Positions 1 to 64,000 of a stretch of DNA of 64,000 bases are shown here, piece after piece. Under the pieces are notes generated by a model, which was given only the letters and a program-made list of their open reading frames with translations, was not told the origin of the DNA and ran no database searches. Both the position numbers and the translations under genes were made by a program. The stretch covers positions 6,207 to 70,206 of the forward strand of contig JAFXZE010000008.1 in assembly GCA_017541375.1 (NCBI GenBank), written 5' to 3'. This stretch comes from Clostridia bacterium. Lineage in GTDB: Bacteria > Bacillota > Clostridia > Christensenellales > UBA1242. Within the stretch, counting starts at the first letter, position 1. Every line of letters begins with the position of its first letter.

Positions 1-236
1 AACAACGTACTGGTGTGGTTGTAAGTAATCTTATGACAGGTACCGCTGTTGTAGCAATTATCAATAATGTGCGCCACCCAATTTACAACAAGATCGTTAA
101 GAAAACTGTAAAGTTTTTTGTAGATGATCCTAAAAATGAGTGTTCTATAGGCGATGAGGTCGTGATCGCTGAAACTCGTCCACTTTCTAAAAACAAACGT
201 TTTAGATTGGTAAAAATCGTTAAAAAAGCGAAATAA
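1..236 (+). CDS. rpsQ: 30S ribosomal protein S17, 5'-truncated by the window edge (frame 3)
   Basis: Translation ...QRTGVVVSNLMTGTAVV...ETRPLSKNKRFRLVKIV matches the S17 C-terminal signature (ETRPLSxxKRFRL). Sits just upstream of rplN as in spc operons. Confidence 0.9.
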   Translation, partial: QRTGVVVSNLMTGTAVVAIINNVRHPIYNKIVKKTVKFFVDDPKNECSIGDEVVIAETRPLSKNKRFRLVKIVKKAK

Positions 237-254
237 TTTAAGGAGAGAACTATT

Positions 255-623
255 ATGATAATGCCTCAAACTAAACTAAAAGTAGCCGACAACACTGGTG
301 CAAAAATTCTTATGTGCATTCGTGTGCTAGGCGGTTCTTTTAGAAAAACTGCAAATATTGGTGATGTAATTGTAGGAACTGTAAAGAGTGCTATCCCTGG
401 GGGATCAGTCAAAAAAGGTGATGTGGTAAAAGCTGTGATCGTGCGTAGTAAACGCGGCGTTTGCCGTTCTGACGGTAGTTCAATCTGCTTTGATGATAAT
501 GCTTGTGTAATTATCGACAAGGATAAACAACCAAAGGGTACTCGTGTATTTGGCCCAATTGCTAGGGAACTTCGTGAGCGTGACTTTATGAAAATTATTT
601 CACTTGCTAACGAAGTGCTATAA
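255..623 (+). CDS. rplN: 50S ribosomal protein L14
   Basis: [17 protein letters not shown]... is a typical L14 N-terminus. AAGGAG RBS 9 nt upstream. Operon order conserved. Confidence 0.97.
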
Positions 624-637
624 GGGAGGATGGAAAA

Positions 638-1165
638 ATGAACAGTAACTTAAGAACTGGCGACACAGTAATTGTGATAGCTGGTAAAGATAAAGGCAAG
701 AGTGGTAAAATCGTATCTTCCAATAGCGAAACAAAGCGAGTAGTTGTGGAAGGAATCAATATAGTACACAAACACTCAAAACCTCGTTCTCAAAAAGACA
801 GGGGTGGCATCAAAAAGAAAGAAGCTCCTATCGATGTATCAAATGTAATGCTCATTTGTAGTAGTTGTAACAAGCCTACTCGTATTGGGCACAAGTTTGA
901 CGAAAAGGGTAACAAGCACCGTGCTTGTAAACATTGTGGCGCATTGATTGACAACAAGTATGTAAAACCAAAGTCAAAGAAAGATGCTACAAAGAAAGAA
1001 AAAGAAAAGGTCGAGAAAGCAGAGACTAAGGAGATAAAAGAGACTAAAACTACAGCTCCAAAGAAAACTGCTCCTAAGGTAACAGCGTCTACAGTAGACA
1101 CAGCAAACAAAGTTGTTAGCACTACTCGTAGAAAAGCGCCTGTTGCAAAATCTCAAGGTAAGTAA
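638..1165 (+). CDS. rplX: 50S ribosomal protein L24 with CxxC...CxxC insertion and ~65-aa Lys-rich C-terminal tail
   Basis: KOW motif GDTVIVIAGKDKGKSGKI and EGINIVHKHSKP are L24-like. At 175 aa it is far longer than the usual ~100-105 aa. Confidence 0.93.
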   Translation: MNSNLRTGDTVIVIAGKDKGKSGKIVSSNSETKRVVVEGINIVHKHSKPRSQKDRGGIKKKEAPIDVSNVMLICSSCNKPTRIGHKFDEKGNKHRACKHCGALIDNKYVKPKSKKDATKKEKEKVEKAETKEIKETKTTAPKKTAPKVTASTVDTANKVVSTTRRKAPVAKSQGK

Positions 1166-1191
1166 ACCACAAACTAATGGAGGAATAAAAA

Positions 1192-1797
1192 GTGGCAGAA
1201 GAAGTTAGTCAGGTTGCTAAAGTAGCTGCAACCGATAGCAAAAAAAGTGTTAGCAAACCTCGTTTGCAAGTTTATTATGAAAAGACAGTAGTTCCTGCGT
1301 TGCAAAAAGCTAAGGGCTACAAAAATGTCAATCAAGTTCCACGTTTAAACAAGATTGTGGTAAATGCTGGTCTTGGAGACATAAAGGACAATGCAAAGAG
1401 CTTTAATATGGCTGTTGATGAGTTGGGTCTTATCACTGGGCAGAAGCCTATGGTAACAACAGCAAAGAAAGCCGTAGCAAACTTTAAGCTTCGTGAAGGA
1501 ATGAAGATTGGAGCAAAAGTTACTTTGCGTGGAGCAAAGATGTGGGAGTTTTTGGATAAATTAATCGCAATTGCTCTTCCACGTGTGCGTGATTTTAGAG
1601 GAGTCAGCCCAAAGTCATTTGATGGTAAGGGAAACTACTCTATGGGAATTAAGGAACAACTTGTTTTCCCAGAAATAGATTACGACAAAATAGAAAAAGT
1701 AAGGGGCTTCGATGTCTGCATTGTAACCAATGCAAAAACTGATGACGAAGCTAAGGCACTCTTAGTTGAGCTTGGAATGCCTTTCAAAAAGGCGTAA
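1192..1797 (+). CDS. rplE: 50S ribosomal protein L5 (GTG start, N-terminal extension)
   Basis: [14 protein letters not shown]...[28 protein letters not shown] are L5 signatures. GGAGGA RBS upstream of the GTG. Confidence 0.95.
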
Positions 1798-1807
1798 GGG
1801 GGAGAAT

Positions 1808-1993
1808 ATGGCAAGAAAAAGTTTGGTGTTAAAGTGCAAAAAGCCACAAAAGTTTTCAACTCGTGAATACACTCGTTGCTCAATTTGCGGTCGACCTCAC
1901 GCAGTTTTGAAAAAGTATGGCATTTGCCGTATATGTTTTAGAGAAATGGCATACAGAGGAGAAATCCCTGGTGTTAAAAAGGCAAGTTGGTAG
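1808..1993 (+). CDS. rpsN: 30S ribosomal protein S14 type Z (zinc-binding, 61 aa)
   Basis: [46 protein letters not shown]...W. GGGGGAG RBS before the ATG at 1808. The ORF-track start at 1766 is probably spurious. Confidence 0.95.
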
Positions 1994-2002
1994 GAGGTTA
2001 TT

Positions 2003-2401
2003 ATGGCAGTTACAGATGTTATTTCAGATATGCTCACTCGCATTAGAAATGCGATAAATGCAAAACACACCACAGTAGACATTCCTACTAGCAAGGTGAA
2101 AGTTGCTATTGCTCAGATTTTAAAAGATGAAGGTTATATTGCTGACTTTGCTGAGAAAGGTGAGGGTGTAGAAAAGCAAATCGCTATCACACTAAAGCTT
2201 GATAGCAAAGGTAAGTATGTAATCACAGGATTGAAGAGAATTTCAAAACCAGGTCTACGTATTTATGCTAGCGTAGATAAACTACCCAAAGTAATCAATG
2301 GACTTGGTATTGCGATTATTTCTACAAGTAAAGGTATTATGACGGATAAGCAAGCGCGCACGCAATGTGTTGGTGGCGAAGTTCTTGCTTACGTATGGTA
2401 G
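2003..2401 (+). CDS. rpsH: 30S ribosomal protein S8
   Basis: [17 protein letters not shown]... canonical S8 N-terminus, C-terminal GGEVLAYVW. Confidence 0.97.
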
Positions 2402-2413
2402 GAGGGTAATGGT

Positions 2414-2959
2414 ATGTCAAGAATAGGTAAAAAACCCATTGCGATTCCTGCTGGTGTAACAGTAAAAATCGAAGACAATGTTGTTACAGTTACAGGTAAG
2501 TTGGGGACATTAAGTCAACGCGTTAGTGATTTACTAAGTGTAGAAATCAAAGGCGCAGAAATCGTTGTTTCTATTGTAAAAGATACTCGTGAGTCAAATA
2601 GTTTGCACGGACTCACTCGCACACTTATATTTAATATGGTAGAGGGTGTATCAACAGGATTTACCAAAGATTTAGTAATCAATGGTGTAGGTGCAAAAGT
2701 ATTTTCAAAAGATCCTCACACTGTGGAGATGAAGCTTGGGTTTAGCCATCCAGTAGTGTTCACAGCTCCAGAGGGAATTACTCTGACTGTACCTAGCGTT
2801 ACAGAAATCAGAGTATTTGGATTTGATAAACAATTGGTCGGTCAAGTGGCTGCGAATATTCGTGCCATAAAGCCTGTCGAGCCATATCACTCATACGGTA
2901 TTCGTTATGCTAACGAAGTCGTTGTGAAGAAAGAGGGTAAGACAGCCGCTAAGAAATAA
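2414..2959 (+). CDS. rplF: 50S ribosomal protein L6
   Basis: [17 protein letters not shown]... canonical L6 start, and operon position. Confidence 0.97.
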
Positions 2960-2973
2960 GGGGAGAGTTCGAA

Positions 2974-3342
2974 ATGATTAAGAATTTAGACAAAAATAAA
3001 GAACGTGCTCGTCGTCATATGAGGGTTCGTAAGAATTTGGCTGGAACTGCAGAACGCCCTAGATTAGTGGTGTATCGTAGTTTGTCAAATATATATGTCC
3101 AAGTTATTGATGACAGTAAGGGCGTGACACTAGTGTCAGCTAGCACACTAGAGAAAGCTTTGGCTGCTAAGTTAAAAGACAAGACAAAGCAAGAACAAGC
3201 TTATATTATTGGAGAAACAATTGCAAAACGTGCAATTGACAAGAAAATCAACCAGGTTGTATTTGACCGTGGTGGATACATTTATACAGGTCGAGTAAAG
3301 AATGTTTCTGATGGTGCAAGAGCCGCAGGATTACAGTTTTAG
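2974..3342 (+). CDS. rplR: 50S ribosomal protein L18
   Basis: [35 protein letters not shown]...[13 protein letters not shown]...AREAGLQF-like. Confidence 0.97.
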
Positions 3343-3351
3343 GAGGAAATT

Positions 3352-3903
3352 ATGGCAGAAGTTAATAAGTTTGACAAGCGTCGCTCCGAAAAACAGACTC
3401 GTGGCAGACGTGATGACCGCAAACCTGTAGATGACGGCTTGACCAAGGTGATGGTAAACCTTCGCTTGGTGCAAAAAGTTATCAAGGGTGGTAGGACACC
3501 AAGTTATAGTGCATTGTGTGTCGTTGGAGACAAAAAAGGTCGAGTAGGAATAGGTACAGGTAAGGCAAGAGAAACTACCAATGCTATGGAAAAAGGATTT
3601 AATGATGCTAAAAAGCACATGATTACTATTACCATGGCAGGAACAACCATTCCTCATGAGATTTCTATGAAATATGGAGCTAGTAAAGTTGATTTGAAGC
3701 CAGCAAAGCCAGGTACTGGAGTGATTGCTGGTGGTGCTGCGCGTCCAGTGCTAGAACTTGCAGGAATAAAAGATATTACTGCAAAGAACCACGGAAGTAA
3801 CAACAAAATCAACACAGTTCGTGCTACATTTGAGGCTCTTAGAGCTTTGCAATCAGCAGAACAAGTAGCTGCTAATCGTGGAAAGAACACAGAAGATTTG
3901 TAG
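3352..3903 (+). CDS. rpsE: 30S ribosomal protein S5
   Basis: Central VVGDKKGRVGIGTGKA and C-terminal GTGVIAGGAARPVLELAGIKDI are S5 motifs. Confidence 0.96.
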   Translation: MAEVNKFDKRRSEKQTRGRRDDRKPVDDGLTKVMVNLRLVQKVIKGGRTPSYSALCVVGDKKGRVGIGTGKARETTNAMEKGFNDAKKHMITITMAGTTIPHEISMKYGASKVDLKPAKPGTGVIAGGAARPVLELAGIKDITAKNHGSNNKINTVRATFEALRALQSAEQVAANRGKNTEDL

Positions 3904-3913
3904 GAGGCGAATT

Positions 3914-4120
3914 ATGGAAAGCAAAACAAAAAAGCCTACTACGGCTAAAACAATTACAGTAAAATTAATTCACAGCGCAATAGGGACCAACCCAACTCAA
4001 CGCAAAACTCTCGTTGCTTTAGGATTAAAGAAAATCAATCAGGTAAAGACTTATCCTGATAACGAGGCAATTAGAGGAATGTTGAATATAGTTAGTCACT
4101 TAGTGCTTGTGGAGCAATAA
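3914..4120 (+). CDS. rpmD: 50S ribosomal protein L30
   Basis: ITVKLIHSAIGTNPTQRKTLVALGLKKINQ is an L30 motif. AGGAGG RBS before the ATG at 3914, so the track start at 3878 is unlikely. Confidence 0.9.
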   Translation: MESKTKKPTTAKTITVKLIHSAIGTNPTQRKTLVALGLKKINQVKTYPDNEAIRGMLNIVSHLVLVEQ

Positions 4121-4130
4121 GGAGGATATT

Positions 4131-4577
4131 ATGGAATTAAACACTTTATCTCCAGCTCCAAACTCCAAGCACCGCAAACGCATTGTAGGGCGTGGGCGTG
4201 GCTCTGGACTAGGAAAAACTTCTGGTCGTGGTGAAAACGGACAGAACAAACGTTCGGGGGGTGGTGTGCGTCCATTGTTTGAAGGTGGACAGATACCATT
4301 TATGCTCCGTATTGGTAAGCGTGGCTTTACTAATGGGAAATTTAAATCAGTTTACTCAGTTGTAAACGTTGGCGAGCTTGATGCTCTTGAGGCTGGCACA
4401 GTAGTTACTGCGGAGCTTCTAAAAGAAAAGAGAATTATAGGCAAAATTGAAAAAGACGGCTTGAAAATTTTGGGAGATGGAAAATTAACAAAGGCTTTGA
4501 CTGTTAAAGCAAATAAATTTACCCAAACAGCCATCAAAAAAATTCAAAAGGCTGGCGGGACAATTGAGGAGGCATAA
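4131..4577 (+). CDS. rplO: 50S ribosomal protein L15
   Basis: MELNTLSPAPNSKHRKRIVGRGRGSGLGKTSGRG... is canonical L15. AAGGAGG RBS before 4131. Confidence 0.95.
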   Translation: MELNTLSPAPNSKHRKRIVGRGRGSGLGKTSGRGENGQNKRSGGGVRPLFEGGQIPFMLRIGKRGFTNGKFKSVYSVVNVGELDALEAGTVVTAELLKEKRIIGKIEKDGLKILGDGKLTKALTVKANKFTQTAIKKIQKAGGTIEEA

Positions 4578-5905
4578 TGTTCCAAACATTAGTGAATGCG
4601 TTTAAGCAGAAGGATGTTCGTAAAAAATTATTTGTTATTTTGGGAATTATCCTAATTTATAGACTTGGGTGTTGGCTACCTATTCCAGGACTCAATGTAG
4701 ATGCGTTTTCTACAATGAAGGATGGTAGACCCGACACAGGATTTTTGGATCTACTTAGTAGTGTATCCGGTGGTGCACTATCAAATGGATCGCTACTCGC
4801 TCTCGGAGTAGTGCCGTACATTTCGGCATCAATTATTATGCAATTACTTACAGTTGCAATTCCTTCTCTAGAAAGACTCAGTAGAGCTGGGGAGGAAGGG
4901 CGTAAGAAGATTGCAGTTTATACTAGAATTGCGGCTTTGATATTCTCTGTAATTCAAGCTATCGCAATTGTAGTTGCTTTCTACGGTGATGGTGCAACAA
5001 ACTGTGTGATCAATTTAACTGCGTTTGGTGAGGGTACTCCTGTATGGATTATGCCAACAATTATTGCAGTTGTATTGGTTGCTGGTGGTATGTTTACACT
5101 TTGGCTCGGTGAAAAAATTACTGACCAAGGTATTGGTAACGGTGTATCGTTATTGATTTTTGTAGGTATTATTTCTAGTGCTGGTTTAGCATTGCTTGCT
5201 TCATTTAGGAATGTTTTTGCTTCAAATATTGATGAATTGTGGAATATCATTTTGTTTGCAGTAATACTTATAGCAGTATTTGCGTTGATGGTATTTGTAG
5301 ATTTATCAGAGAGAAAAATTCCAGTGCAGTATGCAAAGCAAGTAAAAGGACGCAAACTTTATGGTGGTCAATCAACAATGATACCGATGAAGCTTAATGC
5401 AAATGGTGTGTTACCGATTATCTTTGCGACAGCTTTGGTAACATTCCCTCAATTATTTACTCAGATGTTCTGGCCTAACAGTGGTTTCTATCAATGGTGG
5501 ACTATGAACCTTGGTGTTGGGACTCCATTATACTTTGTATTCAATGCTATTTTGATTTTCTTCTTTGCTTTCTTCTACGCTCAAATCAGTTTCAATGCAG
5601 AGGAAGTTAGTAGAAACTTGCAGCAAAATGGTGGATTTATCCAAGGGTATAGAGCGGGGAAACAAACTACAGATTATCTAAAACGAGTAAACAACCGAAT
5701 TACATTTTTTGGTGCGTTATACTTGGCTGTAGTATTCATCGTTCCTACACTAATATTCTCACTTGTGCAAGGTGTAAATACAAGTTCGTTAATGACGGCG
5801 TTTAGTGTGACTGGAATGTTGATCGTAGTTAGTGTTGCTCTAGAATTTGACAAACAACTTGATGCTCAGATGTTGATGAAGAATTATCGTGGCTTTTTAA
5901 AGTAA
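4577..5905 (+). CDS. secY: Preprotein translocase subunit SecY
   Basis: 442 aa, multi-TM. Motifs GxxPYISASIIMQLL and LNANGVLPIIFA, and position after rplO. Confidence 0.97.
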   Translation: MFQTLVNAFKQKDVRKKLFVILGIILIYRLGCWLPIPGLNVDAFSTMKDGRPDTGFLDLLSSVSGGALSNGSLLALGVVPYISASIIMQLLTVAIPSLERLSRAGEEGRKKIAVYTRIAALIFSVIQAIAIVVAFYGDGATNCVINLTAFGEGTPVWIMPTIIAVVLVAGGMFTLWLGEKITDQGIGNGVSLLIFVGIISSAGLALLASFRNVFASNIDELWNIILFAVILIAVFALMVFVDLSERKIPVQYAKQVKGRKLYGGQSTMIPMKLNANGVLPIIFATALVTFPQLFTQMFWPNSGFYQWWTMNLGVGTPLYFVFNAILIFFFAFFYAQISFNAEEVSRNLQQNGGFIQGYRAGKQTTDYLKRVNNRITFFGALYLAVVFIVPTLIFSLVQGVNTSSLMTAFSVTGMLIVVSVALEFDKQLDAQMLMKNYRGFLK

Positions 5906-5922
5906 TATAGGCAGGTTTTATT

Positions 5923-6573
5923 ATGAAATTGGTTATTTTAGGCCCTGCTGGTAGTGGTAAAGGGCAAAACACCGCACGCATTGCTAGAAAATATAACCTA
6001 AAACATGTGGTTGTGGGTGATATTGTAAAGAAAGAAATCAGAGAGAAAACTGATGTAGGCAAGATTATGTACGACTATACAAGTGTCGGCAAGTTCGTGC
6101 CTACCAATCTCGTGATGCAAGTGTTGAATAAACAATTAAAGAAACTTGATGGCTATGATGGGTATATTATTGATACAGCTCCGATAAATATGGAGCAATT
6201 CGAAAAAATGAATATAGAAGAGTTGGATGCTGCGATTTCATTAGAAGTGGCTGATTATGACATTTTGCGTGAAAGAGTACTCAATAGGTTGCGTTGTCCC
6301 AGTTGTTTTGCTGTGACTAGTGTATTAGATGCTCCAGAAGGACATTGCCTTGACTGTGGTGCAGAACTTGAGCATAGATATGATGACAACTTACCAACAT
6401 TAAATTTTAGGCTAAAACAGTATGAGAATGAGACAGTGCCTGTGATTAAATCTTTTAAGGCCTTGGGTAAATTAATCAAAGTGGATGCTAGTGGAGATAA
6501 AGATGAGGTGTTTAAGCAAATTTGCAATAAAATTAATCGCTTTTTCTCAAACAAGGCTAAAAAGGAGGTGTAG
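5923..6573 (+). CDS. adk: Adenylate kinase (divergent, Zn-lid type)
   Basis: P-loop GPAGSGKG, lid CPSC...CLDC...RYDDN, and position between secY and map. Several canonical AMP-site motifs look substituted (see findings). Confidence 0.85.
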   Translation: MKLVILGPAGSGKGQNTARIARKYNLKHVVVGDIVKKEIREKTDVGKIMYDYTSVGKFVPTNLVMQVLNKQLKKLDGYDGYIIDTAPINMEQFEKMNIEELDAAISLEVADYDILRERVLNRLRCPSCFAVTSVLDAPEGHCLDCGAELEHRYDDNLPTLNFRLKQYENETVPVIKSFKALGKLIKVDASGDKDEVFKQICNKINRFFSNKAKKEV

Positions 6574-6576
6574 TGT

Positions 6577-7344
6577 ATGATTAAAATTCTTACACCTCAC
6601 CAAATAGAATTGATGAAGCATAGCGGAAAAGTTATGCAACAAATATTCATTGGTTTAAAAACAGTCCTCAAACCTGGGATATCTACCAAAGAAATTGATG
6701 AATGGGTTTATAAATTCATAATTAATCATGATTGTAAACCTTCATGTTTAAATTATATGGGGTATCCAGCATCGGTTTGTACATCAGTCAATGATGTGGT
6801 TGTTCATGGAATTCCTAGCGAAAAGAAAATTTTAGCTGATGGAGACATAATCAGTGTGGATATTTGTGTAAATTATAAAGGTGTGCATACTGACGCTTGT
6901 AGGACATATTTGATTGGAAATGTTTCACCAGAAGCAAAACGTTTAGTAGAGGTGACTAAACAATCATTTTTTGAGGCAATATCCGGACTGAAAGCAGGAG
7001 ACAAAACAGGGGATATTGGCTATAAAGTGCAAACTTTTGTTGAAAAAAATGGCTATTCCGTTGTAAGAGATTTGCAAGGGCATGGCATAGGAACTTCTAT
7101 TCATCAAGATCCAGGCATACCCAACTTTGGTAAAGCAGGAACTGGTACAGTTTTAAAAGAAGGAATGGCAATTTGTATTGAACCTATGGTAAATATGGGG
7201 GATTATGAGGTCGTTTTTGAAAAAGATGGCTGGACTTGTAGAACCAAGGATGGAAGCTTAGCCGCTCATTATGAAAATACGATGTTGGTACACAGCGATC
7301 GTGTAGAACTTTTAACATTCGAGGGCAATGATGAACAAGTTTAG
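6577..7344 (+). CDS. map: Methionine aminopeptidase type I
   Basis: VVHGIPS...DGDIISVDI...GHGIG..IHQDP...ICIEPM...HYENT metal-ligand pattern. Confidence 0.96.
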   Translation: MIKILTPHQIELMKHSGKVMQQIFIGLKTVLKPGISTKEIDEWVYKFIINHDCKPSCLNYMGYPASVCTSVNDVVVHGIPSEKKILADGDIISVDICVNYKGVHTDACRTYLIGNVSPEAKRLVEVTKQSFFEAISGLKAGDKTGDIGYKVQTFVEKNGYSVVRDLQGHGIGTSIHQDPGIPNFGKAGTGTVLKEGMAICIEPMVNMGDYEVVFEKDGWTCRTKDGSLAAHYENTMLVHSDRVELLTFEGNDEQV

Positions 7345-7606
7345 GTTGGGTCAAGTAGTGCAATCAACAATGGGACATGATAAAGACGCCTACTATTTGG
7401 TTGTAGAGCTTGATGAAAATCGCATTTGGGTTGGCGATGGTAAATACAAATTACTAAATAAACTCAAATCAAAGAATCCGACTCACTTAAAGGGTATAAA
7501 TTTTTGTGATACAGAAATTTCTACCAAGCTAGAACAAGGGCAAAAAATTAATGATCAAATGATTTATCACGCATTACTAAAATTTAAAAAGTCGAATAAG
7601 GAGTGA
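7328..7606 (+). CDS. Small KOW-domain RNA-binding-like protein (YbzG-like, between map and infA)
   Basis: FRLGQVVQSTMGHDKDAYYLVVELD resembles a KOW motif. Same position as the small conserved gene in Bacillus-type operons. Start may be 7328 or 7331. Confidence 0.6.
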   Translation: MMNKFRLGQVVQSTMGHDKDAYYLVVELDENRIWVGDGKYKLLNKLKSKNPTHLKGINFCDTEISTKLEQGQKINDQMIYHALLKFKKSNKE

Positions 7607-7610
7607 ATGT

Positions 7611-7865
7611 ATGGCGAATGATGATAGTATCAAGGCGGAGGGAATAGTAATAGATGCTCTTCCTGGTGCCAACTTTAAGGTGCAATTACCTAATGGCTAC
7701 ATCGTAAATGCTTATATGGCAGGAAAAATGTATAATTCACACACCCGTGTGCTTGTGGGTGACAAAGTTACTGTTGTTTTGTCGCCATATGACTTGACTC
7801 ACGGACGTATTGTGTGGCGTACTGATGTACGTAAAAAAGCTAATCCGTCATCCGACGAAAACTAA
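7611..7865 (+). CDS. infA: Translation initiation factor IF-1 (with short C-terminal extension)
   Basis: S1-like fold sequence [31 protein letters not shown]...[21 protein letters not shown]. Confidence 0.93.
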
Positions 7866-7885
7866 ACCAACAAGGAGAAAACAAA

Positions 7886-7999
7886 ATGAAAGTAAGACCA
7901 TCTGTTAAACCTATGTGCGACAAGTGTAAAGTAATTCGTCGTGAAGGCAAGGTTATGGTAATTTGTAAAAATAAGAAACATAAGCAAGTGCAAGGCTAG
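7886..7999 (+). CDS. rpmJ: 50S ribosomal protein L36 (Zn form, 37 aa), absent from the ORF track
   Basis: Own translation: [46 protein letters not shown] 8 nt upstream. Confidence 0.95.
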
Positions 8000-8028
8000 T
8001 TATTTCCTTGCTTTACTTTGAAAATAAC

Positions 8029-8063
8029 CGAGATAAACCGCGGCTAATATTTGGCTTATCTCG
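8029..8063 (+). promoter_or_regulatory. Stem-loop in the 104-nt rpmJ-rpsM spacer (possible alpha-operon leader or processing structure)
   Basis: CGAGATAA...TTATCTCG 8-bp arms plus 2 inner CC/GG pairs. Only a TTT follows, so it is not a convincing terminator. Confidence 0.3.
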
Positions 8064-8102
8064 TTTACATAAAGTATTAATATTATTTTGGAGGAATTTT
8101 GA

Positions 8103-8492
8103 ATGGCTCGTATAGCTGGTGTAGACTTACCTAAAGAAAAGAGGGTAGAAATAGGACTTACTTATATCTACGGTATCGGTAAGGTAAAGTCTAATGAAAT
8201 TTTGCAAAGCGTTGGCATTAATCCTGACACAAGAGTAAAGGATCTGAGCGAACAGGAAGTTGCAAAAATTCGTGACTACATAGAGAAAAATAACGTGCTT
8301 GTAGAAGGTGACCTTCGTCGTGAAGTAAACCTAAATATCAAGCGCTTGATGGAAATTGGTTGTAACCGCGGTATTAGACATCGTAGAAACTTACCAGTAC
8401 ATGGACAGCGTACTAAGACTAATGCTCGTACTCGTAAGGGACCTAGAAAGACGGTATCTCGTGGTAAAGCCAAAGTAGGTAAAAAAGGTTAA
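8103..8492 (+). CDS. rpsM: 30S ribosomal protein S13
   Basis: [26 protein letters not shown]... canonical. Confidence 0.97.
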
Positions 8493-8515
8493 TAAATAAG
8501 GAGTAGTTCTGAATT

Positions 8516-8899
8516 ATGGAAAAACCAACAAAGAAGAAAAGAGTAACAAAGAATTTAGGCTCAGGTCAGGCTCACATCAAGTCAACTTTTAACAACTGTT
8601 TGGTATCTATTACAGACTTAGCTGGAAATGTTGTATCATCTTGTAGTAGTGGTGCGCTCAAGTTTAAGGGTGCTCGTAAAGATACACCATATGCAGCTCA
8701 GTTAGTTGCTGAGACCGCAGGTAAAAAGGCTTTTGATATGGGTATAAAATCTGTAGCTGTCTTTATTAAAGGTGCTGGTAGTGGTGGAGAAGCTGCTATC
8801 CGTGCTCTTACTAATGTGGGTCTTGAAATTACATCTATTAAAGATGTTTCTGGTATTCCTTTCAATGGATGCCGCCCTTCAAAACCTAGAAGAATATAG
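8516..8899 (+). CDS. rpsK: 30S ribosomal protein S11
   Basis: GQAHIKSTFNNCLVSITDLAGNV...TPYAAQL...DVSGIPFNGCRPSKPRR. Confidence 0.97.
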   Translation: MEKPTKKKRVTKNLGSGQAHIKSTFNNCLVSITDLAGNVVSSCSSGALKFKGARKDTPYAAQLVAETAGKKAFDMGIKSVAVFIKGAGSGGEAAIRALTNVGLEITSIKDVSGIPFNGCRPSKPRRI

Positions 8900-8923
8900 T
8901 TAAATAAACAAGGAGTTGTATTT

Positions 8924-9550
8924 ATGGCTAAATATACAGATGCAAGTTGCAAGTTGTGTAGACGTGAAGGTTGTAAGCTATTCCTTAAAGGAGAGCGTTG
9001 TGTAACAGGAAAGTGTGCTCTAGATCGTAGACCTACAGTGCCTGGTCAACATGGAGAAGCATCTTTACGCAAAAAACCAACAGGATATGCATTGCAATTG
9101 CGTGAGAAACAAAAAGTAAAACGTGCTTATGGATTACTTGAAACTCAGTTTAAAAAATATTACTTAGAAGCAAAACGTCAAAAGGGTGCTACAGGTGAGG
9201 TAATGCTCAGTTTGTTAGAGAGGAGACTTGATAATGTAGTATATCGTTTGGGGTTTGGTGTTTCAAGAGTTCAAGCTCGTCAAATAGTTAATCACCGTCA
9301 TATTACTGTAAACGGTAAAATTGTGAACATTCCATCATACTCTGTAAAGGTGGGAGATGTTATTGCGGTAAAGAGTTCTGATCTTGATACTGCACTATTT
9401 AAGGATATCAAAGGTGGCAAAATTATTGCTCCAAAATGGTTAGAGGTAGATGCTAGCACATTAAGTGGTAAAGTGATCGCTAATCCAGCTCGTGATGATA
9501 TCGATCTCAACATTAGTGAACACTTGATAATTGAGTTGTATTCAAGATAA
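8924..9550 (+). CDS. rpsD: 30S ribosomal protein S4 (Zn-ribbon type N-terminus)
   Basis: [26 protein letters not shown]...[14 protein letters not shown]...[15 protein letters not shown]. Confidence 0.97.
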
Positions 9551-9568
9551 TAAGGAGGGATTTTATTT

Positions 9569-10522
9569 ATGATGCAAATAGACAAGCCAAATTTGAAGTT
9601 TGAAGAATCGGACGATGGCGCTGTCGCAAAATTTACTATCGAACCACTTGAGCGTGGATTTGGTATTACCATAGGAAATGCTATGCGTAGAGTGTTGTTA
9701 GGGGGGCTGCCAGGAGCTGCACCAGTAGCAATTAGGATTCAAGGAGTTCAACACGAATTTAGTGCAGTGCCTGGAGTGGACCTTGATGTTGCTGATATTG
9801 TACTAAATATCAAATCTTTGATTGTGCGTACTGACAATACAGACCCTAATTTTAAGGCGACTTTGAATGTAAGAGTAAAAGGACCTTGTGATGTAAGGGG
9901 AAGCGATATAGTTTGTCCTTCCGGAGTTGAGATTATCAACTCAGATATGGTGCTTTGCCATGTAGCTGAAGGAGCTACATTTGATATGGAGATAATCATC
10001 GCGCGTGGTAGAGGTTACGTTTTGGCAAAAGATAACAAAGAGTACTGTGATTCAATCGGTTTTATTGCTGTGGATAGTATATTTTCTCCAGTAAGAAAGG
10101 CTGAGTATCATACAGAAAGTGCTCGTGTTGGACAAAACATCAACTTTGATAAATTAATTATGGAAGTAGAAACAAATGGTTCTACTACAGCAAAAGAAGT
10201 TGCTAGTTTGTCTGCAAAAGTACTAAATGACCACTTGGCTATGTTTATCGAGCTTGTTGAGGATATGTCTAGTCAATATTGCTTAGTTACCAAGGAAGAG
10301 GATGAGCATCAAAAGATTTTGGATATGTCAATTAATGAGCTTGACCTTAGTGTGCGTAGTACAAACTGTCTAAAGCGTGCTAATATAAACAATGTTGGTG
10401 ATTTGACTGCAAAGACTCACAAAGAGCTTGCCAAAGTGCGTAATCTTGGTAACAAGTCACTAGAAGAAATTGTCAAGAAGATTGAACAACTTGGTCTCAA
10501 GATGAGAGAAGATGAAGATTAA
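9569..10522 (+). CDS. rpoA: DNA-directed RNA polymerase alpha subunit
   Basis: FTIEPLERGFGITIGNAMRRVLL and C-terminal domain LDLSVRSTNCLKRANI..VGDL. Confidence 0.97.
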   Translation: MMQIDKPNLKFEESDDGAVAKFTIEPLERGFGITIGNAMRRVLLGGLPGAAPVAIRIQGVQHEFSAVPGVDLDVADIVLNIKSLIVRTDNTDPNFKATLNVRVKGPCDVRGSDIVCPSGVEIINSDMVLCHVAEGATFDMEIIIARGRGYVLAKDNKEYCDSIGFIAVDSIFSPVRKAEYHTESARVGQNINFDKLIMEVETNGSTTAKEVASLSAKVLNDHLAMFIELVEDMSSQYCLVTKEEDEHQKILDMSINELDLSVRSTNCLKRANINNVGDLTAKTHKELAKVRNLGNKSLEEIVKKIEQLGLKMREDED

Positions 10523-10540
10523 ATTTAAGGAGTTAGTATA

Positions 10541-11050
10541 ATGGCTGAATTAAAAAAATTGAGCAAACGCCCTTCGTTACGCGATAACATTGAGCGCAAT
10601 CTTGTAACTACACTTCTTTGGAAAGGCAAAGTGGAGACTACTTTTGCTAGAGCCAAAAATGTGGCTAGAATTACTGAGAAATTGCTTACAAAAGCTATCA
10701 ATACATACACAGACAGCGTAAAAGTAACTAAGACTGTAATGGTTGATGGTGTAGCAACAAAGAAAGAAGTCATTAATGATGGACCAAAGAAATTGAATGC
10801 AAGGCGTGCTTTGATGGCGTATTTATATGATGCGCAAGAATTGCGTGGTGCTAAAGAGTCAAAAGGTGATTTTATCGAGCGTACAAAAGATATTAAGCAC
10901 CCACTGCTAGAAAAGATTTTCAATGTTTACGCTCCCAAATATGCAGAGCGCAAGCAGGAAGTGGGTCAGGGTGGTGGATACACTCGCATAGTTAAGACTG
11001 GCCCTCGCCGTGGTGACGGTGCAGAAGGTGCAATCGTTTCATTAGTTTAA
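10541..11050 (+). CDS. rplQ: 50S ribosomal protein L17 (with internal insertion, 169 aa)
   Basis: N-terminal LRDNIERNLVTTLL..GKVETTFARAK and C-terminal GGYTRIVKTGPRRGDGAEGAIV. Confidence 0.93.
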   Translation: MAELKKLSKRPSLRDNIERNLVTTLLWKGKVETTFARAKNVARITEKLLTKAINTYTDSVKVTKTVMVDGVATKKEVINDGPKKLNARRALMAYLYDAQELRGAKESKGDFIERTKDIKHPLLEKIFNVYAPKYAERKQEVGQGGGYTRIVKTGPRRGDGAEGAIVSLV

Positions 11051-11076
11051 AAAAAGCCCAGCGGGCTTTTTTTTTT
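11051..11076 (+). terminator. Intrinsic terminator of the alpha operon
   Basis: AAAAAGCCCAGCGGGCTTTTTTTTTT directly after the rplQ stop. Confidence 0.85.
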
Positions 11077-11165
11077 GAACGCCAAGCGTTCAATCTTAGT
11101 AGCTTCGCCTAATGATAACCCAATTAAGGTGGAGCGGTTGCCGCTTCCGCCGTGCGCGTAGCACA
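11077..11165. repeat. GC-rich intergenic repeat, copy A
   Basis: Hairpin GAACGCCAAGCGTTC, then TAGTAGCTTCGCC and AAGGTGGAGCGGTTGCCGC. These modules recur at 32.7 kb and 61.7 kb (see findings). Confidence 0.6.
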
Positions 11166-11242
11166 ATATGAATATAAAAATTATTGTCAAATTTTTAGAC
11201 AAATAGTAGGTGATTGTGCTATAATAGCCGTGGAGGAACACA

Positions 11243-11965
11243 ATGGACACATACGTTGTGACAATAATAGTAATAACGGTTTTTGGTTCTATTACTTCTA
11301 TAGTTTCGTATTCTAATTCTCCATTCAAATTTCCATATAAGACAATTTATATTAACATTACAGCCCGTAGGCAAACTACAATCACTGAGTATATAGATTT
11401 TTATTTGATAGAAAATTCGATGAATGAAATAGATGAGTTTATATCATATCTTACATCATGGAAAAATATTTGTGAGAAAAAAATAGGAAGGAGCGTCTTT
11501 AAAAGGCGTAGATATCGTCAATTTCAAGATTGTTGTGATGATGCGCACGCTATAAAATTGGTTTTTTATAAGGAAAAGACCAGATATAAGCAAGTGAATT
11601 ATGTTCGCTATCCATACAAGGTCAAAGAGGTGAAAAAACTATTTAACACTAGTTATGACTATCTTCTGGGGCGATATAATAAGCTGAAAGAGATCAATTT
11701 TCAGTGCTCACTAGAAGATTACAATTCAAATAAGCAAAGGCAGCTGATGACAAAAGAGCTTAGGCAAAAAATTGCCGAGCGCGATAATTTCACTTGTAAG
11801 AAGTGTGGTAAATATATGCCTGATGGTGTAGGGCTACACATAGATCATATTATTCCTGTTTCCAAAGGGGGAAAAAGTGTGCCATCAAATTTACAAGTAC
11901 TTTGTTCCAAGTGTAATGGACAAAAATCTGATAAAATTGTAAAAAAATCTGAATCAAAATCATAA
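11243..11965 (+). CDS. HNH endonuclease-domain protein with N-terminal TM helix and unknown middle domain
   Basis: C-terminal FTCKKCGKY...HIDHIIPVSKGGKSVPSNLQVLCSKCNGQKSDK is a classic HNH/ββα-Me motif. N-terminal MDTYVVTIIVITVFGSITSIV is hydrophobic. Confidence 0.8.
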   Translation: MDTYVVTIIVITVFGSITSIVSYSNSPFKFPYKTIYINITARRQTTITEYIDFYLIENSMNEIDEFISYLTSWKNICEKKIGRSVFKRRRYRQFQDCCDDAHAIKLVFYKEKTRYKQVNYVRYPYKVKEVKKLFNTSYDYLLGRYNKLKEINFQCSLEDYNSNKQRQLMTKELRQKIAERDNFTCKKCGKYMPDGVGLHIDHIIPVSKGGKSVPSNLQVLCSKCNGQKSDKIVKKSESKS

Positions 11966-11984
11966 TACTTATTAAGTATAAATT

Positions 11985-12008
11985 AAAAAAGGCTATTAAG
12001 CCTTTTTT
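11985..12008. terminator. Intrinsic terminator (A-tract/T-tract flanked, potentially bidirectional)
   Basis: AAAAAAGGCTATTAAGCCTTTTTTG. Confidence 0.7.
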
Positions 12009-12009
12009 G

Positions 12010-12090
12010 TTAGCAGCGCAGTAGATGCAGCACTCGAAATCGCTCGAGCTTGATAGTTTTGTCTGCTTTAGCTACTTGAGCCTAACTGTA
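12010..12090. repeat. GC-rich intergenic repeat, degenerate copy D
   Basis: GCAGCGCAGTAGATGCAGCACTCGAAATCGCTCGAGCTTGATAG...TTTAGCTACTTGAGCC aligns loosely by eye (~60%) with copy B. Confidence 0.4.
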
Positions 12091-12103
12091 TGTATCTTAA
12101 ATT

Positions 12104-12138
12104 AAAAGTCTTAAAACAAATAGTTTTAAGACTTTTTT
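12104..12138. terminator. Intrinsic terminator downstream of yloV (bidirectional-looking)
   Basis: AAAAGTCTTAAAAC-AAATA-GTTTTAAGACTTTTTT. Confidence 0.75.
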
Positions 12139-12161
12139 CTAAGGTGAAGCACTTGGCACTT

Positions 12162-13802
12162 CTATTCTACACTGATTAGATAGTAATATACTGGTTGACC
12201 ACCAGAGATAATAGTGATTTCACAATCAGGATATTTTTTCTGTAAGCGTTTTTGTAGTTCCACAGCTTCAGCATCGGCAACGCCTTCACCATAGAATAGG
12301 GTAACGCTGACTTTGGTTTCGTCCATCATTTTTTCTACTAACTTATAAGTTGCCTCACTTACAAGAGTATCTTTAGTTTTTATTTTTCCACCTTCGATAC
12401 CAATTATGTCACCTTCGTTAAGGTCAAAGCCATCCAAGTGAGTTTTTCTCACAGAGTAGGTGACAGCACCACTACTAACATTTTGACGGGCTGTATTCAT
12501 AGCTTCAATGTTGTCTTCCACTGTTCCATCCATGTTGAATGCCAAGCATGCTGAAATTCCTTCAGGCACTGAAATAGTAGGGATGATGTGAATAAAGCGT
12601 TTAGTAAGATTTTGTGCTTGCTCAGCAGCTAATACAATGTTTTTATTGTTTGGCAGTACAAACACATGGTCACTAGGCACTTGTTCTACAGCTTTTGCAA
12701 TATCATCAGCACTTGGGTTCATTGTTTGTCCACCAGTTACAATTTGGTCAACACCTAGGTCACGGAAGACTGTGTCAATTCCTTTACCACTAGAGATTGC
12801 TACAATTCCAAATGGCTTGGTAAATTGTGCGGCTTTTGCTCTAGCCGCCTTTAATTCACGGTTTTGTTGCACCATGTTTTCGATTTTTACATTGTGGATT
12901 TCACCCAATTCTAGGGCATAACCTAGCGCTTTATTAGGTTCGTTTGTATGGACATGAATCTTTACTAGGCTTAAATCTCCAAAGCATATTACCGAATCTC
13001 CGATAGCCATCAACTTTTCACGCAACCTATCAATGTCTGATTCAGTGGTTTTTTTGTTGAGTTCGATTATCATAAATTCTGTACAATAACCAAATTCTAT
13101 ATCAGCCAAATTTTCATAATTAACTATTATATAATTATCTTCTATTGGTTTTGACTCTTGGGCCTCTTTTAATATTAGGTCTTCATCTTCATTGAGAAGT
13201 CCTTTGTATAGACCCGTAAATATTACAGTGAGAGCTTTACCACCAGCATCGACAACTCCTGCTGATTTTAGCACAGGAAGCAGTTCTGGAGTTTGCTCCA
13301 AAATTTCCTCACCAGTTTTTATTACTTGGTCAAAAAAGCCCTCAAAGTCTGCATGTTTTTTTGCTGCAGCCTCAGCGCCGTCCGCCATTACTCTAATGAC
13401 GGTAAGAATTGTACCTTCTTTTGGCACAGATACAGCTTTATATGCGTATTCTGCACCATTTCGAATAGCTTTTGCAAAGTTTTTGGTAGTTAGTTCTATA
13501 TTTTTTACGATTTCAGTCGACATTCCTCGCAAGATTTGAGATAAAATAACCCCCGAATTTCCTCGAGCGCCACGTAATGCACCTTTGCTCAATGCTTCAC
13601 CAATCGCACTAAGTGTGTTGGTAGGGCATTCTGCTACAGCTTTAGTCGCTGAATCAAAAGTTCTACTTGTGTTGCCACCAGTGTCACCATCCGGCACTGG
13701 ATATACATTTAACCTGTCTATATACTCCTTGTTGTTGTCTAGGTAGACATTAGCGGCGTTTATCATTCTACGTAATGTCGCGCCGTTTATACTCTTTTCC
13801 AT
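12162..13802 (-). CDS. yloV: DAK2 domain fusion protein (YloV family)
   Basis: N-terminal Dak2 motifs (VYPVPDGDTGGNT, RGARGNSGVILSQ) plus a DegV-like C-terminal domain. Conserved pairing with an Asp23 gene and divergent rpmB. Confidence 0.9.
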   Translation of the reverse strand: MEKSINGATLRRMINAANVYLDNNKEYIDRLNVYPVPDGDTGGNTSRTFDSATKAVAECPTNTLSAIGEALSKGALRGARGNSGVILSQILRGMSTEIVKNIELTTKNFAKAIRNGAEYAYKAVSVPKEGTILTVIRVMADGAEAAAKKHADFEGFFDQVIKTGEEILEQTPELLPVLKSAGVVDAGGKALTVIFTGLYKGLLNEDEDLILKEAQESKPIEDNYIIVNYENLADIEFGYCTEFMIIELNKKTTESDIDRLREKLMAIGDSVICFGDLSLVKIHVHTNEPNKALGYALELGEIHNVKIENMVQQNRELKAARAKAAQFTKPFGIVAISSGKGIDTVFRDLGVDQIVTGGQTMNPSADDIAKAVEQVPSDHVFVLPNNKNIVLAAEQAQNLTKRFIHIIPTISVPEGISACLAFNMDGTVEDNIEAMNTARQNVSSGAVTYSVRKTHLDGFDLNEGDIIGIEGGKIKTKDTLVSEATYKLVEKMMDETKVSVTLFYGEGVADAEAVELQKRLQKKYPDCEITIISGGQPVYYYLISVE

Positions 13803-13853
13803 TTGTTAAACCTCATATTATCATTTTATCAACGGGGAAAAGGGTGTAGGGGA

Positions 13854-14204
13854 TTAAACCCTTACACCTACCACATTGACGTTTACAGTATCTACAATCA
13901 TGCCAGAAAATTCTTCCACTTTATATTTTACTGCTTTTCGTAGCGAATCTGCTACTGCACTGATTGATACTCCATATTTTAGCACTACAAACAAATCAAT
14001 GAATATTCTATTGCCACTTGTGATGACTTTTACGCCTTTGCCTAGTTGTTGCTTTTTAAATAAGTCTGCTACATTGTCACTAAAGCGCTTGGATACTAGA
14101 TCTATTACGCCATAACAATCGAGAGCCGCACTGGCAGCAATTGAGGCAATTGCATCATCTGCAATGTATATTTTACCATAATAATTTGTCGTTGTTACTG
14201 ACAT
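13854..14204 (-). CDS. yloU: Asp23/Gls24 family envelope-stress protein (YloU-like)
   Basis: 116 aa, ...IADDAIASIAASAALDCYGV...NVNVVGV pattern typical of Asp23. Synteny with yloV and rpmB. Confidence 0.85.
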   Translation of the reverse strand: MSVTTTNYYGKIYIADDAIASIAASAALDCYGVIDLVSKRFSDNVADLFKKQQLGKGVKVITSGNRIFIDLFVVLKYGVSISAVADSLRKAVKYKVEEFSGMIVDTVNVNVVGVRV

Positions 14205-14329
14205 ACAACCTCGCTAAATTCGTACATAGTACGCTATATATTATATCGCTTTTTGGGGAAATTTTCAAGTATTTTACCCAAAAAATTTGTTATTTTTAAA
14301 AATAGTGTAAAAAATTTTTCGAAATAGTG

Positions 14330-14358
14330 TTGCCAAAAACAAAGTTTAATGATATAAT
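14330..14358 (+). promoter_or_regulatory. Sigma-A-type promoter for rpmB
   Basis: TTGCCA-17 nt-TATAAT. Confidence 0.6.
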
Positions 14359-14427
14359 ATATCTACAGTTTTCGGCAAATCAACCAATAAAAAGTTGTGT
14401 TTGATATAATTTACGGAGGTGATTTCG

Positions 14428-14631
14428 ATGAGCAGAATTTGTGAAAATTGCGGTAAAACCAAACTTGTAGCAAACGTTGTACAACGTGATAATCAAGGTG
14501 TGCACAGCCGCACCTCAACCCCAAAGAAAGTCAATTTGCAAAGTGTAACCGTTACTGATGAGAATGGTAGACCATGCAAGATGAAGCTTTGTACTCGTTG
14601 CATAAAGAAAATGAAAAGTGCTAGCAATTAA
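14428..14631 (+). CDS. rpmB: 50S ribosomal protein L28 (Zn-ribbon C+ form)
   Basis: MSRICENCGKTKLVANVV...CTRCIKK. GGAGG RBS 8 nt before the ATG at 14428. Conserved divergent arrangement with yloU-yloV. Confidence 0.85.
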   Translation: MSRICENCGKTKLVANVVQRDNQGVHSRTSTPKKVNLQSVTVTDENGRPCKMKLCTRCIKKMKSASN

Positions 14632-14645
14632 TTGCTAGTTTTTTT
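14621..14645 (+). terminator. Intrinsic terminator overlapping the rpmB stop
   Basis: Perfect palindrome CTAGCAATTAATTGCTAG followed by TTTTTTT. Confidence 0.8.
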
Positions 14646-14701
14646 GTTATCCGCAGCCCATGTGATGAACTATGCGCAAAATTATAAAAAGGAGTGAATT
14701 T

Positions 14702-15487
14702 ATGAAAAATATAGATCAGCTTATACAATTAAGTGAAGATATAATTAAGAAAGTTTATGGAGAAGCTTATAAAAAGGAGGCTAAAGATTATGAGGCTAAC
14801 TGTAAGCTGGTAAATTCATCTTTGGAGGCTATAATTGAGGCTGATAATGAAAAAACGAAACTACAAAAATCTAAAGTGATAGAGGCTATGGCAGCATTAT
14901 TTTTGACCGTTGGTGAGGATATTCCAAATAGAAGTGAGTTGGCGTTAGCAATGTGGAGAAGTGAGGCGGTGGCAAAAGCATTAAGTGGGACTAAGATATA
15001 TGGATATCCTTGTAAATTTGAACCTAAGGAAATATGGTTCGATGCTATAACACCCCAAAATGCATTTGTTTTGGACGATAATAGTCAGATTAGTTGTAAA
15101 TATGTTTTTGGACCAATTTTACCTGATAGAAAGACGGGAGAGTTGGTTGAAATGAAAAACATTAAGTATGTATTCCCATTGTTTTATGCATACTCTCCAG
15201 CAGGGGCTTCAGTATATAAATACCCTAGTGGGTTATATGCAGCAAGGAGATTTGTTTATGATTACGATATACAAGAAGTAACCGGTCATGTATCTCCCAC
15301 AGGAGAGGTGTGTATTAACTCGAGAATAGAAGGCTCAAAGAATGGTTTATGGAGTAAGCCTAAAAAATCTTCTGAAAAAGTCACATTTGAAGATTATTTT
15401 AGGGAAATTATAAAAAAGGATTATGAATATACACATCCAGGGGAAGTGCTTCATGCAACTGAAGAAACAACATCGTTTGATAGATAA
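14702..15487 (+). CDS. Hypothetical protein (no family recognised)
   Basis: Long ORF with an AAGGAG RBS 7 nt before the ATG at 14702, so the track start at 14672 is less likely. No motif recognised. Confidence 0.6.
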   Translation: MKNIDQLIQLSEDIIKKVYGEAYKKEAKDYEANCKLVNSSLEAIIEADNEKTKLQKSKVIEAMAALFLTVGEDIPNRSELALAMWRSEAVAKALSGTKIYGYPCKFEPKEIWFDAITPQNAFVLDDNSQISCKYVFGPILPDRKTGELVEMKNIKYVFPLFYAYSPAGASVYKYPSGLYAARRFVYDYDIQEVTGHVSPTGEVCINSRIEGSKNGLWSKPKKSSEKVTFEDYFREIIKKDYEYTHPGEVLHATEETTSFDR

Positions 15488-15572
15488 TTTGCAAAACAGT
15501 AATAATATTATCAAATACATTTGTATATGAGATAGCATTTGTGTTATACTTAAGAAAAAACAGGAGAAAAAA

Positions 15573-16097
15573 GTGTCGAGCAAATTAAAATCATTTTATA
15601 TGACATCCGCTATTATTAGCGGTATTATAATGCTTGTATTTATATTTGCAAAACCAGTGCCGTATCAGGGGCGGTTTACGCCTGAAGCGCAAGAAATACT
15701 AAATATTGTGAATGAAGAGCGGCTCAAACATGGGTTATCTCCATTAAAACTTAATCGTAAGCTATGTTTTATGGCTACGGATAAGGCTGTTGACATGCGT
15801 GATAAACATTATTTTGATCATACTAGTCCCACATACGGTTCTCCATTTCAGATGATGAATGATTATGGAATATATTTTACCGCAGCTGGCGAAAACATTG
15901 CGGCTGGATACTATAATTGTAAGCATGTTATGAATGGTTGGATGAACTCCTCAGGGCATAGAGCAAATATTCTCAATGGTTCTTTTACTGAGCTTGGGGT
16001 AGGATATGTAACAGGTGGTTCGTACGGCACTTATTGGGTACAGGAGTTTATCCGTCCATCAGCCAAACAGTCTAGTGGAGTAATATATAAAAAGTAA
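15573..16097 (+). CDS. CAP/SCP domain protein (YkwD-like) with N-terminal membrane anchor or signal
   Basis: FDHTSPTYGSP...GENIAAGY...WMNSSGHRANIL...ELGVGY is the CAP-domain pattern. GTG start after an AGGAG RBS. Confidence 0.85.
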   Translation: MSSKLKSFYMTSAIISGIIMLVFIFAKPVPYQGRFTPEAQEILNIVNEERLKHGLSPLKLNRKLCFMATDKAVDMRDKHYFDHTSPTYGSPFQMMNDYGIYFTAAGENIAAGYYNCKHVMNGWMNSSGHRANILNGSFTELGVGYVTGGSYGTYWVQEFIRPSAKQSSGVIYKK

Positions 16098-16103
16098 GAT
16101 TTT

Positions 16104-16126
16104 AGGCAAATAGGGTTGCCTTTTTT
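16104..16126 (+). terminator. Intrinsic terminator
   Basis: AGGCAA-ATAGGG-TTGCCTTTTTT. Confidence 0.7.
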
Positions 16127-16175
16127 CTATTTTTATGATATAATACACTCGATTGTTTTACAATCCTTGTCTAAA

Positions 16176-16280
16176 GTGGGCTGATATGCTCATGTGAGTG
16201 GGCTGATATGCTCATGTGAGTGGGCTGATATGCTCATGTGAGTGGGCTGATATGCTCATGAAAAGTGGGCTGATATGCGC
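16176..16280. repeat. Tandem array of a 22-bp unit GTGGGCTGATATGCTCATGTGA (3 perfect, 1 truncated, 1 variant copy)
   Basis: Read directly. Units at 16176-16197, 16198-16219 and 16220-16241. Then 16242-16260 (+AAAA) and 16265-16280 (GTGGGCTGATATGCGC). Confidence 0.95.
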
Positions 16281-16449
16281 TTAGGTTGGATAGATGCAAG
16301 CTATATACATGATGGTATAAGGGGAGAATATGCATAAAGCTATGTATTAAAAAGCATGGTGAGAGTAATTTTACGCCATTATCTAGTAAAAACTATGCGC
16401 AAAAATGCTTATGTTTAGACCGTTTAGTCCAGAAGGAAGGAGGTTCATT

Positions 16450-16731
16450 ATGAACAAGTATGAGTTGTTGTACATCATTTCATGTGATGCTACTGAGGAG
16501 CAACGTGAAGCTATCATTAAAAAATTTAGTGATATGGTTGAGCGTGATGGTGGAAAGGTAGAAACATTAGAAAAGATGGGCATGAAGAAATTTGCTTATC
16601 CTATCAATCACAAAAATGAAGGTTTTTATGTGTTGATGAATTTTGAGTCAAATCCAACACTACCTCGTGAGATGGAAAAGCAAATGATGCTCACAGACTT
16701 TTTTGTGAGAAAAATGTTTATTAAGAAGTAA
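16450..16731 (+). CDS. rpsF: 30S ribosomal protein S6
   Basis: MNKYELLYIIS... canonical S6 start. GGAAGGAGG RBS. Followed by ssb and rpsR. Confidence 0.95.
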   Translation: MNKYELLYIISCDATEEQREAIIKKFSDMVERDGGKVETLEKMGMKKFAYPINHKNEGFYVLMNFESNPTLPREMEKQMMLTDFFVRKMFIKK

Positions 16732-16743
16732 TTCGGAGGAATT

Positions 16744-17181
16744 ATGAACAAGATTGTTTTAATAGGTAATTTAACAAGAGATCCTGAAAGTTCTACAACT
16801 AACAGCGGAATCACAATGTGTAGGTTTGGTATTGCGGTAAACCGTCCATTTGCGAATGCTGATGGCGTGCGTGAGACAGATTTTTTCAACATCACCACAT
16901 GGAGAAATTTGGCTGATAGGTGCTCAAAATACCTCAAAAAGGGTAATAAAGTAGCCATTACTGGTACAGTACAAATTCGTAATTATGAGTCAAATGGTGA
17001 GAAGCGTATTGCCGTAGATGTAATAGCTGATGATGTGGAATTTCTTACACCAAAGGGTGAGGGCGGTGCTCCTTTATTTGAGGAAGAAAGTACTCCAGCT
17101 CCTGCTAGTGAGGATAAGTCTAAGGCTGCAGCAAAGGTTGTTGAATTAGAGCCTGTAGAAGATTCAGATCTACCATTTTAA
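16744..17181 (+). CDS. ssb: Single-stranded DNA-binding protein
   Basis: MNKIVLIGNLTRDPE... OB fold, acidic tail ending DSDLPF. Confidence 0.96.
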   Translation: MNKIVLIGNLTRDPESSTTNSGITMCRFGIAVNRPFANADGVRETDFFNITTWRNLADRCSKYLKKGNKVAITGTVQIRNYESNGEKRIAVDVIADDVEFLTPKGEGGAPLFEEESTPAPASEDKSKAAAKVVELEPVEDSDLPF

Positions 17182-17198
17182 TTTAAAAGGAGATAAAT

Positions 17199-17534
17199 AT
17201 GGCAACAGAAAATGAAAAGCAAGTAGCACAACCAGAAGTAAATATTGAGAATTTACCTGAAAATGCTACTATGGAAAAGGTTATGGAGCACAAAGGTGCC
17301 GAGATGTTACCTCGTCGTCGTCCACAACAAAAACGCAAAGTATGTCAATTTTGTGTAGATAAAGTAAAAGAGATTGATTATAAAGATGTGGCTAAGCTTC
17401 GCAGATTTATCACAGAGAAAGGAAAGATTGTTTCTCGTCGTCAAACTGGTACATGTGCGCATCACCAAAGAGAGCTAGCTACAGCAATCAAGCGTGCTCG
17501 ATACATGGCATTGATTCACTATGTAGGTGATTAA
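17199..17534 (+). CDS. rpsR: 30S ribosomal protein S18 (Cys-containing form, ~40-aa N-terminal extension)
   Basis: [70 protein letters not shown] before 17199. Confidence 0.9.
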
Positions 17535-17663
17535 TATAAAAAAAACATTGTAAATTTTTTTGCGATGTTTTTTTCATAGATTTATTGAGAAATAAAATAT
17601 TTACTAGACAATAAATTTTGATACTAGTAAAATAAAAATCTAAAGATTAAAATAGGAGGAGAA

Positions 17664-17813
17664 ATGGATACAGCAGTTGTTTTGCAAGCAGTTACAGTAA
17701 TTGTTGCAACTATTACATTATTTGCAGATTGTGTAAAACAAGATGAAATCGACAAACTGCGTAAAAAACAAAAGCATATAACAGCGAAGACAATTCATCT
17801 TCCAGATTATTAA
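17664..17813 (+). CDS. Small 49-aa membrane peptide (hydrophobic N-terminus, basic C-terminus), absent from the ORF track
   Basis: Own translation MDTAVVLQAVTVIVATITLFADCVKQDEIDKLRKKQKHITAKTIHLPDY. AGGAGG RBS 7 nt upstream and its own terminator downstream. Confidence 0.5.
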   Translation: MDTAVVLQAVTVIVATITLFADCVKQDEIDKLRKKQKHITAKTIHLPDY

Positions 17814-17845
17814 TTTTGTTGTTGAGGGTATATTTTTACAAAGAA

Positions 17846-17874
17846 GATCATAAACTTTTGGTTTATGATTTTTT
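17846..17874 (+). terminator. Intrinsic terminator after the small ORF
   Basis: ATCATAAAC-TTTTG-GTTTATGAT followed by TTTTTT. Confidence 0.7.
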
Positions 17875-17931
17875 ACTTTTAGGTTAAGTATTATTAATAT
17901 TGCAATAATGTAATTAAATATAAAAAATCTG

Positions 17932-17960
17932 TTGACAAATTTTTATTTTTATGGTATAAT
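17932..17960 (+). promoter_or_regulatory. Consensus sigma-A promoter (extended -10) for the 1022-aa surface protein gene
   Basis: TTGACA-17 nt-(TGg)TATAAT. Confidence 0.75.
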
Positions 17961-17992
17961 ACTCTCGAAAGGAATTGGGAGGGTCAATAAAA

Positions 17993-20900
17993 ATGAAAAA
18001 TAGGAGAGTTAGTATAGCCTTTTTGGCGCTTGTTTTTGCGTTCCTATTGCCAATAGGGATTGTTTTTAGTGCGCAACCTATCGAGCAAGTGAGGGCGGAG
18101 ATAACAGATTATAGCAATGTTGATTTGAGTGACCTAGAGATTATAAAAGATAACAGTAGTGAATTAAGTAAGGTTATAGCAATTAACGATGTGCGACACA
18201 GAGCAGATTTGTCTAGTAGTGAGTATAACAAAGTAAAACAGCAACTTGGATATATTTCTTTGTGTCCGAATTTGGTGTCAATTAATTTGGGTATAAAAGG
18301 TTTAACTGTTGATAAAAATGAAATCAACAGTTGGAAGTCAACAAAGTCTATTTCATTAAGTTTTACTGATGGAACAGTCGATTTTTCTGGGGTTTATAAT
18401 TCGAATGTGAATGACTTATTCTTATATAATTGTGATATGAGAAATTCTTCAGGTGTGGTTGGATTTATTAATTTAAAAACATATTCGTTAAATAGTGTAA
18501 GTGGATTTACAGAGGTTTATTTTGAAAACTTAAAACAATTGGAAACAGTGAATTTAAATGTTTTAAAAATTGATAATTACAACTCATTATGTTCGCATTT
18601 AGCAAATGTAGAAAATATTAGTCTTTGTGGTAATTTACAAAATTCCGATACAAAGTACTTGAGTAAACTGAAGAAAGTAAAAACTTTATCTTTGGAAGGT
18701 AGTTTTGTAGATGATATTAGCTTCTTGTCACAGTTACCTCAACTCGTAGAGGTAACCTTACCACTTGGTGTAGATAATTTGAGTGTATTGTATTCAATGC
18801 CAAATCTAAAGAAAGTGGAGTATGATGGGTATACTGCAGTTAATGTAGATAGTGCAATGCTTTCATACATGAATAGAAAAGGTATTCAACACTCAAATAT
18901 GGATAGTAGAGTCATAAGTAAACTCAATGAAGGTATCAACAGTTTGGGAATAACCTCTAGCATGGGGGAGAAAGATAAAATTGATAAAATTAGTCACTAT
19001 GTGACTCTGCATATGAGATACGATGATAATTACGCAACCTTTCCAAGAATAAATTGTGTAGTAAATGAAGCTGGAGTTTGTGGAAATTATGCAATGTTTA
19101 CTTACGCTATGCTTAAGATGGCTGGTATTGAAGCTTATTATGTAGGTGGAATTGCGTACGATAGAGATGGATATAAAGGTTTACATGCATGGAATGTTGT
19201 AAAATGTAATGGAGGCTGGTATGGAATAGATACTGCTTGGATGGATCCAGGTAGTAGCAATTCATACACTGCTAGTACATGGTCTGATGAGTGGTGTAAT
19301 TACTATTTCAAGAAAACCACCACAGACAACAAAAGTTGGCCGAATTCATTGTTCTTTTGGGAGTTTAGAGACAGAGGATTTGCTCTAACTCACATTACAT
19401 ACAATAATCCAGAAGAAATTTTAAACAATGTAGTGCAATCAGAGGCTGTTACACTAAGCCAAATAAAAGTAGAGACGCTTCCAAGTAAGCGTAGCTACAT
19501 TCAAGATACAGAGGATTTAGATCTTAGCGGAATAGCAATAAAGGCGTATTATAGTGATGGTTCTAGCAAGTCGATTAATGTATCAGATTGTACGATTAGT
19601 GGATTTAATAATAGCATACAGGGGACAAAGGTTGTAGAGGTTTCATACAATGGTAAGAGCGATTATTTTGAGGTAAGCATCATAGCAAAATCTCAACCAC
19701 AACCAGAGCCGCAACCAAAGCCACAACCTCAACCTGTGGTACTAGATTCAATTGGTGTAGTGTCATTACCTAATAAACTAAATTACATACAAAACACTGA
19801 AAATTTGATTCTTGACGGATTATCAGTGCGTGGATATTATAGTGATGGCACAAATAGAGGAATAGATATCAATGATTGTAGAATAACAGGCTTTTCAAAT
19901 GCGGTAGCTGGTTCTTGCAGAGTAGAAGTGTTGTATGGTGGAATGAAAGACTACTTTACTGTAAACATTATAGAAAAGCCTCAAGTTGTGTTGAATTCAA
20001 TAAAAGTAACACCTCCCACCAAGCTAAACTATATTCAAGATACAGAAAATTTGAATACTAGTGGAATGGTGGTAAAAGGATATTATAGTGATAATACTGA
20101 AAAAACAATAGCAATATCAGATTGTACTATTAGTGGATTTAGTAATAGCACTGTGGGTGAAAAGAGAGTTTATGTAGTATATGGTGGAAGGTTTGCATAT
20201 TTCACAGTAAACATTACAGAAAAGCCACAGCAAACACCAACACCAACTCCAACGCCTCAGACAGAGCAACAAGTTGAGCTAGTTTCGATAAAGGTATTGG
20301 TAAAGCCTACAAAACTCAATTATATCCAAAATGTTGAAAGTTTGGATCTTGCTGGAATGGTTGTAAAGGCATATTACAGTAATGGAACAGATAAATATTT
20401 AGCAATATCAAATTGTGATGTATATGGATTTGATAATAGTAAAGTTTGTCAAAAAAATATTTACATTTCGTATGAAAATAGATTTGATTATTTCATTGTA
20501 AACATCATACCAAATGGGCAAACTCAACCAGAACAAGATGAACAGCAATCACAAACTCAACCAGCCTCTCAACAAACTGAGGAGCAAAAAGACAATATTG
20601 ACAATAACGAAAAAGTTTTAGTGTCTATGGAAGTGTATAGAATGCCAAGTAAGACTACATATTTACAGAATAGTGAAAATTTAGATCTGACTTCGGGACT
20701 TTTAATGCTTCATTATAGTGATGACTCCGTTAGTATCACAAGTATGAGAAATGGAGTGGTAACAACTGGGGGGTTTGATAATTCGAAAGCTGGTGAAAAT
20801 ACTATACAAGTTTTCTATAAAAATGTGATGACAACTTTTAATGTAGAAATTATAGCAAATTCAGTATCTGGGAATGCTGAAAATAGTGTTAATACAAATC

Positions 20901-21043
20901 AAAGCAACAGTAAAGGATTGATTTTTGGTAACAAATCATGGGAAGAAATTGGAATATACACCCTAATAGTTGTGAGTGGATTGATAATGTTTGTGGTAAT
21001 AATATTACTAATTCGTCGAAAAGGTCAAAAGATAAAAAAATAA
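17993..21043 (+). CDS. Large surface protein: signal peptide, LRR region, transglutaminase-like Cys-protease core, 5 Big_3-type Ig-like repeats with Pro-rich linkers, C-terminal TM anchor
   Basis: MKNRRVSIAFLALVFAFLLPIG signal. GVCGNYAMF...GLHAWNVV...GIDTAW (Cys/His/Asp spacing of the transglutaminase core). Repeats ...YIQDTEDLDLSGIAIKAYYSDGS...ISGFNNS..G...V.V.Y.G. C-terminal IYTLIVVSGLIMFVVIILLIRRKGQK. Confidence 0.8.
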   Translation: MKNRRVSIAFLALVFAFLLPIGIVFSAQPIEQVRAEITDYSNVDLSDLEIIKDNSSELSKVIAINDVRHRADLSSSEYNKVKQQLGYISLCPNLVSINLGIKGLTVDKNEINSWKSTKSISLSFTDGTVDFSGVYNSNVNDLFLYNCDMRNSSGVVGFINLKTYSLNSVSGFTEVYFENLKQLETVNLNVLKIDNYNSLCSHLANVENISLCGNLQNSDTKYLSKLKKVKTLSLEGSFVDDISFLSQLPQLVEVTLPLGVDNLSVLYSMPNLKKVEYDGYTAVNVDSAMLSYMNRKGIQHSNMDSRVISKLNEGINSLGITSSMGEKDKIDKISHYVTLHMRYDDNYATFPRINCVVNEAGVCGNYAMFTYAMLKMAGIEAYYVGGIAYDRDGYKGLHAWNVVKCNGGWYGIDTAWMDPGSSNSYTASTWSDEWCNYYFKKTTTDNKSWPNSLFFWEFRDRGFALTHITYNNPEEILNNVVQSEAVTLSQIKVETLPSKRSYIQDTEDLDLSGIAIKAYYSDGSSKSINVSDCTISGFNNSIQGTKVVEVSYNGKSDYFEVSIIAKSQPQPEPQPKPQPQPVVLDSIGVVSLPNKLNYIQNTENLILDGLSVRGYYSDGTNRGIDINDCRITGFSNAVAGSCRVEVLYGGMKDYFTVNIIEKPQVVLNSIKVTPPTKLNYIQDTENLNTSGMVVKGYYSDNTEKTIAISDCTISGFSNSTVGEKRVYVVYGGRFAYFTVNITEKPQQTPTPTPTPQTEQQVELVSIKVLVKPTKLNYIQNVESLDLAGMVVKAYYSNGTDKYLAISNCDVYGFDNSKVCQKNIYISYENRFDYFIVNIIPNGQTQPEQDEQQSQTQPASQQTEEQKDNIDNNEKVLVSMEVYRMPSKTTYLQNSENLDLTSGLLMLHYSDDSVSITSMRNGVVTTGGFDNSKAGENTIQVFYKNVMTTFNVEIIANSVSGNAENSVNTNQSNSKGLIFGNKSWEEIGIYTLIVVSGLIMFVVIILLIRRKGQKIKK

Positions 21044-21060
21044 ACATATGTTAAAAAATA

Positions 21061-21105
21061 TGTTGAAGCACCGTGCACTTCCGTGCAGCAACGGTGATAT
21101 TGCGA
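21061..21105. repeat. GC-rich hairpin element, possible degenerate copy E of the intergenic repeat family
   Basis: CACCGTGCACTTCCGTGCAGCAACGGTG (nested inverted repeats). It shares CTTCCG..GTGC with copy A only weakly. Confidence 0.3.
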
Positions 21106-21108
21106 AAC

Positions 21109-21138
21109 AAAAAGGCTTATCAAAGCCTTTTTTGTTTT
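21109..21138 (+). terminator. Intrinsic terminator
   Basis: AAAAAGGCTT-ATCA-AAGCCTTTTTTGTTTT. Confidence 0.8.
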
Positions 21139-21256
21139 AAAGTTGATATTATTAGCTACAACTTTTTTTGTAAATATTTAACAACAAATTTTGTATTGCA
21201 AAAAAAATTGCATTATGATATAATAAACAGAGTATAAATAAAGGGAGCAGTGCAGA

Positions 21257-23230
21257 GTGGAAGAACGAAAATTTGAGTTAGTTTCTAAGTACAAGCCCAC
21301 TGGAGATCAGCCTCAAGCCATAGAGAAGCTGGTTGAAGGAGTAAAAGATGGATACCGCGAGCAAGTATTGCTTGGGGTAACGGGTAGTGGTAAAACATTT
21401 ACTATGGCTAATGTAATAGCAAAACTAAATAGACCTGCGCTAGTGTTGGCTCATAACAAGACTTTGGCAGCTCAATTATGTAATGAGTTTAAGGAGTTTT
21501 TCCCACACAATAGGGTAGAGTATTTTGTATCTTATTATGACTATTATCAGCCGGAAGCATACATACCGAGTAGTGATACATACATTGAGAAAGATTTGGC
21601 TTTAAATGATGAAATAGATAAACTTAGACATAGTGCGACATGTTCACTTATGGAGAGGAGAGATACTATTGTGGTGGCTTCTGTGTCATGTATTTATGGA
21701 TTAGGTAATCCTGAGACATATTACAATATGGGGTTGAGTCTACGCGTAGGTCAAGTTGTGGATATGCGTAAGATTATTTCGAAGCTTATCTCCATGCATT
21801 ATAGCCGAAATGATATGGATTTTGTGCGTTCTTGCTTTAGATTGAAGGGGGATACACTCGATATATTTCCATCATACAGTAGTGAGATAGCTGTGAGAGT
21901 GGAGTTTTTTGGAGACGAAATAGAGACAATATCAGAGTTTGACCCTGTAACAAATAGAAAAATAAATCATTTAGAGCACTTTTTATTGTTTCCTGCGACA
22001 CACTTTGGAGTTGAAGCGGAAAATTTATCTAATGCACTAGAGAATATCAAGGCGGATGCTGTGATTGCTGAAGAAGAGTTTACCAAGCAAGGTAAACTCA
22101 TTGAAGCACAGCGAATTAGAGAAAGAGTTGCTCATGATGTGGAAATGATACAAGAAATGGGATATTGTACGGGAATTGAAAATTATTCGCGCTATTTTGA
22201 TGGACGACAACCAGGTGAAGCACCTTATGTGCTGCTAGATTATTTCCCTGATGATTTTATTACTTTTATTGATGAATCCCATATTACTATTCCTCAAATC
22301 AGAGGTATGTACAATGGTGATGTAGCGCGCAAGAAGAACCTTGTCGATTATGGTTTTAGACTGGAGGCAGCATACGACAACCGACCGCTAAAATTTGATG
22401 AATTTGATGCCAGAGTTGGACAGATGATTTGTGTTTCTGCAACTCCCGCTGAGTACGAACTCAAACACGCTGGGCAAGTTGTAGAACAAATTATCCGTCC
22501 AACAGGATTACTTGATCCTCCAGTTGAAATCAGACCTACAAAAGGACAAATTGATGATTTGATGGGGGAAATCTTTAAGGTTGTGGAAACTAAAGGTCGT
22601 GTACTAATTACTACGCTTACTAAGCGTATGGCAGAAGACCTTACCACTTTTTTTCAAGAACACGATATCAAAGTTAAGTATTTGCACAGCGAGATAGATA
22701 CATTAGAGCGAATTGAGATTATCAACAGTTTGCGGGCTGGAGAATTTGATGTGTTGGTGGGAATAAACTTACTTCGTGAGGGAATAGATTTGCCCGAAGT
22801 AAAGCTCGTGGCTATATTGGATGCGGACAAAGAAGGATTTTTGCGAAGTGAAACATCTTTGGTGCAGATTATAGGTCGTGCTGCGCGAAATTCGGAGGCT
22901 AGAGTAATAATGTACGCTGATAACAAGACAGAAAGCATGGATAAAGCTATTACAGAAACTGAGCGTAGGCGTAATATTCAAATGCAATACAATAAAGAGC
23001 ACAATATTGTGCCAAAGACTATTGTGAAAGAAATCAAAAATACCATCGAGATAACTAAGAAAGTCAAAGAAGACAAAACTAAAATGACTGATAAAGAATT
23101 ACGGACTGAGATGGAACGCATCAAGGGCTTGATGCATGTGGCTAGTAAAAATCTAGAATTTGAAAAGGCGATAGAACTGAGAGAACAACTCAATGAATTG
23201 AGAAAACTAATGCGAGGTGGCAAAGAATGA
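21257..23230 (+). CDS. uvrB: Excinuclease ABC subunit B
   Basis: [20 protein letters not shown]...[10 protein letters not shown]..., C-terminal UVR motif. GTG start. 4-nt ATGA overlap with uvrA. Confidence 0.98.
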
Positions 23231-26040
23231 GAGATATAGTTATAAAAGGTGCAAAGGAAAATAATTTAAAAAACATTGATGTGACTTTGCCTCGAAACAA
23301 ACTGATTGTATTTACTGGGGTGAGTGGAAGTGGAAAATCAACCTTAGCATTTGATACTATCTATGCTGAAGGACAACGAAGATATGTGGAATCATTATCT
23401 AGCTACGCTAGGCAATTTTTAGGGCAAATGCAAAAACCTGATGTGGAGAGTATTGACGGGCTCAGCCCTGCTATTAGCATCGACCAGAAGACAACAAGCA
23501 ACAATCCTCGTTCTACGGTTGGTACGGTTACAGAAATTTACGATTATCTAAGGTTATTATTTGCGCGCGTAGGAACTCCACATTGCCCTAAATGTGGTAA
23601 GGTTGTGACAAAACAATCGATTGACCAGATTATTGACAAAATCAAAGCTGACATTGCAGTAGGCGAAAAGTTGATGATTCTTGCTCCAGTAATCCGAGGT
23701 CAAAAGGGAGAACATGTAAAGGTATTAGATGAAATTAGGCAGAATGGTTTTGCTCGTGTGGACATTGATGGAAAGATTTTTACCTTTGATGAGGAAATTA
23801 AACTAGAAAAAAATAAAAAACACTCCATTTCAATTGTTGTAGACCGTATTGTTATGAAAGAAGACATTGATAAACGACTTACCGAAAGTGTAGAAACAGC
23901 CCTCAAAGCATCCAAAGGAGTGGTAGTAGTAGTGACTCAAGCGCAAAATTATATGTTTAGCACTCAGTTTGCGTGTCAACATTGTGGAATTGGTTTCGAA
24001 GAGATTACTCCTAGGTTGTTTAGTTTCAACAGTCCGTTTGGAGCATGCCCCGAGTGTCATGGATTGGGATTTACGACTGAAATTGATCCGGATTTGATAG
24101 TAAAGGACAAAAATAAATCGATTGCTGAAGGAGCGATCAATGTAACAGGTTGGGGGCTTGATACGAGCTTGTTTAGTAGAAGTTATTTTGAGGCACTTAG
24201 CCAAAAATATCACTTTAGCCTTACTACGCCATTTAAAGATTTGCCTAAAGAAATTGTCGATATTTTGCTATATGGCAATTGTGGTGAAGAACTAGAAATT
24301 TCGTGGAATACTAAGAAATTTTCTGGAAATACTTATGGCAGCTACGAAGGAATTGTCAATAATCTTGCTCGCAGATACAAAGAAACTACGAGTGATTATA
24401 TCAAGGGTGAAATTGCCAAATTTATGAAAGAGCAACCTTGTAAAGTATGTAATGGTGAAAGATTAAAAGATGTAGCGCGAGCTGTCAAAGTGGGAAATAA
24501 GACTATTACCCAACTTTGTAATATGAGTATAGATGACTTGTATGCGTTTTTTGATGAGGCAAAATTTAAGCAAAACGTGGTAGCTGAGCCTATTGTAAAG
24601 GAGATTTTGGCAAGACTTCAGTTTTTGCGCGATGTTGGGTTAAATTATCTTACTCTTTCACGTAGCGCAGGCACATTGAGTGGTGGTGAATCACAACGAA
24701 TAAGGTTAGCAACTCAGATTGGTAGTGGCTTAACTGGCGTAATATACATACTAGATGAACCTAGCATTGGTTTGCATCAGCGAGATAATGATAAATTGAT
24801 AAATACACTTACACACCTAAGGGATTTGGGAAATACAGTAATAGTTGTAGAGCATGATGAAGATACAATGAGGGCAGCTGATTTCTTAGTAGATATAGGG
24901 CCATTTGCTGGGGTAAAAGGTGGAGAATTAGTAGCCACTGGTAGTGTGGATGATATTATTAAGGAGCCAAAATCTATTACCGGAAAGTATCTAAGTGGTG
25001 AAAAGAAGATTGAAATTCCCAAAAAGCGAAGAAAGGGCAATGGTAAAGTAATCAAACTCTGTGGAGTGAAGGAAAATAACCTTAAAAACTTTGATGTAGA
25101 GTTTCCTCTTGGCATGTTTACTTGCGTAACTGGTGTGAGCGGTAGTGGAAAGAGTAGTTTGGTGACGGATATCCTTTATCCTGCTTTATCAAATAGGCTC
25201 AATCGCAGTTCGCTTGCTGAAGGGCGATATGAGCGCATTGAGGGGGTAGAGAATGCAGATAAGGTAATCGCAATAGATCAAAGTCCGATTGGTCGTACTC
25301 CTCGCTCAAATCCTGCTACTTATACGGGTGTTTTTACTCAAATTAGGGAGCTTTTTGCTAGTACTCCAGCGGCGCAAGAGCGTGGCTTTACTAGTGGGCG
25401 ATTTAGTTTCAATATTTCTGGTGGTCGCTGTGAAACTTGTTGCGGTGATGGTATAAAGAAAATCGAGATGTACTTTTTGCCAGATATCTATGTACCTTGT
25501 GAAGTTTGTAAAGGTCGAAGATACAACCGTGAAACTCTCGAGGTGAAATACAAAGGCAAGAGTATATATGATGTATTGGAAATGACTGTGGAAGAAGCTT
25601 TGAAATTTTTTGAAAATCAGAGTGCAATTCGAACCAAAATTCAAGCCTTATACGATGTGGGGTTGGGATATATCAAGCTAGGTCAATCAGCCACCACGCT
25701 TAGTGGGGGAGAGGCTCAAAGGGTGAAACTTGCGACTGAACTTTCTAAAAAAAGTACTGGCCAAACTGTATATATTCTGGACGAGCCAACCACAGGACTT
25801 CATATTTATGATGTGGACAAATTGATTAGCATATTCAATAGATTGACCGATGCTGGTAACACAATTATTGTTATTGAGCATAACCTCGATGTAATAAAAG
25901 TAGCTGACCACATCATAGACATTGGTCCTGAAGGTGGAATAAATGGCGGTACAATCGTAGCGCAAGGTACCCCGGAGCAGATTGCCAAAAACAAAGCAAG
26001 CTACACCGGACAATTTTTAGCAAAAATTTTGAAAAAATAA
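23227..26040 (+). CDS. uvrA: Excinuclease ABC subunit A
   Basis: [51 protein letters not shown], two ABC modules, Zn fingers. Confidence 0.98.
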
Positions 26041-26067
26041 AAGAGTATTATTATTCATTGTAACAAA

Positions 26068-26103
26068 TAAAAACACTTTAACATTTCGTTAAAGTGCTTT
26101 TTA
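26068..26103. terminator. Bidirectional intrinsic terminator between convergent uvrA and the 1027-aa gene
   Basis: AAAAACACTTTAAC-ATTTC-GTTAAAGTGCTTTTT. Confidence 0.8.
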
Positions 26104-26106
26104 TTA

Positions 26107-29100
26107 TTATTTTTCTTTCTTTTGTTTATTTACTATCTTGTCGTATTCTTCTTCAAGAACCTTGAGGTCGAGTTCGATTTCGTTGATCTTGTTCTTCTGC
26201 ATTTCGATAGATTTTTCAATTTGTTTTACATCGACAGGATGCTCAGGATCTGATGGCCGACCAAGTTCTTCTTGTTCTTGAGCAAGATATAACTTAGATT
26301 GTTTAAGTTCTTCTTTTAAAAGTGTAATCTTGTGCTTAATTTCAGATTTGCGCTCTTTCTTATCAACATCTTTGAGTAGGGTATTGAGCCTATTGTAATC
26401 AGCCTCAGAAATTTGTTCTTTTTGACGAGGCTTGTTTGCTTTAGCTTTACGAATGAAATATCCTAAAATGGCAACTAATACTGCTACACCAATAATAGTA
26501 GTAGGAATAGCAAACCATGCGGAGGAGTCAAATCCTGTTTGAGTCTCTTCTGGGTTTTCTTCATCTGGAGTTGTTGATAAAATTATGTTGGATGGAACTT
26601 CAGTTTCGTAAGTAGCTGTTTGAGATTTGTATTCATCTTCAGTGAGTGACGTGATAGTTAAGTCGCCAAAGAATACATAACCAGATGATTTGATAAATTC
26701 ATTACCCAAACCAAATATTACAGAACCAGTTACAGATGTTTCTTGATATAGGTAAATAGTGTATTCGGTCCATTCGTTTGTCTTATCTTTGAAAGCTTCT
26801 GCAATTGTTTGAGTTTTATCTGATTTACTGGTGTTGATGCCAGTAAAGTATTTGTTTACACCTTCAATTTTGAATGTAGCACCAGCTTTTACCGTTTCTC
26901 CATTGTCATCATATAAAAAGTCATCACTTTGAGGAACATTTATAGTTTTTGCCCACACAGAAACTTTGTAATAAGTATTTGCATTAAAAGTGTAGGCAAA
27001 GTTGGTCTTTATAGTGGTGTTTGTAGCAGTTTTTGAGTAAATGTAGAATAATTCATCATTACTGTCGCTGTGGGTAGAGATAGAATTTTTGCTTACACCC
27101 ACATCAAATTCATCTGCCTTTACTATTCCAAAATCAGCATCGGCAGTGTTACTGATTACTGTCATGTAGCGAGGTGTTCCGTTATCGTTTGCAATTATTT
27201 GGTCATCTGCTAAATTTACTTTTATGTTTGTACTATTTTCAGTAGTGTCATTAAATGTGTCTTCCGATAGACTAGAATCAAATATACAGTTATCAAAGAA
27301 TACATATCCAGTAGCAGGGGAGTCTGTTTTTCCCAAGCCTAATGTGAGTACTAAATTTATATCTGTGCTAAAATTCTTGATAAATAGGTTGTATGTAGTC
27401 CAACCGCTATCATTAGGAAGTTGAAATTCGTAAATAATGTTTCCACTGTCGCTAGCAATAGTTGCATAACTATTTCCAGAATTTACTTTTGTGTAAACTT
27501 CAAAACTGATTTTTGCATATCCGCTAGCGCTAAGTGAAACGCTTTCACTGGAGTAAGCTTGATATGATGCATTGTCATCATTGTGAATCATCAATACATT
27601 GTCTGAGGTTCCACTAGCCTTGGTTGGGCAGGGGATTTTAGCATTTATTTCGTTCCAATTAGCAGGTAGTACATTTACGACTCCGCTAGTTGTATTGTTA
27701 CTATTCTGAGCAGTCCAATCTTCTGGCTCAAATATATTACTATCTTCTATTGTCACATTATTAAATGTTGAGTTTGCAAAGCTTAGTTCGGGAGTTGACT
27801 GCATGCTCAATGTAGTGTTGTTTGAATTTGCAGAGCTACTTGAAGTTTTGATAGTGTTTGTGATAATTTCGGTCTTTATGTCGGCAATGGCAATATATCC
27901 AGTAGCGTTGTTTGTATCGTCGCCTAATTCAAATTTTAGATAGCATGTTGTGTCAAATCTGCTGTCGCCTTGTATGTAAAAATCATACTTAGTCCAGTAG
28001 TTATTTATAGCGCTGCCTGTTACTAGAGAAGAAATACTTGCAGATTTTTCTTCTGGCTCAAGGGCAGTTTCGCTATTTGGCATGCCAAATACACTAAGTT
28101 TGCCTTCACCTGATGATATGTTATGCTTTGCCCATATACTTATGCGATATAATCCCATTCTTTCGATATTTATGTTGCTAGATTTTAGACTAGCAGAACT
28201 ATTGTTTGCAAGGAGAAGAGCTCCGCTTTTTATTTCCCTTTGGTTACTGCCAATGATGATGTTTTCGCCGTTTATTGTAGTAATAGAATCAAAGTCTGAT
28301 ATAAATTTTGCATTTGCGCTTGTCCAAAAGCTTAGGTCGGTAGTGAATGTACCATTCTTTACAAAACCATAGTCATTTGCCTCTACAACAATGTTACTGG
28401 TGGTAGTTAGGTCTATTTCTTTTGAAAAAGCAGATTCAGTTTTGTGTTGATTGTATTCATCAAGAGAATATTGTATAACTTTGACATTATCAAAGCAAAC
28501 AAATCCACTGCACGCATTACCATTTTTTCCACCTAAGAAGAGCTCAAGTTTGGCGGTGCTAGATTTATTGACGCTGGTTTTTACAAACAATGACACTTCT
28601 TGCCATACACTTTGGGTAGTGATGTTAGTGAGGTTGGCTGAGGTAAAGTCTTCTCCACTAAGATATATACTGGCATTAGCATCCCCATAAGTGTAGACAA
28701 ACATTTTGATTTCGTAAAAGCTATCTGCATTTAGTGTAAGATTAGATGAGGTTGCATATCCATAGTTGGTTGCATTATTTGGACTGTTAATGATGAGAAG
28801 CTTGGTGTCACTCGCATCTGGAGCATAGAAAAAGTTGGTAGTTATGTTGTATTCTTCAAATCCATAGTTTTTTCTATAATTATTAAAGTAAGTTGTGTTC
28901 AAATTGATAATACCAGTATATTCAGGGGATACTCCACTTCCGTCCGCTTTAGTCCAGCCTTTAGAAGGTGCCTGCGGGGAACTGGTTGAGCCACTTTCAG
29001 AGAAGTCTGCATTACTGAGCCCTACTGAGGAGGTGGCATCTAGCATTTTTGTTGAAGTAGTTTCAGCATAAAGACTAGCAGAGTTTTTGGGAGATTGCAA

Positions 29101-29190
29101 ATTACCTACGGCGATGGGTAATAATACAAAACTCATAGACAAAACTAATGCTAATAAAATTGATTTTAAATTGATACATTTTTTAGTCAT
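26107..29190 (-). CDS. Large type I membrane protein: signal peptide, ~5 CBM/galactose-binding-like jelly-roll modules, TM helix, ~110-aa cytoplasmic coiled-coil tail
   Basis: N-terminal KSILLALVLSMSFVLLPIAVG. Recurrent module ends GFVCFDNVKV / GYIAIADIKTE / GYVFFDNCIFD / GYVFFGDLTITS. TM IPTTIIGVAVLVAILGYFI, then a Lys/Glu-rich heptad-like tail. Confidence 0.7.
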   Translation of the reverse strand: MTKKCINLKSILLALVLSMSFVLLPIAVGNLQSPKNSASLYAETTSTKMLDATSSVGLSNADFSESGSTSSPQAPSKGWTKADGSGVSPEYTGIINLNTTYFNNYRKNYGFEEYNITTNFFYAPDASDTKLLIINSPNNATNYGYATSSNLTLNADSFYEIKMFVYTYGDANASIYLSGEDFTSANLTNITTQSVWQEVSLFVKTSVNKSSTAKLELFLGGKNGNACSGFVCFDNVKVIQYSLDEYNQHKTESAFSKEIDLTTTSNIVVEANDYGFVKNGTFTTDLSFWTSANAKFISDFDSITTINGENIIIGSNQREIKSGALLLANNSSASLKSSNINIERMGLYRISIWAKHNISSGEGKLSVFGMPNSETALEPEEKSASISSLVTGSAINNYWTKYDFYIQGDSRFDTTCYLKFELGDDTNNATGYIAIADIKTEIITNTIKTSSSSANSNNTTLSMQSTPELSFANSTFNNVTIEDSNIFEPEDWTAQNSNNTTSGVVNVLPANWNEINAKIPCPTKASGTSDNVLMIHNDDNASYQAYSSESVSLSASGYAKISFEVYTKVNSGNSYATIASDSGNIIYEFQLPNDSGWTTYNLFIKNFSTDINLVLTLGLGKTDSPATGYVFFDNCIFDSSLSEDTFNDTTENSTNIKVNLADDQIIANDNGTPRYMTVISNTADADFGIVKADEFDVGVSKNSISTHSDSNDELFYIYSKTATNTTIKTNFAYTFNANTYYKVSVWAKTINVPQSDDFLYDDNGETVKAGATFKIEGVNKYFTGINTSKSDKTQTIAEAFKDKTNEWTEYTIYLYQETSVTGSVIFGLGNEFIKSSGYVFFGDLTITSLTEDEYKSQTATYETEVPSNIILSTTPDEENPEETQTGFDSSAWFAIPTTIIGVAVLVAILGYFIRKAKANKPRQKEQISEADYNRLNTLLKDVDKKERKSEIKHKITLLKEELKQSKLYLAQEQEELGRPSDPEHPVDVKQIEKSIEMQKNKINEIELDLKVLEEEYDKIVNKQKKEK

Positions 29191-29328
29191 AATTAATTAC
29201 CTTTTAGTTGTGTTTTGTGCGCATAAAAAATGCACATAAGATAAACCTATTATATATCATAACCCAAATAAAAGCAAGTTTTTTGGGGTATATTCATAAG
29301 AAATATTTTGCATTTTTTTGAGGGAGAT

Positions 29329-29685
29329 ATGGAAACCAAAAAAGTATTATTAATTATTTTTGCAGGCGTATTTATTGGGGTAGCTAATGGTCTTTTTGGT
29401 GGTGGAGGTGGAATGGTTTGTGTGCCACTTTTACTTCTTTTGGGGCTAGATAATCAGCATGCTCAGGCGACAACTATTTTGATTATGCTACCCATTAGCC
29501 TAGCTAGTGCGATTATCTATCTAGTTAGCTCTACAGTTGAGTGGGATACCACGTTGTGGGTAGGGCTAGGTTCTGTTGCTGGAGGAGTATTAGGGAGCTT
29601 TTTACTAAGTAAACTCAACAACAAGGTGCTAGGGTTCATTTTTGCTTTTGTGGTTTTAGGTGTGGGAATAAGGTTACTATTTTAG
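29329..29685 (+). CDS. TSUP (TauE/SafE) family permease, half-size (4-TM) subunit 1
   Basis: GLFGGGGGMVCVPLLLLLG motif, ~118 aa. GAGGGAG RBS before the ATG at 29329. Confidence 0.75.
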   Translation: METKKVLLIIFAGVFIGVANGLFGGGGGMVCVPLLLLLGLDNQHAQATTILIMLPISLASAIIYLVSSTVEWDTTLWVGLGSVAGGVLGSFLLSKLNNKVLGFIFAFVVLGVGIRLLF

Positions 29686-29694
29686 GGAGGCGTT

Positions 29695-30072
29695 ATGTCT
29701 TTTTGGATATTTATCATTTTAGGATTTGCTGGTGGAATTGTAGGAGGTATGGGCTTAGGCGGAGGCACGCTACTTGTGCCACTATTGACACTGGTTGCTG
29801 GTGTAGACCAGCATTTGGCTCAAGCTATTAATTTGCTTGTTTTTTTGCCGACGGGCTTAGTAGCTCTCATTTTGCATATAAAAAATAAGCTAGTGGATTT
29901 TCGTCTGTTTTTTGCTGTTGCGCCAGTAGCTTTGGGGGTGGCAATTGGGTCAGCTTTTTTGGCTCAAGCGATTCAAAGCGACTTACTAGGGCATCTTTTC
30001 GGGGGGTTTCTTATTCTAATTGGGATAATTATGCTAATAAAAGCCATCAAGGATAGTAAGCAACAAAAGTAA
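29695..30072 (+). CDS. TSUP (TauE/SafE) family permease, half-size (4-TM) subunit 2
   Basis: GGMGLGGGTLLVPLLTLVAG motif, 125 aa, 9-nt gap from the first half. Confidence 0.75.
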   Translation: MSFWIFIILGFAGGIVGGMGLGGGTLLVPLLTLVAGVDQHLAQAINLLVFLPTGLVALILHIKNKLVDFRLFFAVAPVALGVAIGSAFLAQAIQSDLLGHLFGGFLILIGIIMLIKAIKDSKQQK

Positions 30073-30174
30073 ATTTGTTTACTACAAAAATTTTTTAAAT
30101 TTCATCAAAAGCCACTGCATTTTTTATTTTTGCTGAAAACACAAGCAAATTGGAGCATAAATGAATATACGGCA

Positions 30175-30245
30175 TAAGCTCATGGCGATGCTATGTAGAT
30201 GGTGTGTAATAACTTCCGCTTGGCGCTTGCTGGATGCTGTGACCA
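30175..30245. repeat. GC-rich intergenic repeat, copy F
   Basis: CATGGCGATGCTATG...CTTCCGCTTGGCGCTTGCTGGATGCTG. It shares TGGCGATGCTAT and GCGCTTG.GGA.TGC with copy G. CGCTTGGCG is the reverse complement of CGCCAAGCG in copies A and B. Confidence 0.6.
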
Positions 30246-30286
30246 CATTGCACAAGAGGTGTGTATGCTTAATTTTTAGTTCGATA

Positions 30287-30314
30287 TTGACATTTTTCTT
30301 TTTTATGGTAAAAT
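30287..30314 (+). promoter_or_regulatory. Sigma-A promoter for the 456-aa repeat protein gene
   Basis: TTGACA-16 nt-TAAAAT with TGG just upstream of the -10. Confidence 0.65.
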
Positions 30315-30352
30315 ATAGCATATTTAACAAAAAGTAAAAGCAAGGATAAATT

Positions 30353-31723
30353 ATGGAATCAAGAGAAGAAGTAGCTACTAAACATAATAGGTGTTTGGGG
30401 GTAACTAGGTTAATTAAAATGATAGAATTACACAATTTGAATCATCCGGAAGATTGTGATGAGATTGGTAAATGGACCTATAATTTGCCAAAGCAAAATG
30501 ATATAATGGAGTATATCAATGAGGACGGAACTGTTGCGTATTATAGAATTGGAGCAGCTATTACCAATTTAAAACAAGGTAAGTTAAAAACTACTCCAGA
30601 GTTGTTTGAGAAAGTTGCTAAAATAATGGTTATTGAGGGAAAAAGTGTCTACAACAAAAAAACGACCTCTCAACCAAATAGTCAAATGGTTAGTAGTAGT
30701 GGCGTAAGAGGACCTCAATTAGCTAATTTAACAAAACTTGTTATAGTAATTAAGCAATGCAATGCGCTCCATCCCGAAAACTGTGATAAAAATGGGAGAT
30801 GGATTCGAAATTTTCCAGTAACTCATGAGCAAGTATATTTAAAGAATCGAGATGGTAGAATAGTTAAATATAATTTAGGTAAAAAAATGTATGATGTAAG
30901 TCGTTCTTCTTTGATTGAGCAACCCGGTGAAGAGATTAAAGAGCTTGTTTATTGGGAAGTTTATCAGCAAATGAAACTTGGTCCAAAAACAAAAAGGACT
31001 AAAAAGCAAATGCAGACACCTCCACTAGTTTTAGAAGTTGACGATGAAATATTTAAATTATTTGATTCACGCAACAATACTGAAAAAGAGTCGTTATGTG
31101 CTGAAAACAAATCGGTTTCAAAACTAGTTGTTAAAAAAGGTATCGGCATTAGTGCGCCTGAAGTATCAAAGCTACTTGCTGTGATTAAGTTACGTAATAT
31201 TCTCCATCCTGAAGATTGTGATGAAAATGGAAAGTGGATTCGAAATTTCCCTGTAGTTCAAGAACAGATATGGTTAAAGAATCGAGATGGTGAAGTAGTG
31301 AAGTATAATTTAGGCAAAAAAATGTATATGACAGGTTTTTCGTCGATTGTTTATTTAGAGAATGAAGAAGTTAATAAACTTGTTAGTTGGAAAGATTATC
31401 AAAAAGGTAAACTTGGCCCAAAAGCAAAAAGGACTAAAAAACAAATGCAGACACCTCCACAAGTTTTAGCTGTTGACGATAAAACATTTAAATTATTTAC
31501 AGCATCTGATGAGACTAATAATAATTCCTTATATAATGAGGCTAAAAATGTTTCAAAAGGGGTTTCTGCTGTAATGTTAATGTTGCAAACTTTAAATGAT
31601 GATGAGATTGACAAGATTAGAAAATGTTTGTGTCCAACTTGTGAAAAAAGTTGTCTTGTAATTCCTCGCGATGCATTGAAAGCGGACAAGAATAGTAATA
31701 AAACTATCAATAGAAGCGAATAG
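30353..31723 (+). CDS. Hypothetical protein built of three tandem ~145-aa repeats plus a Cys-rich C-terminus
   Basis: Repeat core HPE(D/N)CD(E/K)(N/I)GKW(I/T)(R/Y)N(F/L)P...LKNRDG..VKYNLGKKMY...GPK.KRTKKQMQTPP.VL.VDD..FKLF occurs 3 times. Copies 2 and 3 are also near-identical at the DNA level in places. Confidence 0.7.
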   Translation: MESREEVATKHNRCLGVTRLIKMIELHNLNHPEDCDEIGKWTYNLPKQNDIMEYINEDGTVAYYRIGAAITNLKQGKLKTTPELFEKVAKIMVIEGKSVYNKKTTSQPNSQMVSSSGVRGPQLANLTKLVIVIKQCNALHPENCDKNGRWIRNFPVTHEQVYLKNRDGRIVKYNLGKKMYDVSRSSLIEQPGEEIKELVYWEVYQQMKLGPKTKRTKKQMQTPPLVLEVDDEIFKLFDSRNNTEKESLCAENKSVSKLVVKKGIGISAPEVSKLLAVIKLRNILHPEDCDENGKWIRNFPVVQEQIWLKNRDGEVVKYNLGKKMYMTGFSSIVYLENEEVNKLVSWKDYQKGKLGPKAKRTKKQMQTPPQVLAVDDKTFKLFTASDETNNNSLYNEAKNVSKGVSAVMLMLQTLNDDEIDKIRKCLCPTCEKSCLVIPRDALKADKNSNKTINRSE

Positions 31724-31854
31724 TTAATCAAATTTGGAAAAGCATGCTAAAAAGTGTGCTTTTTTATGTTTTATAAAGGGAAATGTTGTTTAAATTTTTT
31801 CTTTTTTTCTTTTTTAACTCAAAATAATAATGACACAAATTTAAGTAGTAAATG

Positions 31855-31915
31855 ATCTTGTGGCGATGCTATTAAGCTCAAGTACTTTGCGCTTGTGGAA
31901 TGCAGAGATGGTGCT
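31855..31915. repeat. GC-rich intergenic repeat, copy G
   Basis: TGTGGCGATGCTATTAAGCTCAAGTACTTTGCGCTTGTGGAATGCAGAGATGGTGCTG. GTGGCGA(T/A)GCTATTAAG matches the reverse complement of copy B (17 of 18). Confidence 0.65.
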
Positions 31916-31966
31916 GTAATGCAATTTTTTATTGGATTTGGCATATATAAGGGGAGGGGTGGGAAA

Positions 31967-32665
31967 TTGATAATAGAGTCGTTTGTTGCGTTTATGAATA
32001 AGATAATGTTTTTTTCTTCATATGTGGACAATGTGTCCAGCTTTCCAAAAACACTATCAGCAACAGAAGAAAAGGAGTGGTTAGAAAAACTAAAGCAAGG
32101 CGACAAAGAAGCAAAAAGCGTGCTAGTTTCACACAATCTTAGACTGGTTGCTCATATCGTAAAAAAATACAGTAATAGCGCAAAAGAGGCTGATGACCTA
32201 ATTTCTGTTGGAGCGATTGGGCTTATAAAGGCGATTGATAGCTATTCGCCAGAAAAAAATACTCAGCTCTCCACTTATGCGGCTCGGTGTATTGAAAACG
32301 AGATTTTGATGCTATTTCGCGCGAATAAAAAACACCAAAATAACTTATCACTCGAGGAAAGTGTTGGAGTGGAAAAAGACGGCAATGAAATAATGCTAGG
32401 TGATATGATTTGTGATAGTGAGCATGATGTGGAAGAAGAGGTTTCTACTCTTATCCTTAACGAACGACTGCGGCGTATTTTAGCGGAAAAGTTATCGGAG
32501 CGTGAGTACAAAATTTTGTGCATGCGCTATGGAATTGGTGGAGGGAAAGAGTTGACTCAGCGTGAAGTTGCTATACAAATGGGAATTTCGCGTAGCTACA
32601 TTAGTCGGCTCGAGAAAAAAGCGCTCTCTAGTCTAAAAGGTGAAGTTGAAGCGCAGCTATTATAG
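31967..32665 (+). CDS. sigK: Sporulation-type sigma factor, pro-sigma-K-like (probable TTG start; alternative ATG at 31919)
   Basis: [45 protein letters not shown]...[17 protein letters not shown]...[15 protein letters not shown]...[15 protein letters not shown]. It tracks B. subtilis pro-SigK (..[39 protein letters not shown]..) closely. GGGGAGGGG RBS precedes the TTG at 31967. Confidence 0.8.
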   Translation: [232 protein letters not shown]

Positions 32666-32699
32666 TTTTTTGTGCTACACTAAATATTGTTATTCTGAG

Positions 32700-32800
32700 T
32701 GTAGCGTGAGAATCTCACTTCTTTTGTAGCGACGCCGCTGCATCTCGGAAGCGCCAAGCGCTTGTAACTCATGATGCCCTTAATAGCTTCGCCACGAGCT
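32700..32800. repeat. GC-rich intergenic repeat, copy B (most complete)
   Basis: Hairpins GTGAGAATCTCAC, TGTAGCGACGCCGCTGCA and AAGCGCCAAGCGCTT, then TAATAGCTTCGCC. Modules are shared with copies A, C, F and G. Confidence 0.65.
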
Positions 32801-32865
32801 AATTAGAGACAAGGTTGCTAAACAAATTAATTATATAAAAGACACAGGGCCAAGTAAATAGAAGA

Positions 32866-32896
32866 TAAAAAACAGGCAATTTTGCCTGTTTTTTGT
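32866..32896. terminator. Bidirectional intrinsic terminator between convergent sigK and the PH-domain gene
   Basis: AAAAAACAGGCAA-TT-TTGCCTGTTTTTTG. Confidence 0.8.
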
Positions 32897-33285
32897 TATT
32901 GTTGCATTTCTCCGTACATGATGTTTCGAGATTTGCGGTCGCGCTCCACGAGCTCGTTGAGAAGGTTGCGCACCTTGTCTGGGTTTTTTATTCGGACTAA
33001 ATCCATAGTGGTGCTAGATGCATCTTTACAGTACACTTTTAGTGTGCCGGTGCCAAAAATGGTATTTGTAAAGGAGGAGAAAATAGAAACATCATCTACG
33101 CGGAAAAGCTGAGTTTCCTCAACACGAATGCTAAAAAAACCAACTTCGGAAATAAGTTTAATCCATTTGCCGGGTTTTTCAATAATAGAATAACGAGTAA
33201 AAGACCAAGGAAGGCCGCACCAGCGTTTGCGGTCATGCCAGTGTTCTATGCAATCAGAACCATATTTTTTTGCGTGATTTGTCAT
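32896..33285 (-). CDS. Bacterial PH domain (bPH_2/YdbS-like) protein
   Basis: ...FTRYSIIEKPGKWIKLISEVGFFSIRVEETQLFRVDDVSI..FTNTIFGTGTLKVY...L.RIKNPDKVRNLL resembles the bPH_2 pattern. GAGGTG RBS before the ATG at 33285, so the track start at 33351 is unlikely. Confidence 0.65.
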   Translation of the reverse strand: MTNHAKKYGSDCIEHWHDRKRWCGLPWSFTRYSIIEKPGKWIKLISEVGFFSIRVEETQLFRVDDVSIFSSFTNTIFGTGTLKVYCKDASSTTMDLVRIKNPDKVRNLLNELVERDRKSRNIMYGEMQQ

Positions 33286-33424
33286 ATTGTTCACCTCACT
33301 TGTTTTTTTTAGTATAGCATAGATAAAATTAAATGTAAACAATTTTGGCATAAAAATTAATTTTTTGGCAATTCAAGAAGTTATATATTTTTTGTATAAG
33401 CAAACAAATTGTGTCGATTTTTGT

Positions 33425-33453
33425 TTGACAAATAAGATAATTTTTAATAAAAT
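33425..33453 (+). promoter_or_regulatory. Sigma-A promoter for the giant lipoprotein gene
   Basis: TTGACA-17 nt-TAAAAT. Confidence 0.6.
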
Positions 33454-33527
33454 TATACTAGTGAAATTTGTGGGCTAGAGTAAATAAAAAACATCTTTAA
33501 AGACAAAATAAATAGTAGGGTAAAATT

Positions 33528-36500
33528 ATGAAATATAAATTTTGTGTATATTTATTTTTAACTATTGTGATTGGAATGGTAACTTGGTTTTCTGGCTGTG
33601 GTGATCAGTACAGTAAGTTAAAAATAGTGGTGAGTACCAGCGAGCTAACCTTTGACCTTGATAATGATGACGCTAGTGAGTACGAAGCAACCTTTACGGC
33701 GACTGTTGATGGAGCTAGTAAAGATATGGTTTCGGGTTTAATTTTGGAGCTATCAGATCAAACAGTAGCCTCTGCGTCAGTAATTAGTGCGGAGAATAAT
33801 AAGTATACTATTAAGGTTATAGCAAAAGGAGCAGGGGAAACTACACTAACCATCAAGACTAAAGAATCAGCTAAAGTATGCTATGAAGGCTTTAAAATAA
33901 TAGTTAGCAAAACTGCAGAAAGTTTGAGTAGTGTTACTCAAAAGTTTTCGATAAAGCGTGGGGATGAATTAAAGCTTTCGTTAGATGAAATGCTACGAGT
34001 TTATCCAGAAAGAATTTATCCTGCGATAGCAACATTTTCTATTTTACCTACTCCAAGTGAAGTAAGAGCAGATGAGGAGTTGAGCGTTTTAGAAAGAGAA
34101 ACAATTGCTGCTTTATGGGATGAGCAATATGGCGATAGTAGACTTTTGGGACTGTCTGTAAAAGATAATGTTTTAATTGCTAGCCCAGAGTGTGACGTGG
34201 GGGTTTTGCAGATATTAGCCGAAGTTAATGGACTATACAGTACTTTTCCAGTATTGGTGTATGAAAAAATCGAAAGCATCCAAATTTATGAAGTTGAAAG
34301 AGATGAGTTTAATAATTGGGTTGCCCTAGCTGAAGACCCTACACTAAACGTACATCTTGCTACAAATGCTAGTGTAGCCAAAAAGTATGCTGTTGTGTTG
34401 GATAATCAATTAAATACAACCCAGTTTCGTGTGGACGAAATTTTTGACGAGACAAACAAATTGACTATAGCGCAGCTTGAAGAATTGGAAATTAGAGGAA
34501 AAACATATACTTGTTTTTCTGTTGGGGGATTTAATGGCGGAGAAACTGTGCTTAGAATAAATGTAGATTTGCTATATGTAAATGACAATGAACAGGCTGA
34601 AGTGTTTACCACAATTCAAAAAGATTTTCCTGTAAAAATTGACACAGCGGTGTCTGGTATAGATTTGAAATGTAGTGATGGTGTTTTTGATGAAATAAAT
34701 CAAGTATATAATATTCAATCAGCATACGCAGCCAATTTATTAGGCGAAAAATTTACAGTCGAATTGTCACCAAAAGCAGCAACAGACCCATCTTTTTCAC
34801 TTGGTGTAGCATCTGATATGCAAGGTTTAGTCAGCGTGTATGTTAGCACAGATGATTTTGTGGAAAAACCTAGTGGGAAAGCTGAAACAGTAAAATATGA
34901 CTGGCAGGCCTCTTCAGCAATTAGGTTAAGAGGTAATTCTGTTATATACATAAAGTATGAAGGGAATGAAAATGCAGCCAAAAACTTTGATATCACCATT
35001 TTTGCAGGATTTGCTAATGAATGCGAGGCCACATTTAGTTTTAAAGTAGTGGATGCAGTGAAAAGTTTGAGTGTTTCTTCTGATGATATCAAATTGGTAT
35101 TAGGAAATGATATTTCGCAGGCTGATGGTGGAATGTTGCTTACAGTATCTGCTGCGACTACACAAGTGGATACTGTGTTAAAGATTTCTTCTAGTGTTGA
35201 TGTGGTCAACATCAAAGAAAGTACTGAGTACGGCAGAACGCCAAGTAATGGAGTATTGACAATCAATTACGAAATAACTGCAAAGGCTGAGGGGCGAACC
35301 GTAATAGAGATTTCCTCACTTAGTGGATATAGTTGTAGGATTGTTTGTAATTGCTATTTGGCTGTGGATAAATCTATAGCAAAGTTATATGTGCAGGATC
35401 AGACAAAAAATAATATAATAAATGTTGATAGTGCCACACTTATAGGAAATGAGCTAAATTTAAGTATGCGTAAGGGAAAAACTATCGATATTGGTTATCA
35501 GATGTTTGAAAACTATTATGATGAATCTTTCAAAGAACACTCCTATTATTTTGAAAACATTTCAGTAAGCAAAGAGATTGAATCAGATGTTTACGAAGAA
35601 ACCTTTGGCTATATTAGTGTAGATAGCTCAGAAATAATCACCAAGCATTCTTTCAAACTTACTCCAAATCAGGCAGCTGAAAATCAAAAATTTAAGATTG
35701 AATTAACAATAGGATTTGTAAAAAAGAGTGGAAACACTTGGAGTGAAGATAGCGTTACACTAAAAATTTTACTAGATGTTATATCGCCTATTAAAGATAT
35801 GTCTTGGGCAAGGGTGATAGATAGTGAACCTGCTACATTTGAGTGTATTGGCCAGTATAATACAGCAACATTATATCCCAAAAATGAAATCTATAGGGAT
35901 GATGAATCTTATCATGCTGAATTCTATTTTGCGTATGACTCCCTGATTGATACAGATATCGGAGTAGAATACTCTATTGATTTGGATTCTAATGAGTTAG
36001 CTTACGCGATAGATTTAGAAAATGTGTTAAGCAATTCTCAGTCATTGCTAAATTGCACCAAGCTTACACTCACATTTTTAAAGTGGCCAGAAGATAACAC
36101 TCAGCAGGCTTTGGACTTGAAAATCACAATCGTAACAATGAAATTTAGAGAGATAAAGCAATTAAGCTGTTATGTATCTTTAAAACATCCTTTAAAAGTG
36201 AATGAGCTGAAGTTAGCTGGAGCAAAAAAACATGCTGTAATATTTGGAGAAGATGATAGTGAGATCTATCAAGAGCGTGATATGGAGCTAAATTCTAGCA
36301 ACATGACTACAGCTGGTAATGAAACAACTTATAGCTTCGCAATAAATAAACTAGCTGGGGCTGAGCGCTTTGATGAAATAGAGCTTTTAATAAATGTTAG
36401 TCCACTCAACGCCCTAAACACACAATATGGAATGTATGTAAAGAATAGTATTAATGGGCAATTTAATCCACCTATAAAAGACTATTTCAAATTTGAGAAT

Positions 36501-39500
36501 AATAGAATTATTTATCAAAAAATTGATGATAAAGATTTTACTGGTCTGGTGACGATTTATATCTATCCATTAGATCACGAAGTGGATGGGGTGGAAGTTA
36601 ATGACCAAATCATAAGAAATGGAACTGATTTAGAAAATCCTACTCCATGGCCATTTATCAAAATTGAGCTTTCAATTTGTAATGGTAGTCAAGGAAATCC
36701 ATATCAGATTTATGACGCAAATGACTTTTTGGATATTTATTCTTTAAGTAACAGTCGTGTTCCCAATAGGTTGCATCGCTATGTATTAAAAAATAATATC
36801 GACCTAAGTAAATTATATATGGAAAAAAGTGAGTTAACCCAAAATAGGTTAGCCCAAATTGGTTCGTTCTTTGAATTTCAAGATATTTTAGAGTCAGAAA
36901 GCAAGAATGGATTTAGTCAAAGATACGCAGTAAGTGGAATAAGGTTAAATAAAGTAGTCTCAGATGAGGACAACAAAAATTATGTAGGGCTATTCTCAAT
37001 TCTTTCTGGAAGTATTACAAATGTTAATTTTAATGTAGACATGGATTTTGCAACCGAGTCGACGATAAATGTAGACTATTTAGGGTTGCTTGCTGGTAAG
37101 GTGAAAAACAAACTTGGAGATTATGAAAATTATACTGATTATAAAAATATAAGCGGTGTAAAAGTGCAAGGTTCGCTTCTAGATATAAAGATTGGTGGAG
37201 TTAATACTGATTTAATCTACATTGGTGGTGTTGCTGGATTAGTTGATAACAATGTTGAGATAGAAAGGCTAAAATTTTCTGGAATTATCGATTTAAACCT
37301 AGCCGCTAATGGAAGAGTTGGTGGAATGTTTGGGAAATCGAATTCTTCTATAGACAATATCTCAAATAATACTGAGTTTAGCCAACAAAGTATTGAACTT
37401 AATGTTTATGCGTCTCCAAATACTCTCACCGATGTAGCTATAGGTGGATTGGTTGGAGAATTTGCTGGAGCAATGATAAGCAATGTGGGTGTTGCAGGAA
37501 AAGTCTATGCGCCTACCTTAGATAGAGTGGGTGGTGTAGTGGGCTTCAATGATGGGGGCAATTTAGTTAACATAAAAACCACGGCTAATGTTGTTGGGCA
37601 CTCAAATGTTGGTGGGGTTGTAGGTTATAATAGCAACAGTGGAGTTTTAACCGCTGTGTATGCAGAAAACTATGTTTCGGACACTATGTTTGAGTATGCT
37701 TTAGCAAGAGGATATAGTAATATCGGTGGTATAATAGGGTATAGCGAAGGTGGCGAGATTTCATATAGCTATGTTCAAACATTTGCGTATAGAATGTTTA
37801 AAAAATTATCTATAAGCACTCAAGCGGACTATGTAGGAGATGTTTGGGGAACTGTTAATGTGGGGGGACTTGTTGGTTTTGCCCAAGATATAACAATTTT
37901 ATCTTGTTTTGCTAATATCAATATTCAATTAAACTGGATCGGTGATGACCCTAAGAATTTGGGAGGTTTGATTGGATGTTGCGAAGGTGGAAAAATTCAA
38001 CATGCTTATGCAAATTGTCGCACATTCAAAGGTGGAAATAGTAGCAATGTAGGTCAATTAATTGGTAAACTTAGCGGATATGTGCAAACAGAAGGATTTG
38101 TTAATGTATTGGGTAGTGAAATCAAAGATGTGTATGGATACGTTTTTGAAGAAAACATAAATGTCCTAGTTGGTAGAGATTTGTCTTGGGTTGGTGAGAT
38201 TATTTTGACTTATACTGCTGATGATGACGAAATTACTATACCACATAGCTTTGATATGGTAGATTATTACTTCGTGTCCGAAGAGGCTATAGAAAATATT
38301 GTAGGTATTACTAATAGAAATCATGAGGAACTACAAAATATCAACCTTAGATACAGATTACCAGTAGAGCATGACGAAGGTGATGTCGAAAAGTGGTTAG
38401 AGGGGGTAGATGATGAAAACGATTACTTACCTCGATTAACAAAAGAAGATGGCTCTCAACTGAATCCTCCTCCAGTAGAAAGTTTGACTATTACTCCCAA
38501 AATTATAGAAAATATTCCAGAAGATGAAGATGTAACAACGGCTGGAGTGAGTGTATTTGATAATGGTGGCCCTATTGGTTTGATTATCGATTTAGCTTAT
38601 AGAGATGGGGAAGATAATGGCATACTTTTGGGGCAAATTGCTGAGATAAAGATAGAAAAACTAGGTGCTTCAACTGAAGTAGACATTACCTCATCAAATC
38701 CTAGTGTAGTTAGTCTTATACTAGATGAAAATGAGCATAATTACAATTTTGAATCAAATAGAATACTACCTAAGGCAATAGGGGCATCCACAATTACTGT
38801 AGTCTCAAGAGCAACCCCTAGCATAAAGGCAATGCTATATATCAATGTAATTTGTTCATCTGGCTTTGGCGTAAAGAAAAATGCTGAAGACATTGTAGGT
38901 ATTAGCATTATCAACGATGGTAGCGAGAATATTTCTTCCTACAATTATAATGTAAGAATAAATGAATCTCAAGTATTGCAAGGTTATTACTTAAACAATG
39001 GTAGTTATGAGCAAAATAATAACGTCGAGTATGGATATATTGTAGATGACGATGAAACAATACTTTCTGCTACGCAAAATTATACCATAAATGTTGATGA
39101 AACTAAAATAGTAGGTGTAAAAGCATATTGGGTTCTTGATTTTGGCGGAGAAAAGTTTATTAGTGAATTCAGTAGTGATATAATTTTCTTTACATTTAAT
39201 CCATATTATCCAATACAAAATTTTGATGTGTCTTGCACAGATGCTACACCGAGTAGTGGAGAATCTACGCGGTTTGTAGCTAGGGTAGAGGCAGAGTATG
39301 TTGGAGATATTAATATTAGTTATAGTGTAACTGGAGACCATGTTGAATATATAGATAAAGTGCAAGTTTTAGTGGTAGATAGTAGCACTCCTAGTAAATA
39401 TAAAGAGCTAAGAGTTGAAGTATATCTAAATGATGAATATAAAGCTATTTCATCACCGTTAGAATACAAATTTACATTTAAAGCTACCACTCAGTATGAG

Positions 39501-42500
39501 GCGGAAAGTAGTGAAAAAGACATAGATATTAGCTTTTTACCAACGAATGTGAATAAGGTAAATCTATCATTTTATACCAAAGGTCTAGAAATGTTAGAAA
39601 AGGGCGAAGAAATGCCATCGTTATCAATATCTACTACGGAAATGGGGGTACTAATGATTGAGGTTGTGCAAGATTATGCCGACTTTGATTATTGTGTAAT
39701 ATATCCTTTAGTTAGTGATGGAGATGTATCTATTCAGCAATTGGTTAAAAAGTACGATGAAAATCTTTTGCCACAAATTCACAACCTAGAGACCACCTAT
39801 ATCGACGGTGGGGTGTTTATTGGTAAGTATTCCGAATTAATAGGGGTCAACTTTGCTCCATTTTCGGGAGTGATGTATGCTAGAGTGTTGATAGGTGGTA
39901 AATTTGTTGAAGGCGATACTTGTCCAATACAGGTAAAACTCTTTAAAAACGGAAATATAGAAGTAGCTTCAGCACAAATTGTTTTGGTTACTGACTTTGT
40001 GTCACATGCAACTTTGACGTTAGATCAATCTACTCAGTCAAGCTACATTGATAATACTGTGGGATTGGGTACCCAAGCTAGATTGGTCCTAAATGGGGAA
40101 TTTAGAAATTGCGTTTTAAACAGACTAGACATTTTGGATAATGCTGGTAGTAGCATATTAGCTACAGGTTTAGAAAATGCATTGGATAAGTGTTATATTA
40201 GTTTTAAAAATCTCAATAATTTGGGGAGTGCAGGACGAGAAGTTGTAAACAGAGAGCTGTGGTTATATGTCGGTCCGGGAATTAGTGAAAGTGTTACATA
40301 CATAACTGTAGTACTTAACTATACACAACAAAGTGTTGCAGATAAATTGCCATATAGCTTGATTGTGAAATTAAAACTGTATTTAGTAGCTTATCAAGTT
40401 ATCTCAGCTACTGTGACCAATTTAGATAATGGTGCATTAGTAGTACAAACACAAACACCTGCCGACCTGATTGCTATGCTAAATTGTCTAGAGCCTGATT
40501 ATGAAGTTTATAAAAATTATGTAGCTACTCCAGTAGCGCAAAACGACTTTAATGAAGCAGTCGAGGTTATTAAAGCGAAATTGAAAACTGCAGAAAGTCA
40601 ATTAAATATCTGCTACAATGGTATATTAATTTGGGAATACAAGCCTTTTAATGGAAATTATACAAAAATCAATCTACCTACTCAAGGAAATAAGATTAAT
40701 TATGGTGATTTTTATATCCAAATGCGTAATGGTGACTCTAATGAGTATCTCAACTATGTTATCGAGGGCATAAATACTGTTTCTGATTTGTCATTTAAAT
40801 TAAGGTTTAAGTTTGGTTATAGTGAACAAGTGCTTGTGAGAATAAAAGATGGAGATACCGAAAGTGGACTTGTTAATAACCAAGCTAAAGAGATAGACTT
40901 TGAGTTTAAGGTAAACATAATCGGTGGAACAGTGATAAACACTCATCCCACTCCTATAAGTAGCGCATCAGAGTTTAGGTCTATAGTAAATGGTGGAAGT
41001 TACATACTAAGTAGAGATATTGATTTGGGATCTGATTGGGAACCACTGGACTTGGTGACTCAAAATGGCAATAGCTTAACTCTTGATGGAAACGGATTTA
41101 TTATCAAAGTTAGTGGTTTCAAAGTTGATGATAACAAAAATAACATTGGAGTATTTAGCACTATTGGCTCTAATGTAGTGCTGACTAATCTTATTATTGA
41201 TGTAGATATCAATGTAATCGATTTGCAACAACATAGTAGTATAAACTTTGGTTTCTTAGCGGGAAGTAATCAAGGAATTATTTATAATTGTGATGTGCTT
41301 ACCACCTCACTTGGCGAAGTGACTGTCATAAATGGGGCAAAAGAGGAGGCTATGGCGGCTAGCACTAATGATGAATTTAATAACCAAAATCAGACAGCTG
41401 AACAATTGTTGGTGGAAACTAATCCCACAAAATACTCTGTATATATCGTAGTAAGTAAAAATACTATCAGTAATATGGGTGGGTTTGTAGGAGTAAATGA
41501 TGGATACATAACTAATTGTCGTGTAGGAAGACTCACTGAAAATAGTACAAAACTTAAAGGAACAGACAAACAAGTCACTCAAGGGATAAATATCTTTGGT
41601 TATGGCAACCTTGGTGGGTTTGTCGGTGTAAACAATAGGACTATTTCAAATTCTTACTATAAAAATGGTGATATCATAAACTATGCAAGATCATCCGCAA
41701 CTACCGGTGGCTTTGTAGCGAGAAATAGCGGCTCAGGACTAATTTTTGGATGCTTTGTGGAGGGAAGAAGAGCAGATGGTAGTCGCCAGCCTCGGTGCGA
41801 ATATGGTGGAGTAAGAGCTGTCGTCGGTACGGTGGGCGGTTTTGTGCATAACAATTCTGGTAAAATAGAAAATAGTTACTCAAATATTCGGTTAATAGGT
41901 GCTTCAATTTATGTTGGTGGATTTGTTTATAACAACTTTACCACATCGCGTATAGCAAATTGTTATACAGCATGTGAAGTAGATGAATCCAACGTATCTA
42001 CAGGAGTATTTATAGGTAGAGATCGTACAGGAAGAATAATGCAAGAGAATGGAGCTGAGATTACTAATTCTTACTATTACACAGACCAGCTTGTTGCAAG
42101 TAATCCTCAAAAAGAGTATGTTACTCCAGTTGATCTAAAAGGCTGGTCCGACCGCACTGGAAAATCATTTACTGGTTTTGTATTTGGTCAGAATGGAGTA
42201 AACTGTGTTTGGCAATTTGATAATTTGCATTCAAGTTTTGGTCCACAACTTTCCTTTGCGGATACTATTTATTACTCTCATAGAGACATAACTAATAATT
42301 ATGCATATTCAGTAGGTGAAGGGCTTGGTACGCGCTATAACCCAATACTAATCACAAGCTTTAATGAAGAAAATAGTTATTCTAGCTGGGCGAGTGTATT
42401 TGAAAATAACGCAATAATAGGGGCTGACAATAGCCGCAAAGTGCCTAATGGTGTGTATATTTCATTGCTTAGGGATATAACATTTGTAGGGAGAGAAGAA

Positions 42501-45500
42501 TATACTCATTCATTCAAAACTGATTTTAGTGGTGTATTATATGGGAATGGATACACATTATCTGGCCTGAGTTATAATTCTAGTGAAAATGTAGATAATT
42601 TTGGCTTGTTTAAGACAATTGATAGCGGACAAGTACACAGCTTTAATATTTCTGTAGGAAATTACATTTCAGCAGCCGACAATTTTGGAGTACTGGCAGG
42701 TACAATAAAAGGTAATTCATTTATTGATAATGTAAAAATATATGAAGGCATCTTAAATGGTAGACAAAATATTGGTGGACTTGCTGCTATAATTGAAGGA
42801 AATAGTTTTGTGCAATATGTTGTTGTACAAAACATATCGATTAATGCATCAGAGGTTCCCAATGTTGGAGAATATTATGTAGGTGGAGTTGCTGGAAAAA
42901 TCGATTTGGATGAAAGTACTGCTAACAGCATAGATAATTCACCACGGATTTATAGTTTGATAGCTCAAGGTGATATAAATTTAACAGGATATGTGGTAGG
43001 TGGAGTAGTTGGTTATATAGGTTCCAACACCGAAACAGACAACATAGCATTATATGTTGAACAATTTGCTAACAGCAAGTTGAAGTCTAATGGTGATTAT
43101 GTTGGTGGAATAGTAGGTAGGTTAGAAGGAACATTGAGTTCGGCCTACTTAGGCGCAAGCATAATTTCACAAAAACAACTAGATGAAAATGGTACTTATG
43201 TTGGATATTTAGGTTTATTCACTGATAATACTTCTTCAGCTGGTGGTTTAGTTGGAATATTAAATGGCGGAACATTACAGTACTCATACAGTAGAGCGGG
43301 CGTAGAAGCCAATACTGCTGCAAATAAGTATAAAGGAAGTATCATAGGAGAGGCGATAAGTGGCTATATAAATGAAATTTATACGATTTCTACACTTGAT
43401 GTTATAGGAAATATAATTAGTTGTGTAGAAGAAAAAGTCGTATTGATATCAAATTCAGCTATTTTAGATATCGATTCGCCTGACTATGTATTTAAAGACT
43501 TCAATGCAAAGAAATGGGTGTTAGAAAATGGGAAATTCCCAACTCTAATTAACAACTATGTGTTTAATGTGGTAATTCCTGAAGATCCAGGTGAAATAGA
43601 TGAAAAAACTTATTTAGATAATGTCATCGCAGCTATTTTAAGTGCTGATTCACACACAACTATAAGCTTAGAGAGGGATATTACTATTACGGTTAGTGAC
43701 GGGCAATACATAGACCCAGATTCTAGCGAAGTGGTCTCTGGTAAGGTGTGGGCATCGATAGAAGATGGTGTTATTAAACTATCCAAATATCAATATACGC
43801 CTTTATCAAATCTAAAAGATAGTAGTCAAAAAGTATTATCAGGCGGGCTAGAGGGACGAGTAGAAGACAATGGTACAATTCGAAACGCAAAGATAACATT
43901 TGTTGGGCTAGATGATAGCTATAATTCGTTCTTTGGTGAACTGAATAACTTTAGCATATTGAATGTGGATTTTGAATTTCAATTTGTTTCAAACACCAAC
44001 ATATCGACCAATTCATTTGGGCTACTAGCAAGTAAAGCAAGTGCTTGTACATTTGAAAATATGTCTGTTGAGTTTAGCAATTTATCATCAATCGAACAAG
44101 AAAATCATTCAATATTTAATGTGGGTATGATTGTTCCAGAGGCAAGTAATTCTGTATTTTGTAATGTAAACATTGTAGGGCAAACAGATTTGATAATATT
44201 TGATGATACTTATGTAAATATTGGTGGATTGGTTGGTAAAAATACTAATGAAGGATATAGTTTAACATTCTCTATTATTGATGTTTCAAATCTAAGATTG
44301 AGTGTTACTAATGCTGGAGGAAGTGGGACAAGCTCTAATCTGCAAGTTTCTCTTGGTGGAATCATAGGCTATTCCAGTGAAATGGTGTTGATAGAAGAGT
44401 GCAATGCTATATCAAACTTAACCTGTACATTGGGTAACTATAGAAATACGAGTGAAGTTTACATAGGTGGAATGATAGGATATACCGGAGTGGAAAATTC
44501 ATACATAAAAGAATATTTCACTCAAGCAAGCGTTCCTAATATTATTGTTTCTATAGATTCAACTAACCCAACACTTTATGTAGGAGGATTAGCTGGTTGG
44601 TTCGCGGGCGAAGTATTAGAAAATCGTGTCGCATCCGAGATTATAATTACTTCTACTTTATCCAATCCAACAGATATGGTAGTTGGTGGAATAAGTGGAT
44701 ATATTTCCAATACTTATAGGCGAAGTGTTATCCCAGTACAAAACAATAGTTATAGTGGAAGTATTCATATAGTAGGCAATGGTGCAATCAGTTGTGGCGG
44801 AATTTTTGGGCAATATGATATGAAATTTAATGCTGATAACTCTAATACTGAATGTACGATGCTGTATAACACGACTTTTAGTGGTAGCATATCTATAACT
44901 GATGGAGGAAATAACGCCGTCAGCACATACGTAGCCAATACTTATGTTGGTGGAATTTTAGGCCAGAGCAATACAATTATTTCTTCGCAAGGAATAAAGT
45001 TTGATTTGTTTAAAGTTACTAATGCCATAATAGAAGATAGTGCAAATATTGCGATAAATTACTCTACAGCAAGCAATGATATAACAGTTTATGTTGGCGG
45101 TCTAGCAGGAAAAACTGACAGTATGTTATATTATAATACATCGAAGGCTAGCATAAATGTAGTTCGAAATTCGGCTGATGATGAAAAGACATTCATCGGT
45201 GGACTGGTCGGAGATATGCAAAATAGTTCCCATCAAGATAACGAAGTGATTTATTCAGTTAATGTTTCAAATGTCTCTACTTTAAATATAAAAGTTATGT
45301 TTGCCAAACTTATAGATAGCGCTGATGTATTAGGTAATGTGACTTCTATTGAGTTTATTCAATATAATTATAGTTATACTCTAGACCCTAAAAACAAACT
45401 TAGCATCAACGAGTTAGGTTTAAACAATTATTTTGTTACAGATAATCTGAGTGTATATTTATACGAAAACAAAACTAAATTGTTGTTTGTAGGTGAGGGG

Positions 45501-46097
45501 AAAATTATTGCAAAGGAAAACTTAAATAATTTGTTTGTGCGAATCATACCCAAAATAGAGCAAATTCAATCTATCAAGACGGAGCAATTAGATACTAGTG
45601 AAGTAACAAGCATGGCAAGCATGTTCTATGGATGTAGTGGGCTTACATATCTAGATATTTCTAATCTAAATGTAGCAAAAGTTACTTCTATGAGTAAATT
45701 ATTTGCTTATTGTGGTAACTTGACTAATATAAAGTTTGGCAACAATTTTGGTATTAAAGCAACCAACATGAGTTATATGTTCTATAGATGTTCTAGTCTG
45801 CAGAACTTGGATTTGAGTAATTTTAGTACTGATAAAGTGACTAATATGAGTTATTTGTTTGCTTATTGTAGCTCACTTTCTAGGGTTTATTTGTCAAGTT
45901 CATCTGGGTGGACTACGACAAGAGTATCAAACAGTAGTGACATGTTTAAGGGGTGTAGTGCCTTAGTTGGGTATTATAAAGATGAAGAAAATTATGAATA
46001 TACTACAACATATAGCTCTAGTCATGTAAATAAAGATTATGCAAAGATACGTACACAAACTGAAGAAGGGTACTTTACAAGTTTGTTATTTAAGTGA
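33528..46097 (+). CDS. Giant (4189 aa) putative surface lipoprotein: lipobox, Big_2-like Ig domains, four blocks of GLUG-type repeats, C-terminal DUF285/BspA-type 26-residue repeats
   Basis: Uninterrupted 12.57-kb ORF. N-terminal LTIVIGMVTWFSGC (lipobox-like). Big_2-like ..TIKVIAKGAGETTLTIKT.. Dozens of xIGG(V/L/I)(V/A)G(Y/F/L) motifs at about nt 36980-38080, 41140-42020, 42595-43350 and 44015-45220. C-terminal TSMASMFYGCSGLTYLDISNLNVAKVTSMSKLFAYCGNLT... at about nt 45590-45975. Confidence 0.85.
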   Translation: MKYKFCVYLFLTIVIGMVTWFSGCGDQYSKLKIVVSTSELTFDLDNDDASEYEATFTATVDGASKDMVSGLILELSDQTVASASVISAENNKYTIKVIAKGAGETTLTIKTKESAKVCYEGFKIIVSKTAESLSSVTQKFSIKRGDELKLSLDEMLRVYPERIYPAIATFSILPTPSEVRADEELSVLERETIAALWDEQYGDSRLLGLSVKDNVLIASPECDVGVLQILAEVNGLYSTFPVLVYEKIESIQIYEVERDEFNNWVALAEDPTLNVHLATNASVAKKYAVVLDNQLNTTQFRVDEIFDETNKLTIAQLEELEIRGKTYTCFSVGGFNGGETVLRINVDLLYVNDNEQAEVFTTIQKDFPVKIDTAVSGIDLKCSDGVFDEINQVYNIQSAYAANLLGEKFTVELSPKAATDPSFSLGVASDMQGLVSVYVSTDDFVEKPSGKAETVKYDWQASSAIRLRGNSVIYIKYEGNENAAKNFDITIFAGFANECEATFSFKVVDAVKSLSVSSDDIKLVLGNDISQADGGMLLTVSAATTQVDTVLKISSSVDVVNIKESTEYGRTPSNGVLTINYEITAKAEGRTVIEISSLSGYSCRIVCNCYLAVDKSIAKLYVQDQTKNNIINVDSATLIGNELNLSMRKGKTIDIGYQMFENYYDESFKEHSYYFENISVSKEIESDVYEETFGYISVDSSEIITKHSFKLTPNQAAENQKFKIELTIGFVKKSGNTWSEDSVTLKILLDVISPIKDMSWARVIDSEPATFECIGQYNTATLYPKNEIYRDDESYHAEFYFAYDSLIDTDIGVEYSIDLDSNELAYAIDLENVLSNSQSLLNCTKLTLTFLKWPEDNTQQALDLKITIVTMKFREIKQLSCYVSLKHPLKVNELKLAGAKKHAVIFGEDDSEIYQERDMELNSSNMTTAGNETTYSFAINKLAGAERFDEIELLINVSPLNALNTQYGMYVKNSINGQFNPPIKDYFKFENNRIIYQKIDDKDFTGLVTIYIYPLDHEVDGVEVNDQIIRNGTDLENPTPWPFIKIELSICNGSQGNPYQIYDANDFLDIYSLSNSRVPNRLHRYVLKNNIDLSKLYMEKSELTQNRLAQIGSFFEFQDILESESKNGFSQRYAVSGIRLNKVVSDEDNKNYVGLFSILSGSITNVNFNVDMDFATESTINVDYLGLLAGKVKNKLGDYENYTDYKNISGVKVQGSLLDIKIGGVNTDLIYIGGVAGLVDNNVEIERLKFSGIIDLNLAANGRVGGMFGKSNSSIDNISNNTEFSQQSIELNVYASPNTLTDVAIGGLVGEFAGAMISNVGVAGKVYAPTLDRVGGVVGFNDGGNLVNIKTTANVVGHSNVGGVVGYNSNSGVLTAVYAENYVSDTMFEYALARGYSNIGGIIGYSEGGEISYSYVQTFAYRMFKKLSISTQADYVGDVWGTVNVGGLVGFAQDITILSCFANINIQLNWIGDDPKNLGGLIGCCEGGKIQHAYANCRTFKGGNSSNVGQLIGKLSGYVQTEGFVNVLGSEIKDVYGYVFEENINVLVGRDLSWVGEIILTYTADDDEITIPHSFDMVDYYFVSEEAIENIVGITNRNHEELQNINLRYRLPVEHDEGDVEKWLEGVDDENDYLPRLTKEDGSQLNPPPVESLTITPKIIENIPEDEDVTTAGVSVFDNGGPIGLIIDLAYRDGEDNGILLGQIAEIKIEKLGASTEVDITSSNPSVVSLILDENEHNYNFESNRILPKAIGASTITVVSRATPSIKAMLYINVICSSGFGVKKNAEDIVGISIINDGSENISSYNYNVRINESQVLQGYYLNNGSYEQNNNVEYGYIVDDDETILSATQNYTINVDETKIVGVKAYWVLDFGGEKFISEFSSDIIFFTFNPYYPIQNFDVSCTDATPSSGESTRFVARVEAEYVGDINISYSVTGDHVEYIDKVQVLVVDSSTPSKYKELRVEVYLNDEYKAISSPLEYKFTFKATTQYEAESSEKDIDISFLPTNVNKVNLSFYTKGLEMLEKGEEMPSLSISTTEMGVLMIEVVQDYADFDYCVIYPLVSDGDVSIQQLVKKYDENLLPQIHNLETTYIDGGVFIGKYSELIGVNFAPFSGVMYARVLIGGKFVEGDTCPIQVKLFKNGNIEVASAQIVLVTDFVSHATLTLDQSTQSSYIDNTVGLGTQARLVLNGEFRNCVLNRLDILDNAGSSILATGLENALDKCYISFKNLNNLGSAGREVVNRELWLYVGPGISESVTYITVVLNYTQQSVADKLPYSLIVKLKLYLVAYQVISATVTNLDNGALVVQTQTPADLIAMLNCLEPDYEVYKNYVATPVAQNDFNEAVEVIKAKLKTAESQLNICYNGILIWEYKPFNGNYTKINLPTQGNKINYGDFYIQMRNGDSNEYLNYVIEGINTVSDLSFKLRFKFGYSEQVLVRIKDGDTESGLVNNQAKEIDFEFKVNIIGGTVINTHPTPISSASEFRSIVNGGSYILSRDIDLGSDWEPLDLVTQNGNSLTLDGNGFIIKVSGFKVDDNKNNIGVFSTIGSNVVLTNLIIDVDINVIDLQQHSSINFGFLAGSNQGIIYNCDVLTTSLGEVTVINGAKEEAMAASTNDEFNNQNQTAEQLLVETNPTKYSVYIVVSKNTISNMGGFVGVNDGYITNCRVGRLTENSTKLKGTDKQVTQGINIFGYGNLGGFVGVNNRTISNSYYKNGDIINYARSSATTGGFVARNSGSGLIFGCFVEGRRADGSRQPRCEYGGVRAVVGTVGGFVHNNSGKIENSYSNIRLIGASIYVGGFVYNNFTTSRIANCYTACEVDESNVSTGVFIGRDRTGRIMQENGAEITNSYYYTDQLVASNPQKEYVTPVDLKGWSDRTGKSFTGFVFGQNGVNCVWQFDNLHSSFGPQLSFADTIYYSHRDITNNYAYSVGEGLGTRYNPILITSFNEENSYSSWASVFENNAIIGADNSRKVPNGVYISLLRDITFVGREEYTHSFKTDFSGVLYGNGYTLSGLSYNSSENVDNFGLFKTIDSGQVHSFNISVGNYISAADNFGVLAGTIKGNSFIDNVKIYEGILNGRQNIGGLAAIIEGNSFVQYVVVQNISINASEVPNVGEYYVGGVAGKIDLDESTANSIDNSPRIYSLIAQGDINLTGYVVGGVVGYIGSNTETDNIALYVEQFANSKLKSNGDYVGGIVGRLEGTLSSAYLGASIISQKQLDENGTYVGYLGLFTDNTSSAGGLVGILNGGTLQYSYSRAGVEANTAANKYKGSIIGEAISGYINEIYTISTLDVIGNIISCVEEKVVLISNSAILDIDSPDYVFKDFNAKKWVLENGKFPTLINNYVFNVVIPEDPGEIDEKTYLDNVIAAILSADSHTTISLERDITITVSDGQYIDPDSSEVVSGKVWASIEDGVIKLSKYQYTPLSNLKDSSQKVLSGGLEGRVEDNGTIRNAKITFVGLDDSYNSFFGELNNFSILNVDFEFQFVSNTNISTNSFGLLASKASACTFENMSVEFSNLSSIEQENHSIFNVGMIVPEASNSVFCNVNIVGQTDLIIFDDTYVNIGGLVGKNTNEGYSLTFSIIDVSNLRLSVTNAGGSGTSSNLQVSLGGIIGYSSEMVLIEECNAISNLTCTLGNYRNTSEVYIGGMIGYTGVENSYIKEYFTQASVPNIIVSIDSTNPTLYVGGLAGWFAGEVLENRVASEIIITSTLSNPTDMVVGGISGYISNTYRRSVIPVQNNSYSGSIHIVGNGAISCGGIFGQYDMKFNADNSNTECTMLYNTTFSGSISITDGGNNAVSTYVANTYVGGILGQSNTIISSQGIKFDLFKVTNAIIEDSANIAINYSTASNDITVYVGGLAGKTDSMLYYNTSKASINVVRNSADDEKTFIGGLVGDMQNSSHQDNEVIYSVNVSNVSTLNIKVMFAKLIDSADVLGNVTSIEFIQYNYSYTLDPKNKLSINELGLNNYFVTDNLSVYLYENKTKLLFVGEGKIIAKENLNNLFVRIIPKIEQIQSIKTEQLDTSEVTSMASMFYGCSGLTYLDISNLNVAKVTSMSKLFAYCGNLTNIKFGNNFGIKATNMSYMFYRCSSLQNLDLSNFSTDKVTNMSYLFAYCSSLSRVYLSSSSGWTTTRVSNSSDMFKGCSALVGYYKDEENYEYTTTYSSSHVNKDYAKIRTQTEEGYFTSLLFK

Positions 46098-46099
46098 TA

Positions 46100-46130
46100 A
46101 AAGAAACAGATTATTTTCTGTTTCTTTTTA
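46100..46130 (+). terminator. Intrinsic terminator after the giant gene
   Basis: AAGAAACAG-ATTATTTT-CTGTTTCTTTTT. Confidence 0.8.
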
Positions 46131-46212
46131 CTTTTAATTTGCAAAAAAATTCTGTTTGTTGTATAATGAAAAGGTAGATAAAAGAGAAAGTTGTAAAACA
46201 TAGGAGGAGAGT

Positions 46213-47790
46213 GTGATATTTCACTTTAGGCCCATATTTTTAGGGTTTTTGTTTTTAGCTTTTGGAATACTTATGATGAAACTATTTACATTTGATAGCC
46301 ATCTATATCTAGTCATTCCACTCTTAATGTTTGTAGCTTATTTTGTTGTATTGGCATGTTCTAGAATATTTAGTGAAAAGTTTTTTATCAGTCTAAAGAA
46401 AAGTGTGAGTTATGTATCAGTAAGTCTGGTGGCTTTTGGTGCTGGCATTGGAGTGTTTTCATTAGTAAAGTTAGAGTACAAGGTAGATTTTGTTCCACTG
46501 GAATCTACTCCGTATGAGATAACCGGAGTAATGGATGGAAATGTGTTGAGCAATAGCAAGGCTGAGTATTTTTTTCTGAATAATGTGTATGTGTTTGAAG
46601 ATAATCAAGAAGTGCATCTAAAAAGAAATTTGAGAGTATATGTATCCAAAGAATTAGCCAGTCAACTTGATTTAGAACAAATAAAATCAGGTGATCAAGT
46701 GTTCTTTAAGGCATATTTAGACATGACTCCTGTGTTTAAGACTAACGGCATTGACTCGTTTGCATATAAAAACAATTTTCAGCATACAGCATATCTCTAT
46801 TCCACTAATGTAGCTTTTGTTGAAGGGAAGATGGATATATTTGATTTTACTAAAAATGCTGTCCATGATTTATATCAAAAGAATTTTGATCCGTTGTATG
46901 CTGGGTTTGCTCTGTCTGTGATATCTGGAGATAAAACAGAACTCGATAGTGAGATGTATTCCAATTTTTCTCGGGTAGGCATTGCTCACATCGTTGCTAT
47001 TAGTGGATTGCATGTAGGCTTTTTGGTAGTGATGCTCTTGTGGATGTTAAAGCGAAGTAGATTCAATAGGTGGGTAAAGCTTAGTATTGTAGTGGGAGTT
47101 TTATCAGTATATGCTATCTTTTGCGGCGCTAGTCCTAGTGTTGTTAGGGCAAGTATTATGGCGGTGATACTGTTGATTGGAAATTTATTTGGTAAACAAA
47201 CAGATAGCTTAAATAGTGTTTCACTTGCGGGGGTACTTATACTTTTGTTTGCGCCGTTATTTCTATTTGATTTGGGATTTTTGCTTAGTTTTGCTGGCGT
47301 GTTTGGAATATTTTTCCTTTACCCAGTATTAAAAAATGCGTTAAAGTTTTTGCATTACAAATGGATAATAAAAAGCCTAGCCATTACACTTAGCGCCGAT
47401 ATTGCTACATTACCAATCATTGCTAACCATTTTGGTTTTATTTCAGTTGTGAGTTGTATTTCCAATCTTGTTTTAGTGCCGCTATTTGGATTTATTTTCA
47501 TGCTCCTATTTGTGTTGACGATTATATGTTTGATTTTGCCATTTTTAGGATTTTTATTGCGTATTTGTCAATGGGGATTGTTAATTATCGAGCGTGGAGC
47601 AGCGTACTTAGCTTCATTACCATTTGCTAGTTTTGATTATTCTGGATTTAGAACTGGAGCACTAATTTCATACTATACGGGCATGTTTTGTGCAAGTAGA
47701 TATTTGATTATTTCACCCAAATCTAAAATAGCTTTAGTTTCACTTTGTTATGGGATATTTACTTGTTTTGTGTTGTTTGCACTAATTTAA
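46213..47790 (+). CDS. comEC: ComEC/Rec2-family DNA internalisation channel protein (short form, no C-terminal metallo-beta-lactamase domain)
   Basis: Polytopic. ...FSRVGIAHIVAISGLHVGFL... and ...ASPSVVRASIMA... are competence-domain motifs. GTG start after AGGAGGAG. Followed by holA as in many Bacillota. Confidence 0.85.
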   Translation: MIFHFRPIFLGFLFLAFGILMMKLFTFDSHLYLVIPLLMFVAYFVVLACSRIFSEKFFISLKKSVSYVSVSLVAFGAGIGVFSLVKLEYKVDFVPLESTPYEITGVMDGNVLSNSKAEYFFLNNVYVFEDNQEVHLKRNLRVYVSKELASQLDLEQIKSGDQVFFKAYLDMTPVFKTNGIDSFAYKNNFQHTAYLYSTNVAFVEGKMDIFDFTKNAVHDLYQKNFDPLYAGFALSVISGDKTELDSEMYSNFSRVGIAHIVAISGLHVGFLVVMLLWMLKRSRFNRWVKLSIVVGVLSVYAIFCGASPSVVRASIMAVILLIGNLFGKQTDSLNSVSLAGVLILLFAPLFLFDLGFLLSFAGVFGIFFLYPVLKNALKFLHYKWIIKSLAITLSADIATLPIIANHFGFISVVSCISNLVLVPLFGFIFMLLFVLTIICLILPFLGFLLRICQWGLLIIERGAAYLASLPFASFDYSGFRTGALISYYTGMFCASRYLIISPKSKIALVSLCYGIFTCFVLFALI

Positions 47791-47847
47791 TAAAATAAAC
47801 TTTACAATACTTTGGTTTTATGCTAAACTCTCGACTAAGGAGTCAAG

Positions 47848-48810
47848 ATGAAATTTCAAGATTTAAAGAAAAATTTAGTGAATAATTTGCCAAATTTATT
47901 TTTTATCAAAGGCGAAGATGCTTTTTTACGGGATAAAGCCGTAGAGATGATAAAAAATAGGGCTGTAACATTAAAAGAACTCAATGTGATTTGTTTTGAT
48001 GATGAAAGTACAGATATGGTTTCTATCATCAATTCTTGTAGGTCGTTACCTATGATGGATGAGCATAAAGTAGTAATCTTAAAAAACTTAGCTATCAAAA
48101 AGGCTGAAGAATTAGCTCCATTAGTGCAATATGCCTCATCCCCAGTGGATACGACTATTTTGGTAGTGGTGGCAAATGAAAATATAGCTTTATACAAAAA
48201 ATATGAAGAAAAGGCTGTTGTGGTGGATTGTTCTTATCTTGATGGGGTAATGTTGAGTAAACTCATTGTTACTGAGTTATCCAAAAGAAAAGTGCAGATA
48301 AATCAAGATGCACTTAATGCCGTGATAGAATATTGCAACTATGACTATACTCGCATAAGTAATGAAGTAATTAAGTTATCCAATTTTGTAGGAGATGGAC
48401 AGATTATCAATTTGGAAACAGTCAAGCAAAATGTAACTAAAGATGTGGAATATGACATATTTGAGTTTACTAATGCAGTATCAGGGCGAGATGGAAAAAC
48501 TGCTATTTCAATTGTGAAAAATTTACTTATGCATAAAGAGCCACCTATAAAATTGATGGTACTTATTCACAACTCATTTAGACGCATGTTTTTTGCTTTG
48601 AGTACAACAGCTGATAATGAAACAGTTGCATCTCAACTTGGTACAAAACCTTATGCGGTAAAGATAGCAAGGGAACAGGGAGCCAAATTTGGCATAGCTA
48701 AATTAAAAAAATTTATGGATTTGGGCGCAAAACTTGATTTTGATATCAAAAATGGAAAGATGGCGGAGGAAAATGCGTTGATATTTTTTGTAACATCAAT
48801 CTGTGCTTAA
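47848..48810 (+). CDS. holA: DNA polymerase III delta subunit
   Basis: 320 aa. N-terminal ...LFFIKGEDAFL.DKAV..I... pattern, and the conserved comEC-holA synteny. Confidence 0.8.
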   Translation: MKFQDLKKNLVNNLPNLFFIKGEDAFLRDKAVEMIKNRAVTLKELNVICFDDESTDMVSIINSCRSLPMMDEHKVVILKNLAIKKAEELAPLVQYASSPVDTTILVVVANENIALYKKYEEKAVVVDCSYLDGVMLSKLIVTELSKRKVQINQDALNAVIEYCNYDYTRISNEVIKLSNFVGDGQIINLETVKQNVTKDVEYDIFEFTNAVSGRDGKTAISIVKNLLMHKEPPIKLMVLIHNSFRRMFFALSTTADNETVASQLGTKPYAVKIAREQGAKFGIAKLKKFMDLGAKLDFDIKNGKMAEENALIFFVTSICA

Positions 48811-49836
48811 AACCCCAAATCTTGTGAGAACTTCATCAACAATTGTATGTGAATGTGATGCTATATCGTTTGCAAAAATATAGCTTTGATTATCTTTTCC
48901 AAGGATAGTAACATAATCATTTACTTTCATTTGAGGTGATGCCTCAATAATACTCATATTCATGCAAATGTCCGCTACAAAAGGGCATTTTTTATCTTTA
49001 TATAAGACCCAACCAGATTGGGCCCACGCATAGGGTAGCCCATCAGCATAGCCAATACTTAGAATGGCAACAGACATGTCTTTAGGTGCTTTGTGATTGC
49101 TGCCATAGCCAATATATTCATCTTTTTTTATTTTTTGTATTTTTATTATTCGAGCTTGAATAGATAGTACTGGGGTTGTTTTTGGATGGCCATATCCATA
49201 TACCCCAGCCCCAATCCTTACCATACCCAAGTAGTTTACTTGGCGCCAATACTGTGTATTAAAGAGGTGGAATATTGTTTTAGTAATGCAAGAAGTTAAA
49301 TCGTTAAATTGGGCGATTTGTGCTCGAGTACGAGATTTATTTGCACCATCGCCAAGATGGGAGTATACACTACTCAAATTTAAATATTTATTTTGTTTTA
49401 TTATAGCTAACATACGAAATATATCTTTTTTGTTACTTATTCCCAAGCGATGTAATCCAGTGTCTAGTTGTAAGTGTATGGAAATTGTTTTTTTTAGATT
49501 TTTAGCGATAATTTCTATCATTTTGAGTTGGGTGATATTATCAACACTAATTTCGACATTTTGTTGTATAGCTGTAATTAAATTATCAAAGTTACAAGAG
49601 CCGAGCACAATTATATGTTTTTTAGTGATTTTTCTCAAATTGATAGCTTCTTTATTATCAATTACAGCAAAGTAGTCCACATAATTTTCGATTGCCTTAG
49701 CTATTTTATTTAATCCATGACCATAAGCATTACTTTTTATGACAGCGCATAGTTTTGTGTTGTGAAGGTCAGCTTTTATATTTAAAATATTGTTTTTTAG
49801 AGCGTTGTAGTCAATCGATTTTATAATGTTTTTCAT
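48796..49836 (-). CDS. alr: Alanine racemase
   Basis: PLP-Lys motif AVIKSNAYGHG. AAGGAGG RBS before the ATG at 49836 (track start 49905 unlikely). The 3' end overlaps holA by 15 nt, convergently. Confidence 0.9.
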   Translation of the reverse strand: MKNIIKSIDYNALKNNILNIKADLHNTKLCAVIKSNAYGHGLNKIAKAIENYVDYFAVIDNKEAINLRKITKKHIIVLGSCNFDNLITAIQQNVEISVDNITQLKMIEIIAKNLKKTISIHLQLDTGLHRLGISNKKDIFRMLAIIKQNKYLNLSSVYSHLGDGANKSRTRAQIAQFNDLTSCITKTIFHLFNTQYWRQVNYLGMVRIGAGVYGYGHPKTTPVLSIQARIIKIQKIKKDEYIGYGSNHKAPKDMSVAILSIGYADGLPYAWAQSGWVLYKDKKCPFVADICMNMSIIEASPQMKVNDYVTILGKDNQSYIFANDIASHSHTIVDEVLTRFGVLSTD

Positions 49837-49937
49837 TGCTCCTCCTTGAGTGTAGATTATTCCAAATGTAGAATTTATGTGAAAGTAGGGGAGTTTTCTT
49901 GACAAAGCATAAAAAAAACTATATAATCAAACTACTT

Positions 49938-50024
49938 GGAGAGGTGTCAGAGTGGTCGAATGTGCCGGCCTCGAAATTCGGTATGCCAAAAGCATCGAGG
50001 GTTCGAATCCCTCCCTCTCCGCCA
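49938..50024 (+). tRNA. tRNA-Ser (anticodon CGA), class II with long variable arm, encoded CCA
   Basis: Hand fold: acceptor GGAGAGG/CCTCTCC, T-arm GAGGG-TTCGAAT-CCCTC, variable arm ATGC-CAAAA-GCAT, anticodon loop CTCGAAA. One mismatch each in the D stem and anticodon stem. Confidence 0.8.
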
Positions 50025-50059
50025 GTAGAAACCAATTTGAACCGCAGGGTTCTTTTTTT
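50019..50059 (+). repeat. Left copy of a perfect 41-bp direct repeat (last 6 nt of tRNA-Ser plus its terminator)
   Basis: CCGCCAGTAGAAACCAATTTGAACCGCAGGGTTCTTTTTTT, identical to 59217-59257. Confidence 0.95.
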
Positions 50060-50138
50060 AGTTTTTGCGATAACTAAGAGATTTTTAGGCAAAATTATAG
50101 TTAATTTGTCTTATTATCATTTTAATAAGTTAAGTTTG

Positions 50139-50167
50139 TTGACAAAAAAATAATTATATGTTATCCT
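50139..50167 (+). promoter_or_regulatory. Candidate promoter of the peptide/radical-SAM operon
   Basis: TTGACA-17 nt-TATCCT (consensus -35, weak -10). Confidence 0.45.
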
Positions 50168-50191
50168 TCTACTTGAAGGAGGATTTGCGCT

Positions 50192-50251
50192 ATGGCGAAA
50201 AGAATTACTTTAAAGAAAATGACGATTTACACAAGTTGCATGTCAACCTAA
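50192..50251 (+). CDS. 19-aa candidate RiPP precursor peptide MAKRITLKKMTIYTSCMST, absent from the ORF track
   Basis: GAAGGAGG RBS 9 nt upstream of the ATG. Basic N-terminal half and a Thr/Ser/Cys/Tyr-rich C-terminal half. Directly upstream of two radical-SAM genes. Confidence 0.6.
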   Translation: MAKRITLKKMTIYTSCMST

Positions 50252-50263
50252 TTTAAGCCACAG

Positions 50264-50297
50264 CTAAATTCATCATTTGATGAGTTTAGTTTTTTTT
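50264..50297 (+). terminator. Strong intrinsic terminator/attenuator between the peptide gene and the maturase genes
   Basis: 11-bp stem CTAAATTCATC/GATGAGTTTAG (one G-U pair), 4-nt loop, then 8 T. The RBS of the next gene starts right after the T-run. Confidence 0.8.
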
Positions 50298-50307
50298 AGG
50301 AGATGTT

Positions 50308-51213
50308 ATGGTTTTATTTTTTATTATTCACACAAAATGTGATTTATGCTGTAAAGATTGCTTTTATTCAAAAGGATATGAAAAAAGGGATTCTAGCGAA
50401 TTAAAGCTAGAAGATATAGAATTATTTGTTAAAAAAGTTTACGACTTAAGTTTTAAAACAATTATTCTGACTGGAGGAGATCCTCTTTATTCAAAGCGTA
50501 AATATGTTACCTATGCATTAATCGAATGTTTAAAAAAATACAAGTTAAGAGTTATAATTAATACTAGTGGCGCAAAATTGAATTCTATCGATATACAAAC
50601 TTTAATCAACTTAAATGTTGATAGAATAGATTTTTCGATTAATTCACTTGATGAAAATATTCATAATTCTGAACGAGGAAATTATCAAGACACTGTTTTT
50701 GCGATGAAAAGTCTTTTGAAAAATGGGTATGATAAAATCACTACTACTACAGTTATAACAGAAGAAAATGCGTATAAAGCACTGGAAACACTTCGATGGT
50801 TAAAATCTTTAGGTATAAAAGACATAAGATATCAACCTTTATTTAAACAAACAGCCCAAAATTATCAAATAATAAGAGATGCAATGTTGGAATGTAATAA
50901 AGAATTTGGTAATTCGCATTCAGAGTATTATTTATTACAGTGCGATAGAGCATATAATAACAAAATTCCTCAAGAGAATTCAGTATGTATGATGGGGAAA
51001 AATTTATTTGTAAGTGATGCATTAGGGAATATTTATCCTTGTTTTCATCGATTCGATGTAAATTTTGGAAATATCTTTACAGATGATACTTCATTTTTAA
51101 AGGACAAATTAATACATAATAGTTTTTATTCAGAAAGGCATGATTGTTTTGGTAAACATTGTGTTTCATTGTTCGATAACGGTGATTTTTGGAAAAAGGA
51201 AAAAGTTTTATGA
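50308..51213 (+). CDS. Radical SAM enzyme with C-terminal twitch/partial-SPASM-like Cys cluster
   Basis: CDLCCKDC (CX3CX2C) at residues 11-18, GGDPL, C-terminal CMMGKNLFVSDALGNIYPC...CFGKHC. Confidence 0.85.
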   Translation: MVLFFIIHTKCDLCCKDCFYSKGYEKRDSSELKLEDIELFVKKVYDLSFKTIILTGGDPLYSKRKYVTYALIECLKKYKLRVIINTSGAKLNSIDIQTLINLNVDRIDFSINSLDENIHNSERGNYQDTVFAMKSLLKNGYDKITTTTVITEENAYKALETLRWLKSLGIKDIRYQPLFKQTAQNYQIIRDAMLECNKEFGNSHSEYYLLQCDRAYNNKIPQENSVCMMGKNLFVSDALGNIYPCFHRFDVNFGNIFTDDTSFLKDKLIHNSFYSERHDCFGKHCVSLFDNGDFWKKEKVL

Positions 51214-52487
51214 AAAAGTACGTATACCCCTACAAGATATTTACAAATGAAAAAGTAATGTATCATTTTAATGTGGATAAGTTGTATATAACAGAAGTTA
51301 ATAATAATCATTTAGACTTATTGAATAAACTTGCTCAATTTGATTACGAAGAAGTGCAAGCTAACATTTTAGATGAGGAGCAAAAACAGTGTCTGAACGA
51401 TTTGATTGAATTTGAAATGATAACTGATGAGCAACCTAATATAAAAGAGCCAACTGTAGTTTGTAAACCTACTTCCTATCGTATAGTTTTAACGGAACAA
51501 TGTAACTTAGCCTGTGTTGAGTGTTTCGCAACAAAAAATATTAATTGTTTGAAAACTATGGATAGCGAAACACTGTTTGAGGTGCTTGAATATTCGTTTA
51601 AGAATAATAACAATAAATCTACACAGTATTGTTTTTTTGGTGGGGAACCTTTAATAAAGTTTGATTTAATAAAAGAAGCTGTTGCTAAAATTGAAGAAGC
51701 AGAAAAGAATCATTTAGTAAAGAATCCAGTTTTATTGATTACAACAAATGGAACGATATTAAATGATGAAATAATTGATTTTTTTATTGATCATAATGTA
51801 AGAGTAGGCGTGTCTATTGATGGTCCTAAAGAAATACACGACAAATTGCGACCATATAAGGATTTACGTGGGACTTTTGATGATGTAAAAGAAAACTATA
51901 TGAAAATGTATAATAAAGGAGTTAATCTACATGTTTTAATTACTCCTAATCCTGATTTTTTGGGTAATCTAAAAGATATTGTAAAGTATGTGCTTGAAAA
52001 TTTTCCAATGAAAGAATTGACAATTAATACCCCCTTTAAATACGATACTTTGCAATGGTCCGTTGATGGAGAAAAATATGCTCATATATTATTTGATATT
52101 TATAAATTAACCCAAGAATTTGGCGTTATCCTCGATTCTGCATTGTCGGTAGTGTTGGGGAGTATATCAAATGGCATTAGAAGACAAACTCCGTGTTCTA
52201 TTTTAGGAGATGAATTTATGACTTTGGTTACTCCTCATGGGGAAATGTCAAGATGTGCACAAAAATATGATTCCCAAATTTCTTTGGGAAACATCAAAAA
52301 CGTGAGTGTATCGGATAATTGTAAGAATTGTTATGCATACGGTTTTTGTGGTGGAGTATGCCCTGCATATAAGGTTTTGTCTGGTATGTCTACTGATTCA
52401 AACAAGTGTAAATTTATGCATGCTATATTACCTAATTTAATAAATTATTTAAAAATGTTTGAGGAGACATCTGATGATCTTCAGTAA
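51210..52487 (+). CDS. Radical SAM/SPASM peptide maturase with ~95-aa N-terminal (RRE-position) extension
   Basis: CNLACVEC (CX3CX2C), GGEPL. Complete SPASM signature CSILGDEFMTLVTPHGEMSRC...CKNCYAYGFCGGVC (CX2CX5CX3C). ATGA start/stop overlap with the upstream gene; an alternative start exists at 51189. Confidence 0.85.
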   Translation: MKKYVYPYKIFTNEKVMYHFNVDKLYITEVNNNHLDLLNKLAQFDYEEVQANILDEEQKQCLNDLIEFEMITDEQPNIKEPTVVCKPTSYRIVLTEQCNLACVECFATKNINCLKTMDSETLFEVLEYSFKNNNNKSTQYCFFGGEPLIKFDLIKEAVAKIEEAEKNHLVKNPVLLITTNGTILNDEIIDFFIDHNVRVGVSIDGPKEIHDKLRPYKDLRGTFDDVKENYMKMYNKGVNLHVLITPNPDFLGNLKDIVKYVLENFPMKELTINTPFKYDTLQWSVDGEKYAHILFDIYKLTQEFGVILDSALSVVLGSISNGIRRQTPCSILGDEFMTLVTPHGEMSRCAQKYDSQISLGNIKNVSVSDNCKNCYAYGFCGGVCPAYKVLSGMSTDSNKCKFMHAILPNLINYLKMFEETSDDLQ

Positions 52488-53637
52488 AGATATGTTTTTT
52501 ACAACCAAGTTTATTGATAGTGATCCCATATATGTAAAATTAGAAAAAGCAGGGTATATTAAACAAATAAGCTCTGGTATATATGCTTACTTAGAGCTTT
52601 TTAATAAATTATTAAGTAATATCTGTAATGAGATAGGTAACATATTTAAAGAATACAACATTAGTGAAGTTAAAATGCCTCTGTTACAGGATGCTAATTT
52701 ATGGAAAAACTCTGGGCGATTTGACATTTATGGTAAAGGTTTGTTTGTTACGGGGGAAAATGCTGAATATGTTTTGAGTGCAACAAGCGAAGAGGCGATT
52801 ATTAAATTGATAGATCTATTAGGGATTGAAGAGAAGCAATTACCATTTTGTGTATATCAGATTTCAGAAAGGTTAAGGAATGAATTACGTACTGCTTATG
52901 GTTTATTTCGAACAAAAACTTTCACACTAGCAGATTGTTATGCGATTGTCAATAATACAAATGATTTGGCACATTATACCCATATATTTAAAGAAATTTT
53001 TCACAAAATAGGTGTAAAATTTAATTTGGCACTGCATGAGGCTATTCACTTGGGACACAACCAGACCATTTCCATTTGGTGTAATTCAAAACTAAATCAA
53101 AGCCACCCCATAGTATGCAAAAATTGCAATAATTCATTTCGTAATAAATCTTTAATTACTAAATGTCCTATATGTAATTCTGCTAATGTAGCACGAGCCG
53201 TGGGGGCTGAAATTGGTGATATAGCAACAATACAGCAACTAATTAGTACAAAAAAAATTAATAATACTCATATTGTTACAATGGGAATTGGGTTAACTAG
53301 GCTTATTCAATTAATTGCAGAGCAAAAAGTATATAAAAATGGCTTTGATTGGGATTATTGGTATGCTCCATACAAAGCATATATTGTGGCTAGTAATGAA
53401 AGGAGAAACGAGGCACAAAAAATATATGACATACTAAATAGTAAGATAGATGCTCTTTTCGATAATAGAGCAAAAAGTATAGCCACGAAACTAATAGATG
53501 CTGATTTGATCGGTTGCCCATATAAAATCATATTAGGTAATAATACATGTATCGATACGGTCGAAATAAAAAGAAGTAATAAAATGTTAAAACTAAAAAG
53601 TGAGCAAGTTTTAAAATATATATTAGATAATAGATAG
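52474..53637 (+). CDS. Minimal bacterial-type ProRS-like class II aaRS paralogue: no INS editing domain, CxxC...CxxC insert, degenerate motifs
   Basis: AGYIKQISSGIYAYLELF, MPLLQDANLWKNSGRF and LRNELRTAYGLFRTKTFTLADCYA align with the motif 2 region ([25 protein letters not shown]). MGIGLTRLIQLIAEQ is motif 3. An HGTP-type anticodon-binding domain follows (YKAYIV...LFDNRAKS...DADLIGCPYKIILG). The 14-nt overlap with the upstream gene has a GAGGAG RBS. Confidence 0.75.
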   Translation: MIFSKDMFFTTKFIDSDPIYVKLEKAGYIKQISSGIYAYLELFNKLLSNICNEIGNIFKEYNISEVKMPLLQDANLWKNSGRFDIYGKGLFVTGENAEYVLSATSEEAIIKLIDLLGIEEKQLPFCVYQISERLRNELRTAYGLFRTKTFTLADCYAIVNNTNDLAHYTHIFKEIFHKIGVKFNLALHEAIHLGHNQTISIWCNSKLNQSHPIVCKNCNNSFRNKSLITKCPICNSANVARAVGAEIGDIATIQQLISTKKINNTHIVTMGIGLTRLIQLIAEQKVYKNGFDWDYWYAPYKAYIVASNERRNEAQKIYDILNSKIDALFDNRAKSIATKLIDADLIGCPYKIILGNNTCIDTVEIKRSNKMLKLKSEQVLKYILDNR

Positions 53638-53664
53638 TTGAAATAACTAGTTTAGGAGAATAAA

Positions 53665-55092
53665 ATGAATAAACAAAGAGAATTAGTAAAAAAAGATAAC
53701 ATGGCAGAGTGGTATCAAAATGTTATAGAAAAGGCTGATTTAGCCGAACATTCACCAGTAAAAGGCTGCATGACCATAAAACCTTATGGTTATGCTATTT
53801 GGGAATTAATAAGAAATGAATTAGATATTTTAATAAAAAAACATGGGGCAAAGAATATGAGTTTTCCTCTTTTTATTCCTTATTCATATTTGTCAAGAGA
53901 GAAGGATCATGTTGAAGGATTTAGTCCTGAAATTGCTGTGGTTACACACGCTGGTGGTAAAAAATTACAAGAACCTTTGGTCGTTCGACCAACGTCCGAG
54001 ACGATCATTCATGAAAGTATGAGGAGATGGATTTATTCATATAAAGATTTGCCCCTAAAGTTGAATCAGTGGTGTAATGTTGTGCGTTGGGAAAAGCATC
54101 CTCGTTTATTTTTAAGAACTTCCGAATTTCAATGGCAGGAAGGGCATACTGCACATGCAACGGAACAAGAAGCACGACAAGAAGTGGAAAGTATGGTTGA
54201 ACTTTACTACAATTTTATTAAAGATGTTTTAGCTATTCCTACAGTAAAGGGACAGAAATCAGAAAAGGAAAAATTTGCAGGAGCGGTTGATTCATATAGT
54301 GTAGAGGCACTTATGCCAGATAATAAAGCTGTTCAAATGGGAACAATTCATTACTTAGGTTTGAATTTTTCAAAAATAGCAGATGTGAAATTTGTAGATG
54401 AAAGTGGTGCTGAAAACTTTGTATATATGACAAGCTGGGGAGTTTCAACAAGGCTCATAGGGGCATTGATAATGACTCATGGTGATGATAAAGGATTAGT
54501 TCTTCCACCGAAAGTAGCACCAGTTCAAATTGTTATTGTACCTATTGGTAATACTTTAGAAACAGCGCAACGCTTATTTAATGAATTAAACAATAGTGGT
54601 TTTAGAGTGGAGTTAGATGATCGTCAAGATGTGCGACCAGGAGCTAAATATTTTGAAAATGAAATGAGAGGTATTCCTGTCAGAATAGAAATAGGTGAAA
54701 GGGAAATTGAGAATAATGAAATACAGTGTGTAAATAGAGTTACAGGAAAGAGGACGGTATTATCACTTGGTTCAGATTATATACAATCTATAAAAGATTT
54801 ATTACAAGAAATTCAATCTACACTTTTAAAAAATGCAACAGAAAGAATGAGAAATAGCGTGGTAGAAGCGAAAACAAAAGAAGAATTTTCCGATTTGATA
54901 GAAAACCAAAAGGGTTTTATAAAAGCTTGTTGGTGTGATGAAAAAGAATGTGAAGTAAGCATTAAAGATAAAACTGGAGCAAATAGCAGAAATTTACCGT
55001 TTGCCGAAAACGAAAAAGAATTGACTGATTGTACTTGTGTTTGGTGTGGTAAAAAGGCTAAGAAAATTGCATATTTTTGTAAAGCTTATTAA
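53665..55092 (+). CDS. proS: Prolyl-tRNA synthetase, archaeal/eukaryote-like type (full length, with C-terminal Zn-binding domain)
   Basis: EWYQNVIEKADLAEHSPVKGCMTIKPYGYAIWE, RPTSETII, FLRTSEFQWQEGHTAH, SWGVSTRLIGALIMTHGDDKGLVLPP. C-terminal CWCDEKEC...CVWCGKKAK...KAY ends in the conserved terminal Tyr. Confidence 0.9.
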   Translation: MNKQRELVKKDNMAEWYQNVIEKADLAEHSPVKGCMTIKPYGYAIWELIRNELDILIKKHGAKNMSFPLFIPYSYLSREKDHVEGFSPEIAVVTHAGGKKLQEPLVVRPTSETIIHESMRRWIYSYKDLPLKLNQWCNVVRWEKHPRLFLRTSEFQWQEGHTAHATEQEARQEVESMVELYYNFIKDVLAIPTVKGQKSEKEKFAGAVDSYSVEALMPDNKAVQMGTIHYLGLNFSKIADVKFVDESGAENFVYMTSWGVSTRLIGALIMTHGDDKGLVLPPKVAPVQIVIVPIGNTLETAQRLFNELNNSGFRVELDDRQDVRPGAKYFENEMRGIPVRIEIGEREIENNEIQCVNRVTGKRTVLSLGSDYIQSIKDLLQEIQSTLLKNATERMRNSVVEAKTKEEFSDLIENQKGFIKACWCDEKECEVSIKDKTGANSRNLPFAENEKELTDCTCVWCGKKAKKIAYFCKAY

Positions 55093-55110
55093 TAACTGGG
55101 GAAAATATTT

Positions 55111-56214
55111 ATGAAGCCATATAGTCTAAATAAAAATGATAAGATAGCAATAATTTCTCTATCGGGTGGAAGTTTAGGAGAAGCATACAATAAGCCAATA
55201 GTTGAATTGGGTATAAAGAGATTAAAAGATTTGGGTTTTGTCACTGTTTTTACACCCAATAGCCTAAAGGGTATAGATTTTTTACATAACAATCCAAAGG
55301 CACGAGCCGAAGATTTAAAGGCGGCTTTTAGGGATGATAGCATTAAAGCAATTCTATGTGCAATTGGTGGGGATGATACAATACTAACGATTCCATATCT
55401 ATTAAGTGATAGTGAATTTATTTTAAATGTAAAAAAGCATCCGAAAGTTTTTTTCGGATACTCGGATTCAACAATAAATCATTTAATGTTTTGTAAGTTA
55501 GGATTACAAACATACTATGGAATAAGTTTTATAACAGATTTTTGCGAATTAGCGCCCAATATGATTCCTTATACTTTAAATAGTTTTGTAAATTTTTGTA
55601 ATAATCCAAAAGCCTTTTCCATTACGCCAAGTAAGTATTGGTATAGGGAAAGAGATGATTATTCAATCAAGAATTTAGGATTTGAAAGAATTGCTGTTGA
55701 AGAGGAGCGAGGATACATCTTTTTTAATAGTATGAAAAAAGTAAAAGGTGAATTATTTGGTGGTTGCATAGAAATCTTATCTGCTTGTTTGGGAATAATA
55801 GACAAAGATTGGTTTTATCATAAAGAAATTGTAGATATTTTTTATAAGATTGCCGATAAATTTAAGCTTTTTCCGACAAAGGATTATTTGAAAGGCAAAA
55901 TTCTATTTCTAGAATCAAGTGAGGTGTTTATTAAACCTGAAAAATTGAAACAATTTCTATTGAAACTTGAAGAATTGGGAATACTAGCAGTTTTGAATGG
56001 TATTATCGTATCAAAACCTATGGAAGAAAAATATTTTGATGAGTATTTATCTGTTTATAAAGATGTATGCTCAAAATATAGTTTTCCTGTAATATATAAT
56101 TTTAATTTGGGGCATTCATGTCCGAGAAATATATTGCCATATGGTGTTAAATGTGAAATTGATCCTGTAAACAAGACGATTAGAATAGTCGAAAAAATGA
56201 CTTGTGACAATTGA
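55111..56214 (+). CDS. Peptidase S66 (LD-carboxypeptidase / MccF-like serine hydrolase), long 367-aa form
   Basis: IAIISLSGGS, nucleophile elbow GYSDST, C-terminal NLGHSCPRNILPYG (catalytic His region). The length fits the MccF-like rather than the short LdcA-like subgroup. Confidence 0.8.
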   Translation: MKPYSLNKNDKIAIISLSGGSLGEAYNKPIVELGIKRLKDLGFVTVFTPNSLKGIDFLHNNPKARAEDLKAAFRDDSIKAILCAIGGDDTILTIPYLLSDSEFILNVKKHPKVFFGYSDSTINHLMFCKLGLQTYYGISFITDFCELAPNMIPYTLNSFVNFCNNPKAFSITPSKYWYRERDDYSIKNLGFERIAVEEERGYIFFNSMKKVKGELFGGCIEILSACLGIIDKDWFYHKEIVDIFYKIADKFKLFPTKDYLKGKILFLESSEVFIKPEKLKQFLLKLEELGILAVLNGIIVSKPMEEKYFDEYLSVYKDVCSKYSFPVIYNFNLGHSCPRNILPYGVKCEIDPVNKTIRIVEKMTCDN

Positions 56215-56259
56215 GCATTTATCTATCTAGTTAAGCCTATCTTGCGCCGCCAATTTTTT

Positions 56260-56281
56260 AGGAGCTTCGGCTCTTTTTTTG
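56260..56281 (+). terminator. Intrinsic terminator ending the operon
   Basis: AGGAGC-TTCG-GCTCTTTTTTT (short stem, UUCG loop). Confidence 0.6.
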
Positions 56282-56470
56282 TTATTTATGATAAAGACAC
56301 TTACTTAGCACCTATACCCACAAACAAAAGCAAATATATAAGGAGATAGGATATAAACTTTTTGTAAATTAATTTTTAATTAGAAATTTTGTCGTCTATA
56401 AACTGGGGTTTAGTTGCTAAAAATTTCTGTTTATGCTATATTAAGAGAAAACAAAAAAGCGAGGTAAAAA

Positions 56471-58843
56471 ATGAACAAAGAAAACGGTGTGCTAAGTGGA
56501 CCGATTACAAAAGAGGAAATAGAGTTACTCATTTCCAATCCAAAGAAGTTTTGGGAAGGAGTAACCAAGATTGATAAGAGGACTTTTAAGGGCTGTATCT
56601 CTCTAAAGGACATAACTATTCCCGATAGTATAACAAGTATTGGTGACGGAGCATTTGATGACTGTGACAGACTAGAAAGTATTACTATTCCTGAGAGTGT
56701 AACAAGTATTGGTAAGTCGGCCTTTTATGGATGTAAAAATCTCAATAGCATCAACATTCCCGATAGTATAACAAGTATTGGTGAAGATGCTTTTTCGGGT
56801 TGTGAAAGTCTAGAGAGAATTACTATTCCTGATAGTGTAACAAGTATCGGCGATGGTGCTTTTTTTGGTTGTGAAAGACTAGAAAGTATTACTATTCCTG
56901 AAAGTGTAACGAGCATTGATGATTATACTTTTCTGAACTGTAAACAACTCAATAGTATCATCATTCCTAATAGTGTAACCAATATTGGATACAAAGCGTT
57001 CGTTGGGTGTACGAGTTTAACTAGTGTAACAATCCCAAATAGTGTAACAAGTATTGGAGCAATGGCTTTCAGTAGCTGTAGTGGATTAACCAGTGTAACA
57101 ATACCCAATAGTGTGACAAGTATTGAATACCTGGCTTTCTGTAGGTGTACTAGCTTAACCAGTGTAACAATACCTAATAGTGTAAAAAGTCTTGGAAGTA
57201 GGGCATTCGAGATGTGTACTGATTTAACCCGTATTACTATGCTGATGGGAATTAGTTGTGGCTCTGATTCTGTTGAGTGGGATAAGTTTAAATTTATACA
57301 ATTTCATGAAGATGGAAAAAACTTAAGCCTACTAAGCTCTCCACCGAAAAATGCTACAAATTGCATCGCTGCATCTCCAGACACCATGTTTAAGTGTGTC
57401 ACAAGTAGAAATTATGGAAAAAATACCATTAAACAGCAAAAGTTAAATCAAGAATTGGAAAAGCAGGGGCGCAAACCACTAAAATTGCCTGATTTTATGC
57501 TAGATACTTTTCCGCACGAGCAATTTAACAATATCTTTTACAACAATAATATCACTAGATGGCGAAATTTAGTGAAAACTCTTGAATTTGATAAATTACC
57601 AGATACCAAAAAAAATAATAGCCTAACCGATTTGTTGAAAATATATTATGCCATAGGTGGTTTTTCCGAGGTTCAAAGCGATAGTATAAGTGCATATAAC
57701 TATATTCTAGAGCACGTTGTGTCGAAAGAAGCTACATCTAGCGCAAACGGAGATTTTATTCACAAAGCGTTTTCAAAAGTGCAACTTGAAGGGCCGTATA
57801 ATAAAGATTTTGCTAAATTTTTTATGATGTATTATGATGACCCAGACTTCAAGCGGTTTAATCTCAAAGATGAAGATGATATGTTTATCGATTCGAAGAG
57901 CTTTTGTTGGGAGGCAGCCCACAACTCGTTTGGAAGAATTCAAAAAGATTTCCCAGGTAAGGTTGTAAGTGGCACAACTGGCAGGGAGGATTTATTGGAT
58001 CCACCATTTGTGATGAAGCATAGTATAATAGTTCAATATGAGAATGTTGAGCCAGGGAATGAATCGTTAGCTGAGTTAGTGGGGCGGTATGGCTATACGC
58101 AAAGTCAGTTTGAGTATATTCAGACCATCTACAACTATGCCAAAGCGCACAAAGATGAATATGTTATCATGGCTGACAAAGCAAATGAAGATGATCCAGT
58201 GAAATTTAGAGCGTTAGCAAAAGATGATCCTCTTGGTTTTGTATTGGGTGATATCACTAATTGTTGCCAACACATTGGGGGAATGGCACAAAGCTGTGTG
58301 GACGATGGATACAAAAATCCTAATGCAGGTTTTATAGTATTTGAAGAAAGTATACTAGATGATAATGGATTAGACACAGGAGAAAAGCGAGTGTTAGCAC
58401 AAGCCTACGTGTGGTATGACCCAGATACCAAGACAGTTTGCTATGACAATATTGAAATACCGGATAAGATTTTGGCAAAATTGCGCAAGGGAGATAAGCA
58501 TGGCAGCCTGATATCGGCAAAATCTTTGATTAGTGCAGTGGAAAAATCTGCTGAGTCAATAATACTTGCGATGAACAGAAAAGGAATTGAGGTAGAGCGA
58601 GTAACCACAGGAGAAGGGTATAATGACTTGAAGAAAGAATTGCAATCAAACTTTCCTCGAGAAAGTCCACCAAAATCGAAGGGCCCTAAAGGTGTATATA
58701 CAGATGCAAAAACAGCCCAATATATACTTTCTACATATGACAAAGTGACCAAGAAATATGGCGGTATAGTAAAGGATGCTCTAAAAGAGGCGACAAAAGG
58801 CCTAAGTGAAATAAAAACAGCCACTCAAGGCCGACAAGCATAA
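56471..58843 (+). CDS. BspA-type (LRR_5) leucine-rich-repeat protein without signal peptide, ~500-aa uncharacterised C-terminal domain
   Basis: About 8 repeats of ITIP(D/E/N)SVTSIG..AF.GC..L.S. The N-terminus MNKENGVLSGPITKEEIELL is hydrophilic. No motif recognised in the C-terminal region (..GDITNCCQHIGGMAQSCVDDGYKNPNAGFIVFEE..). Confidence 0.8.
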   Translation: MNKENGVLSGPITKEEIELLISNPKKFWEGVTKIDKRTFKGCISLKDITIPDSITSIGDGAFDDCDRLESITIPESVTSIGKSAFYGCKNLNSINIPDSITSIGEDAFSGCESLERITIPDSVTSIGDGAFFGCERLESITIPESVTSIDDYTFLNCKQLNSIIIPNSVTNIGYKAFVGCTSLTSVTIPNSVTSIGAMAFSSCSGLTSVTIPNSVTSIEYLAFCRCTSLTSVTIPNSVKSLGSRAFEMCTDLTRITMLMGISCGSDSVEWDKFKFIQFHEDGKNLSLLSSPPKNATNCIAASPDTMFKCVTSRNYGKNTIKQQKLNQELEKQGRKPLKLPDFMLDTFPHEQFNNIFYNNNITRWRNLVKTLEFDKLPDTKKNNSLTDLLKIYYAIGGFSEVQSDSISAYNYILEHVVSKEATSSANGDFIHKAFSKVQLEGPYNKDFAKFFMMYYDDPDFKRFNLKDEDDMFIDSKSFCWEAAHNSFGRIQKDFPGKVVSGTTGREDLLDPPFVMKHSIIVQYENVEPGNESLAELVGRYGYTQSQFEYIQTIYNYAKAHKDEYVIMADKANEDDPVKFRALAKDDPLGFVLGDITNCCQHIGGMAQSCVDDGYKNPNAGFIVFEESILDDNGLDTGEKRVLAQAYVWYDPDTKTVCYDNIEIPDKILAKLRKGDKHGSLISAKSLISAVEKSAESIILAMNRKGIEVERVTTGEGYNDLKKELQSNFPRESPPKSKGPKGVYTDAKTAQYILSTYDKVTKKYGGIVKDALKEATKGLSEIKTATQGRQA

Positions 58844-58866
58844 ATAGAGGAGGTAGGAATAGGAAT

Positions 58867-59106
58867 ATGAAAATTGAAACGGAAATAAAACAGGCGCAAA
58901 AAGCATTGGATACGGTTTTACAAAAACTAAATGAACTCGAAAAAGAAAAAGCTGGTATTATGAAAAAATATACAAAAGCAAACGATGCTGAAAAGAAAAA
59001 AATTGAAAAAGAAATGTCTGCTAGCGTAAAAAAGTACCAAAAACTATCTGAAGCTGCGTTGCTAGTGAGTCAAAAGATAAAGAAAATGAAAAGTCAATGC
59101 TGTTGA
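58867..59106 (+). CDS. Small Lys/Glu-rich coiled-coil protein (79 aa), unknown function
   Basis: GAGGAGG RBS. Heptad-like sequence ending QCC. Confidence 0.55.
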   Translation: MKIETEIKQAQKALDTVLQKLNELEKEKAGIMKKYTKANDAEKKKIEKEMSASVKKYQKLSEAALLVSQKIKKMKSQCC

Positions 59107-59216
59107 AAAATGTAGTACGTTTTTTTATGTTTTAGGTGGAAGGAAATAATATGAGTAATTTTGATAATTTGGCTTAAATACCAAAGAAAGTCGGTTCTTA
59201 TTATACACCTCTTGCG

Positions 59217-59257
59217 CCGCCAGTAGAAACCAATTTGAACCGCAGGGTTCTTTTTTT
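59217..59257 (+). repeat. Right copy of the perfect 41-bp direct repeat (tRNA-Ser 3' end plus terminator)
   Basis: Identical to 50019-50059. Also acts as a terminator hairpin GAACC-GCAG-GGTTC followed by T7. Confidence 0.95.
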
Positions 59258-59301
59258 GATGTTTAAGTTTTAAATAGAGTTGTAAAATTTTTTGTTTTTG
59301 G

Positions 59302-59330
59302 TTGACATTTTTAAGTATTAGTGGTATAAG
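59302..59330 (+). promoter_or_regulatory. Sigma-A promoter for pyrG
   Basis: TTGACA-17 nt-(TGg)TATAAG. Confidence 0.7.
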
Positions 59331-59343
59331 TAAATTATCAATT

Positions 59344-59396
59344 AAGGAGTTTTATTTACGTAAAATTACGTAAAAAAAAACTCCTTTCTTGTTTTT
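59344..59396 (+). promoter_or_regulatory. pyrG 5'-leader terminator/attenuator hairpin
   Basis: AAGGAGTTTTATTTACGTAA..TTACGTAAAAAAAAACTCCTT (about 19 bp of pairing) followed by TCTTGTTTTT, ending 15 nt before the pyrG ATG. Confidence 0.6.
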
Positions 59397-59410
59397 ATAG
59401 GGGGATTATT

Positions 59411-61012
59411 ATGACAAAATATGTGTTTGTAACTGGTGGGGTAGTGTCTGGAATTGGTAAAGGGATAATTGCTGCAAGCCTTGGTAGATTATTAAAAATG
59501 CGAGGGTTTAAGATTCAAGTTGAGAAATTTGACCCATATTTAAATGTTGACCCAGGTACTATGAATCCTAATGAACATGGTGAAGTGTTTGTAACAGACG
59601 ATGGAGTCGAGACCGACTTGGATTTAGGTCATTATGAGAGAATGATAGACATTAGTTTGAATAAGTTTTCAAATCTTACGAGTGGAAAAGTGTTGTGGAG
59701 TGTGTTAAATAAAGAGAGAAATGGGGAGTTTTTAGGTAAGACTGTGCAGATTATTCCTCATGTAACCAATGAGATAAAGAGTTTTATTCGTCAAAATGTG
59801 GAAAATACTAAGCCAGATGTATTGATAACGGAAATTGGGGGAACGATTGGGGACATAGAAAGTCAATCATTCATTGAGGCTATTAGACAATTTTCGCTCG
59901 AGGTAGGGCTAGAAAACTGTTTATTTATCCATGTTTGTTTAGTTCCATTTATTTCTGGGTCAGATGAGTATAAAACAAAACCTACTCAACATTCCGTGAA
60001 AGAGTTGCAGGGAATGGGAATTAGACCAGATATAATCATAGCTCGAAGTGACACAGCGATTGATGAAAGTTTGATTAAAAAAATTGCAATGTTTTGTAAT
60101 GTGAAAGAAGATTGTGTGATAAACGACATAACACTTGACGACTTGTATTTTTGTCCCAACTTTTTACATGATAAAGGCTTTGATGAAGTGGTGGTTAGAG
60201 AGTTGAATTTACCAGCAACCAAGATTGATTTTGCCGATTGGGATAAAATGCTTAAGAAAATAAAAAATCGGAGTGGAAACGTAACCATTGCAATTGTTGG
60301 AAAATATTGCAAACTTCGTGATTCATACATTTCAATTGTGGAAGCATTGAATCACGCTGGATGTGAAAATGGTGTTTTTGTAAACATTAAGTGGATTGAG
60401 TCGGAAGATATTAAATCTGAAGAAGATGCTAAAGACCAACTTTTAGATGTGCAAGGAGTGTTGGTTCCGGGGGGATTTGGTAGTCGTGGAATAGAAGGGA
60501 AAATTATTGCATGCAAAGTGGCGAGAGAAAATAAAATTCCGTATTTTGGAATTTGCTTAGGAATGCAGATTGCTGTGATTGAATTTGCTAGAAATGTTGC
60601 AGGCATCAAAGAAGCTAATTCGAGGGAATTCGCTCAAAAAGGAGATTTTGTAATCGATTTGATGCCAGATCAAGTTAACCAGCAAAAAGGTGGAACAATG
60701 CGACTTGGCGCCTATGATTGTGAAATAGTGCCAAATACAATTATGGAAAAATCATATAAATCAATGAAAATTTCAGAAAGGCACAGACATAGATATGAGT
60801 TTAACAATGATTACAGAGATATTTTAGTGAAAAATGGCTTAATTGTTTCGGGGGTTAATCCTCAAAAAAATATTGTTGAAACAGTTGAATTTAATAATCA
60901 TGGGCAATATTTTATCGGTGTGCAGTTTCATCCCGAATTTAAGAGTAGACCCACGTCGCCACATCCGTTGTTTGTCGCTTTTGTAAACGCAGCTAAAGAA
61001 TTAAAAAAATAA
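59411..61012 (+). CDS. pyrG: CTP synthase
   Basis: MTKYVFVTGGVVSGIGKGI..., glutaminase domain GICLGMQ...VQFHPEF. Confidence 0.98.
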   Translation: MTKYVFVTGGVVSGIGKGIIAASLGRLLKMRGFKIQVEKFDPYLNVDPGTMNPNEHGEVFVTDDGVETDLDLGHYERMIDISLNKFSNLTSGKVLWSVLNKERNGEFLGKTVQIIPHVTNEIKSFIRQNVENTKPDVLITEIGGTIGDIESQSFIEAIRQFSLEVGLENCLFIHVCLVPFISGSDEYKTKPTQHSVKELQGMGIRPDIIIARSDTAIDESLIKKIAMFCNVKEDCVINDITLDDLYFCPNFLHDKGFDEVVVRELNLPATKIDFADWDKMLKKIKNRSGNVTIAIVGKYCKLRDSYISIVEALNHAGCENGVFVNIKWIESEDIKSEEDAKDQLLDVQGVLVPGGFGSRGIEGKIIACKVARENKIPYFGICLGMQIAVIEFARNVAGIKEANSREFAQKGDFVIDLMPDQVNQQKGGTMRLGAYDCEIVPNTIMEKSYKSMKISERHRHRYEFNNDYRDILVKNGLIVSGVNPQKNIVETVEFNNHGQYFIGVQFHPEFKSRPTSPHPLFVAFVNAAKELKK

Positions 61013-61018
61013 CTTGTA

Positions 61019-61068
61019 AAATCTTTACTTTTTAAGTGTAAAAGCAGTTTTAAAGTAAAGATTTTTTA
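61019..61068 (+). terminator. Intrinsic terminator after pyrG
   Basis: AAAATCTTTACTTT...AAAGTAAAGATTTTTT (14-bp arms). Confidence 0.75.
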
Positions 61069-61565
61069 TTCATTAGGTTAAGATGTGAAAGATTGTGGAT
61101 AGTACCGATAAATTCAGAAATTTGGGTGAATAAAAATTCTGTCGTCTTTAGCCCTTTAAATTCCGCCAAATAATAATGATATGAGCCGTAGACTTTTTTT
61201 GATTTTTGCGATATATAAAGACTTTTCTTAATTTTTGTTTTTGCGGAATGGATATAAATTAAAGTTGCGTTTTTATAAAAAAGGGATTGTTATTTTGTCT
61301 ATTTTAGGAATGCTTTTAATTCTATCATTGATTTATTATATAATTAAAAGAGTTAAATCCAATTAGTATATTCTAGTTTAAATCGTTATTAGTAGAATTC
61401 ATACATAAATATCTTCTCAATTTTATTGAAGAGTATATGGAGTAAATTGAGCGGGATATGATATGATTAATGAAGTAAAAAACAGGCCTATAATCAGGTC
61501 TGTTTTTATTGTTATTATGTCATTCTGTTAGTTGTAAAAAATATCTCCAAAACATGTTATTTTGT

Positions 61566-61595
61566 TTGACTTTTTTTATCGAAAATTGGTAAAAT
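61566..61595 (+). promoter_or_regulatory. Candidate extended -10 promoter for the downstream LRR surface protein gene (about 170-nt 5' UTR)
   Basis: TTGACT-18 nt-(TGg)TAAAAT. Confidence 0.5.
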
Positions 61596-61691
61596 ATATG
61601 ATATAAGATTTTTATCTTAAATAAACTAGAAATGTGTAACATGTTTAGTAAGTGAGTGAGCAACTAAGCTTAAGCTCTTGGCATTTTGCGG

Positions 61692-61745
61692 TGCAGCGGC
61701 GTCGCTGCAAAAAGGAAAAGCTTTCAAGGCGGAGCGGTAGCTGCT
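61692..61745. repeat. GC-rich intergenic repeat, partial copy C
   Basis: Hairpin TGCAGCGGCGTCGCTGCA is the reverse complement of the copy B hairpin, with 1 mismatch. AAGGCGGAGCGGTAGCTGC matches copy A AAGGTGGAGCGGTTGCCGC (16 of 19). Confidence 0.6.
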
Positions 61746-61764
61746 ATCAAAAAGGAGATATATT

Positions 61765-64000
61765 ATGAAAAAAATGGGGAATCAAGCAAATATCTGTGCA
61801 TATGTAGGCTTTACGCTTACACTAGTTTTAGCGATGGTGGGGATATTCGCTTTTGGTTTAGGTTCTCATACGCGTACTCGCGCGGATAGTGTTGAGGCTG
61901 CAACAAGTGGCTACTGGACCTATACCGTGGCTAGTAACAAAGCCACAATTACCGCCTACAGCGGTACGGCAACTGACTTGACTATTCCGTCAACATTGGG
62001 CGGCTATTCGGTCACGGCTATTGGAGCAAGTGGCGCTTCTGCTACTTTCCTTACAAATGTACGTACGACCTTGACTAAAGTAACTATTCCAGCAAGTGTA
62101 ACAGAAATTAATTCAAGTGCTTTTAGTCGATGCACTGCGCTGACTACTGTAGCATATGCAGATGGGAAATGTGCAAACCTAAACTATTATAGAACAAGTG
62201 CTTTTTATGGATGTACAGCTTTAGTAGATTTTAAGTTTTCAAAAGGTTTCAAACAAGGATATGAATCCGTTTTATCTGGGTGTACTAACTTACAGCGTGT
62301 AGGGTTACCTATCAAAGCATACAGTTCAACTGTACCATTTACATTTGGTCTATGGGGATGTTTTAATAATTGTACATCACTTAGAGAGTTTTATCTAATA
62401 GATTATGGTGACAATGTAACAAAACCTTTCCATGGCGTAGATGAAAATGGGGTTTTATATCGTTTAGGATACAATAATAATCAGCCATATTATGGTGTTG
62501 TCGAAATTGTTCCTAATGCCTTTAATGGTGTTAATGGGTGTTTTACTATCCCAAGTACGGTTTACGATTTTTATAATTATTCATTTTTTGGTAGTAAGCT
62601 TACTAAGATTAAAATACCAAGCAATAATACAAACATGCTTAAGCTTGATTATGCTCCAATTAATAATTCAAATATTGCCGCTTTCGAGGTTGAATCTGGC
62701 AACCCTTCGCTTTATGCTATAGATGGGGTATTATATGGTAGGGTTTCATCTACACAGGTAAGATTACTTGCGTATCCCGAAAAGAAAGCTGGTAGTTCAT
62801 TTGTTATACCCAATGATGTTACACATGTTTGTCAAAATTCTTTTATGAATATTGAACAACTTACCAGCATTACTATTGGTAATAGTGTAACAAATATTGA
62901 CTATGGTGCTTTTAGGGGCACTTCAATAACATCCTTGCATATTCCAGCAAGTGTTAAATATATAAATTCTACTAGTAATATCTTTCCCAATACTGTAACT
63001 ACACTTACTGTAGATCCAGCAAATACCAATTTTAAAAGTGAAAATAATGCGATTTATTCCAAAAATGGGGAAACATTGTATTTCATAGCTCCACAACTAA
63101 CAGCTTTTTCCATTCCTGATGCTGTTAAAACAATAAGTGATACTGCTTTTTATAGCTCAAAAGTTGCCAACATAACAATTCCTGCTAGTGTTTCATTTAT
63201 TGGAGGTCAGTCATTTCGTGGCTCTAACAGTCTGGCATCTGTAACTTTTATGCACACCAGCATACCAACAGGCTTTACAATGGGGGGAAATGCATTTAAT
63301 AGTATCTCCGCACTTACAACAGTTAATCTTCAAAATCGTAATGTGTATAATTATTTCAAGTCGCATTTTACCTCAGGTTATTTTGCTAACGCACCAAGTT
63401 GTTTTAAGTGTCTTGATTACACAGTTACGCTCACGCTAAACAACAACGGAGACACAAGCACAAAGCTCTACTCTTGGGGGAATGGCAGCAATTATTCGAT
63501 GTATAGCAACGCCAACCACACCACATCGGCTTCTAGTGTTACTGTACCTACAAGAGCGGGATACACTTTTGATGGATATTGGCTCGATAGCGATGGTGAT
63601 TCCACTCAATACATCACAAAAACGGGGACTTTTGTGAGTGGAATAGCTGATATAGACGCGGATTCTACGCTCTATGCTCACTGGATTCCAGCCACGCCTC
63701 TTCTGTGGTCCACTCTTGGTGGAGCTGCAAAAATCTACCCAGTAGATAGCGAAACTGGAATGGTGCGTGCTGAGGTTACAGAAGCCTACGCAGGCTACAC
63801 TTTCGCTGGTTGGAGCCTCAATGACGGCACAAACATCAGTTCATACACAGTAGAGGGTGGGAATCCGAAAAAGGTTGTGGATATCCCCGCAAGCGTGCTA
63901 AATGGCAAAATTCTCATCGCATCGTTTAAGCAAAATAACACAGTTGTGGATACTTACGCAAACACGACACACAACTATCTTGTAGCGACAACAAACGGCG
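61765..64000 (+). CDS. Surface protein, 3'-truncated by the window edge: signal/anchor, BspA-type LRR_5 repeats, Listeria-Bacteroides (Flg_new) repeats
   Basis: Own translation from the ATG at 61765 (AAAGGAG RBS): MKKMGNQANICAYVGFTLTLVLAMVGIFAF..., ..LTIPSTLGGYSVTAIG.., ..ITIPASVSFIGGQSF.., then ..PTRAGYTFDGYWLD.. and ..AGYTFAGWSLNDG... I saw no stop in this frame up to 64000. Confidence 0.8.
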   Translation, partial: MKKMGNQANICAYVGFTLTLVLAMVGIFAFGLGSHTRTRADSVEAATSGYWTYTVASNKATITAYSGTATDLTIPSTLGGYSVTAIGASGASATFLTNVRTTLTKVTIPASVTEINSSAFSRCTALTTVAYADGKCANLNYYRTSAFYGCTALVDFKFSKGFKQGYESVLSGCTNLQRVGLPIKAYSSTVPFTFGLWGCFNNCTSLREFYLIDYGDNVTKPFHGVDENGVLYRLGYNNNQPYYGVVEIVPNAFNGVNGCFTIPSTVYDFYNYSFFGSKLTKIKIPSNNTNMLKLDYAPINNSNIAAFEVESGNPSLYAIDGVLYGRVSSTQVRLLAYPEKKAGSSFVIPNDVTHVCQNSFMNIEQLTSITIGNSVTNIDYGAFRGTSITSLHIPASVKYINSTSNIFPNTVTTLTVDPANTNFKSENNAIYSKNGETLYFIAPQLTAFSIPDAVKTISDTAFYSSKVANITIPASVSFIGGQSFRGSNSLASVTFMHTSIPTGFTMGGNAFNSISALTTVNLQNRNVYNYFKSHFTSGYFANAPSCFKCLDYTVTLTLNNNGDTSTKLYSWGNGSNYSMYSNANHTTSASSVTVPTRAGYTFDGYWLDSDGDSTQYITKTGTFVSGIADIDADSTLYAHWIPATPLLWSTLGGAAKIYPVDSETGMVRAEVTEAYAGYTFAGWSLNDGTNISSYTVEGGNPKKVVDIPASVLNGKILIASFKQNNTVVDTYANTTHNYLVATTNG

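Follow-up and report, generated by a model that had tools for sequence, protein, structure and literature searches.

Repeats and putative junction sites at tRNA-Ser(CGA)

The window, a 64-kb stretch of DNA, contains a tRNA-Ser(CGA) gene at 49938..50024 (+; ARAGORN; Rfam tRNA, 46.9 bits), the putative target gene of the events considered here. A 41-bp sequence overlaps the 3′ end of this gene (site i, 50019..50059, +) and recurs as an exact repeat in the same orientation at 59217..59257 (site iii, +). Site i is attL-like and consists of CCGCCA, the final 6 nt of the tRNA, and a 35-nt arm downstream of the gene, in which a terminator hairpin (50039-50052) precedes a T7 run; in a terminator scan, the GAACCGCAGGGTTC-T7 hairpin was terminator-like in both copies. 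An earlier, sequence-only reading of this DNA had reported two identical 41-mers, the left one made up of the last 6 nt of tRNA-Ser(CGA) and its terminator. Both statements were confirmed, as the tRNA ends at 50024, the hairpin and T7 run are predicted, and the 1.36-Mb genome holds two copies of the 41-mer and no third, even at ≤3 mismatches. The genome is AT-rich and its T-runs inflate short similarities, but the 41-mer includes a GC-rich hairpin, and a chance or low-complexity match, which we regard as practically inconceivable, is refuted by the absence of any match in 100 shuffles and by the two genome copies. The segment is bracketed by a complete tRNA gene and a displaced, directly oriented piece of that gene's 3′ end, as in classical tDNA islands.

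Two further sites were found on the + strand. Site ii (56240..56282) lies at the boundary between two modules of the segment and comprises TCTTGCGCCGCCA and its own terminator, a hairpin at 56260-56275 followed by a T-run. Its first 13 nt (56240-56252) are identical to 59210-59222 (13/13), and this 13-mer is unique in the genome to sites ii and iii. Site iv (61163..61199) is weak: it has TTCCGCCAA, a T7 run and then TTTTTGCGATA, a sequence that also follows site i, but no clear hairpin. The TTCCGCCAA motif recurs at sites proximal to large serine recombinase (LSR) genes in C7 (a contig of the same genome), L088 and L074. CCGCCA occurs five times on the + strand of the window, and four of these occurrences (50019, 56247, 59217 and 61163) are intergenic with a hairpin and/or a T-run after them; the pattern CCGCCA-N5-45-T7 was found seven times in the whole genome, four of them at the tRNA-Ser array. 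The segment also has the layout of SCC/ECC-like elements, in that units apparently inserted at a conserved gene's 3′ end are both flanked and separated by direct repeats. Site ii (56240-56252) and the possible site iv (61163) had been overlooked in the sequence-only reading.

Gene content and composition

The first module opens with a head region (50139..50291, +) that has a promoter-like TTGACA-17-TATCCT, a 19-codon ORF (MAKRITLKKMTIYTSCMST, 50192-50251) and a hairpin with a 13-bp stem (50262-50291); both the peptide (as MAKRICFKKIKLYTSCMST) and the hairpin are kept in L065. It continues on the + strand with two radical-SAM genes (50308-51213 and 51210-52487; Pfam PF04055, PF13353), whose gene calls are the same in conspecific contigs, and a 387-aa ProRS-like class II aaRS paralogue (52474..53637; Pfam; NCBIfam TIGR00409). 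This paralogue scores under every curated cut-off (180 bits for TIGR00409 vs 306.7) and belongs to one of only three 90%-identity clusters found at ≥64% identity among 5.8 billion proteins, the other two being 64–68% identical. Next is a family-I (archaeal-type) ProRS (53665..55092, +; TIGR00408, 557.7 bits vs a cut-off of 437), which shares 82% identity with its counterparts in the L065 and L067 clusters, 72–74% with the ProRS of G006 and G009 and ∼50% with those of other genus-mates. The last gene encodes an S66 peptidase of the LD-carboxypeptidase/MccF type (55111..56214, +; Pfam PF02016, PF17676) that the cluster in L065 lacks and that is split in one conspecific contig.

The distribution of this cargo is horizontal. 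The cluster is present in L065, L066 and L067 in a different genomic context, its genes are 64–82% identical to those studied here vs only 55–61% for L065 housekeeping genes, and the ProRS loci examined in seven genus-mates lack it.

The second module holds a BspA-type LRR protein gene (56471-58843, +; Pfam) and a gene for a 79-aa protein to which Pfam assigned no family (58867-59106, +). Beyond site iii lies pyrG (CTP synthase; 59411..61012, +; Pfam), a gene missing from 16 of 16 genus-mates and also from family members among the non-matching genomes listed; within the order, 139 of 201 genomes carry it, the best identity being 66–68%. Hence pyrG is probably a further acquired cassette, although it and the second module are compositionally native. 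As pyrG is probably part of the array, an empty site with tRNA-Ser directly followed by pyrG is not the expected ancestral state.

The segment had been described as clearly AT-rich, and the computed GC profile bears this out for the first module only (50060-56252), with a GC of 0.305, which ranks at the 2.7th percentile among genome windows of equal size, and GC3 values of 0.18–0.24. The LRR/coiled-coil part has a GC of 0.358, which is ordinary for the genome, and the segment as a whole (0.322) falls at the 6.5th percentile of genome windows.

A related site beside a large serine recombinase

The segment had also been called integrase-less, and this was upheld: a Pfam search of its eight largest ORFs returned no integrase, recombinase or transposase, and a tblastn search of the window with the genome's own LSRs gave chance-level matches only, with no recombinase remnant in the segment. 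The only tyrosine recombinase of the genome (C14:140473-141018) is unlinked to all of the sites.

A link to an LSR comes from the left, element-side arm of site iii (59129..59216, +), identified by homology to a site on contig C7. Site iii aligns with G000:C7:12458-12595 over ∼140 nt, across both arms, and within this alignment 59172-59222 is identical to G000:C7:12501-12550 at 46 of 51 positions (E 8e-9). The arm holds a relic of the final codons of a His_Phos gene (NFDNLA*, to 59177), whereas in C7 the corresponding sequence forms the end of an intact His_Phos gene, directly before the site. The C7 site is located downstream of an intact LSR gene (G000:C7:10122-11618), ∼0.9 kb away; the encoded 498-aa protein has Resolvase, Recombinase and Zn_ribbon_recom domains. 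An 11.4-kb element with homology to L085 ends with this gene; neither a tRNA nor CCGCCA is present at the element's left end, and for this reason the CCGCCA sites may not be the element's own att sites.

A decayed T-arm had been suspected just left of the right copy. Taken by itself, this resemblance is not significant: the best local alignment was matched by 4–7% of shuffled or random sequences and pairs anticodon-arm bases instead of the T-arm. Despite its non-significant likeness to a tRNA, the arm is a conserved element, as its match to C7 attests.

Recombinases and cassette arrays in relatives

A tRNA or tmRNA gene lies within 1.5 kb, 3′ end to 3′ end, at seven of the best 11 non-self LSR loci; these tRNAs include tRNA-Ser with anticodons CGA, TGA (three times) and GGA. 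G007 (tRNA-Ser CGA) and G036 (tRNA-Ser TGA), which belong to different families, have an identical 60-nt arm immediately after CCGCCA, adjoining their LSRs, and partial repeat copies in G007 also begin exactly at CCGCCA. The genus-mate G003 carries, 4.3 kb after its tRNA-Ser(CGA), a 37-nt repeat of 92% identity that opens at the same CCGCCA and has the architecture CCGCCA plus ∼31 nt. Its repeats enclose transglutaminase-like and UDG genes and no recombinase, with an LSR 1.9 kb beyond.

Parallel arrays were seen in L085 and L086, which share the same LSR protein and differ in the genes downstream (HEPN_RiboL-PSP and Trypsin_2 in L085, GmrSD in L086), with CCGCCA-plus-hairpin sites between genes; the arm of the L086 site matches the arm at C7:12551 in the genome studied here. 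The LSR lies on opposite sides of the site in the C7/L085 type and in the tRNA-abutting type (G007, G036), and the LSRs of the two types are only 41–54% identical, so that two sub-families are pooled in these comparisons.

Within the species, the segment was present in 11 of 11 conspecific contigs examined at ≥99.1% identity, with invariant repeats, and neither these contigs nor the genome assembly showed an empty site, a circle junction or a polymorphism. Beyond the species, the nearest relatives have diverged too far for an empty-site comparison (alr ≤59% identical) or have contigs that break off (L054). Current mobility is therefore unsupported, given that all sampled conspecifics carry the segment; it is fixed, with no sign of present mobility, and the array would now be immobile.

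Probable origin of the array

Taken together, these data make it fairly probable that both copies of the 41-mer are att-type (junction) footprints of serial site-specific insertion, forming an LSR array at tRNA-Ser(CGA). To judge from the arrangement of the sites, the enclosed DNA most likely represents two cassettes of a longer array, probably including pyrG, rather than one island. The order of this array would be tRNA-Ser, site i, the peptide/radical-SAM/ProRS cluster with the S66 peptidase, site ii, the LRR protein, the 79-aa gene, the His_Phos relic, site iii, pyrG and the weak site iv. The sequence-only reading had proposed a genomic island. What survives of it is the att footprint at the tRNA 3′ end and a decayed, integrase-less insertion, with comparative support from G003, G007/G036 and C7; a single island does not, as site ii splits the segment, and neither do AT-richness throughout, the T-arm or mobility.

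Against this origin, textbook large serine integrases act on attP and attB sites that share a short core only, and no 41-bp repeats are formed. In the history proposed here, the crossover region common to the insertions would be the terminal CCGCCA of the tRNA, and the 35-nt right arm would be carried by the inserting elements and provide the tRNA with a terminator. We infer that the arm is element-borne and recurrent, which would be why it reappears at the next-but-one junction. The enzyme was most likely an LSR of the family present at C7, and the LSR that once served the array would have been deleted, leaving only the last codons of the neighbouring His_Phos gene.

Two other origins were weighed. 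The repeats might instead delimit a classical tyrosine-integrase island or phage, inserted with a 41-bp identity segment by an mv4-like integrase with specificity for the tRNA-Ser(CGA) 3′ end, from which the integrase gene was later deleted, the association with LSRs being coincidental. Tyrosine integrases, unlike LSRs, commonly have long identity segments, which we counted in favor of this explanation. An intact tDNA with a displaced direct 3′ fragment is moreover its standard signature, and serine integrases were stated in 2014 as not known to target tRNA genes (PMC4383910); phage mv4 integrates at a tRNA-Ser 3′ end (bioRxiv 10.1101/2023.11.06.565760). We nevertheless consider such an island improbable: the single tyrosine recombinase of the genome is not linked to the sites, the tRNA contributes 6 nt only to the duplication, the right-hand arm is homologous to the LSR-linked site, and in relatives it is LSRs, not tyrosine integrases, that abut tRNA-Ser genes.

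Somewhat less improbable, yet still unlikely, is that homologous or illegitimate recombination (e.g. after DNA uptake) copied or captured the terminator module of the tRNA with no site-specific event, both copies being retained for their function as terminators and gene conversion keeping them identical. Both copies are predicted terminators and stand where one would be required, downstream of the tRNA and of the 79-aa gene, the population is fixed without sign of mobility, and a ComEC-type competence gene lies two genes upstream of alr. The possibility of a common terminator module, raised in the sequence-only reading, is partly borne out in that similar hairpins (TTTGAACCGMARGGTTC), with a 22–31-nt core of the repeat, recur at C7:15690, L054, L056 and L057; however, these settings are always att-like and 120 family genomes lack the motif, which is hence no generic terminator. 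Furthermore, the repeat starts exactly at CCGCCA inside the tRNA, as do the G003 repeat and the G007 partial copies, the 13-mer common to sites ii and iii sits on the side away from the terminator, and the arms travel between distant genomes with LSR elements.

Beyond this locus, serial LSR insertion can be extended, tentatively and with considerable doubt, to an abundant family of LSRs in small-genome gut Bacillota that docks repeatedly at the 3′-terminal CCGCCA of tRNA-Ser genes and at look-alike sites beside its own gene, building integron-like, terminator-insulated arrays. The cassettes seen in arrays carry defence genes, the peptide/ProRS biosynthetic cluster and pyrG. If true, this would be a serine-recombinase cassette-array system aimed at tRNA genes, not known for serine integrases according to the 2014 Islander paper, and LSRs rather than tyrosine integrases would build tRNA-gene islands in reduced gut Bacillota. 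Arrays of several cassettes, none with a recombinase of its own, would bring tRNA targets within the SCCmec/ECC principle, and would account for the gain of a rare peptide/ProRS cluster and the return of pyrG in a 1.36-Mb genome. From the sites, candidate attB/attP pairs could also be drawn for an LSR family that is abundant (>4000 close homologues), as raw material for integrase tools.

Comparison with known systems

Islander-type tandem islands resemble this locus in that an intact tRNA gene and a displaced direct 3′ fragment bracket foreign DNA, with serial units at one tDNA (PMC4383910). Here, in contrast, the duplication takes in just 6 nt of the tRNA and otherwise covers sequence downstream of the gene, none of the units brings an integrase, and the associated recombinases are LSRs, not tyrosine integrases. 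Phage mv4 shares the tRNA-Ser 3′ end as its target but uses a tyrosine integrase, and no such gene is linked to the array.

As in integron arrays, short cassettes of one to few genes stand beside a recombinase gene, with structured sites between them, and differ among near-identical elements. Unlike integrons, the arrays have no IntI tyrosine recombinase, attI/attC or common promoter, and each site ends in a terminator. Membership of the integrons was rejected, as the only tyrosine recombinase is unlinked and the CCGCCA-plus-terminator sites are not attC-like.

In SCCmec and the Enterococcus cassette chromosome (ECC), LSRs insert elements where a conserved gene has its 3′ end, and repeats of ∼50 bp flank them; recombinase-less remnants have been reported at the insertion site and the cargo is highly variable (PMC6222049). 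The array at tRNA-Ser(CGA) shares the location at a conserved-gene 3′ end, flanking repeats, recombinase-less units and variable cargo, and would share insertion by LSRs. It differs in its target (the tRNA-Ser 3′ end vs rlmH), its core (CCGCCA vs TATCATAA) and its likely enzyme (a single LSR gene vs the ccrA/ccrB pair), the LSR being located in a small, 11-kb Rep/LexA-type element.

The 41-bp repeat and further CCGCCA sites

The 41-mer CCGCCAGTAGAAACCAATTTGAACCGCAGGGTTCTTTTTTT occurs as exact copies at 50019-50059 and 59217-59257, was matched in none of 100 shuffles, and has only these two copies in the window's own genome (G000; 1.36 Mb in 35 contigs, with the window at C20:6207-70206) with up to 3 mismatches allowed. 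The sequence-only reading, which proposed a 9.2-kb AT-rich, integrase-less island bounded by perfect 41-bp direct repeats at tRNA-Ser, is thus borne out as far as the repeat itself is concerned. Because tRNA-Ser(CGA) maps to 49938-50024 (ARAGORN and Rfam), the left copy does consist of the final 6 tRNA nucleotides and the terminator (a GAACC-GCAG-GGTTC hairpin and a T7 run); both copies were flagged as terminator-like in a terminator scan. The likeness to a decayed T-arm suspected left of the right copy is not significant, its best local alignment being equalled by 4-7% of shuffled or random sequences.

CCGCCA occurs five times on the + strand of the whole window. Four of these occurrences are intergenic with a hairpin and/or T-run behind them (sites i-iv, at 50019, 56247, 59217 and 61163), and the pattern CCGCCA-N5-45-T7 was found seven times in all of G000, four times within the window. 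At site ii, TCTTGCGCCGCCA (56240-56252) is identical to 59210-59222, has no further occurrence in G000, and precedes a terminator of its own (56260-56275). Site iv, located after pyrG, is weak (TTCCGCCAA and T7, with no clear hairpin) and has TTTTTGCGATA in common with the DNA behind site i.

Gene content and composition of the segment

Between the repeat copies, a 19-codon ORF (50192-50251) backed by a strong hairpin precedes a pair of radical-SAM genes, a 387-aa ProRS-like paralogue, a family-I ProRS (53665-55092) and an S66 peptidase; a BspA-type LRR protein and a 79-aa protein without an assigned family come next. Pfam searches of the eight largest ORFs showed no recombinase or transposase, and tblastn of the large serine recombinases (LSRs) of G000 against the window returned chance-level matches only, in agreement with the earlier statement that the segment lacks such enzymes. 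GC content was 0.322 for the whole segment (6.5th percentile of same-size genome windows) and 0.353 for the whole genome. The AT-richness claimed for the segment held for the biosynthetic module (50060-56252; GC 0.305, 2.7th percentile), whereas 56253-59216 was average among same-size genome windows (GC 0.358). GC3 was also low in the five genes of 50060-56252 (0.18-0.24; genome mean 0.289), and AT-richness is thus confined to this module. Within it, the S66 peptidase may be dispensable, because gene calling divided it in two (117 and 242 aa) in L055, a conspecific metagenome contig, with the split at or near 55463, the sole difference from the window within that gene.

The peptide/rSAM/rSAM/ProRS-like/ProRS cluster is rare, with three 90%-identity clusters at ≥64% identity among 5.8 billion proteins, and a literature search for this type of biosynthetic cluster yielded no match. 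It is also found in other contexts in three compared loci (L065, L066 and L067); the L065 version has ftsZ downstream and is without an S66 peptidase or a tRNA. Genes of the cluster in these loci are 64-82% identical to those of G000, compared with 55-61% for the housekeeping genes of L065, a difference that argues for horizontal transfer of the cluster.

The segment's ProRS is the only family-I ProRS in G000, family I being the type used by relatives. It is not the sole ProRS, a possibility ruled out by C7:392064-393314 (on contig C7 of the same genome), a 417-aa INS-less family-II ProRS-like gene (TIGR00409, 361.6 bits vs a cut-off of 306.7) that is missing from all 16 genus-mates. In total, three ProRS-related loci exist in G000 besides the cluster's ProRS-like paralogue. 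At C7:240113-240430, a 106-aa relic retaining only the ProRS-C_1 domain lies near genes that flank an intact ProRS in two related genomes, G006 and G009. These data fit replacement of the native ProRS following arrival of the cluster. In L065, directly downstream of the cluster ProRS and before ftsZ, 66 aa remain of an anticodon-binding domain of class II aaRS type (5290-5500; PF03129, E 7e-10), which looks like truncation of a resident synthetase gene at this locus too. ARAGORN also reported tRNA-Pro(AGG) at C7:114859-114935 and tRNA-Leu(AAG) at C12:179161-179246; A34 anticodons apart from Arg(ACG) are unusual in bacteria.

Empty sites and flanking regions

All 11 aligned conspecific contigs (15 are recorded with an identical pyrG, and one further contig has alr) carry the cargo at ≥99.1% identity with invariant repeats, so that neither SNP density nor presence/absence is informative among them. 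Metagenomes in which the species is present include ERZ28653461, ERZ27256870 and ERZ28019012. Nearly all differences among conspecific contigs fall in 61600-64000, in the 5' part of a giant LRR/DUF285 gene (5333 aa in the compared locus L033) that lies downstream of pyrG and has three paralogues in G000 at 60-63% identity. No empty site was found in the 16 genus-mates, whose tRNA-Ser(CGA) loci are without synteny to alr or pyrG. These genomes are very distant (alr 40-44% identical), and in G006 synteny stops at alr. The nearest non-conspecific contig with DNA, L054 (from a sister species, ERZ27257202; GreA 98%, ClpC 91% and alr 53% identical to G000), retains the order ComEC-holA-alr-tRNA-Ser(CGA) and has a longer flank 3' of the tRNA. 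This flank closes with TTTGAACCGCAAGGTTCTTTTT, identical to the hairpin of the repeat at 21 of 22 positions, before the contig ends.

On the other side, pyrG was found in none of the 16 other genomes of the genus, and the genomes that an order-wide search listed as having no match also include members of the same family; 139 of 201 genomes of the order carry it (best identity 66-68%). Given this distribution, the right flank, too, is probably an acquisition, and the ancestral state is not expected to have been an empty site with tRNA-Ser next to pyrG.

Large serine recombinases beside CCGCCA arrays

The DNA left of the right copy (59172-59222) is 46/51 identical to C7:12501-12550 (E 8e-9), within an alignment of site iii and C7 that spans ∼140 nt and both arms. 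The C7 site is the end of an intact His_Phos gene, of which the window has a relic of the last codons only (NFDNLA* vs KFENVA*). About 0.9 kb upstream lies a 498-aa LSR (domains Resolvase, Recombinase and Zn_ribbon_recom), at the right end of an ∼11.4-kb integrated element (C7:407-11800) with a REP_ORF2-G2P-type replication protein and many small ORFs. This element is homologous to one in GCA_918262735.1 (proteins 42-84% identical); both begin at TGGGATTCTGGCG, and no CCGCCA is present at the left end of the C7 element. Downstream of the LSR is an array of the same kind as the window's, with CCGCCA sites at 11795 (followed by His_Phos), 12545 (followed by DUF1848, a 105-aa gene and a HipA-like kinase) and 15611 (followed by a flank matching that after the L054 tRNA-Ser(CGA) at 26/26 positions, then TTTGAACCGAAAGGTTC). 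Elsewhere in G000, a pair of small resolvase-type genes that scored identically in searches (C26:1255-1554 and 9180-9479) lie ∼8 kb apart on a 12.7-kb contig and may represent a transposon or plasmid with repeated ends.

Homologues of the LSR are abundant, with more than 4000 loci at E<1e-100. Of the 11 top-scoring LSR loci from relatives (self excluded), seven lie no more than 1.5 kb from a tRNA or tmRNA gene, with the two 3' ends facing each other, including tRNA-Ser (CGA, TGA (x3) and GGA), tRNA-Glu and tmRNA; further cases were seen by coordinates in G022 and G038. The closest LSR (74%, in G004) was uninformative; its spacer to tRNA-Glu is non-coding and GC-rich and is not His_Phos. The second LSR of G000 (C7:465.8k) adjoins tRNA-Leu, with no direct repeat of the tRNA-Leu 3' end. 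Identical 60-nt arms stand right behind CCGCCA beside the LSRs of G007 (tRNA-Ser CGA; same genus as G000) and G036 (tRNA-Ser TGA; another family), indicating that the arm travels with the element. G007 has two additional partial tRNA 3' ends (16 and 21 nt), each ending in CCGCCA.

A close parallel was found in the genus-mate G003 (locus L095 on C18, 1800-6129), where a 37-nt direct repeat (92% identical) starts at the same CCGCCA, recurs 4.3 kb past tRNA-Ser(CGA), and encloses transglutaminase-like and UDG genes without a recombinase; DUF6119 and an LSR lie just past it. Two further loci, L085 and L086, share the same LSR protein with differing genes behind it: HEPN_RiboL-PSP and a 152-aa gene, then Trypsin_2 and a 363-aa gene in L085 (11620-15993), and GmrSD in L086 (3096-5204). 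HEPN_RiboL-PSP, Trypsin_2 and GmrSD are defence-type, and the cargo genes are separated by CCGCCA-plus-hairpin sites, two of which form a direct repeat in L085, near-identical over ∼100 nt. In G000, the arm at C7:12551 is a match to that of the L086 site.

Motif scans gave no hits in viral contigs or genome contigs and two contigs in JGI metagenomes; among 120 family genomes, only the window's own genome and one 3-mismatch match were recovered. Near-copies of the 35-nt arm were found at other loci, namely L057 (30/31), L056, L054 and C7:15690. In L056, from a relative with a formate/nitrite transporter 90% identical to the G000 protein, the hairpin motif is present almost perfectly (293-314) and is accompanied by an extra gene; at the equivalent position in G000 (C14:75848-75869), tRNA-Ser(GGA) and a degenerate motif precede the transporter. 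tRNA-Ser(GGA) may be a second hotspot.

Interpretation and comparison with known systems

Judging from sequence comparisons, the repeat most likely marks two junctions in an array that would have been built by serial site-specific insertion at the CCGCCA terminus of tRNA-Ser(CGA). The island proposal is partly supported, in that the repeat copies are most likely att-type junctions at the tRNA 3' end; the single island is redrawn as an array that includes site ii and probably the weak site iv. The 35 nt that follow CCGCCA on the right would form an arm carried by the element and re-supplying the terminator, which would explain its recurrence at a later junction, its near-copies in other organisms and loci, and its absence from the 120 family genomes. 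The recombinase that once served the window array would since have been lost.

Attributing the array to an LSR has several weak points. Repeats of 41 bp are not produced by textbook serine integrases; LSRs of the C7/L085 type and those abutting tRNAs are only 41-54% identical and lie on opposite sides of their sites; and the C7 element's left end, being without CCGCCA, weakens an LSR-built array further. The GGTTC-to-CCGCCA spacing is 5 nt longer in the element arm than it is in the tRNA. This resembles how attP and attB half-sites of serine integrases differ in geometry, a likeness too speculative to carry weight. A tRNA gene plus fragment and tandem arrays are the standard signature of tyrosine-integrase islands, and the Islander paper (PMC4383910) states that tRNA genes were not among the known targets of serine integrases.

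The window array does not qualify as an integron. Its nearest mechanistic analogue is SCCmec/ECC, in which the 3' end of rlmH is where LSRs insert elements, the flanking repeats are ∼50 bp, cargo is variable and recombinase-less remnants occur (PMC6222049).

Follow-up and report, generated by a model that had tools for sequence, protein, structure and literature searches.

Organisation of the locus

The window analysed here is a stretch of 64,000 nucleotides from a Clostridia bacterium, and the locus lies on its plus strand. It opens with a promoter-like site at 50139–50167 (TTGACA-17-TATCCT with a TG extension), followed by a 19-codon ORF at 50192–50251 whose ATG has the RBS AGGAGG 8 nt upstream, and by a hairpin with a 13-bp stem and a T8 run at 50262–50299, in the spacer that separates this peptide gene from the enzyme genes. 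These encode two radical-SAM proteins (rSAM1, 50308–51213; rSAM2, 51210–52487), a paralogue of prolyl-tRNA synthetase (ProRS; 52474–53637), a complete ProRS (proS; 53665–55092) and an S66 serine hydrolase (55111–56214). The genes are closely coupled: an ATGA overlap joins rSAM1 to rSAM2, the paralogue overlaps the end of rSAM2 by 14 nt, and gaps of 27 and 18 nt precede the ProRS and S66 genes, respectively. A sequence scan places a terminator-like hairpin with a T-run at the end of the unit (56260–56281). Promoter, RBS, ORF, terminators and gene coupling had been listed in the initial annotation, and all sequence features named there were present on re-check.

The short peptide gene and its hairpin

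The product of the ORF, taken as a precursor or scaffold peptide, is MAKRITLKKMTIYTSCMST. In 7/7 homologous loci (L007, L013, L014, L015/L016, L017 and L018 supplied the homologues) there is a short basic peptide with the C-terminus [T/S]-S-C-x-S-[G/T]-stop, and in 7/7 it is followed by a hairpin and then by the rSAM1, rSAM2 and ProRS-like genes. Of the homologous peptides (n = 8), 7/8 have a 17-residue C-terminal module, [KR][KR][IV]x[LIF]x5[RHY][TS]SCxS[GT]-stop, conserved without gaps; the conserved motif stands at the extreme C-terminus, again in 7/8. All are basic, with a pI of 9.9–12 and 0–1 acidic residues. The C-terminal core is invariant across phyla and conserved at the amino acid level over GC contents of 29–47 %, while the remainder of the peptide varies. 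Among three close lineages YTSCMST-stop shows synonymous differences only, the synonymous/non-synonymous changes in the last 8 codons being 4/0, 3/0 and 1/0.

Since promoter-like matches are not enriched across the region (57 observed against 52 expected), the promoter scan by itself proves nothing. The same arrangement recurs in L007 and L013, with TTGACA-17-TATTAT or TATATT at equal distance 5' of the peptide gene. The TTGACA-17-TATxxT promoter, RBS, ORF and hairpin are position-conserved in both loci and the last 8 codons vary only synonymously, which shows that these features are real. Judged by this conservation, the 19-codon ORF is a genuine gene.

A stable hairpin occupies the same position in all seven ProRS-type loci, its sequence diverging, and the whole spacer between peptide gene and rSAM1 has a minimum free energy of −14 to −34 kcal/mol in these loci. 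We propose to regard the hairpin at 50262–50299 as a leaky terminator or a stabiliser.

Conservation of the cassette and an AlaRS-type variant

The peptide gene, hairpin, rSAM1, rSAM2 and paralogue occur together in eight peptide-bearing lineages, to a paralogue identity of ≤ 40 %, and gene order is constant in L007, L013, L014, L015, L017, L018 and JGI 3300072015. The initial annotation had named a missing ORF or scattered genes in homologous loci as evidence against a functional unit; the set is intact in all eight lineages. The set thus recurs in distant bacteria, and most of the homologous loci come from Patescibacteria (CPR, ultra-small and genome-reduced); the window and L014 share 47 % identity in rSAM1, 45 % in rSAM2, 40 % in the paralogue and 60 % in ProRS.

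In a related cassette (L023/L024) an AlaRS-like protein replaces the ProRS-like one, together with both an S66 and an S51 hydrolase. With an AlaRS-like protein in the same place, the aaRS-type component counts as an integral part of the cassette. The motif-2 arginine has apparently been lost from the AlaRS-like protein, so that adenylate formation may not be a property common to both paralogue types. Both retain a tRNA-binding module: the ProRS-like protein has kept its anticodon-binding domain, the AlaRS-like protein the acceptor-stem motif PSNxGxGY.

No exporter, leader peptidase or immunity pump and no MccB/ThiF homologue was found in the loci examined. The cassette matches no NCBIfam model at cut-off, and the libraries and literature searched contained neither a curated family nor a paper that describes it. 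The proposal of an undescribed RiPP-like unit is borne out to this extent, and the locus is apparently a conserved, so far unnamed RiPP-like cassette.

The radical-SAM enzymes

Both radical-SAM proteins match PF04055 (Pfam, NCBIfam) and contain CX3CX2C (CDLCCKDC and CNLACVEC) and GG(D/E)PL (GGDPL and GGEPL), as had been noted together with the SPASM signature of the second, CKNCYAYGFCGGVC. rSAM1 (301 aa; PF04055 at 4e-17) is below every NCBIfam cut-off. Its C-terminus carries a twitch or partial-SPASM cysteine motif, GNIYPCFHRFD...CFGKHC, and its sole PDB sequence match is the twitch region of BtrN. Orthologues are present in every locus; that of the AlaRS-type variant is 25 % identical and has the same C-terminal motif.

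rSAM2 (425 aa), a putative peptide maturase, has its best NCBIfam matches in PapB (4e-37), the nif11 maturase, whose model aligns from residue 13, and CcpM, none of which reaches its cut-off. In the AF2 model (pLDDT 90.8), the N-terminus forms a beta3-alpha3 domain. Foldseek returned CteB (5WGG/5WHY) as the best match over the full length including this domain, followed by TigE and anSME. According to the model, the architecture of rSAM2 is RRE, radical-SAM core and SPASM, as in the thioether-forming CteB. The N-terminal extension, initially noted as lying where RREs usually sit, is RRE-like by predicted fold and CteB match; no Pfam PqqD/RRE match was obtained for it. About 45 clusters at ≥ 37 % identity make up the rSAM2 family.

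A remodelled ProRS paralogue

The paralogue (387 aa; PF00587 and PF03129) is derived from a class II aaRS. It combines a catalytic core with an anticodon-binding domain and has a Cys4 zinc ribbon where the INS editing domain would otherwise lie. Its best structural matches are the bacterial ProRS 2J3M, 5ZNJ and 2I4L; model confidence is medium (pLDDT 74), with a poorly modelled motif-2 loop. It fails every ProRS cut-off and belongs to a separate clade with 24–28 % identity to bona fide ProRS, which is rare (about 13 clusters at 50 % identity among 1.84 billion representatives) and has kept pace in its divergence with the radical-SAM genes rather than with ProRS.

Seventeen paralogues were compared with 17 bona fide ProRS. 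R135, E137, R146, F150 and R276 are invariant, and T104, E106, E107 and the Cys4 ribbon vary little or not at all. Replacements are seen at D136N, E149S/T, K153A, E200S, E209Q, D210C/S, F251A/V and GCY268-270, and there is a new D249; all 17 paralogues, or nearly all, show these changes. The alignment indicates a consistently remodelled amino-acid pocket, with a different set of residues conserved throughout the clade, and the ATP-binding motifs and the anticodon-binding domain kept.

The paralogue descends from an editing-less, zinc-ribbon ProRS of bacterial type, and the INS-less 'minimal' bacterial ProRS is its probable ancestor. These enzymes (R. palustris type, PDB 2I4L; zinc-ribbon P0005, P0009, P0079-P0089) have the same domain plan, in which catalytic core and anticodon-binding domain are combined with a short insert or zinc ribbon. 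Unlike the paralogue, they sit in housekeeping contexts (nusA, rseP) and keep PTHEE, REF, MKDAYSF, EVGH/NxF and GCYGIG, all of which are replaced in the paralogues.

The complete ProRS

The 475-aa protein is an archaeal-type ProRS (PF00587, PF03129, PF09180) scoring 558 bits on TIGR00408, whose cut-off is 437, and it clusters with ordinary ProRS genes. It had been put forward as an extra, self-resistant copy. This reading is not supported: the NCBIfam score is that of a normal ProRS, and relatives at 75 % (L019) and 72 % (L021) identity carry the gene in housekeeping contexts without the cassette. It is an ordinary housekeeping enzyme, co-transcribed with the cassette. ProRS also adjoins the cassette in L007, L009, L013, L014 and JGI 3300072015; this frequent fusion to proS is left unaccounted for by the model favoured below and counts against it.

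S66 and S51 hydrolases

The 367-aa S66 protein (PF02016 and PF17676) has its best PDB match in 4E94, an 'MccC family/MccF-like' protein (E = 5e-88), and matches LdcA 6UUK at no more than 35 bits; its similarity thus marks it as MccF-like rather than LdcA-like. The protein shares 29 % identity with its S66 counterpart in the AlaRS-type L024 cassette. Its place in the unit is less firm: neither S66 nor S51 is found beside the cassettes of L007 and L013, the two closest relatives (for L013, within the ~370 nt left before the contig end), and in one strain of the window species a stop stands in place of the codon for the catalytic Ser. S66 is a probable accessory component in the window species.

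In the ProRS-type CPR loci S51 takes the place of S66, and an S51 gene adjoins the cassette in L010, L014, L015, L017, JGI 3300072015 and L023. The cassette S51 proteins have Ser, His and Glu intact and match cyanophycinase-like enzymes best. One or both of these hydrolases recur in distant loci. The hydrolases shown to cleave the aminoacyl-nucleotides of processed microcin C belong to two families, S66 (MccF) and S51 (MccG) (PMC9239234).

Discussion

Several types of known system resemble the cassette. In CteB/SCIFF, PapB ranthipeptides and sactipeptides, a short Cys-containing precursor likewise stands beside a maturase with RRE, radical-SAM and SPASM domains, with a hairpin after the precursor gene, and rSAM2 aligns with CteB from end to end and has its highest score with PapB, which can join Cys to a C-terminal residue (PMC12373016). 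Several points set the cassette apart from these systems: rSAM2 is below the cut-off of every curated maturase family; the lone Cys of the peptide lies in an invariant motif of 6 residues at the C-terminus; the twitch-type rSAM1 is obligatory as a second radical-SAM enzyme; the set includes S51/S66 hydrolases and an enzyme derived from an aaRS; and exporter and leader peptidase are missing. Pearlins (3-thiaglutamate, sinefungin decorations) have in common with the cassette the logic of a scaffold peptide with aminoacyl-tRNA-linked C-terminal chemistry, tailoring and release by a peptidase (bioRxiv 10.64898/2026.05.21.726688; PMC9016710). However, PEARLs are LanB-like enzymes rather than aaRS folds and none occurs in the cassette, whose putative ligase descends from a class II synthetase. 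Finally, an aaRS core is reused in the non-canonical class II paralogues PoxA/EpmA, AsnA and amino acid:[carrier protein] ligases to acylate targets other than the cognate tRNA, and EpmA partners the radical-SAM enzyme EpmB. Those paralogues have lost the tRNA-binding domains, whereas the cassette paralogue keeps its anticodon-binding domain; EpmB is an aminomutase, whereas the radical-SAM partners here are SPASM/twitch peptide maturases; and the likely acceptor here is a peptide of 19–33 residues rather than EF-P or a carrier protein.

Of the three functions proposed in the initial annotation, a ligase role for the paralogue fits best. We give a probability of roughly 50 % to the reading of the locus as a new RiPP-like cassette whose aaRS-derived ligase acts on a peptide modified by radical-SAM enzymes, product and chemistry being inferred. 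rSAM2 would bind the basic [KR][KR][IV]x[LIF] segment of the peptide and form a thioether between the peptide's single Cys and a residue close by, perhaps that at the C-terminus, and rSAM1 may add a second radical modification. The paralogue would activate an amino acid, not necessarily proline, as the adenylate and transfer it to the modified peptide, directly or by way of a tRNA, which it would still bind. An exo-hydrolase with a Ser-His-Glu triad (S51 in most loci, MccF-like S66 in the window, both in one variant) may then cut an aminoacyl or C-terminal bond, either setting free a small product or breaking down a toxic aminoacyl-nucleotide-like intermediate. The hairpin would set a high ratio of peptide to enzyme and still let transcription reach proS.

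A ProRS inhibitor with immunity, also proposed initially, gains some support from the recurrence in cassettes of S51 and S66, the two microcin C immunity hydrolase families (PMC9239234). In an MccB-independent Trojan-horse form, the paralogue would make an aminoacyl-adenylate, and the radical-SAM enzymes would fix either this adenylate or an adenosyl group to the Cys motif; the basic peptide would serve as uptake carrier, S51/S66 as MccG-/MccF-like self-immunity and ProRS as protection at the target. As with microcin C, there is a short ribosomal peptide whose invariant C-terminal end and variable basic N-terminal part resemble the logic of MccA, an enzyme whose ancestral chemistry is adenylate formation and whose ATP residues are kept, an MccF-like rather than LdcA-like S66 in the window, and an aaRS link in the form of tight linkage to proS. 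We nevertheless consider it unlikely: MccB/ThiF, the MccC pump or any other exporter, and a precursor ending in Asn are absent from the loci examined, microcin C involves no radical-SAM enzymes, the cassette S51 has a cyanophycinase-like best match and Ser-His-Glu instead of the Ser-His-Asp of MccG clade V, the S66 gene bears a nonsense mutation in one strain, and ProRS is an ordinary orthologue. Moreover, the aaRS type switches between ProRS-like and AlaRS-like with a similar peptide core, which argues against a matched target.

Alternatively, the cassette might yield a metabolite or cofactor that is derived from the peptide and acts inside the cell, by a logic like that of PQQ, mycofactocin or pearlins: the C-terminal residues of a scaffold peptide would be modified by the radical-SAM enzymes, an exopeptidase would cut the product off, and the aaRS-derived enzyme would reload the scaffold or pass the product on using tRNA/ATP. 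An invariant core in an otherwise variable peptide is also seen in PqqA and MftA. S51 and S66 are exopeptidases and the motif is C-terminal, tRNA-binding modules persist in both paralogue types, exporters, leader peptidases and immunity pumps were not found, most hosts have reduced genomes, and co-transcription with an essential gene suggests constitutive expression. Such a role is doubtful in view of a distribution that is very sparse for a cofactor (about 13 paralogue clusters), of close relatives entirely without the cassette, and of the failure to find a LanB-like PEARL enzyme, PqqB/C, MftD/E/F or another cofactor-using partner. An ordinary proS operon, in which ORF and terminator would sense charged tRNA, the paralogue would be a second functional ProRS and the radical-SAM genes unrelated neighbours, resembles classical attenuation in its leader ORF and intrinsic terminator upstream of a housekeeping aaRS gene, but is highly improbable and already contradicted by the present data, as the window peptide has no Pro codons, its motif is conserved at the amino acid level with synonymous changes only, no T-box or other Rfam element was found at the locus, the ORF stays with the radical-SAM genes where proS is not adjacent (L017, L023), and the paralogue has lost ProRS-invariant residues.

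Our favoured reading remains a peptide modified by two radical-SAM enzymes and an aaRS-derived ligase; the probable product is a novel type of modified peptide or a small molecule derived from a peptide.

Layout of the cassette

The coordinates and motifs of the initial annotation were all recovered in the window, and its domain calls were confirmed with Pfam and NCBIfam profiles. All elements lie on the forward strand. A promoter-like site (TTGACA-17-TATCCT with a TG extension; 50139–50167) is followed by a 19-codon ORF, MAKRITLKKMTIYTSCMST (50192–50251), with an AGGAGG ribosome-binding site (RBS) 5' of it, and by a hairpin of 13 bp and T8 (50262–50299). Five genes come next, encoding the small twitch-type radical-SAM enzyme rSAM1 (50308–51213), the radical-SAM/SPASM maturase rSAM2 (51210–52487), a 387-aa paralogue derived from prolyl-tRNA synthetase (ProRS) (52474–53637), a separate 475-aa, archaeal-type ProRS (53665–55092) and an S66 hydrolase (55111–56214). 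Their junctions are, in order, an ATGA overlap, a 14-nt overlap, a 27-nt gap and an 18-nt gap, and a terminator-like hairpin (56260–56281) marks the end of the unit. Scanning for promoter-like sites yielded 57 where 52 were expected, which by itself is not above chance; promoter, RBS, ORF and hairpin are taken as real because they are conserved in relatives.

Rfam searches revealed neither a T-box nor another riboswitch, whether 5' of the operon or 5' of proS in relatives; the sole match was a tRNA-Ser(CGA) gene upstream of the operon (49938–50024). This gene lies directly behind a perfect match to TTGACA-17-TATAAT (window 49899–50024) and has its own terminator at 50039–50052, just 5' of the cassette promoter. 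No conserved tRNA gene was found beside the cassette in the other loci; in the distant locus L014, a tRNA-Gln gene lies 3' of the cassette on the other strand. Base composition (28–31 % GC in the cassette vs 32–36 % in the flanks) gave no clear signal of recent horizontal transfer.

Elsewhere in the window, a single ORF of 4189 aa with DUF285 repeats according to Pfam spans 33528–46097, and a 790-aa BspA-type leucine-rich-repeat protein is encoded right behind the cassette (56471–58843). A 240-aa HNH-endonuclease ORF (11243–11965) is located immediately 3' of the ribosomal-protein/rpoA/rplQ operon (638–11050). Three ORFs of 1027, 456 and 271 aa (26107–29190, minus strand; 30353–31723 and 14672–15487, plus strand) had no Pfam match at E ≤ 1e-5.

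Distribution and synteny

Relatives of the paralogue are rare, with only a handful in an index of 5.8 billion proteins. When 1.84 billion representatives were searched exhaustively with a profile, about 13 clusters (50 % identity) carried the paralogue signature, and below these the profile scores run into ordinary ProRS. For rSAM2, about 45 clusters were found at an identity of at least 37 %; those that are named belong to Candidatus Uhrbacteria and 'Patescibacteria group'. The order peptide, hairpin, rSAM1, rSAM2, paralogue was seen in every readable locus, apart from the variant L023/L024 treated separately. Compared with their counterparts in L014, rSAM1 and rSAM2 of the window are 47 % and 45 % identical, the paralogue is 40 % and ProRS 60 % identical; the genes have thus diverged together. 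Plasmids and phages contained only generic ProRS or radical-SAM matches (≤31 % identity).

At NCBI, homologues of the paralogue have only generic names, 'His/Gly/Thr/Pro-type tRNA ligase C-terminal domain-containing protein' or 'hypothetical'. None of the cassette proteins of the window, L014 and L024 reaches the cut-off of an NCBIfam model as a specialised cassette family, and no description of this gene combination was found in the literature searched in full text. Additional genes were noted at two loci. Behind the cassette and the S51 peptidase gene of the Patescibacteria locus L017 (11060–13144) lie genes for a third radical-SAM/SPASM protein, with best NCBIfam matches to NirJ2, AhbD and MftC-like families, and a class I methyltransferase; in JGI 3300072015, a methyltransferase and a NUDIX gene are found 3' of the cassette.

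The short peptide

Eight homologous peptides were found, each encoded directly 5' of radical-SAM genes. The same promoter spacing, RBS, 19-codon ORF and hairpin are present in two close lineages with 64–69 % identity in the paralogue, namely L007/L008 (gut metagenome; peptide MAKRICFKKIKLYTSCMST) and L013 (a MAG labelled 'uncultured Clostridia bacterium'; peptide MAKRINLKKLKIYTSCMST). When the three close lineages were compared, the last eight codons showed synonymous/non-synonymous differences of 4/0, 3/0 and 1/0, and the non-synonymous changes gathered in codons 6–12. The short ORF is thus a real gene, and its substitution pattern points to purifying selection.

At the equivalent place, four much more distant loci also contain a small ORF: MKKRARRIKIVAVKPHTSCLSG in L014, MKTAEVTPSPKKHKKARRIRLAAQKPRTSCQSG in L015/L016, MKSQKKAKKVNIATQKARTSCQSG in L017 and MQRKKHVKPRRIKLKPQKPRSSCQSG in L018. 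Gapless alignment from the C-terminus shows the pattern [KR][KR][IV]x[LIF]x5[RHY][TS]SCxS[GT]-stop in seven out of seven peptides, all strongly basic (pI 9.9–12). The C-terminal residue is T or G, with K in the L024 variant. A stable hairpin lies 3' of each of the seven peptide genes, and the hairpin sequences are unrelated.

Attenuation by a leader peptide was considered and rejected, as the window peptide lacks Pro codons and it is the amino-acid sequence that is under selection. In L013, a MITE-like element of ~220 bp (2738–2955) has inserted into the hairpin behind the peptide gene, duplicating 'ctaaattctttgaggaatt', and an inverted copy of it lies 3' of proS on the same contig (about 7850–7990).

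Radical-SAM proteins

rSAM2 carries the motif CNLACVEC and the SPASM cysteines CKNCYAYGFCGGVC; across 41 homologues, the CX3CX2C and SPASM cysteines are invariant or nearly so. Its best NCBIfam scores were with PapB, the nif11 maturase, CcpM, QhpD and anSME, and it belongs to none of the curated maturase families (PapB, ScfB, CcpM, AlbA and others), the best being PapB (128 bits; cut-off 340). The remaining curated maturase families were likewise below cut-off for the window, L014 and L024. CteB was the best PDB sequence match. The AF2 model calculated with the 41 homologues (pLDDT 90.8) consists of an N-terminal β3-α3 domain (three strands, three helices), then the radical-SAM barrel and finally the SPASM domain. 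In Foldseek, the chain aligned over its full length with RRE-containing CteB (TM 0.64–0.70), and TigE, anSME and ChlB ranked next. Despite the absence of a PqqD/RRE match to the N-terminus in Pfam, even at E = 10, the predicted architecture is that of a leader-binding, Cys-directed peptide maturase.

The only PDB sequence match of rSAM1 (301 aa) was to the twitch region of BtrN. Its C-terminal motif GNxYPCFHRxD...CxGxHCxSLF is retained even in the most distant variant.

The ProRS-derived paralogue

The paralogue missed all ProRS cut-offs (PRK09194, 202 bits/558; TIGR00409, 181/307; PRK12325, 175/550), and the HGTP anticodon-binding domain (PF03129) was detected at 5e-9. Its fold matches bacterial ProRS with TM 0.72–0.75. 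Sequence and model together give the plan of a bacterial-type ProRS in which a Cys4 zinc ribbon replaces the INS editing domain and which retains a complete anticodon-binding domain. In a separate clade of their own, the paralogues share 24–28 % identity with bona fide ProRS.

Residues were compared between 17 paralogues and 17 ProRS. The class II motif 2/3 residues for ATP/adenylate (R135, E137, R146, F150, R276) are invariant in the paralogues, and TxEE nearly so. Positions invariant in ProRS are exchanged for other conserved residues in all or nearly all of the 17 paralogues (D136N, E149S/T, K153A, E200S, E209Q, D210C/S, F251A/V and GCY268–270), and D249 is gained. The replaced core positions would belong to the amino-acid pocket. 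The Cys of GCYGIG (C443 in E. coli) is presumably located at the prolyl-adenylate site, and its replacement fits an altered amino-acid pocket. The paralogue is derived from ProRS but is probably not itself a ProRS, and we infer from the residue pattern that it is active, still forms adenylates and acts on a new substrate.

Ordinary minimal ProRS with the same zinc ribbon occur in housekeeping contexts, such as P0005 beside ispG and nusA and P0009 beside rseP, and are likely the ancestors of the paralogue. These two proteins, which are 27 % identical to the paralogue and have nusA and rseP contexts, were set aside as ordinary ProRS.

The full-length ProRS

The 475-aa ProRS had been read as a possible extra copy conferring resistance. 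This was not borne out. Its TIGR00408 score is normal and above the cut-off, and its 75 % and 72 % identical orthologues stand alone in housekeeping contexts: P0217 (75 %; L019, 8001–9431) lies 3' of ftsQ-ftsA-ftsZ and of a gene for a pseudouridine synthase and has an upstream region of 300 nt to itself, and P0220 (72 %; L021, 531–1961) is flanked by an AT-rich intergenic region and by dnaG-rpoD. Because the nearest ProRS relatives beyond the three close lineages thus occur without the cassette, a resistant extra copy is unsupported, and we conclude that the full-length ProRS is the housekeeping enzyme. No other proS was found within the 64-kb window. L019 and L021 are very AT-rich relatives, and the presence of orthologous ProRS without the cassette in them means that the cassette was either gained in the lineage of the window or lost in theirs.

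Even so, the linkage is striking: ProRS is the next gene after the paralogue in the window and in L007, L009 and L013, and the two genes overlap in L014 and JGI 3300072015. For at least eight further rSAM2 homologues, the contig size equals that of a top ProRS match. The linkage is not universal, as L010, L017 and L023 have no adjoining proS.

A neighbour-joining tree placed the window ProRS among CPR-type sequences, apart from Clostridia. That ProRS forms a co-transferred, cassette-specific clade was rejected, since cassette-linked and cassette-free genes are interleaved within this CPR-like group; the tree is hence not evidence for a dedicated copy.

S66 and S51 hydrolases

The S66 protein of the window is MccF-like by sequence (PDB 4E94, 5e-88, vs just 35 bits for LdcA). 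An S66 gene is absent beside the cassette of L007 and from the ~370 nt left before the contig end in L013. The CPR loci have, beside the cassette, an S51 peptidase in place of S66; it looks active, with Ser, His and Glu intact. Its triad is of the PepE/cyanophycinase type with Glu, not the Asp of clade V (MccG), and its best matches are cyanophycinase-like enzymes. Homology was considered as an explanation for the interchange of S51 and S66, but none was detectable (hhalign probability 0.5 %).

Variation was seen in this gene among contigs of the window species. In one metagenome variant, L004 (10638–11741, corresponding to window 55111–56214), a single C-to-A change turns the codon of the catalytic Ser (GYSDS) into a stop. 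The L005 contig matches the window up to nucleotide 798 of the S66 gene and diverges thereafter. All six contigs of the species have intact copies of the remaining four cassette genes.

A variant with an AlaRS-like protein

The most distant rSAM2 relative examined (34 % identity) belongs to a related cassette (L023, 7859–13765; L024, 1277–7183). Its order is peptide MNVQKRASVSTSGLIATKLCMQSGGCAEKPSSKKIKK, rSAM2 homologue, rSAM1 homologue, S66 (29 % identical to the window S66), a methyltransferase on the opposite strand, a 394-aa AlaRS-like protein and an S51 peptidase. The peptide has 37 aa, an internal Cys motif (KLCMQSGGC) and a basic C-terminal tail. The AlaRS-like protein stands in place of the ProRS-like paralogue. 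It follows from this layout that a class II synthetase paralogue is an integral, swappable component and that the S66 and S51 families both belong to cassettes of this type. The AlaRS-like protein retains DSGVGLER and the acceptor-stem motif PSNKGAGY, and it seems to have lost the motif-2 arginine; hence, tRNA binding may be a property shared by the ProRS-like and AlaRS-like paralogues.

Discussion

The best-supported reading, to which we assign a probability of about 0.5, is a RiPP-like cassette in which a synthetase-derived enzyme adds an amino acid to a radical-SAM-modified peptide. The data show the anatomy, the conservation, the folds and the residue pattern; every chemical step, as set out here, is inferred. 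rSAM2 would bind the basic leader-like segment and cross-link the single Cys; as a precedent, PapB can join a Cys to a C-terminal residue (PMC12373016). rSAM1 would perform a second radical step. The synthetase-derived enzyme would then attach the amino acid, straight from the adenylate or via a tRNA, and the S51 or S66 exo-hydrolase would release or detoxify the C-terminal or aminoacyl moiety. The hairpin would provide surplus peptide message while transcription runs on into proS.

A peptide carrying an aminoacyl-nucleotide or a similar warhead directed at aminoacyl-tRNA synthetases, i.e. a microcin-C-like inhibitor made by a route unrelated to MccB, is conceivable and rather unlikely. The paralogue would supply the adenylate, the radical-SAM enzymes would weld it to the Cys motif, and MccF-/MccG-type hydrolases and the co-transcribed ProRS would protect the producer. 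Hydrolysis of processed microcin C has been demonstrated for two families, S66 (MccF) and S51 (MccG) (PMC9239234). Unlike in microcin C, no cassette gene encodes an MccB/ThiF-type adenylyltransferase domain and no precursor ends in Asn. If true, Trojan-horse synthetase inhibitors would have arisen a second time and independently, here mainly in CPR bacteria. An intracellular metabolite or cofactor derived from the peptide, following the logic of pearlins, PQQ or mycofactocin, is also improbable; in difference to PEARL/pearlin systems, a LanB or PEARL domain is absent from all cassette loci. That the paralogue loads a tRNA with a peptide-derived amino acid is much less likely than a Trojan-horse inhibitor and has a very small probability. 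A plain attenuated proS operon is contradicted by the data and highly improbable.

With sacti- and ranthipeptide-type RiPPs the cassette shares a conserved precursor gene beside the maturase, the CX3CX2C and SPASM cysteines and the CteB/anSME fold, whereas the window rSAM2 falls outside every curated maturase family. EpmA/EpmB (PoxA/YjeK) combines a LysRS-derived ligase lacking the anticodon domain with a radical-SAM enzyme of the lysine 2,3-aminomutase type; the cassette, in contrast, has a ProRS-derived paralogue with an anticodon domain and SPASM/twitch radical-SAM enzymes. Judged by its genes, the cassette appears to be RiPP-like and to lie outside the curated maturase families, ProRS proper, microcin C, PEARL and EpmA/EpmB.

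Among RiPP-like pathways, it would be the first found to have a class II aminoacyl-tRNA-synthetase paralogue as an integral enzyme; this component is exchangeable, resembling ProRS in most loci and AlaRS in one variant. It would bring together work on radical-SAM peptide chemistry, on non-canonical uses of synthetase folds and on the MccF/MccG hydrolases, few of which have a known natural substrate. The cassette is small, with about 4–6 kb and a peptide of 19–33 residues, and its hosts are mostly Patescibacteria, whose reduced genomes are thought to be poor in specialised metabolism. In view of these hosts and of the frequent fusion of the cassette to the essential proS, its product may matter for their translation or lifestyle.

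Follow-up and report, generated by a model that had tools for sequence, protein, structure and literature searches.

A conserved nineteen-codon gene as the probable substrate-peptide gene of an operon of radical-SAM enzymes and an aminoacyl-tRNA synthetase paralog

In a stretch of 64,000 nucleotides from a Clostridia bacterium (contig JAFXZE010000008.1; hereafter the window, numbered from its first letter), an open reading frame of only 19 sense codons lies 56 nt 5' of a gene for a radical-SAM protein, rSAM1, on the same strand and thus co-oriented with the maturase genes. The question raised by this locus is whether so short an ORF is a gene at all and, if so, what its product does beside a second radical-SAM protein (rSAM2), a paralog of prolyl-tRNA synthetase (ProRS), a full ProRS and an S66 peptidase. 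The comparative analysis reported here indicates that the ORF is a genuine gene and that its predicted product is most likely the substrate peptide, either a precursor or a scaffold, of this six-gene operon.

A first-pass annotation of the window had described an unannotated 19-codon ORF with a strong ribosome-binding site at 9-nt spacing, and a direct reading of the sequence confirmed this description (Table 1). The product, MAKRITLKKMTIYTSCMST, comprises a basic leader (KRIxLKK) followed by a conserved core (T-S-C-M-S-T). The ORF is absent from the gene calls on all four of the metagenome contigs examined that carry the region. Upstream of it lies a tRNA-Ser gene (49938-50024) which has its own terminator at 50039-50052, and the small ORF therefore belongs to a separate transcription unit. 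The predicted promoter of that unit was obtained from a consensus scan and matches at 10 of 12 positions. On the downstream side, the same annotation had placed a terminator with an 11-bp stem and a T8 run against the ribosome-binding site of rSAM1. The T8 run (50290-50297) and its abutment stand, as it is followed directly by AGGAG (50298-50302) and then by the rSAM1 start codon at 50308, but the stem has 13 pairs, two of them G-U (50262-50291; -14.3 kcal/mol for the hairpin alone). When the right arm of the terminator is omitted from the fold, the Shine-Dalgarno region (50175-50190) pairs with the left arm (50263-50274) at -19.5 kcal/mol, a possible translation-sensitive antiterminator in the folding model.

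Table 1. Features of the predicted operon and its signals, in window coordinates
Feature	Coordinates	Strand	Evidence or remarks
Sigma-70-like promoter (predicted) for small ORF and operon	50139..50167	+	TTGACA, 17 nt, TATCCT with upstream TG
Shine-Dalgarno sequence GAAGGAGG	50175..50182	+	9 nt 5' of the ORF ATG; read from sequence
Precursor/scaffold peptide gene (predicted)	50192..50251	+	ATG 50192-50194, 19 sense codons, TAA 50249-50251
Intrinsic terminator/attenuator (predicted)	50262..50297	+	13-bp stem, 4-nt loop, T8
rSAM1, 301 aa	50308..51213	+	PF04055, PF13353 (Pfam); C-terminal Cys-rich (partial SPASM/twitch-like) region
rSAM2, RRE-rSAM-SPASM peptide maturase (predicted)	51210..52487	+	Radical-SAM domain; ATG overlaps rSAM1 stop (ATGA)
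ProRS paralog	52474..53637	+	PF00587, PF03129; bacterial-type catalytic core and anticodon-binding domain
Archaeal-type prolyl-tRNA synthetase, full	53665..55092	+	TIGR00408, 558 bits against a cut-off of 437
S66 serine peptidase, MccF-like branch	55111..56214	+	PF02016, PF17676
Terminator-like hairpin and T-run closing the operon	56260..56282	+	Sequence scan

Homologous loci were collected from the encoding contigs, GTDB genomes and JGI metagenomes, starting from relatives of rSAM2, which forms a tight and small family. A short ORF was found directly 5' of rSAM1 in all 21 homologous loci examined, that is, in every locus with both rSAM1 and rSAM2, and these loci span Clostridia-like gut MAGs, Saccharibacteria, Moranbacteria, Uhrbacteria and archaea. 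Representative products are MAKRICFKKIKLYTSCMST (locus L001), MKKRARRIKIVAVKPHTSCLSG (L003), MKKTRRIKIAVVKPRTSCASG (L007, Nanosyncoccus), ...KARRIQLKPQKPRTSCQSG (L009, Moraniibacteriota), ...KARRIRLAAQKPRTSCQSG (L015, Uhrbacteria) and MKIKQKEIKLKIESHKTCGSI (L017, an archaeon). The 19 bacterial loci share a basic leader, K-A-R-R-I-x-L, which is joined to the core by a variable linker. The C-terminal core is fixed throughout the 21 loci as [T/S/A]-[S/A]-C-x-S-[G/T/A/H], with T/N-C-G-S-I in the archaea; the Cys always stands four residues from the C-terminus, the Ser two residues after the Cys, and the last residue is Thr, Gly, Ala, His or Ile. The earlier division of the peptide into a leader half and a core half thus holds in so far as conservation is bipartite, but the conserved core is restricted to the last 6-7 residues (Y-T-S-C-M-S-T in the window). 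In four loci that are more distant and in which rSAM2 precedes rSAM1, the peptides read ...C-M-Q-S-G-G... and carry a C-terminal tail. None of the NCBIfam models matches the peptides.

The substitution pattern of these ORFs is that of a coding sequence. Depending on the locus, the Ser before the Cys is encoded by AGT, AGC, TCC, TCA or TCT and the Cys by TGC or TGT, in peptide loci whose GC content ranges from 26 to 58%, and between the window and the loci nearest to it (L001 and L006) the changes in the core are synonymous while those in the linker are non-synonymous. Since serine codons switch between the AGY and TCN classes, selection is placed on the protein and not on the DNA or RNA. A comparison of synonymous with non-synonymous change among homologues had been proposed as a check in the first-pass annotation, and its outcome, seen in the AGY/TCN and TGC/TGT exchanges and in the synonymous third positions, points to the protein level. 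Shine-Dalgarno sequences precede most of the homologous ORFs. The claim that the short ORF is a precursor-peptide gene 5' of radical-SAM enzymes is supported in that it withstands the refuting condition named in the first-pass annotation, loss or interruption of the ORF in related loci: conserved, intact copies occur all the way from Clostridia-like MAGs to Patescibacteria and archaea. The further claim of a terminator between the precursor gene and the enzymes agrees with the presence of a hairpin 3' of the ORF stop codon in 15 of 15 loci examined (the window and 14 others), accompanied by a T-run in most. In L006 (2710-2989), an uncultured Clostridia MAG and the closest GTDB relative, this hairpin is split and duplicated by a highly structured insertion of approximately 240 nt, possibly a small mobile element with the hairpin as its target.

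The two radical-SAM proteins encoded next provide the main clue to what happens to the peptide. rSAM1 is rare: in a set of 1.84 billion representatives, no more than 21 clusters (50% identity) were matched at E<=1e-30. Its archaeal orthologs match the SPASM family PF13186. The AlphaFold2 model of rSAM2 (pLDDT 90) begins with approximately 70 residues that form three strands and three helices in the RRE topology, and it superposes over its full length on the sactisynthase CteB (5WGG; TM 0.72, the best match, followed by TigE and anSME); 5WGG is also the best PDB match by sequence. rSAM2 therefore models as a CteB-like RRE-rSAM-SPASM peptide maturase. The Saccharibacteria homologues lack most of the N-terminal domain, with matches beginning at residue 87, so that leader binding by an RRE cannot be universal in the family. 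In NCBIfam, rSAM1, rSAM2, the paralog and the S66 protein all score below every curated cut-off. The best scores to thioether families were 128 bits for PapB (cut-off 340) and 90 bits for SCIFF (cut-off 425), which places the maturase outside the curated thioether-forming rSAM/SPASM families, and because both radical-SAM proteins score far below the curated cut-offs, their chemistry is not transferable from any known enzyme. The thioether chemistry proposed in the first-pass annotation is nevertheless compatible with the CteB-like modelled fold and the single invariant Cys. Assignment to a known defence system was considered and rejected, since PADLOC returned only a weak viperin-like similarity, to the radical-SAM core.

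It might be argued that the ORF encodes a small basic protein which acts unmodified, as a partner that binds RNA or tRNA or by regulating the synthetase paralog, while the radical-SAM enzymes act on some other substrate. The bacterial leaders are indeed unusually basic for RiPP leaders, and by NCBIfam scores rSAM1 is about as weakly related to the cofactor- and nucleotide-type enzymes MoaA, NirJ and AhbD as it is to peptide maturases. Moreover, the annotated flanking genes of the cassette loci are unrelated housekeeping genes and include no exporter or leader peptidase; given the lack of an exporter there, a secreted antibiotic is not an obvious product. Against this reading stand the modelled structure of rSAM2, which is that of a peptide maturase with an RRE, and the invariant Cys/Ser motif, which keeps the same spacing to the C-terminus, as modification sites typically do. 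The peptide gene is in addition always immediately 5' of a radical-SAM gene, namely rSAM1 in the 21 loci and rSAM2 in the four reordered distant ones. We consider an unmodified protein improbable and a substrate of the two enzymes the better description.

On the gene content of the loci, the most unusual feature of the cassette is its obligatory aminoacyl-tRNA synthetase (aaRS) paralog. The peptide, rSAM1 and rSAM2 genes are always accompanied by a divergent class-II aaRS paralog in a gene order that is kept across phyla, often together with a full aaRS of the same specificity and a peptidase of the S51, S66 (MccF-like) or MftE-like type. In the window paralog the INS editing domain is absent and a Zn-ribbon segment of approximately 60 residues takes its place, with the CxxC...CxxC ribbon kept. 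Scoring 202 bits against a cut-off of 558 and 181 against 307 in the proS models, and without the editing domain, the predicted protein would not be classed as a canonical prolyl-tRNA synthetase. Its structural model matches the ProRS of E. faecalis (2J3L, TM 0.77), and comparison with 2J3L and with family alignments shows that it retains the equivalents of E. faecalis T109, E111, R140 and E142 as well as the motif-3 Arg, residues which we take to hold the alpha-amino group, the carboxylate and ATP in class-II synthetases. The conserved G-H/N/T segment that follows the insertion reads G-D-V/I in the paralog.

Loci of the ProRS type are arranged as (S51), peptide, rSAM1, rSAM2, ProRS-like, ProRS, (S51 or S66), and most other loci have an S51 peptidase in place of the S66 enzyme. 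Two loci (L008 and L091) carry the same peptide and radical-SAM genes beside a divergent paralog of the AlaRS catalytic domain and a bona fide AlaRS catalytic domain, and in two others (L096 and L098) the AlaRS-like paralog alone adjoins the cassette. A class-IIb-like set is formed by archaeal L017 (an AspRS-like paralog with an AspRS-type enzyme, an S51 peptidase and a creatininase/MftE-like protein), archaeal L018 (a LysRS/EpmA-like paralog with an MftE-like protein) and L102 (an AsnRS/AsnA-like paralog). PheS-like paralogs occur in L094, L099 and L101. The one in L094 (1197-2339) has an anticodon-binding domain of the ferredoxin fold and comes nearest to a curated name, with 253 bits in the NCBIfam model NF051887, 'PheS-related mystery ligase SrmL' (cut-off 300). 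Curators have thus already marked out a related ligase whose function is a mystery, and the literature searched yielded no paper about it.

The core of AlaRS-type L091, TSCQSG, is exactly that of ProRS-type loci, which argues that the amino-acid identity is contributed by the paralog and not by the peptide, whose core would be a common handle. For the same reason the idea that the residue before the Cys encodes the specificity of the aaRS, suggested by the Ala that precedes the Cys in L008, was rejected. A special tRNA, along the lines of pyrrolysine, was likewise rejected, as no consistent tRNA adjoins the cassettes. The 'full' AlaRS in the two AlaRS-type loci (L008 4931-7616; L091 8448-11149) is only 433 aa long and consists of the catalytic domain without the editing or C-Ala domain, and it may represent either the split AlaRS usual in these Patescibacteria or a form peculiar to the cassette.

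The six genes of the window operon (peptide, rSAM1, rSAM2, ProRS paralog, ProRS and S66 peptidase) lie on one strand with overlapping or short junctions, and start/stop overlaps couple rSAM1 to rSAM2 and rSAM2 to the paralog. The S66 protein gave its best PDB match to an MccF-like structure (4E94, E 5e-88), with E. coli MccF at 1e-16 and LdcA reaching only 7e-8. The full ProRS adjoins the paralog in most of the related ProRS-type loci and lies directly downstream of it in all except L092. A neighbour-joining tree, built without bootstrap on a sample picked by similarity to the window ProRS, groups all cassette-linked ProRS (from Saccharibacteria, 'Bdellovibrionales' MAGs and the window lineage) in one super-clade, apart from the ordinary Clostridia ProRS and from another Patescibacteria ProRS. 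This topology fits a transfer of the ProRS gene together with the cassette. Three ProRS genes closely related to that of the window (64-75% identity, those at 72-75% among them) are found away from any cassette, in housekeeping surroundings, so that the operon ProRS may simply be the only ProRS of the cell and not an extra, protected copy.

Gene calls or reading frames were broken in two places. In one metagenome sample of the same organism, the S66 gene (L172 13715-14818, corresponding to window 55111-56214) was called as fragments of 117 and 242 aa, and its DNA is 99.93% identical despite the split call; a frameshift or pseudogene variant is possible. In the Moraniibacteriota MAG (L009 6510-7912), the cassette-linked ProRS matches in two pieces, with residues 9-270 at 70% and 272-475 at 39% identity, and no long plus-strand ORF spans both of them, which may be due to a frameshift or an assembly error.

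Possible traces of insertion surround the operon. The 3' end of the tRNA-Ser gene with its terminator (window 50010-50066) is repeated 9198 nt downstream at 59208-59264, over 57 nt at 88% identity with 40 nt exact. A 12-mer resembling the tRNA 3' end, CTTGCGCCGCCA, directly follows the S66 stop codon (56241-56252) and recurs at the second repeat (59211-59222), with 0.04 matches expected by chance. From these repeats, the tRNA-Ser locus looks as if it had received two insertions one after the other, the first of which would be the 6.2-kb segment from the peptide gene to the S66 gene. The segment contains no integrase. The GC content of the radical-SAM genes is 28-30% against 33-35% in the flanks. 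The region is bordered by genes for a DUF285 protein of 4189 aa (33528-46097) and a BspA-type LRR protein of 790 aa (56471-58843), the latter gene with 69-nt tandem repeats at 56562-56975, and a further protein of more than 5000 aa is encoded downstream on the source contig. It may be speculated that such giant surface proteins hint at a host-associated lifestyle.

The terminator invites another explanation of the ORF, as a regulatory leader peptide whose translation controls termination by attenuation and tunes the operon, including proS, to proline or charged tRNA-Pro. Its stop codon lies only 10 nt before the terminator stem, a ProRS gene is located downstream, and the truncated fold allows pairing between the Shine-Dalgarno region and the terminator's left arm. 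However, none of the 19 codons of the window ORF is a proline codon, and what is conserved is the C-terminal S-C-x-S and not a run of regulatory codons. The same core moreover occurs with cassettes of the AlaRS, class-IIb and PheS types and in loci without a full aaRS downstream, the distance from stop codon to hairpin varies among loci, and an Rfam scan of 49000-57000 at E<=1 detected only the tRNA-Ser, with no T-box or other leader family. Attenuation is accordingly given very little credence here. That the ORF is a chance product of AT-rich DNA, in which short ORFs are frequent, and that the region is only a structured leader RNA or a plain terminator, as the omission of the ORF by gene callers could suggest, is effectively refuted by the comparative data, namely protein-level conservation across phyla in divergent DNA of widely differing GC content and the switches of serine codon class, to which the lack of an Rfam match and a fold z-score of only -1.9 for the whole leader may be added.

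With a substrate peptide as the preferred reading, the cassette can be set beside the systems that it most resembles. It shares with the sactipeptide and ranthipeptide systems (CteA/CteB, PapA/PapB) a short precursor beside an RRE-rSAM-SPASM maturase and a Cys in the core, and rSAM2 is nearest to CteB in both sequence and modelled structure. It differs from them in its single-Cys core, in having two radical-SAM enzymes, in scores far below the PapB and SCIFF cut-offs and in its obligatory aaRS paralog, a partner that to our knowledge has no counterpart in sactipeptide or ranthipeptide systems.

Microcin C (mccABCDEF) is made from a precursor that ends in Asn by MccB, an E1-like adenylyltransferase, and its pathway includes an MccC-type exporter and yields a product that hits an aaRS. 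The window operon resembles it in that a terminator separates a very short precursor gene from the genes for the enzymes, in its S66 peptidase of the MccF type and in a possible link to an aaRS. Unlike microcin C, the operon has no MccB, as no ThiF/E1 domain is present in any of its proteins; its precursor lacks the C-terminal Asn, there is no MccC-type exporter, and radical-SAM enzymes and an aaRS paralog are found instead.

The mycofactocin (MftA-F) and PQQ pathways, in which a cofactor is built on a scaffold peptide, likewise involve a short peptide whose C-terminal motif is invariant, an RRE-bearing rSAM-SPASM enzyme and a dedicated peptidase, without an exporter, and the peptidase of our cassette is creatininase/MftE-like in archaeal L017 and L018. 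The core is nevertheless S-C-x-S, with one variable residue, in contrast to V-Y or E...Y; an aaRS paralog is present, and all scores are below the family cut-offs. The MftC model TIGR03962 gave 35 bits for the window rSAM1 and 60 bits for its L094 homologue against a cut-off of 265, and it was absent among the 25 best listed matches of rSAM2, while the MftE-like protein, confined to L017 and L018, reached 127 bits against a cut-off of 172.

Two further comparisons concern the addition of an amino acid. In the PEARL pathways to 3-thiaglutamate and the ammosamides, an amino acid is similarly added to a ribosomal scaffold peptide, tailored and released. PEARLs, however, are LanB-like and use aminoacyl-tRNA; none is present here, and the candidate adding enzyme is the class-II aaRS paralog. 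In EF-P beta-lysylation (EpmA/EpmB), as in amino acid:carrier-protein ligases, a class-II aaRS paralog aminoacylates a protein and not a tRNA. EpmA also works with a radical-SAM enzyme, EpmB, and the L018 paralog weakly matches the EpmA models. The acceptor in our cassette would by contrast be a dedicated peptide of approximately 20 aa, the paralog types differ, and the ProRS-like paralog keeps its anticodon-binding domain.

A sequence of events can be proposed from these elements. Transcription would begin at the promoter near 50139-50167, and most transcripts would end at the hairpin and T8 run that follow the ORF, so that a short precursor mRNA would be abundant, with read-through transcripts expressing the translationally coupled enzyme genes. 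A terminator at the mccA-mccB junction, and in many lanthipeptide operons, similarly leaves precursor mRNA in excess and lets some of the transcripts through. The RRE domain of rSAM2 would hold the basic leader (K-R-I-x-L-K-K), and both radical-SAM enzymes would modify the invariant C-terminal core (S-C-x-S). The ProRS paralog would then activate an amino acid, either proline or a close analog, and join it to the core or to a core-derived product, an activity suggested by the conserved residues and the gene linkage, with EpmA and amino acid:carrier-protein ligases as analogues. The S66 peptidase, or its S51 or MftE-like counterpart elsewhere, would trim, release or detoxify the product, and the co-transcribed ProRS would serve as a protected target or as a supplier of Pro-tRNA. 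Taken as a whole, the assignment of the ORF as the substrate-peptide gene of the six-gene operon, together with these proposed events, is in our judgement a highly probable explanation of the locus.

A bolder reading, possible if rather unlikely, is that the peptide serves as the scaffold for an undescribed class of ribosomal-peptide-derived aminoacyl conjugates, in which an amino acid is loaded by the paralog and locked in place by the two radical-SAM enzymes, and the product is processed by the dedicated peptidase. If that were true, a class-II paralog of the Pro, Ala, Asp/Asn/Lys or Phe type would load its amino acid on the invariant Ser/Cys core and the product would be an amino-acid-specific inhibitor or effector of the matching aaRS, with self-protection provided by the full aaRS from the same transcript and by the hydrolase, MccF-like or S51. 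The module would then be exchangeable between specificities and would have spread horizontally among Patescibacteria, gut Clostridia-like bacteria and archaea.

No description of a peptide system that combines radical-SAM enzymes with an aaRS paralog was found in open-access papers or bioRxiv, and there is none in Pfam, NCBIfam, Rfam or PADLOC. The finding is a new RiPP-type precursor, and it is the aaRS-paralog partner that sets the cassette apart within this kind. Without the peptide gene, the operon would read as two orphan radical-SAM genes and a duplicated ProRS. Once the peptide is recognised, at least some 25 loci can be grouped as a family, and a signature for mining is available that consists of the basic leader, the C-x-S-G end and the terminator. 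The aaRS paralogs of four specificities point to a joining of peptide and amino acid without PEARL enzymes or ATP-grasp ligases. The family may also point to natural, modular production of aaRS-directed molecules by organisms whose genomes are tiny, the Saccharibacteria and other Patescibacteria, which are thought to be poor in specialised metabolism.
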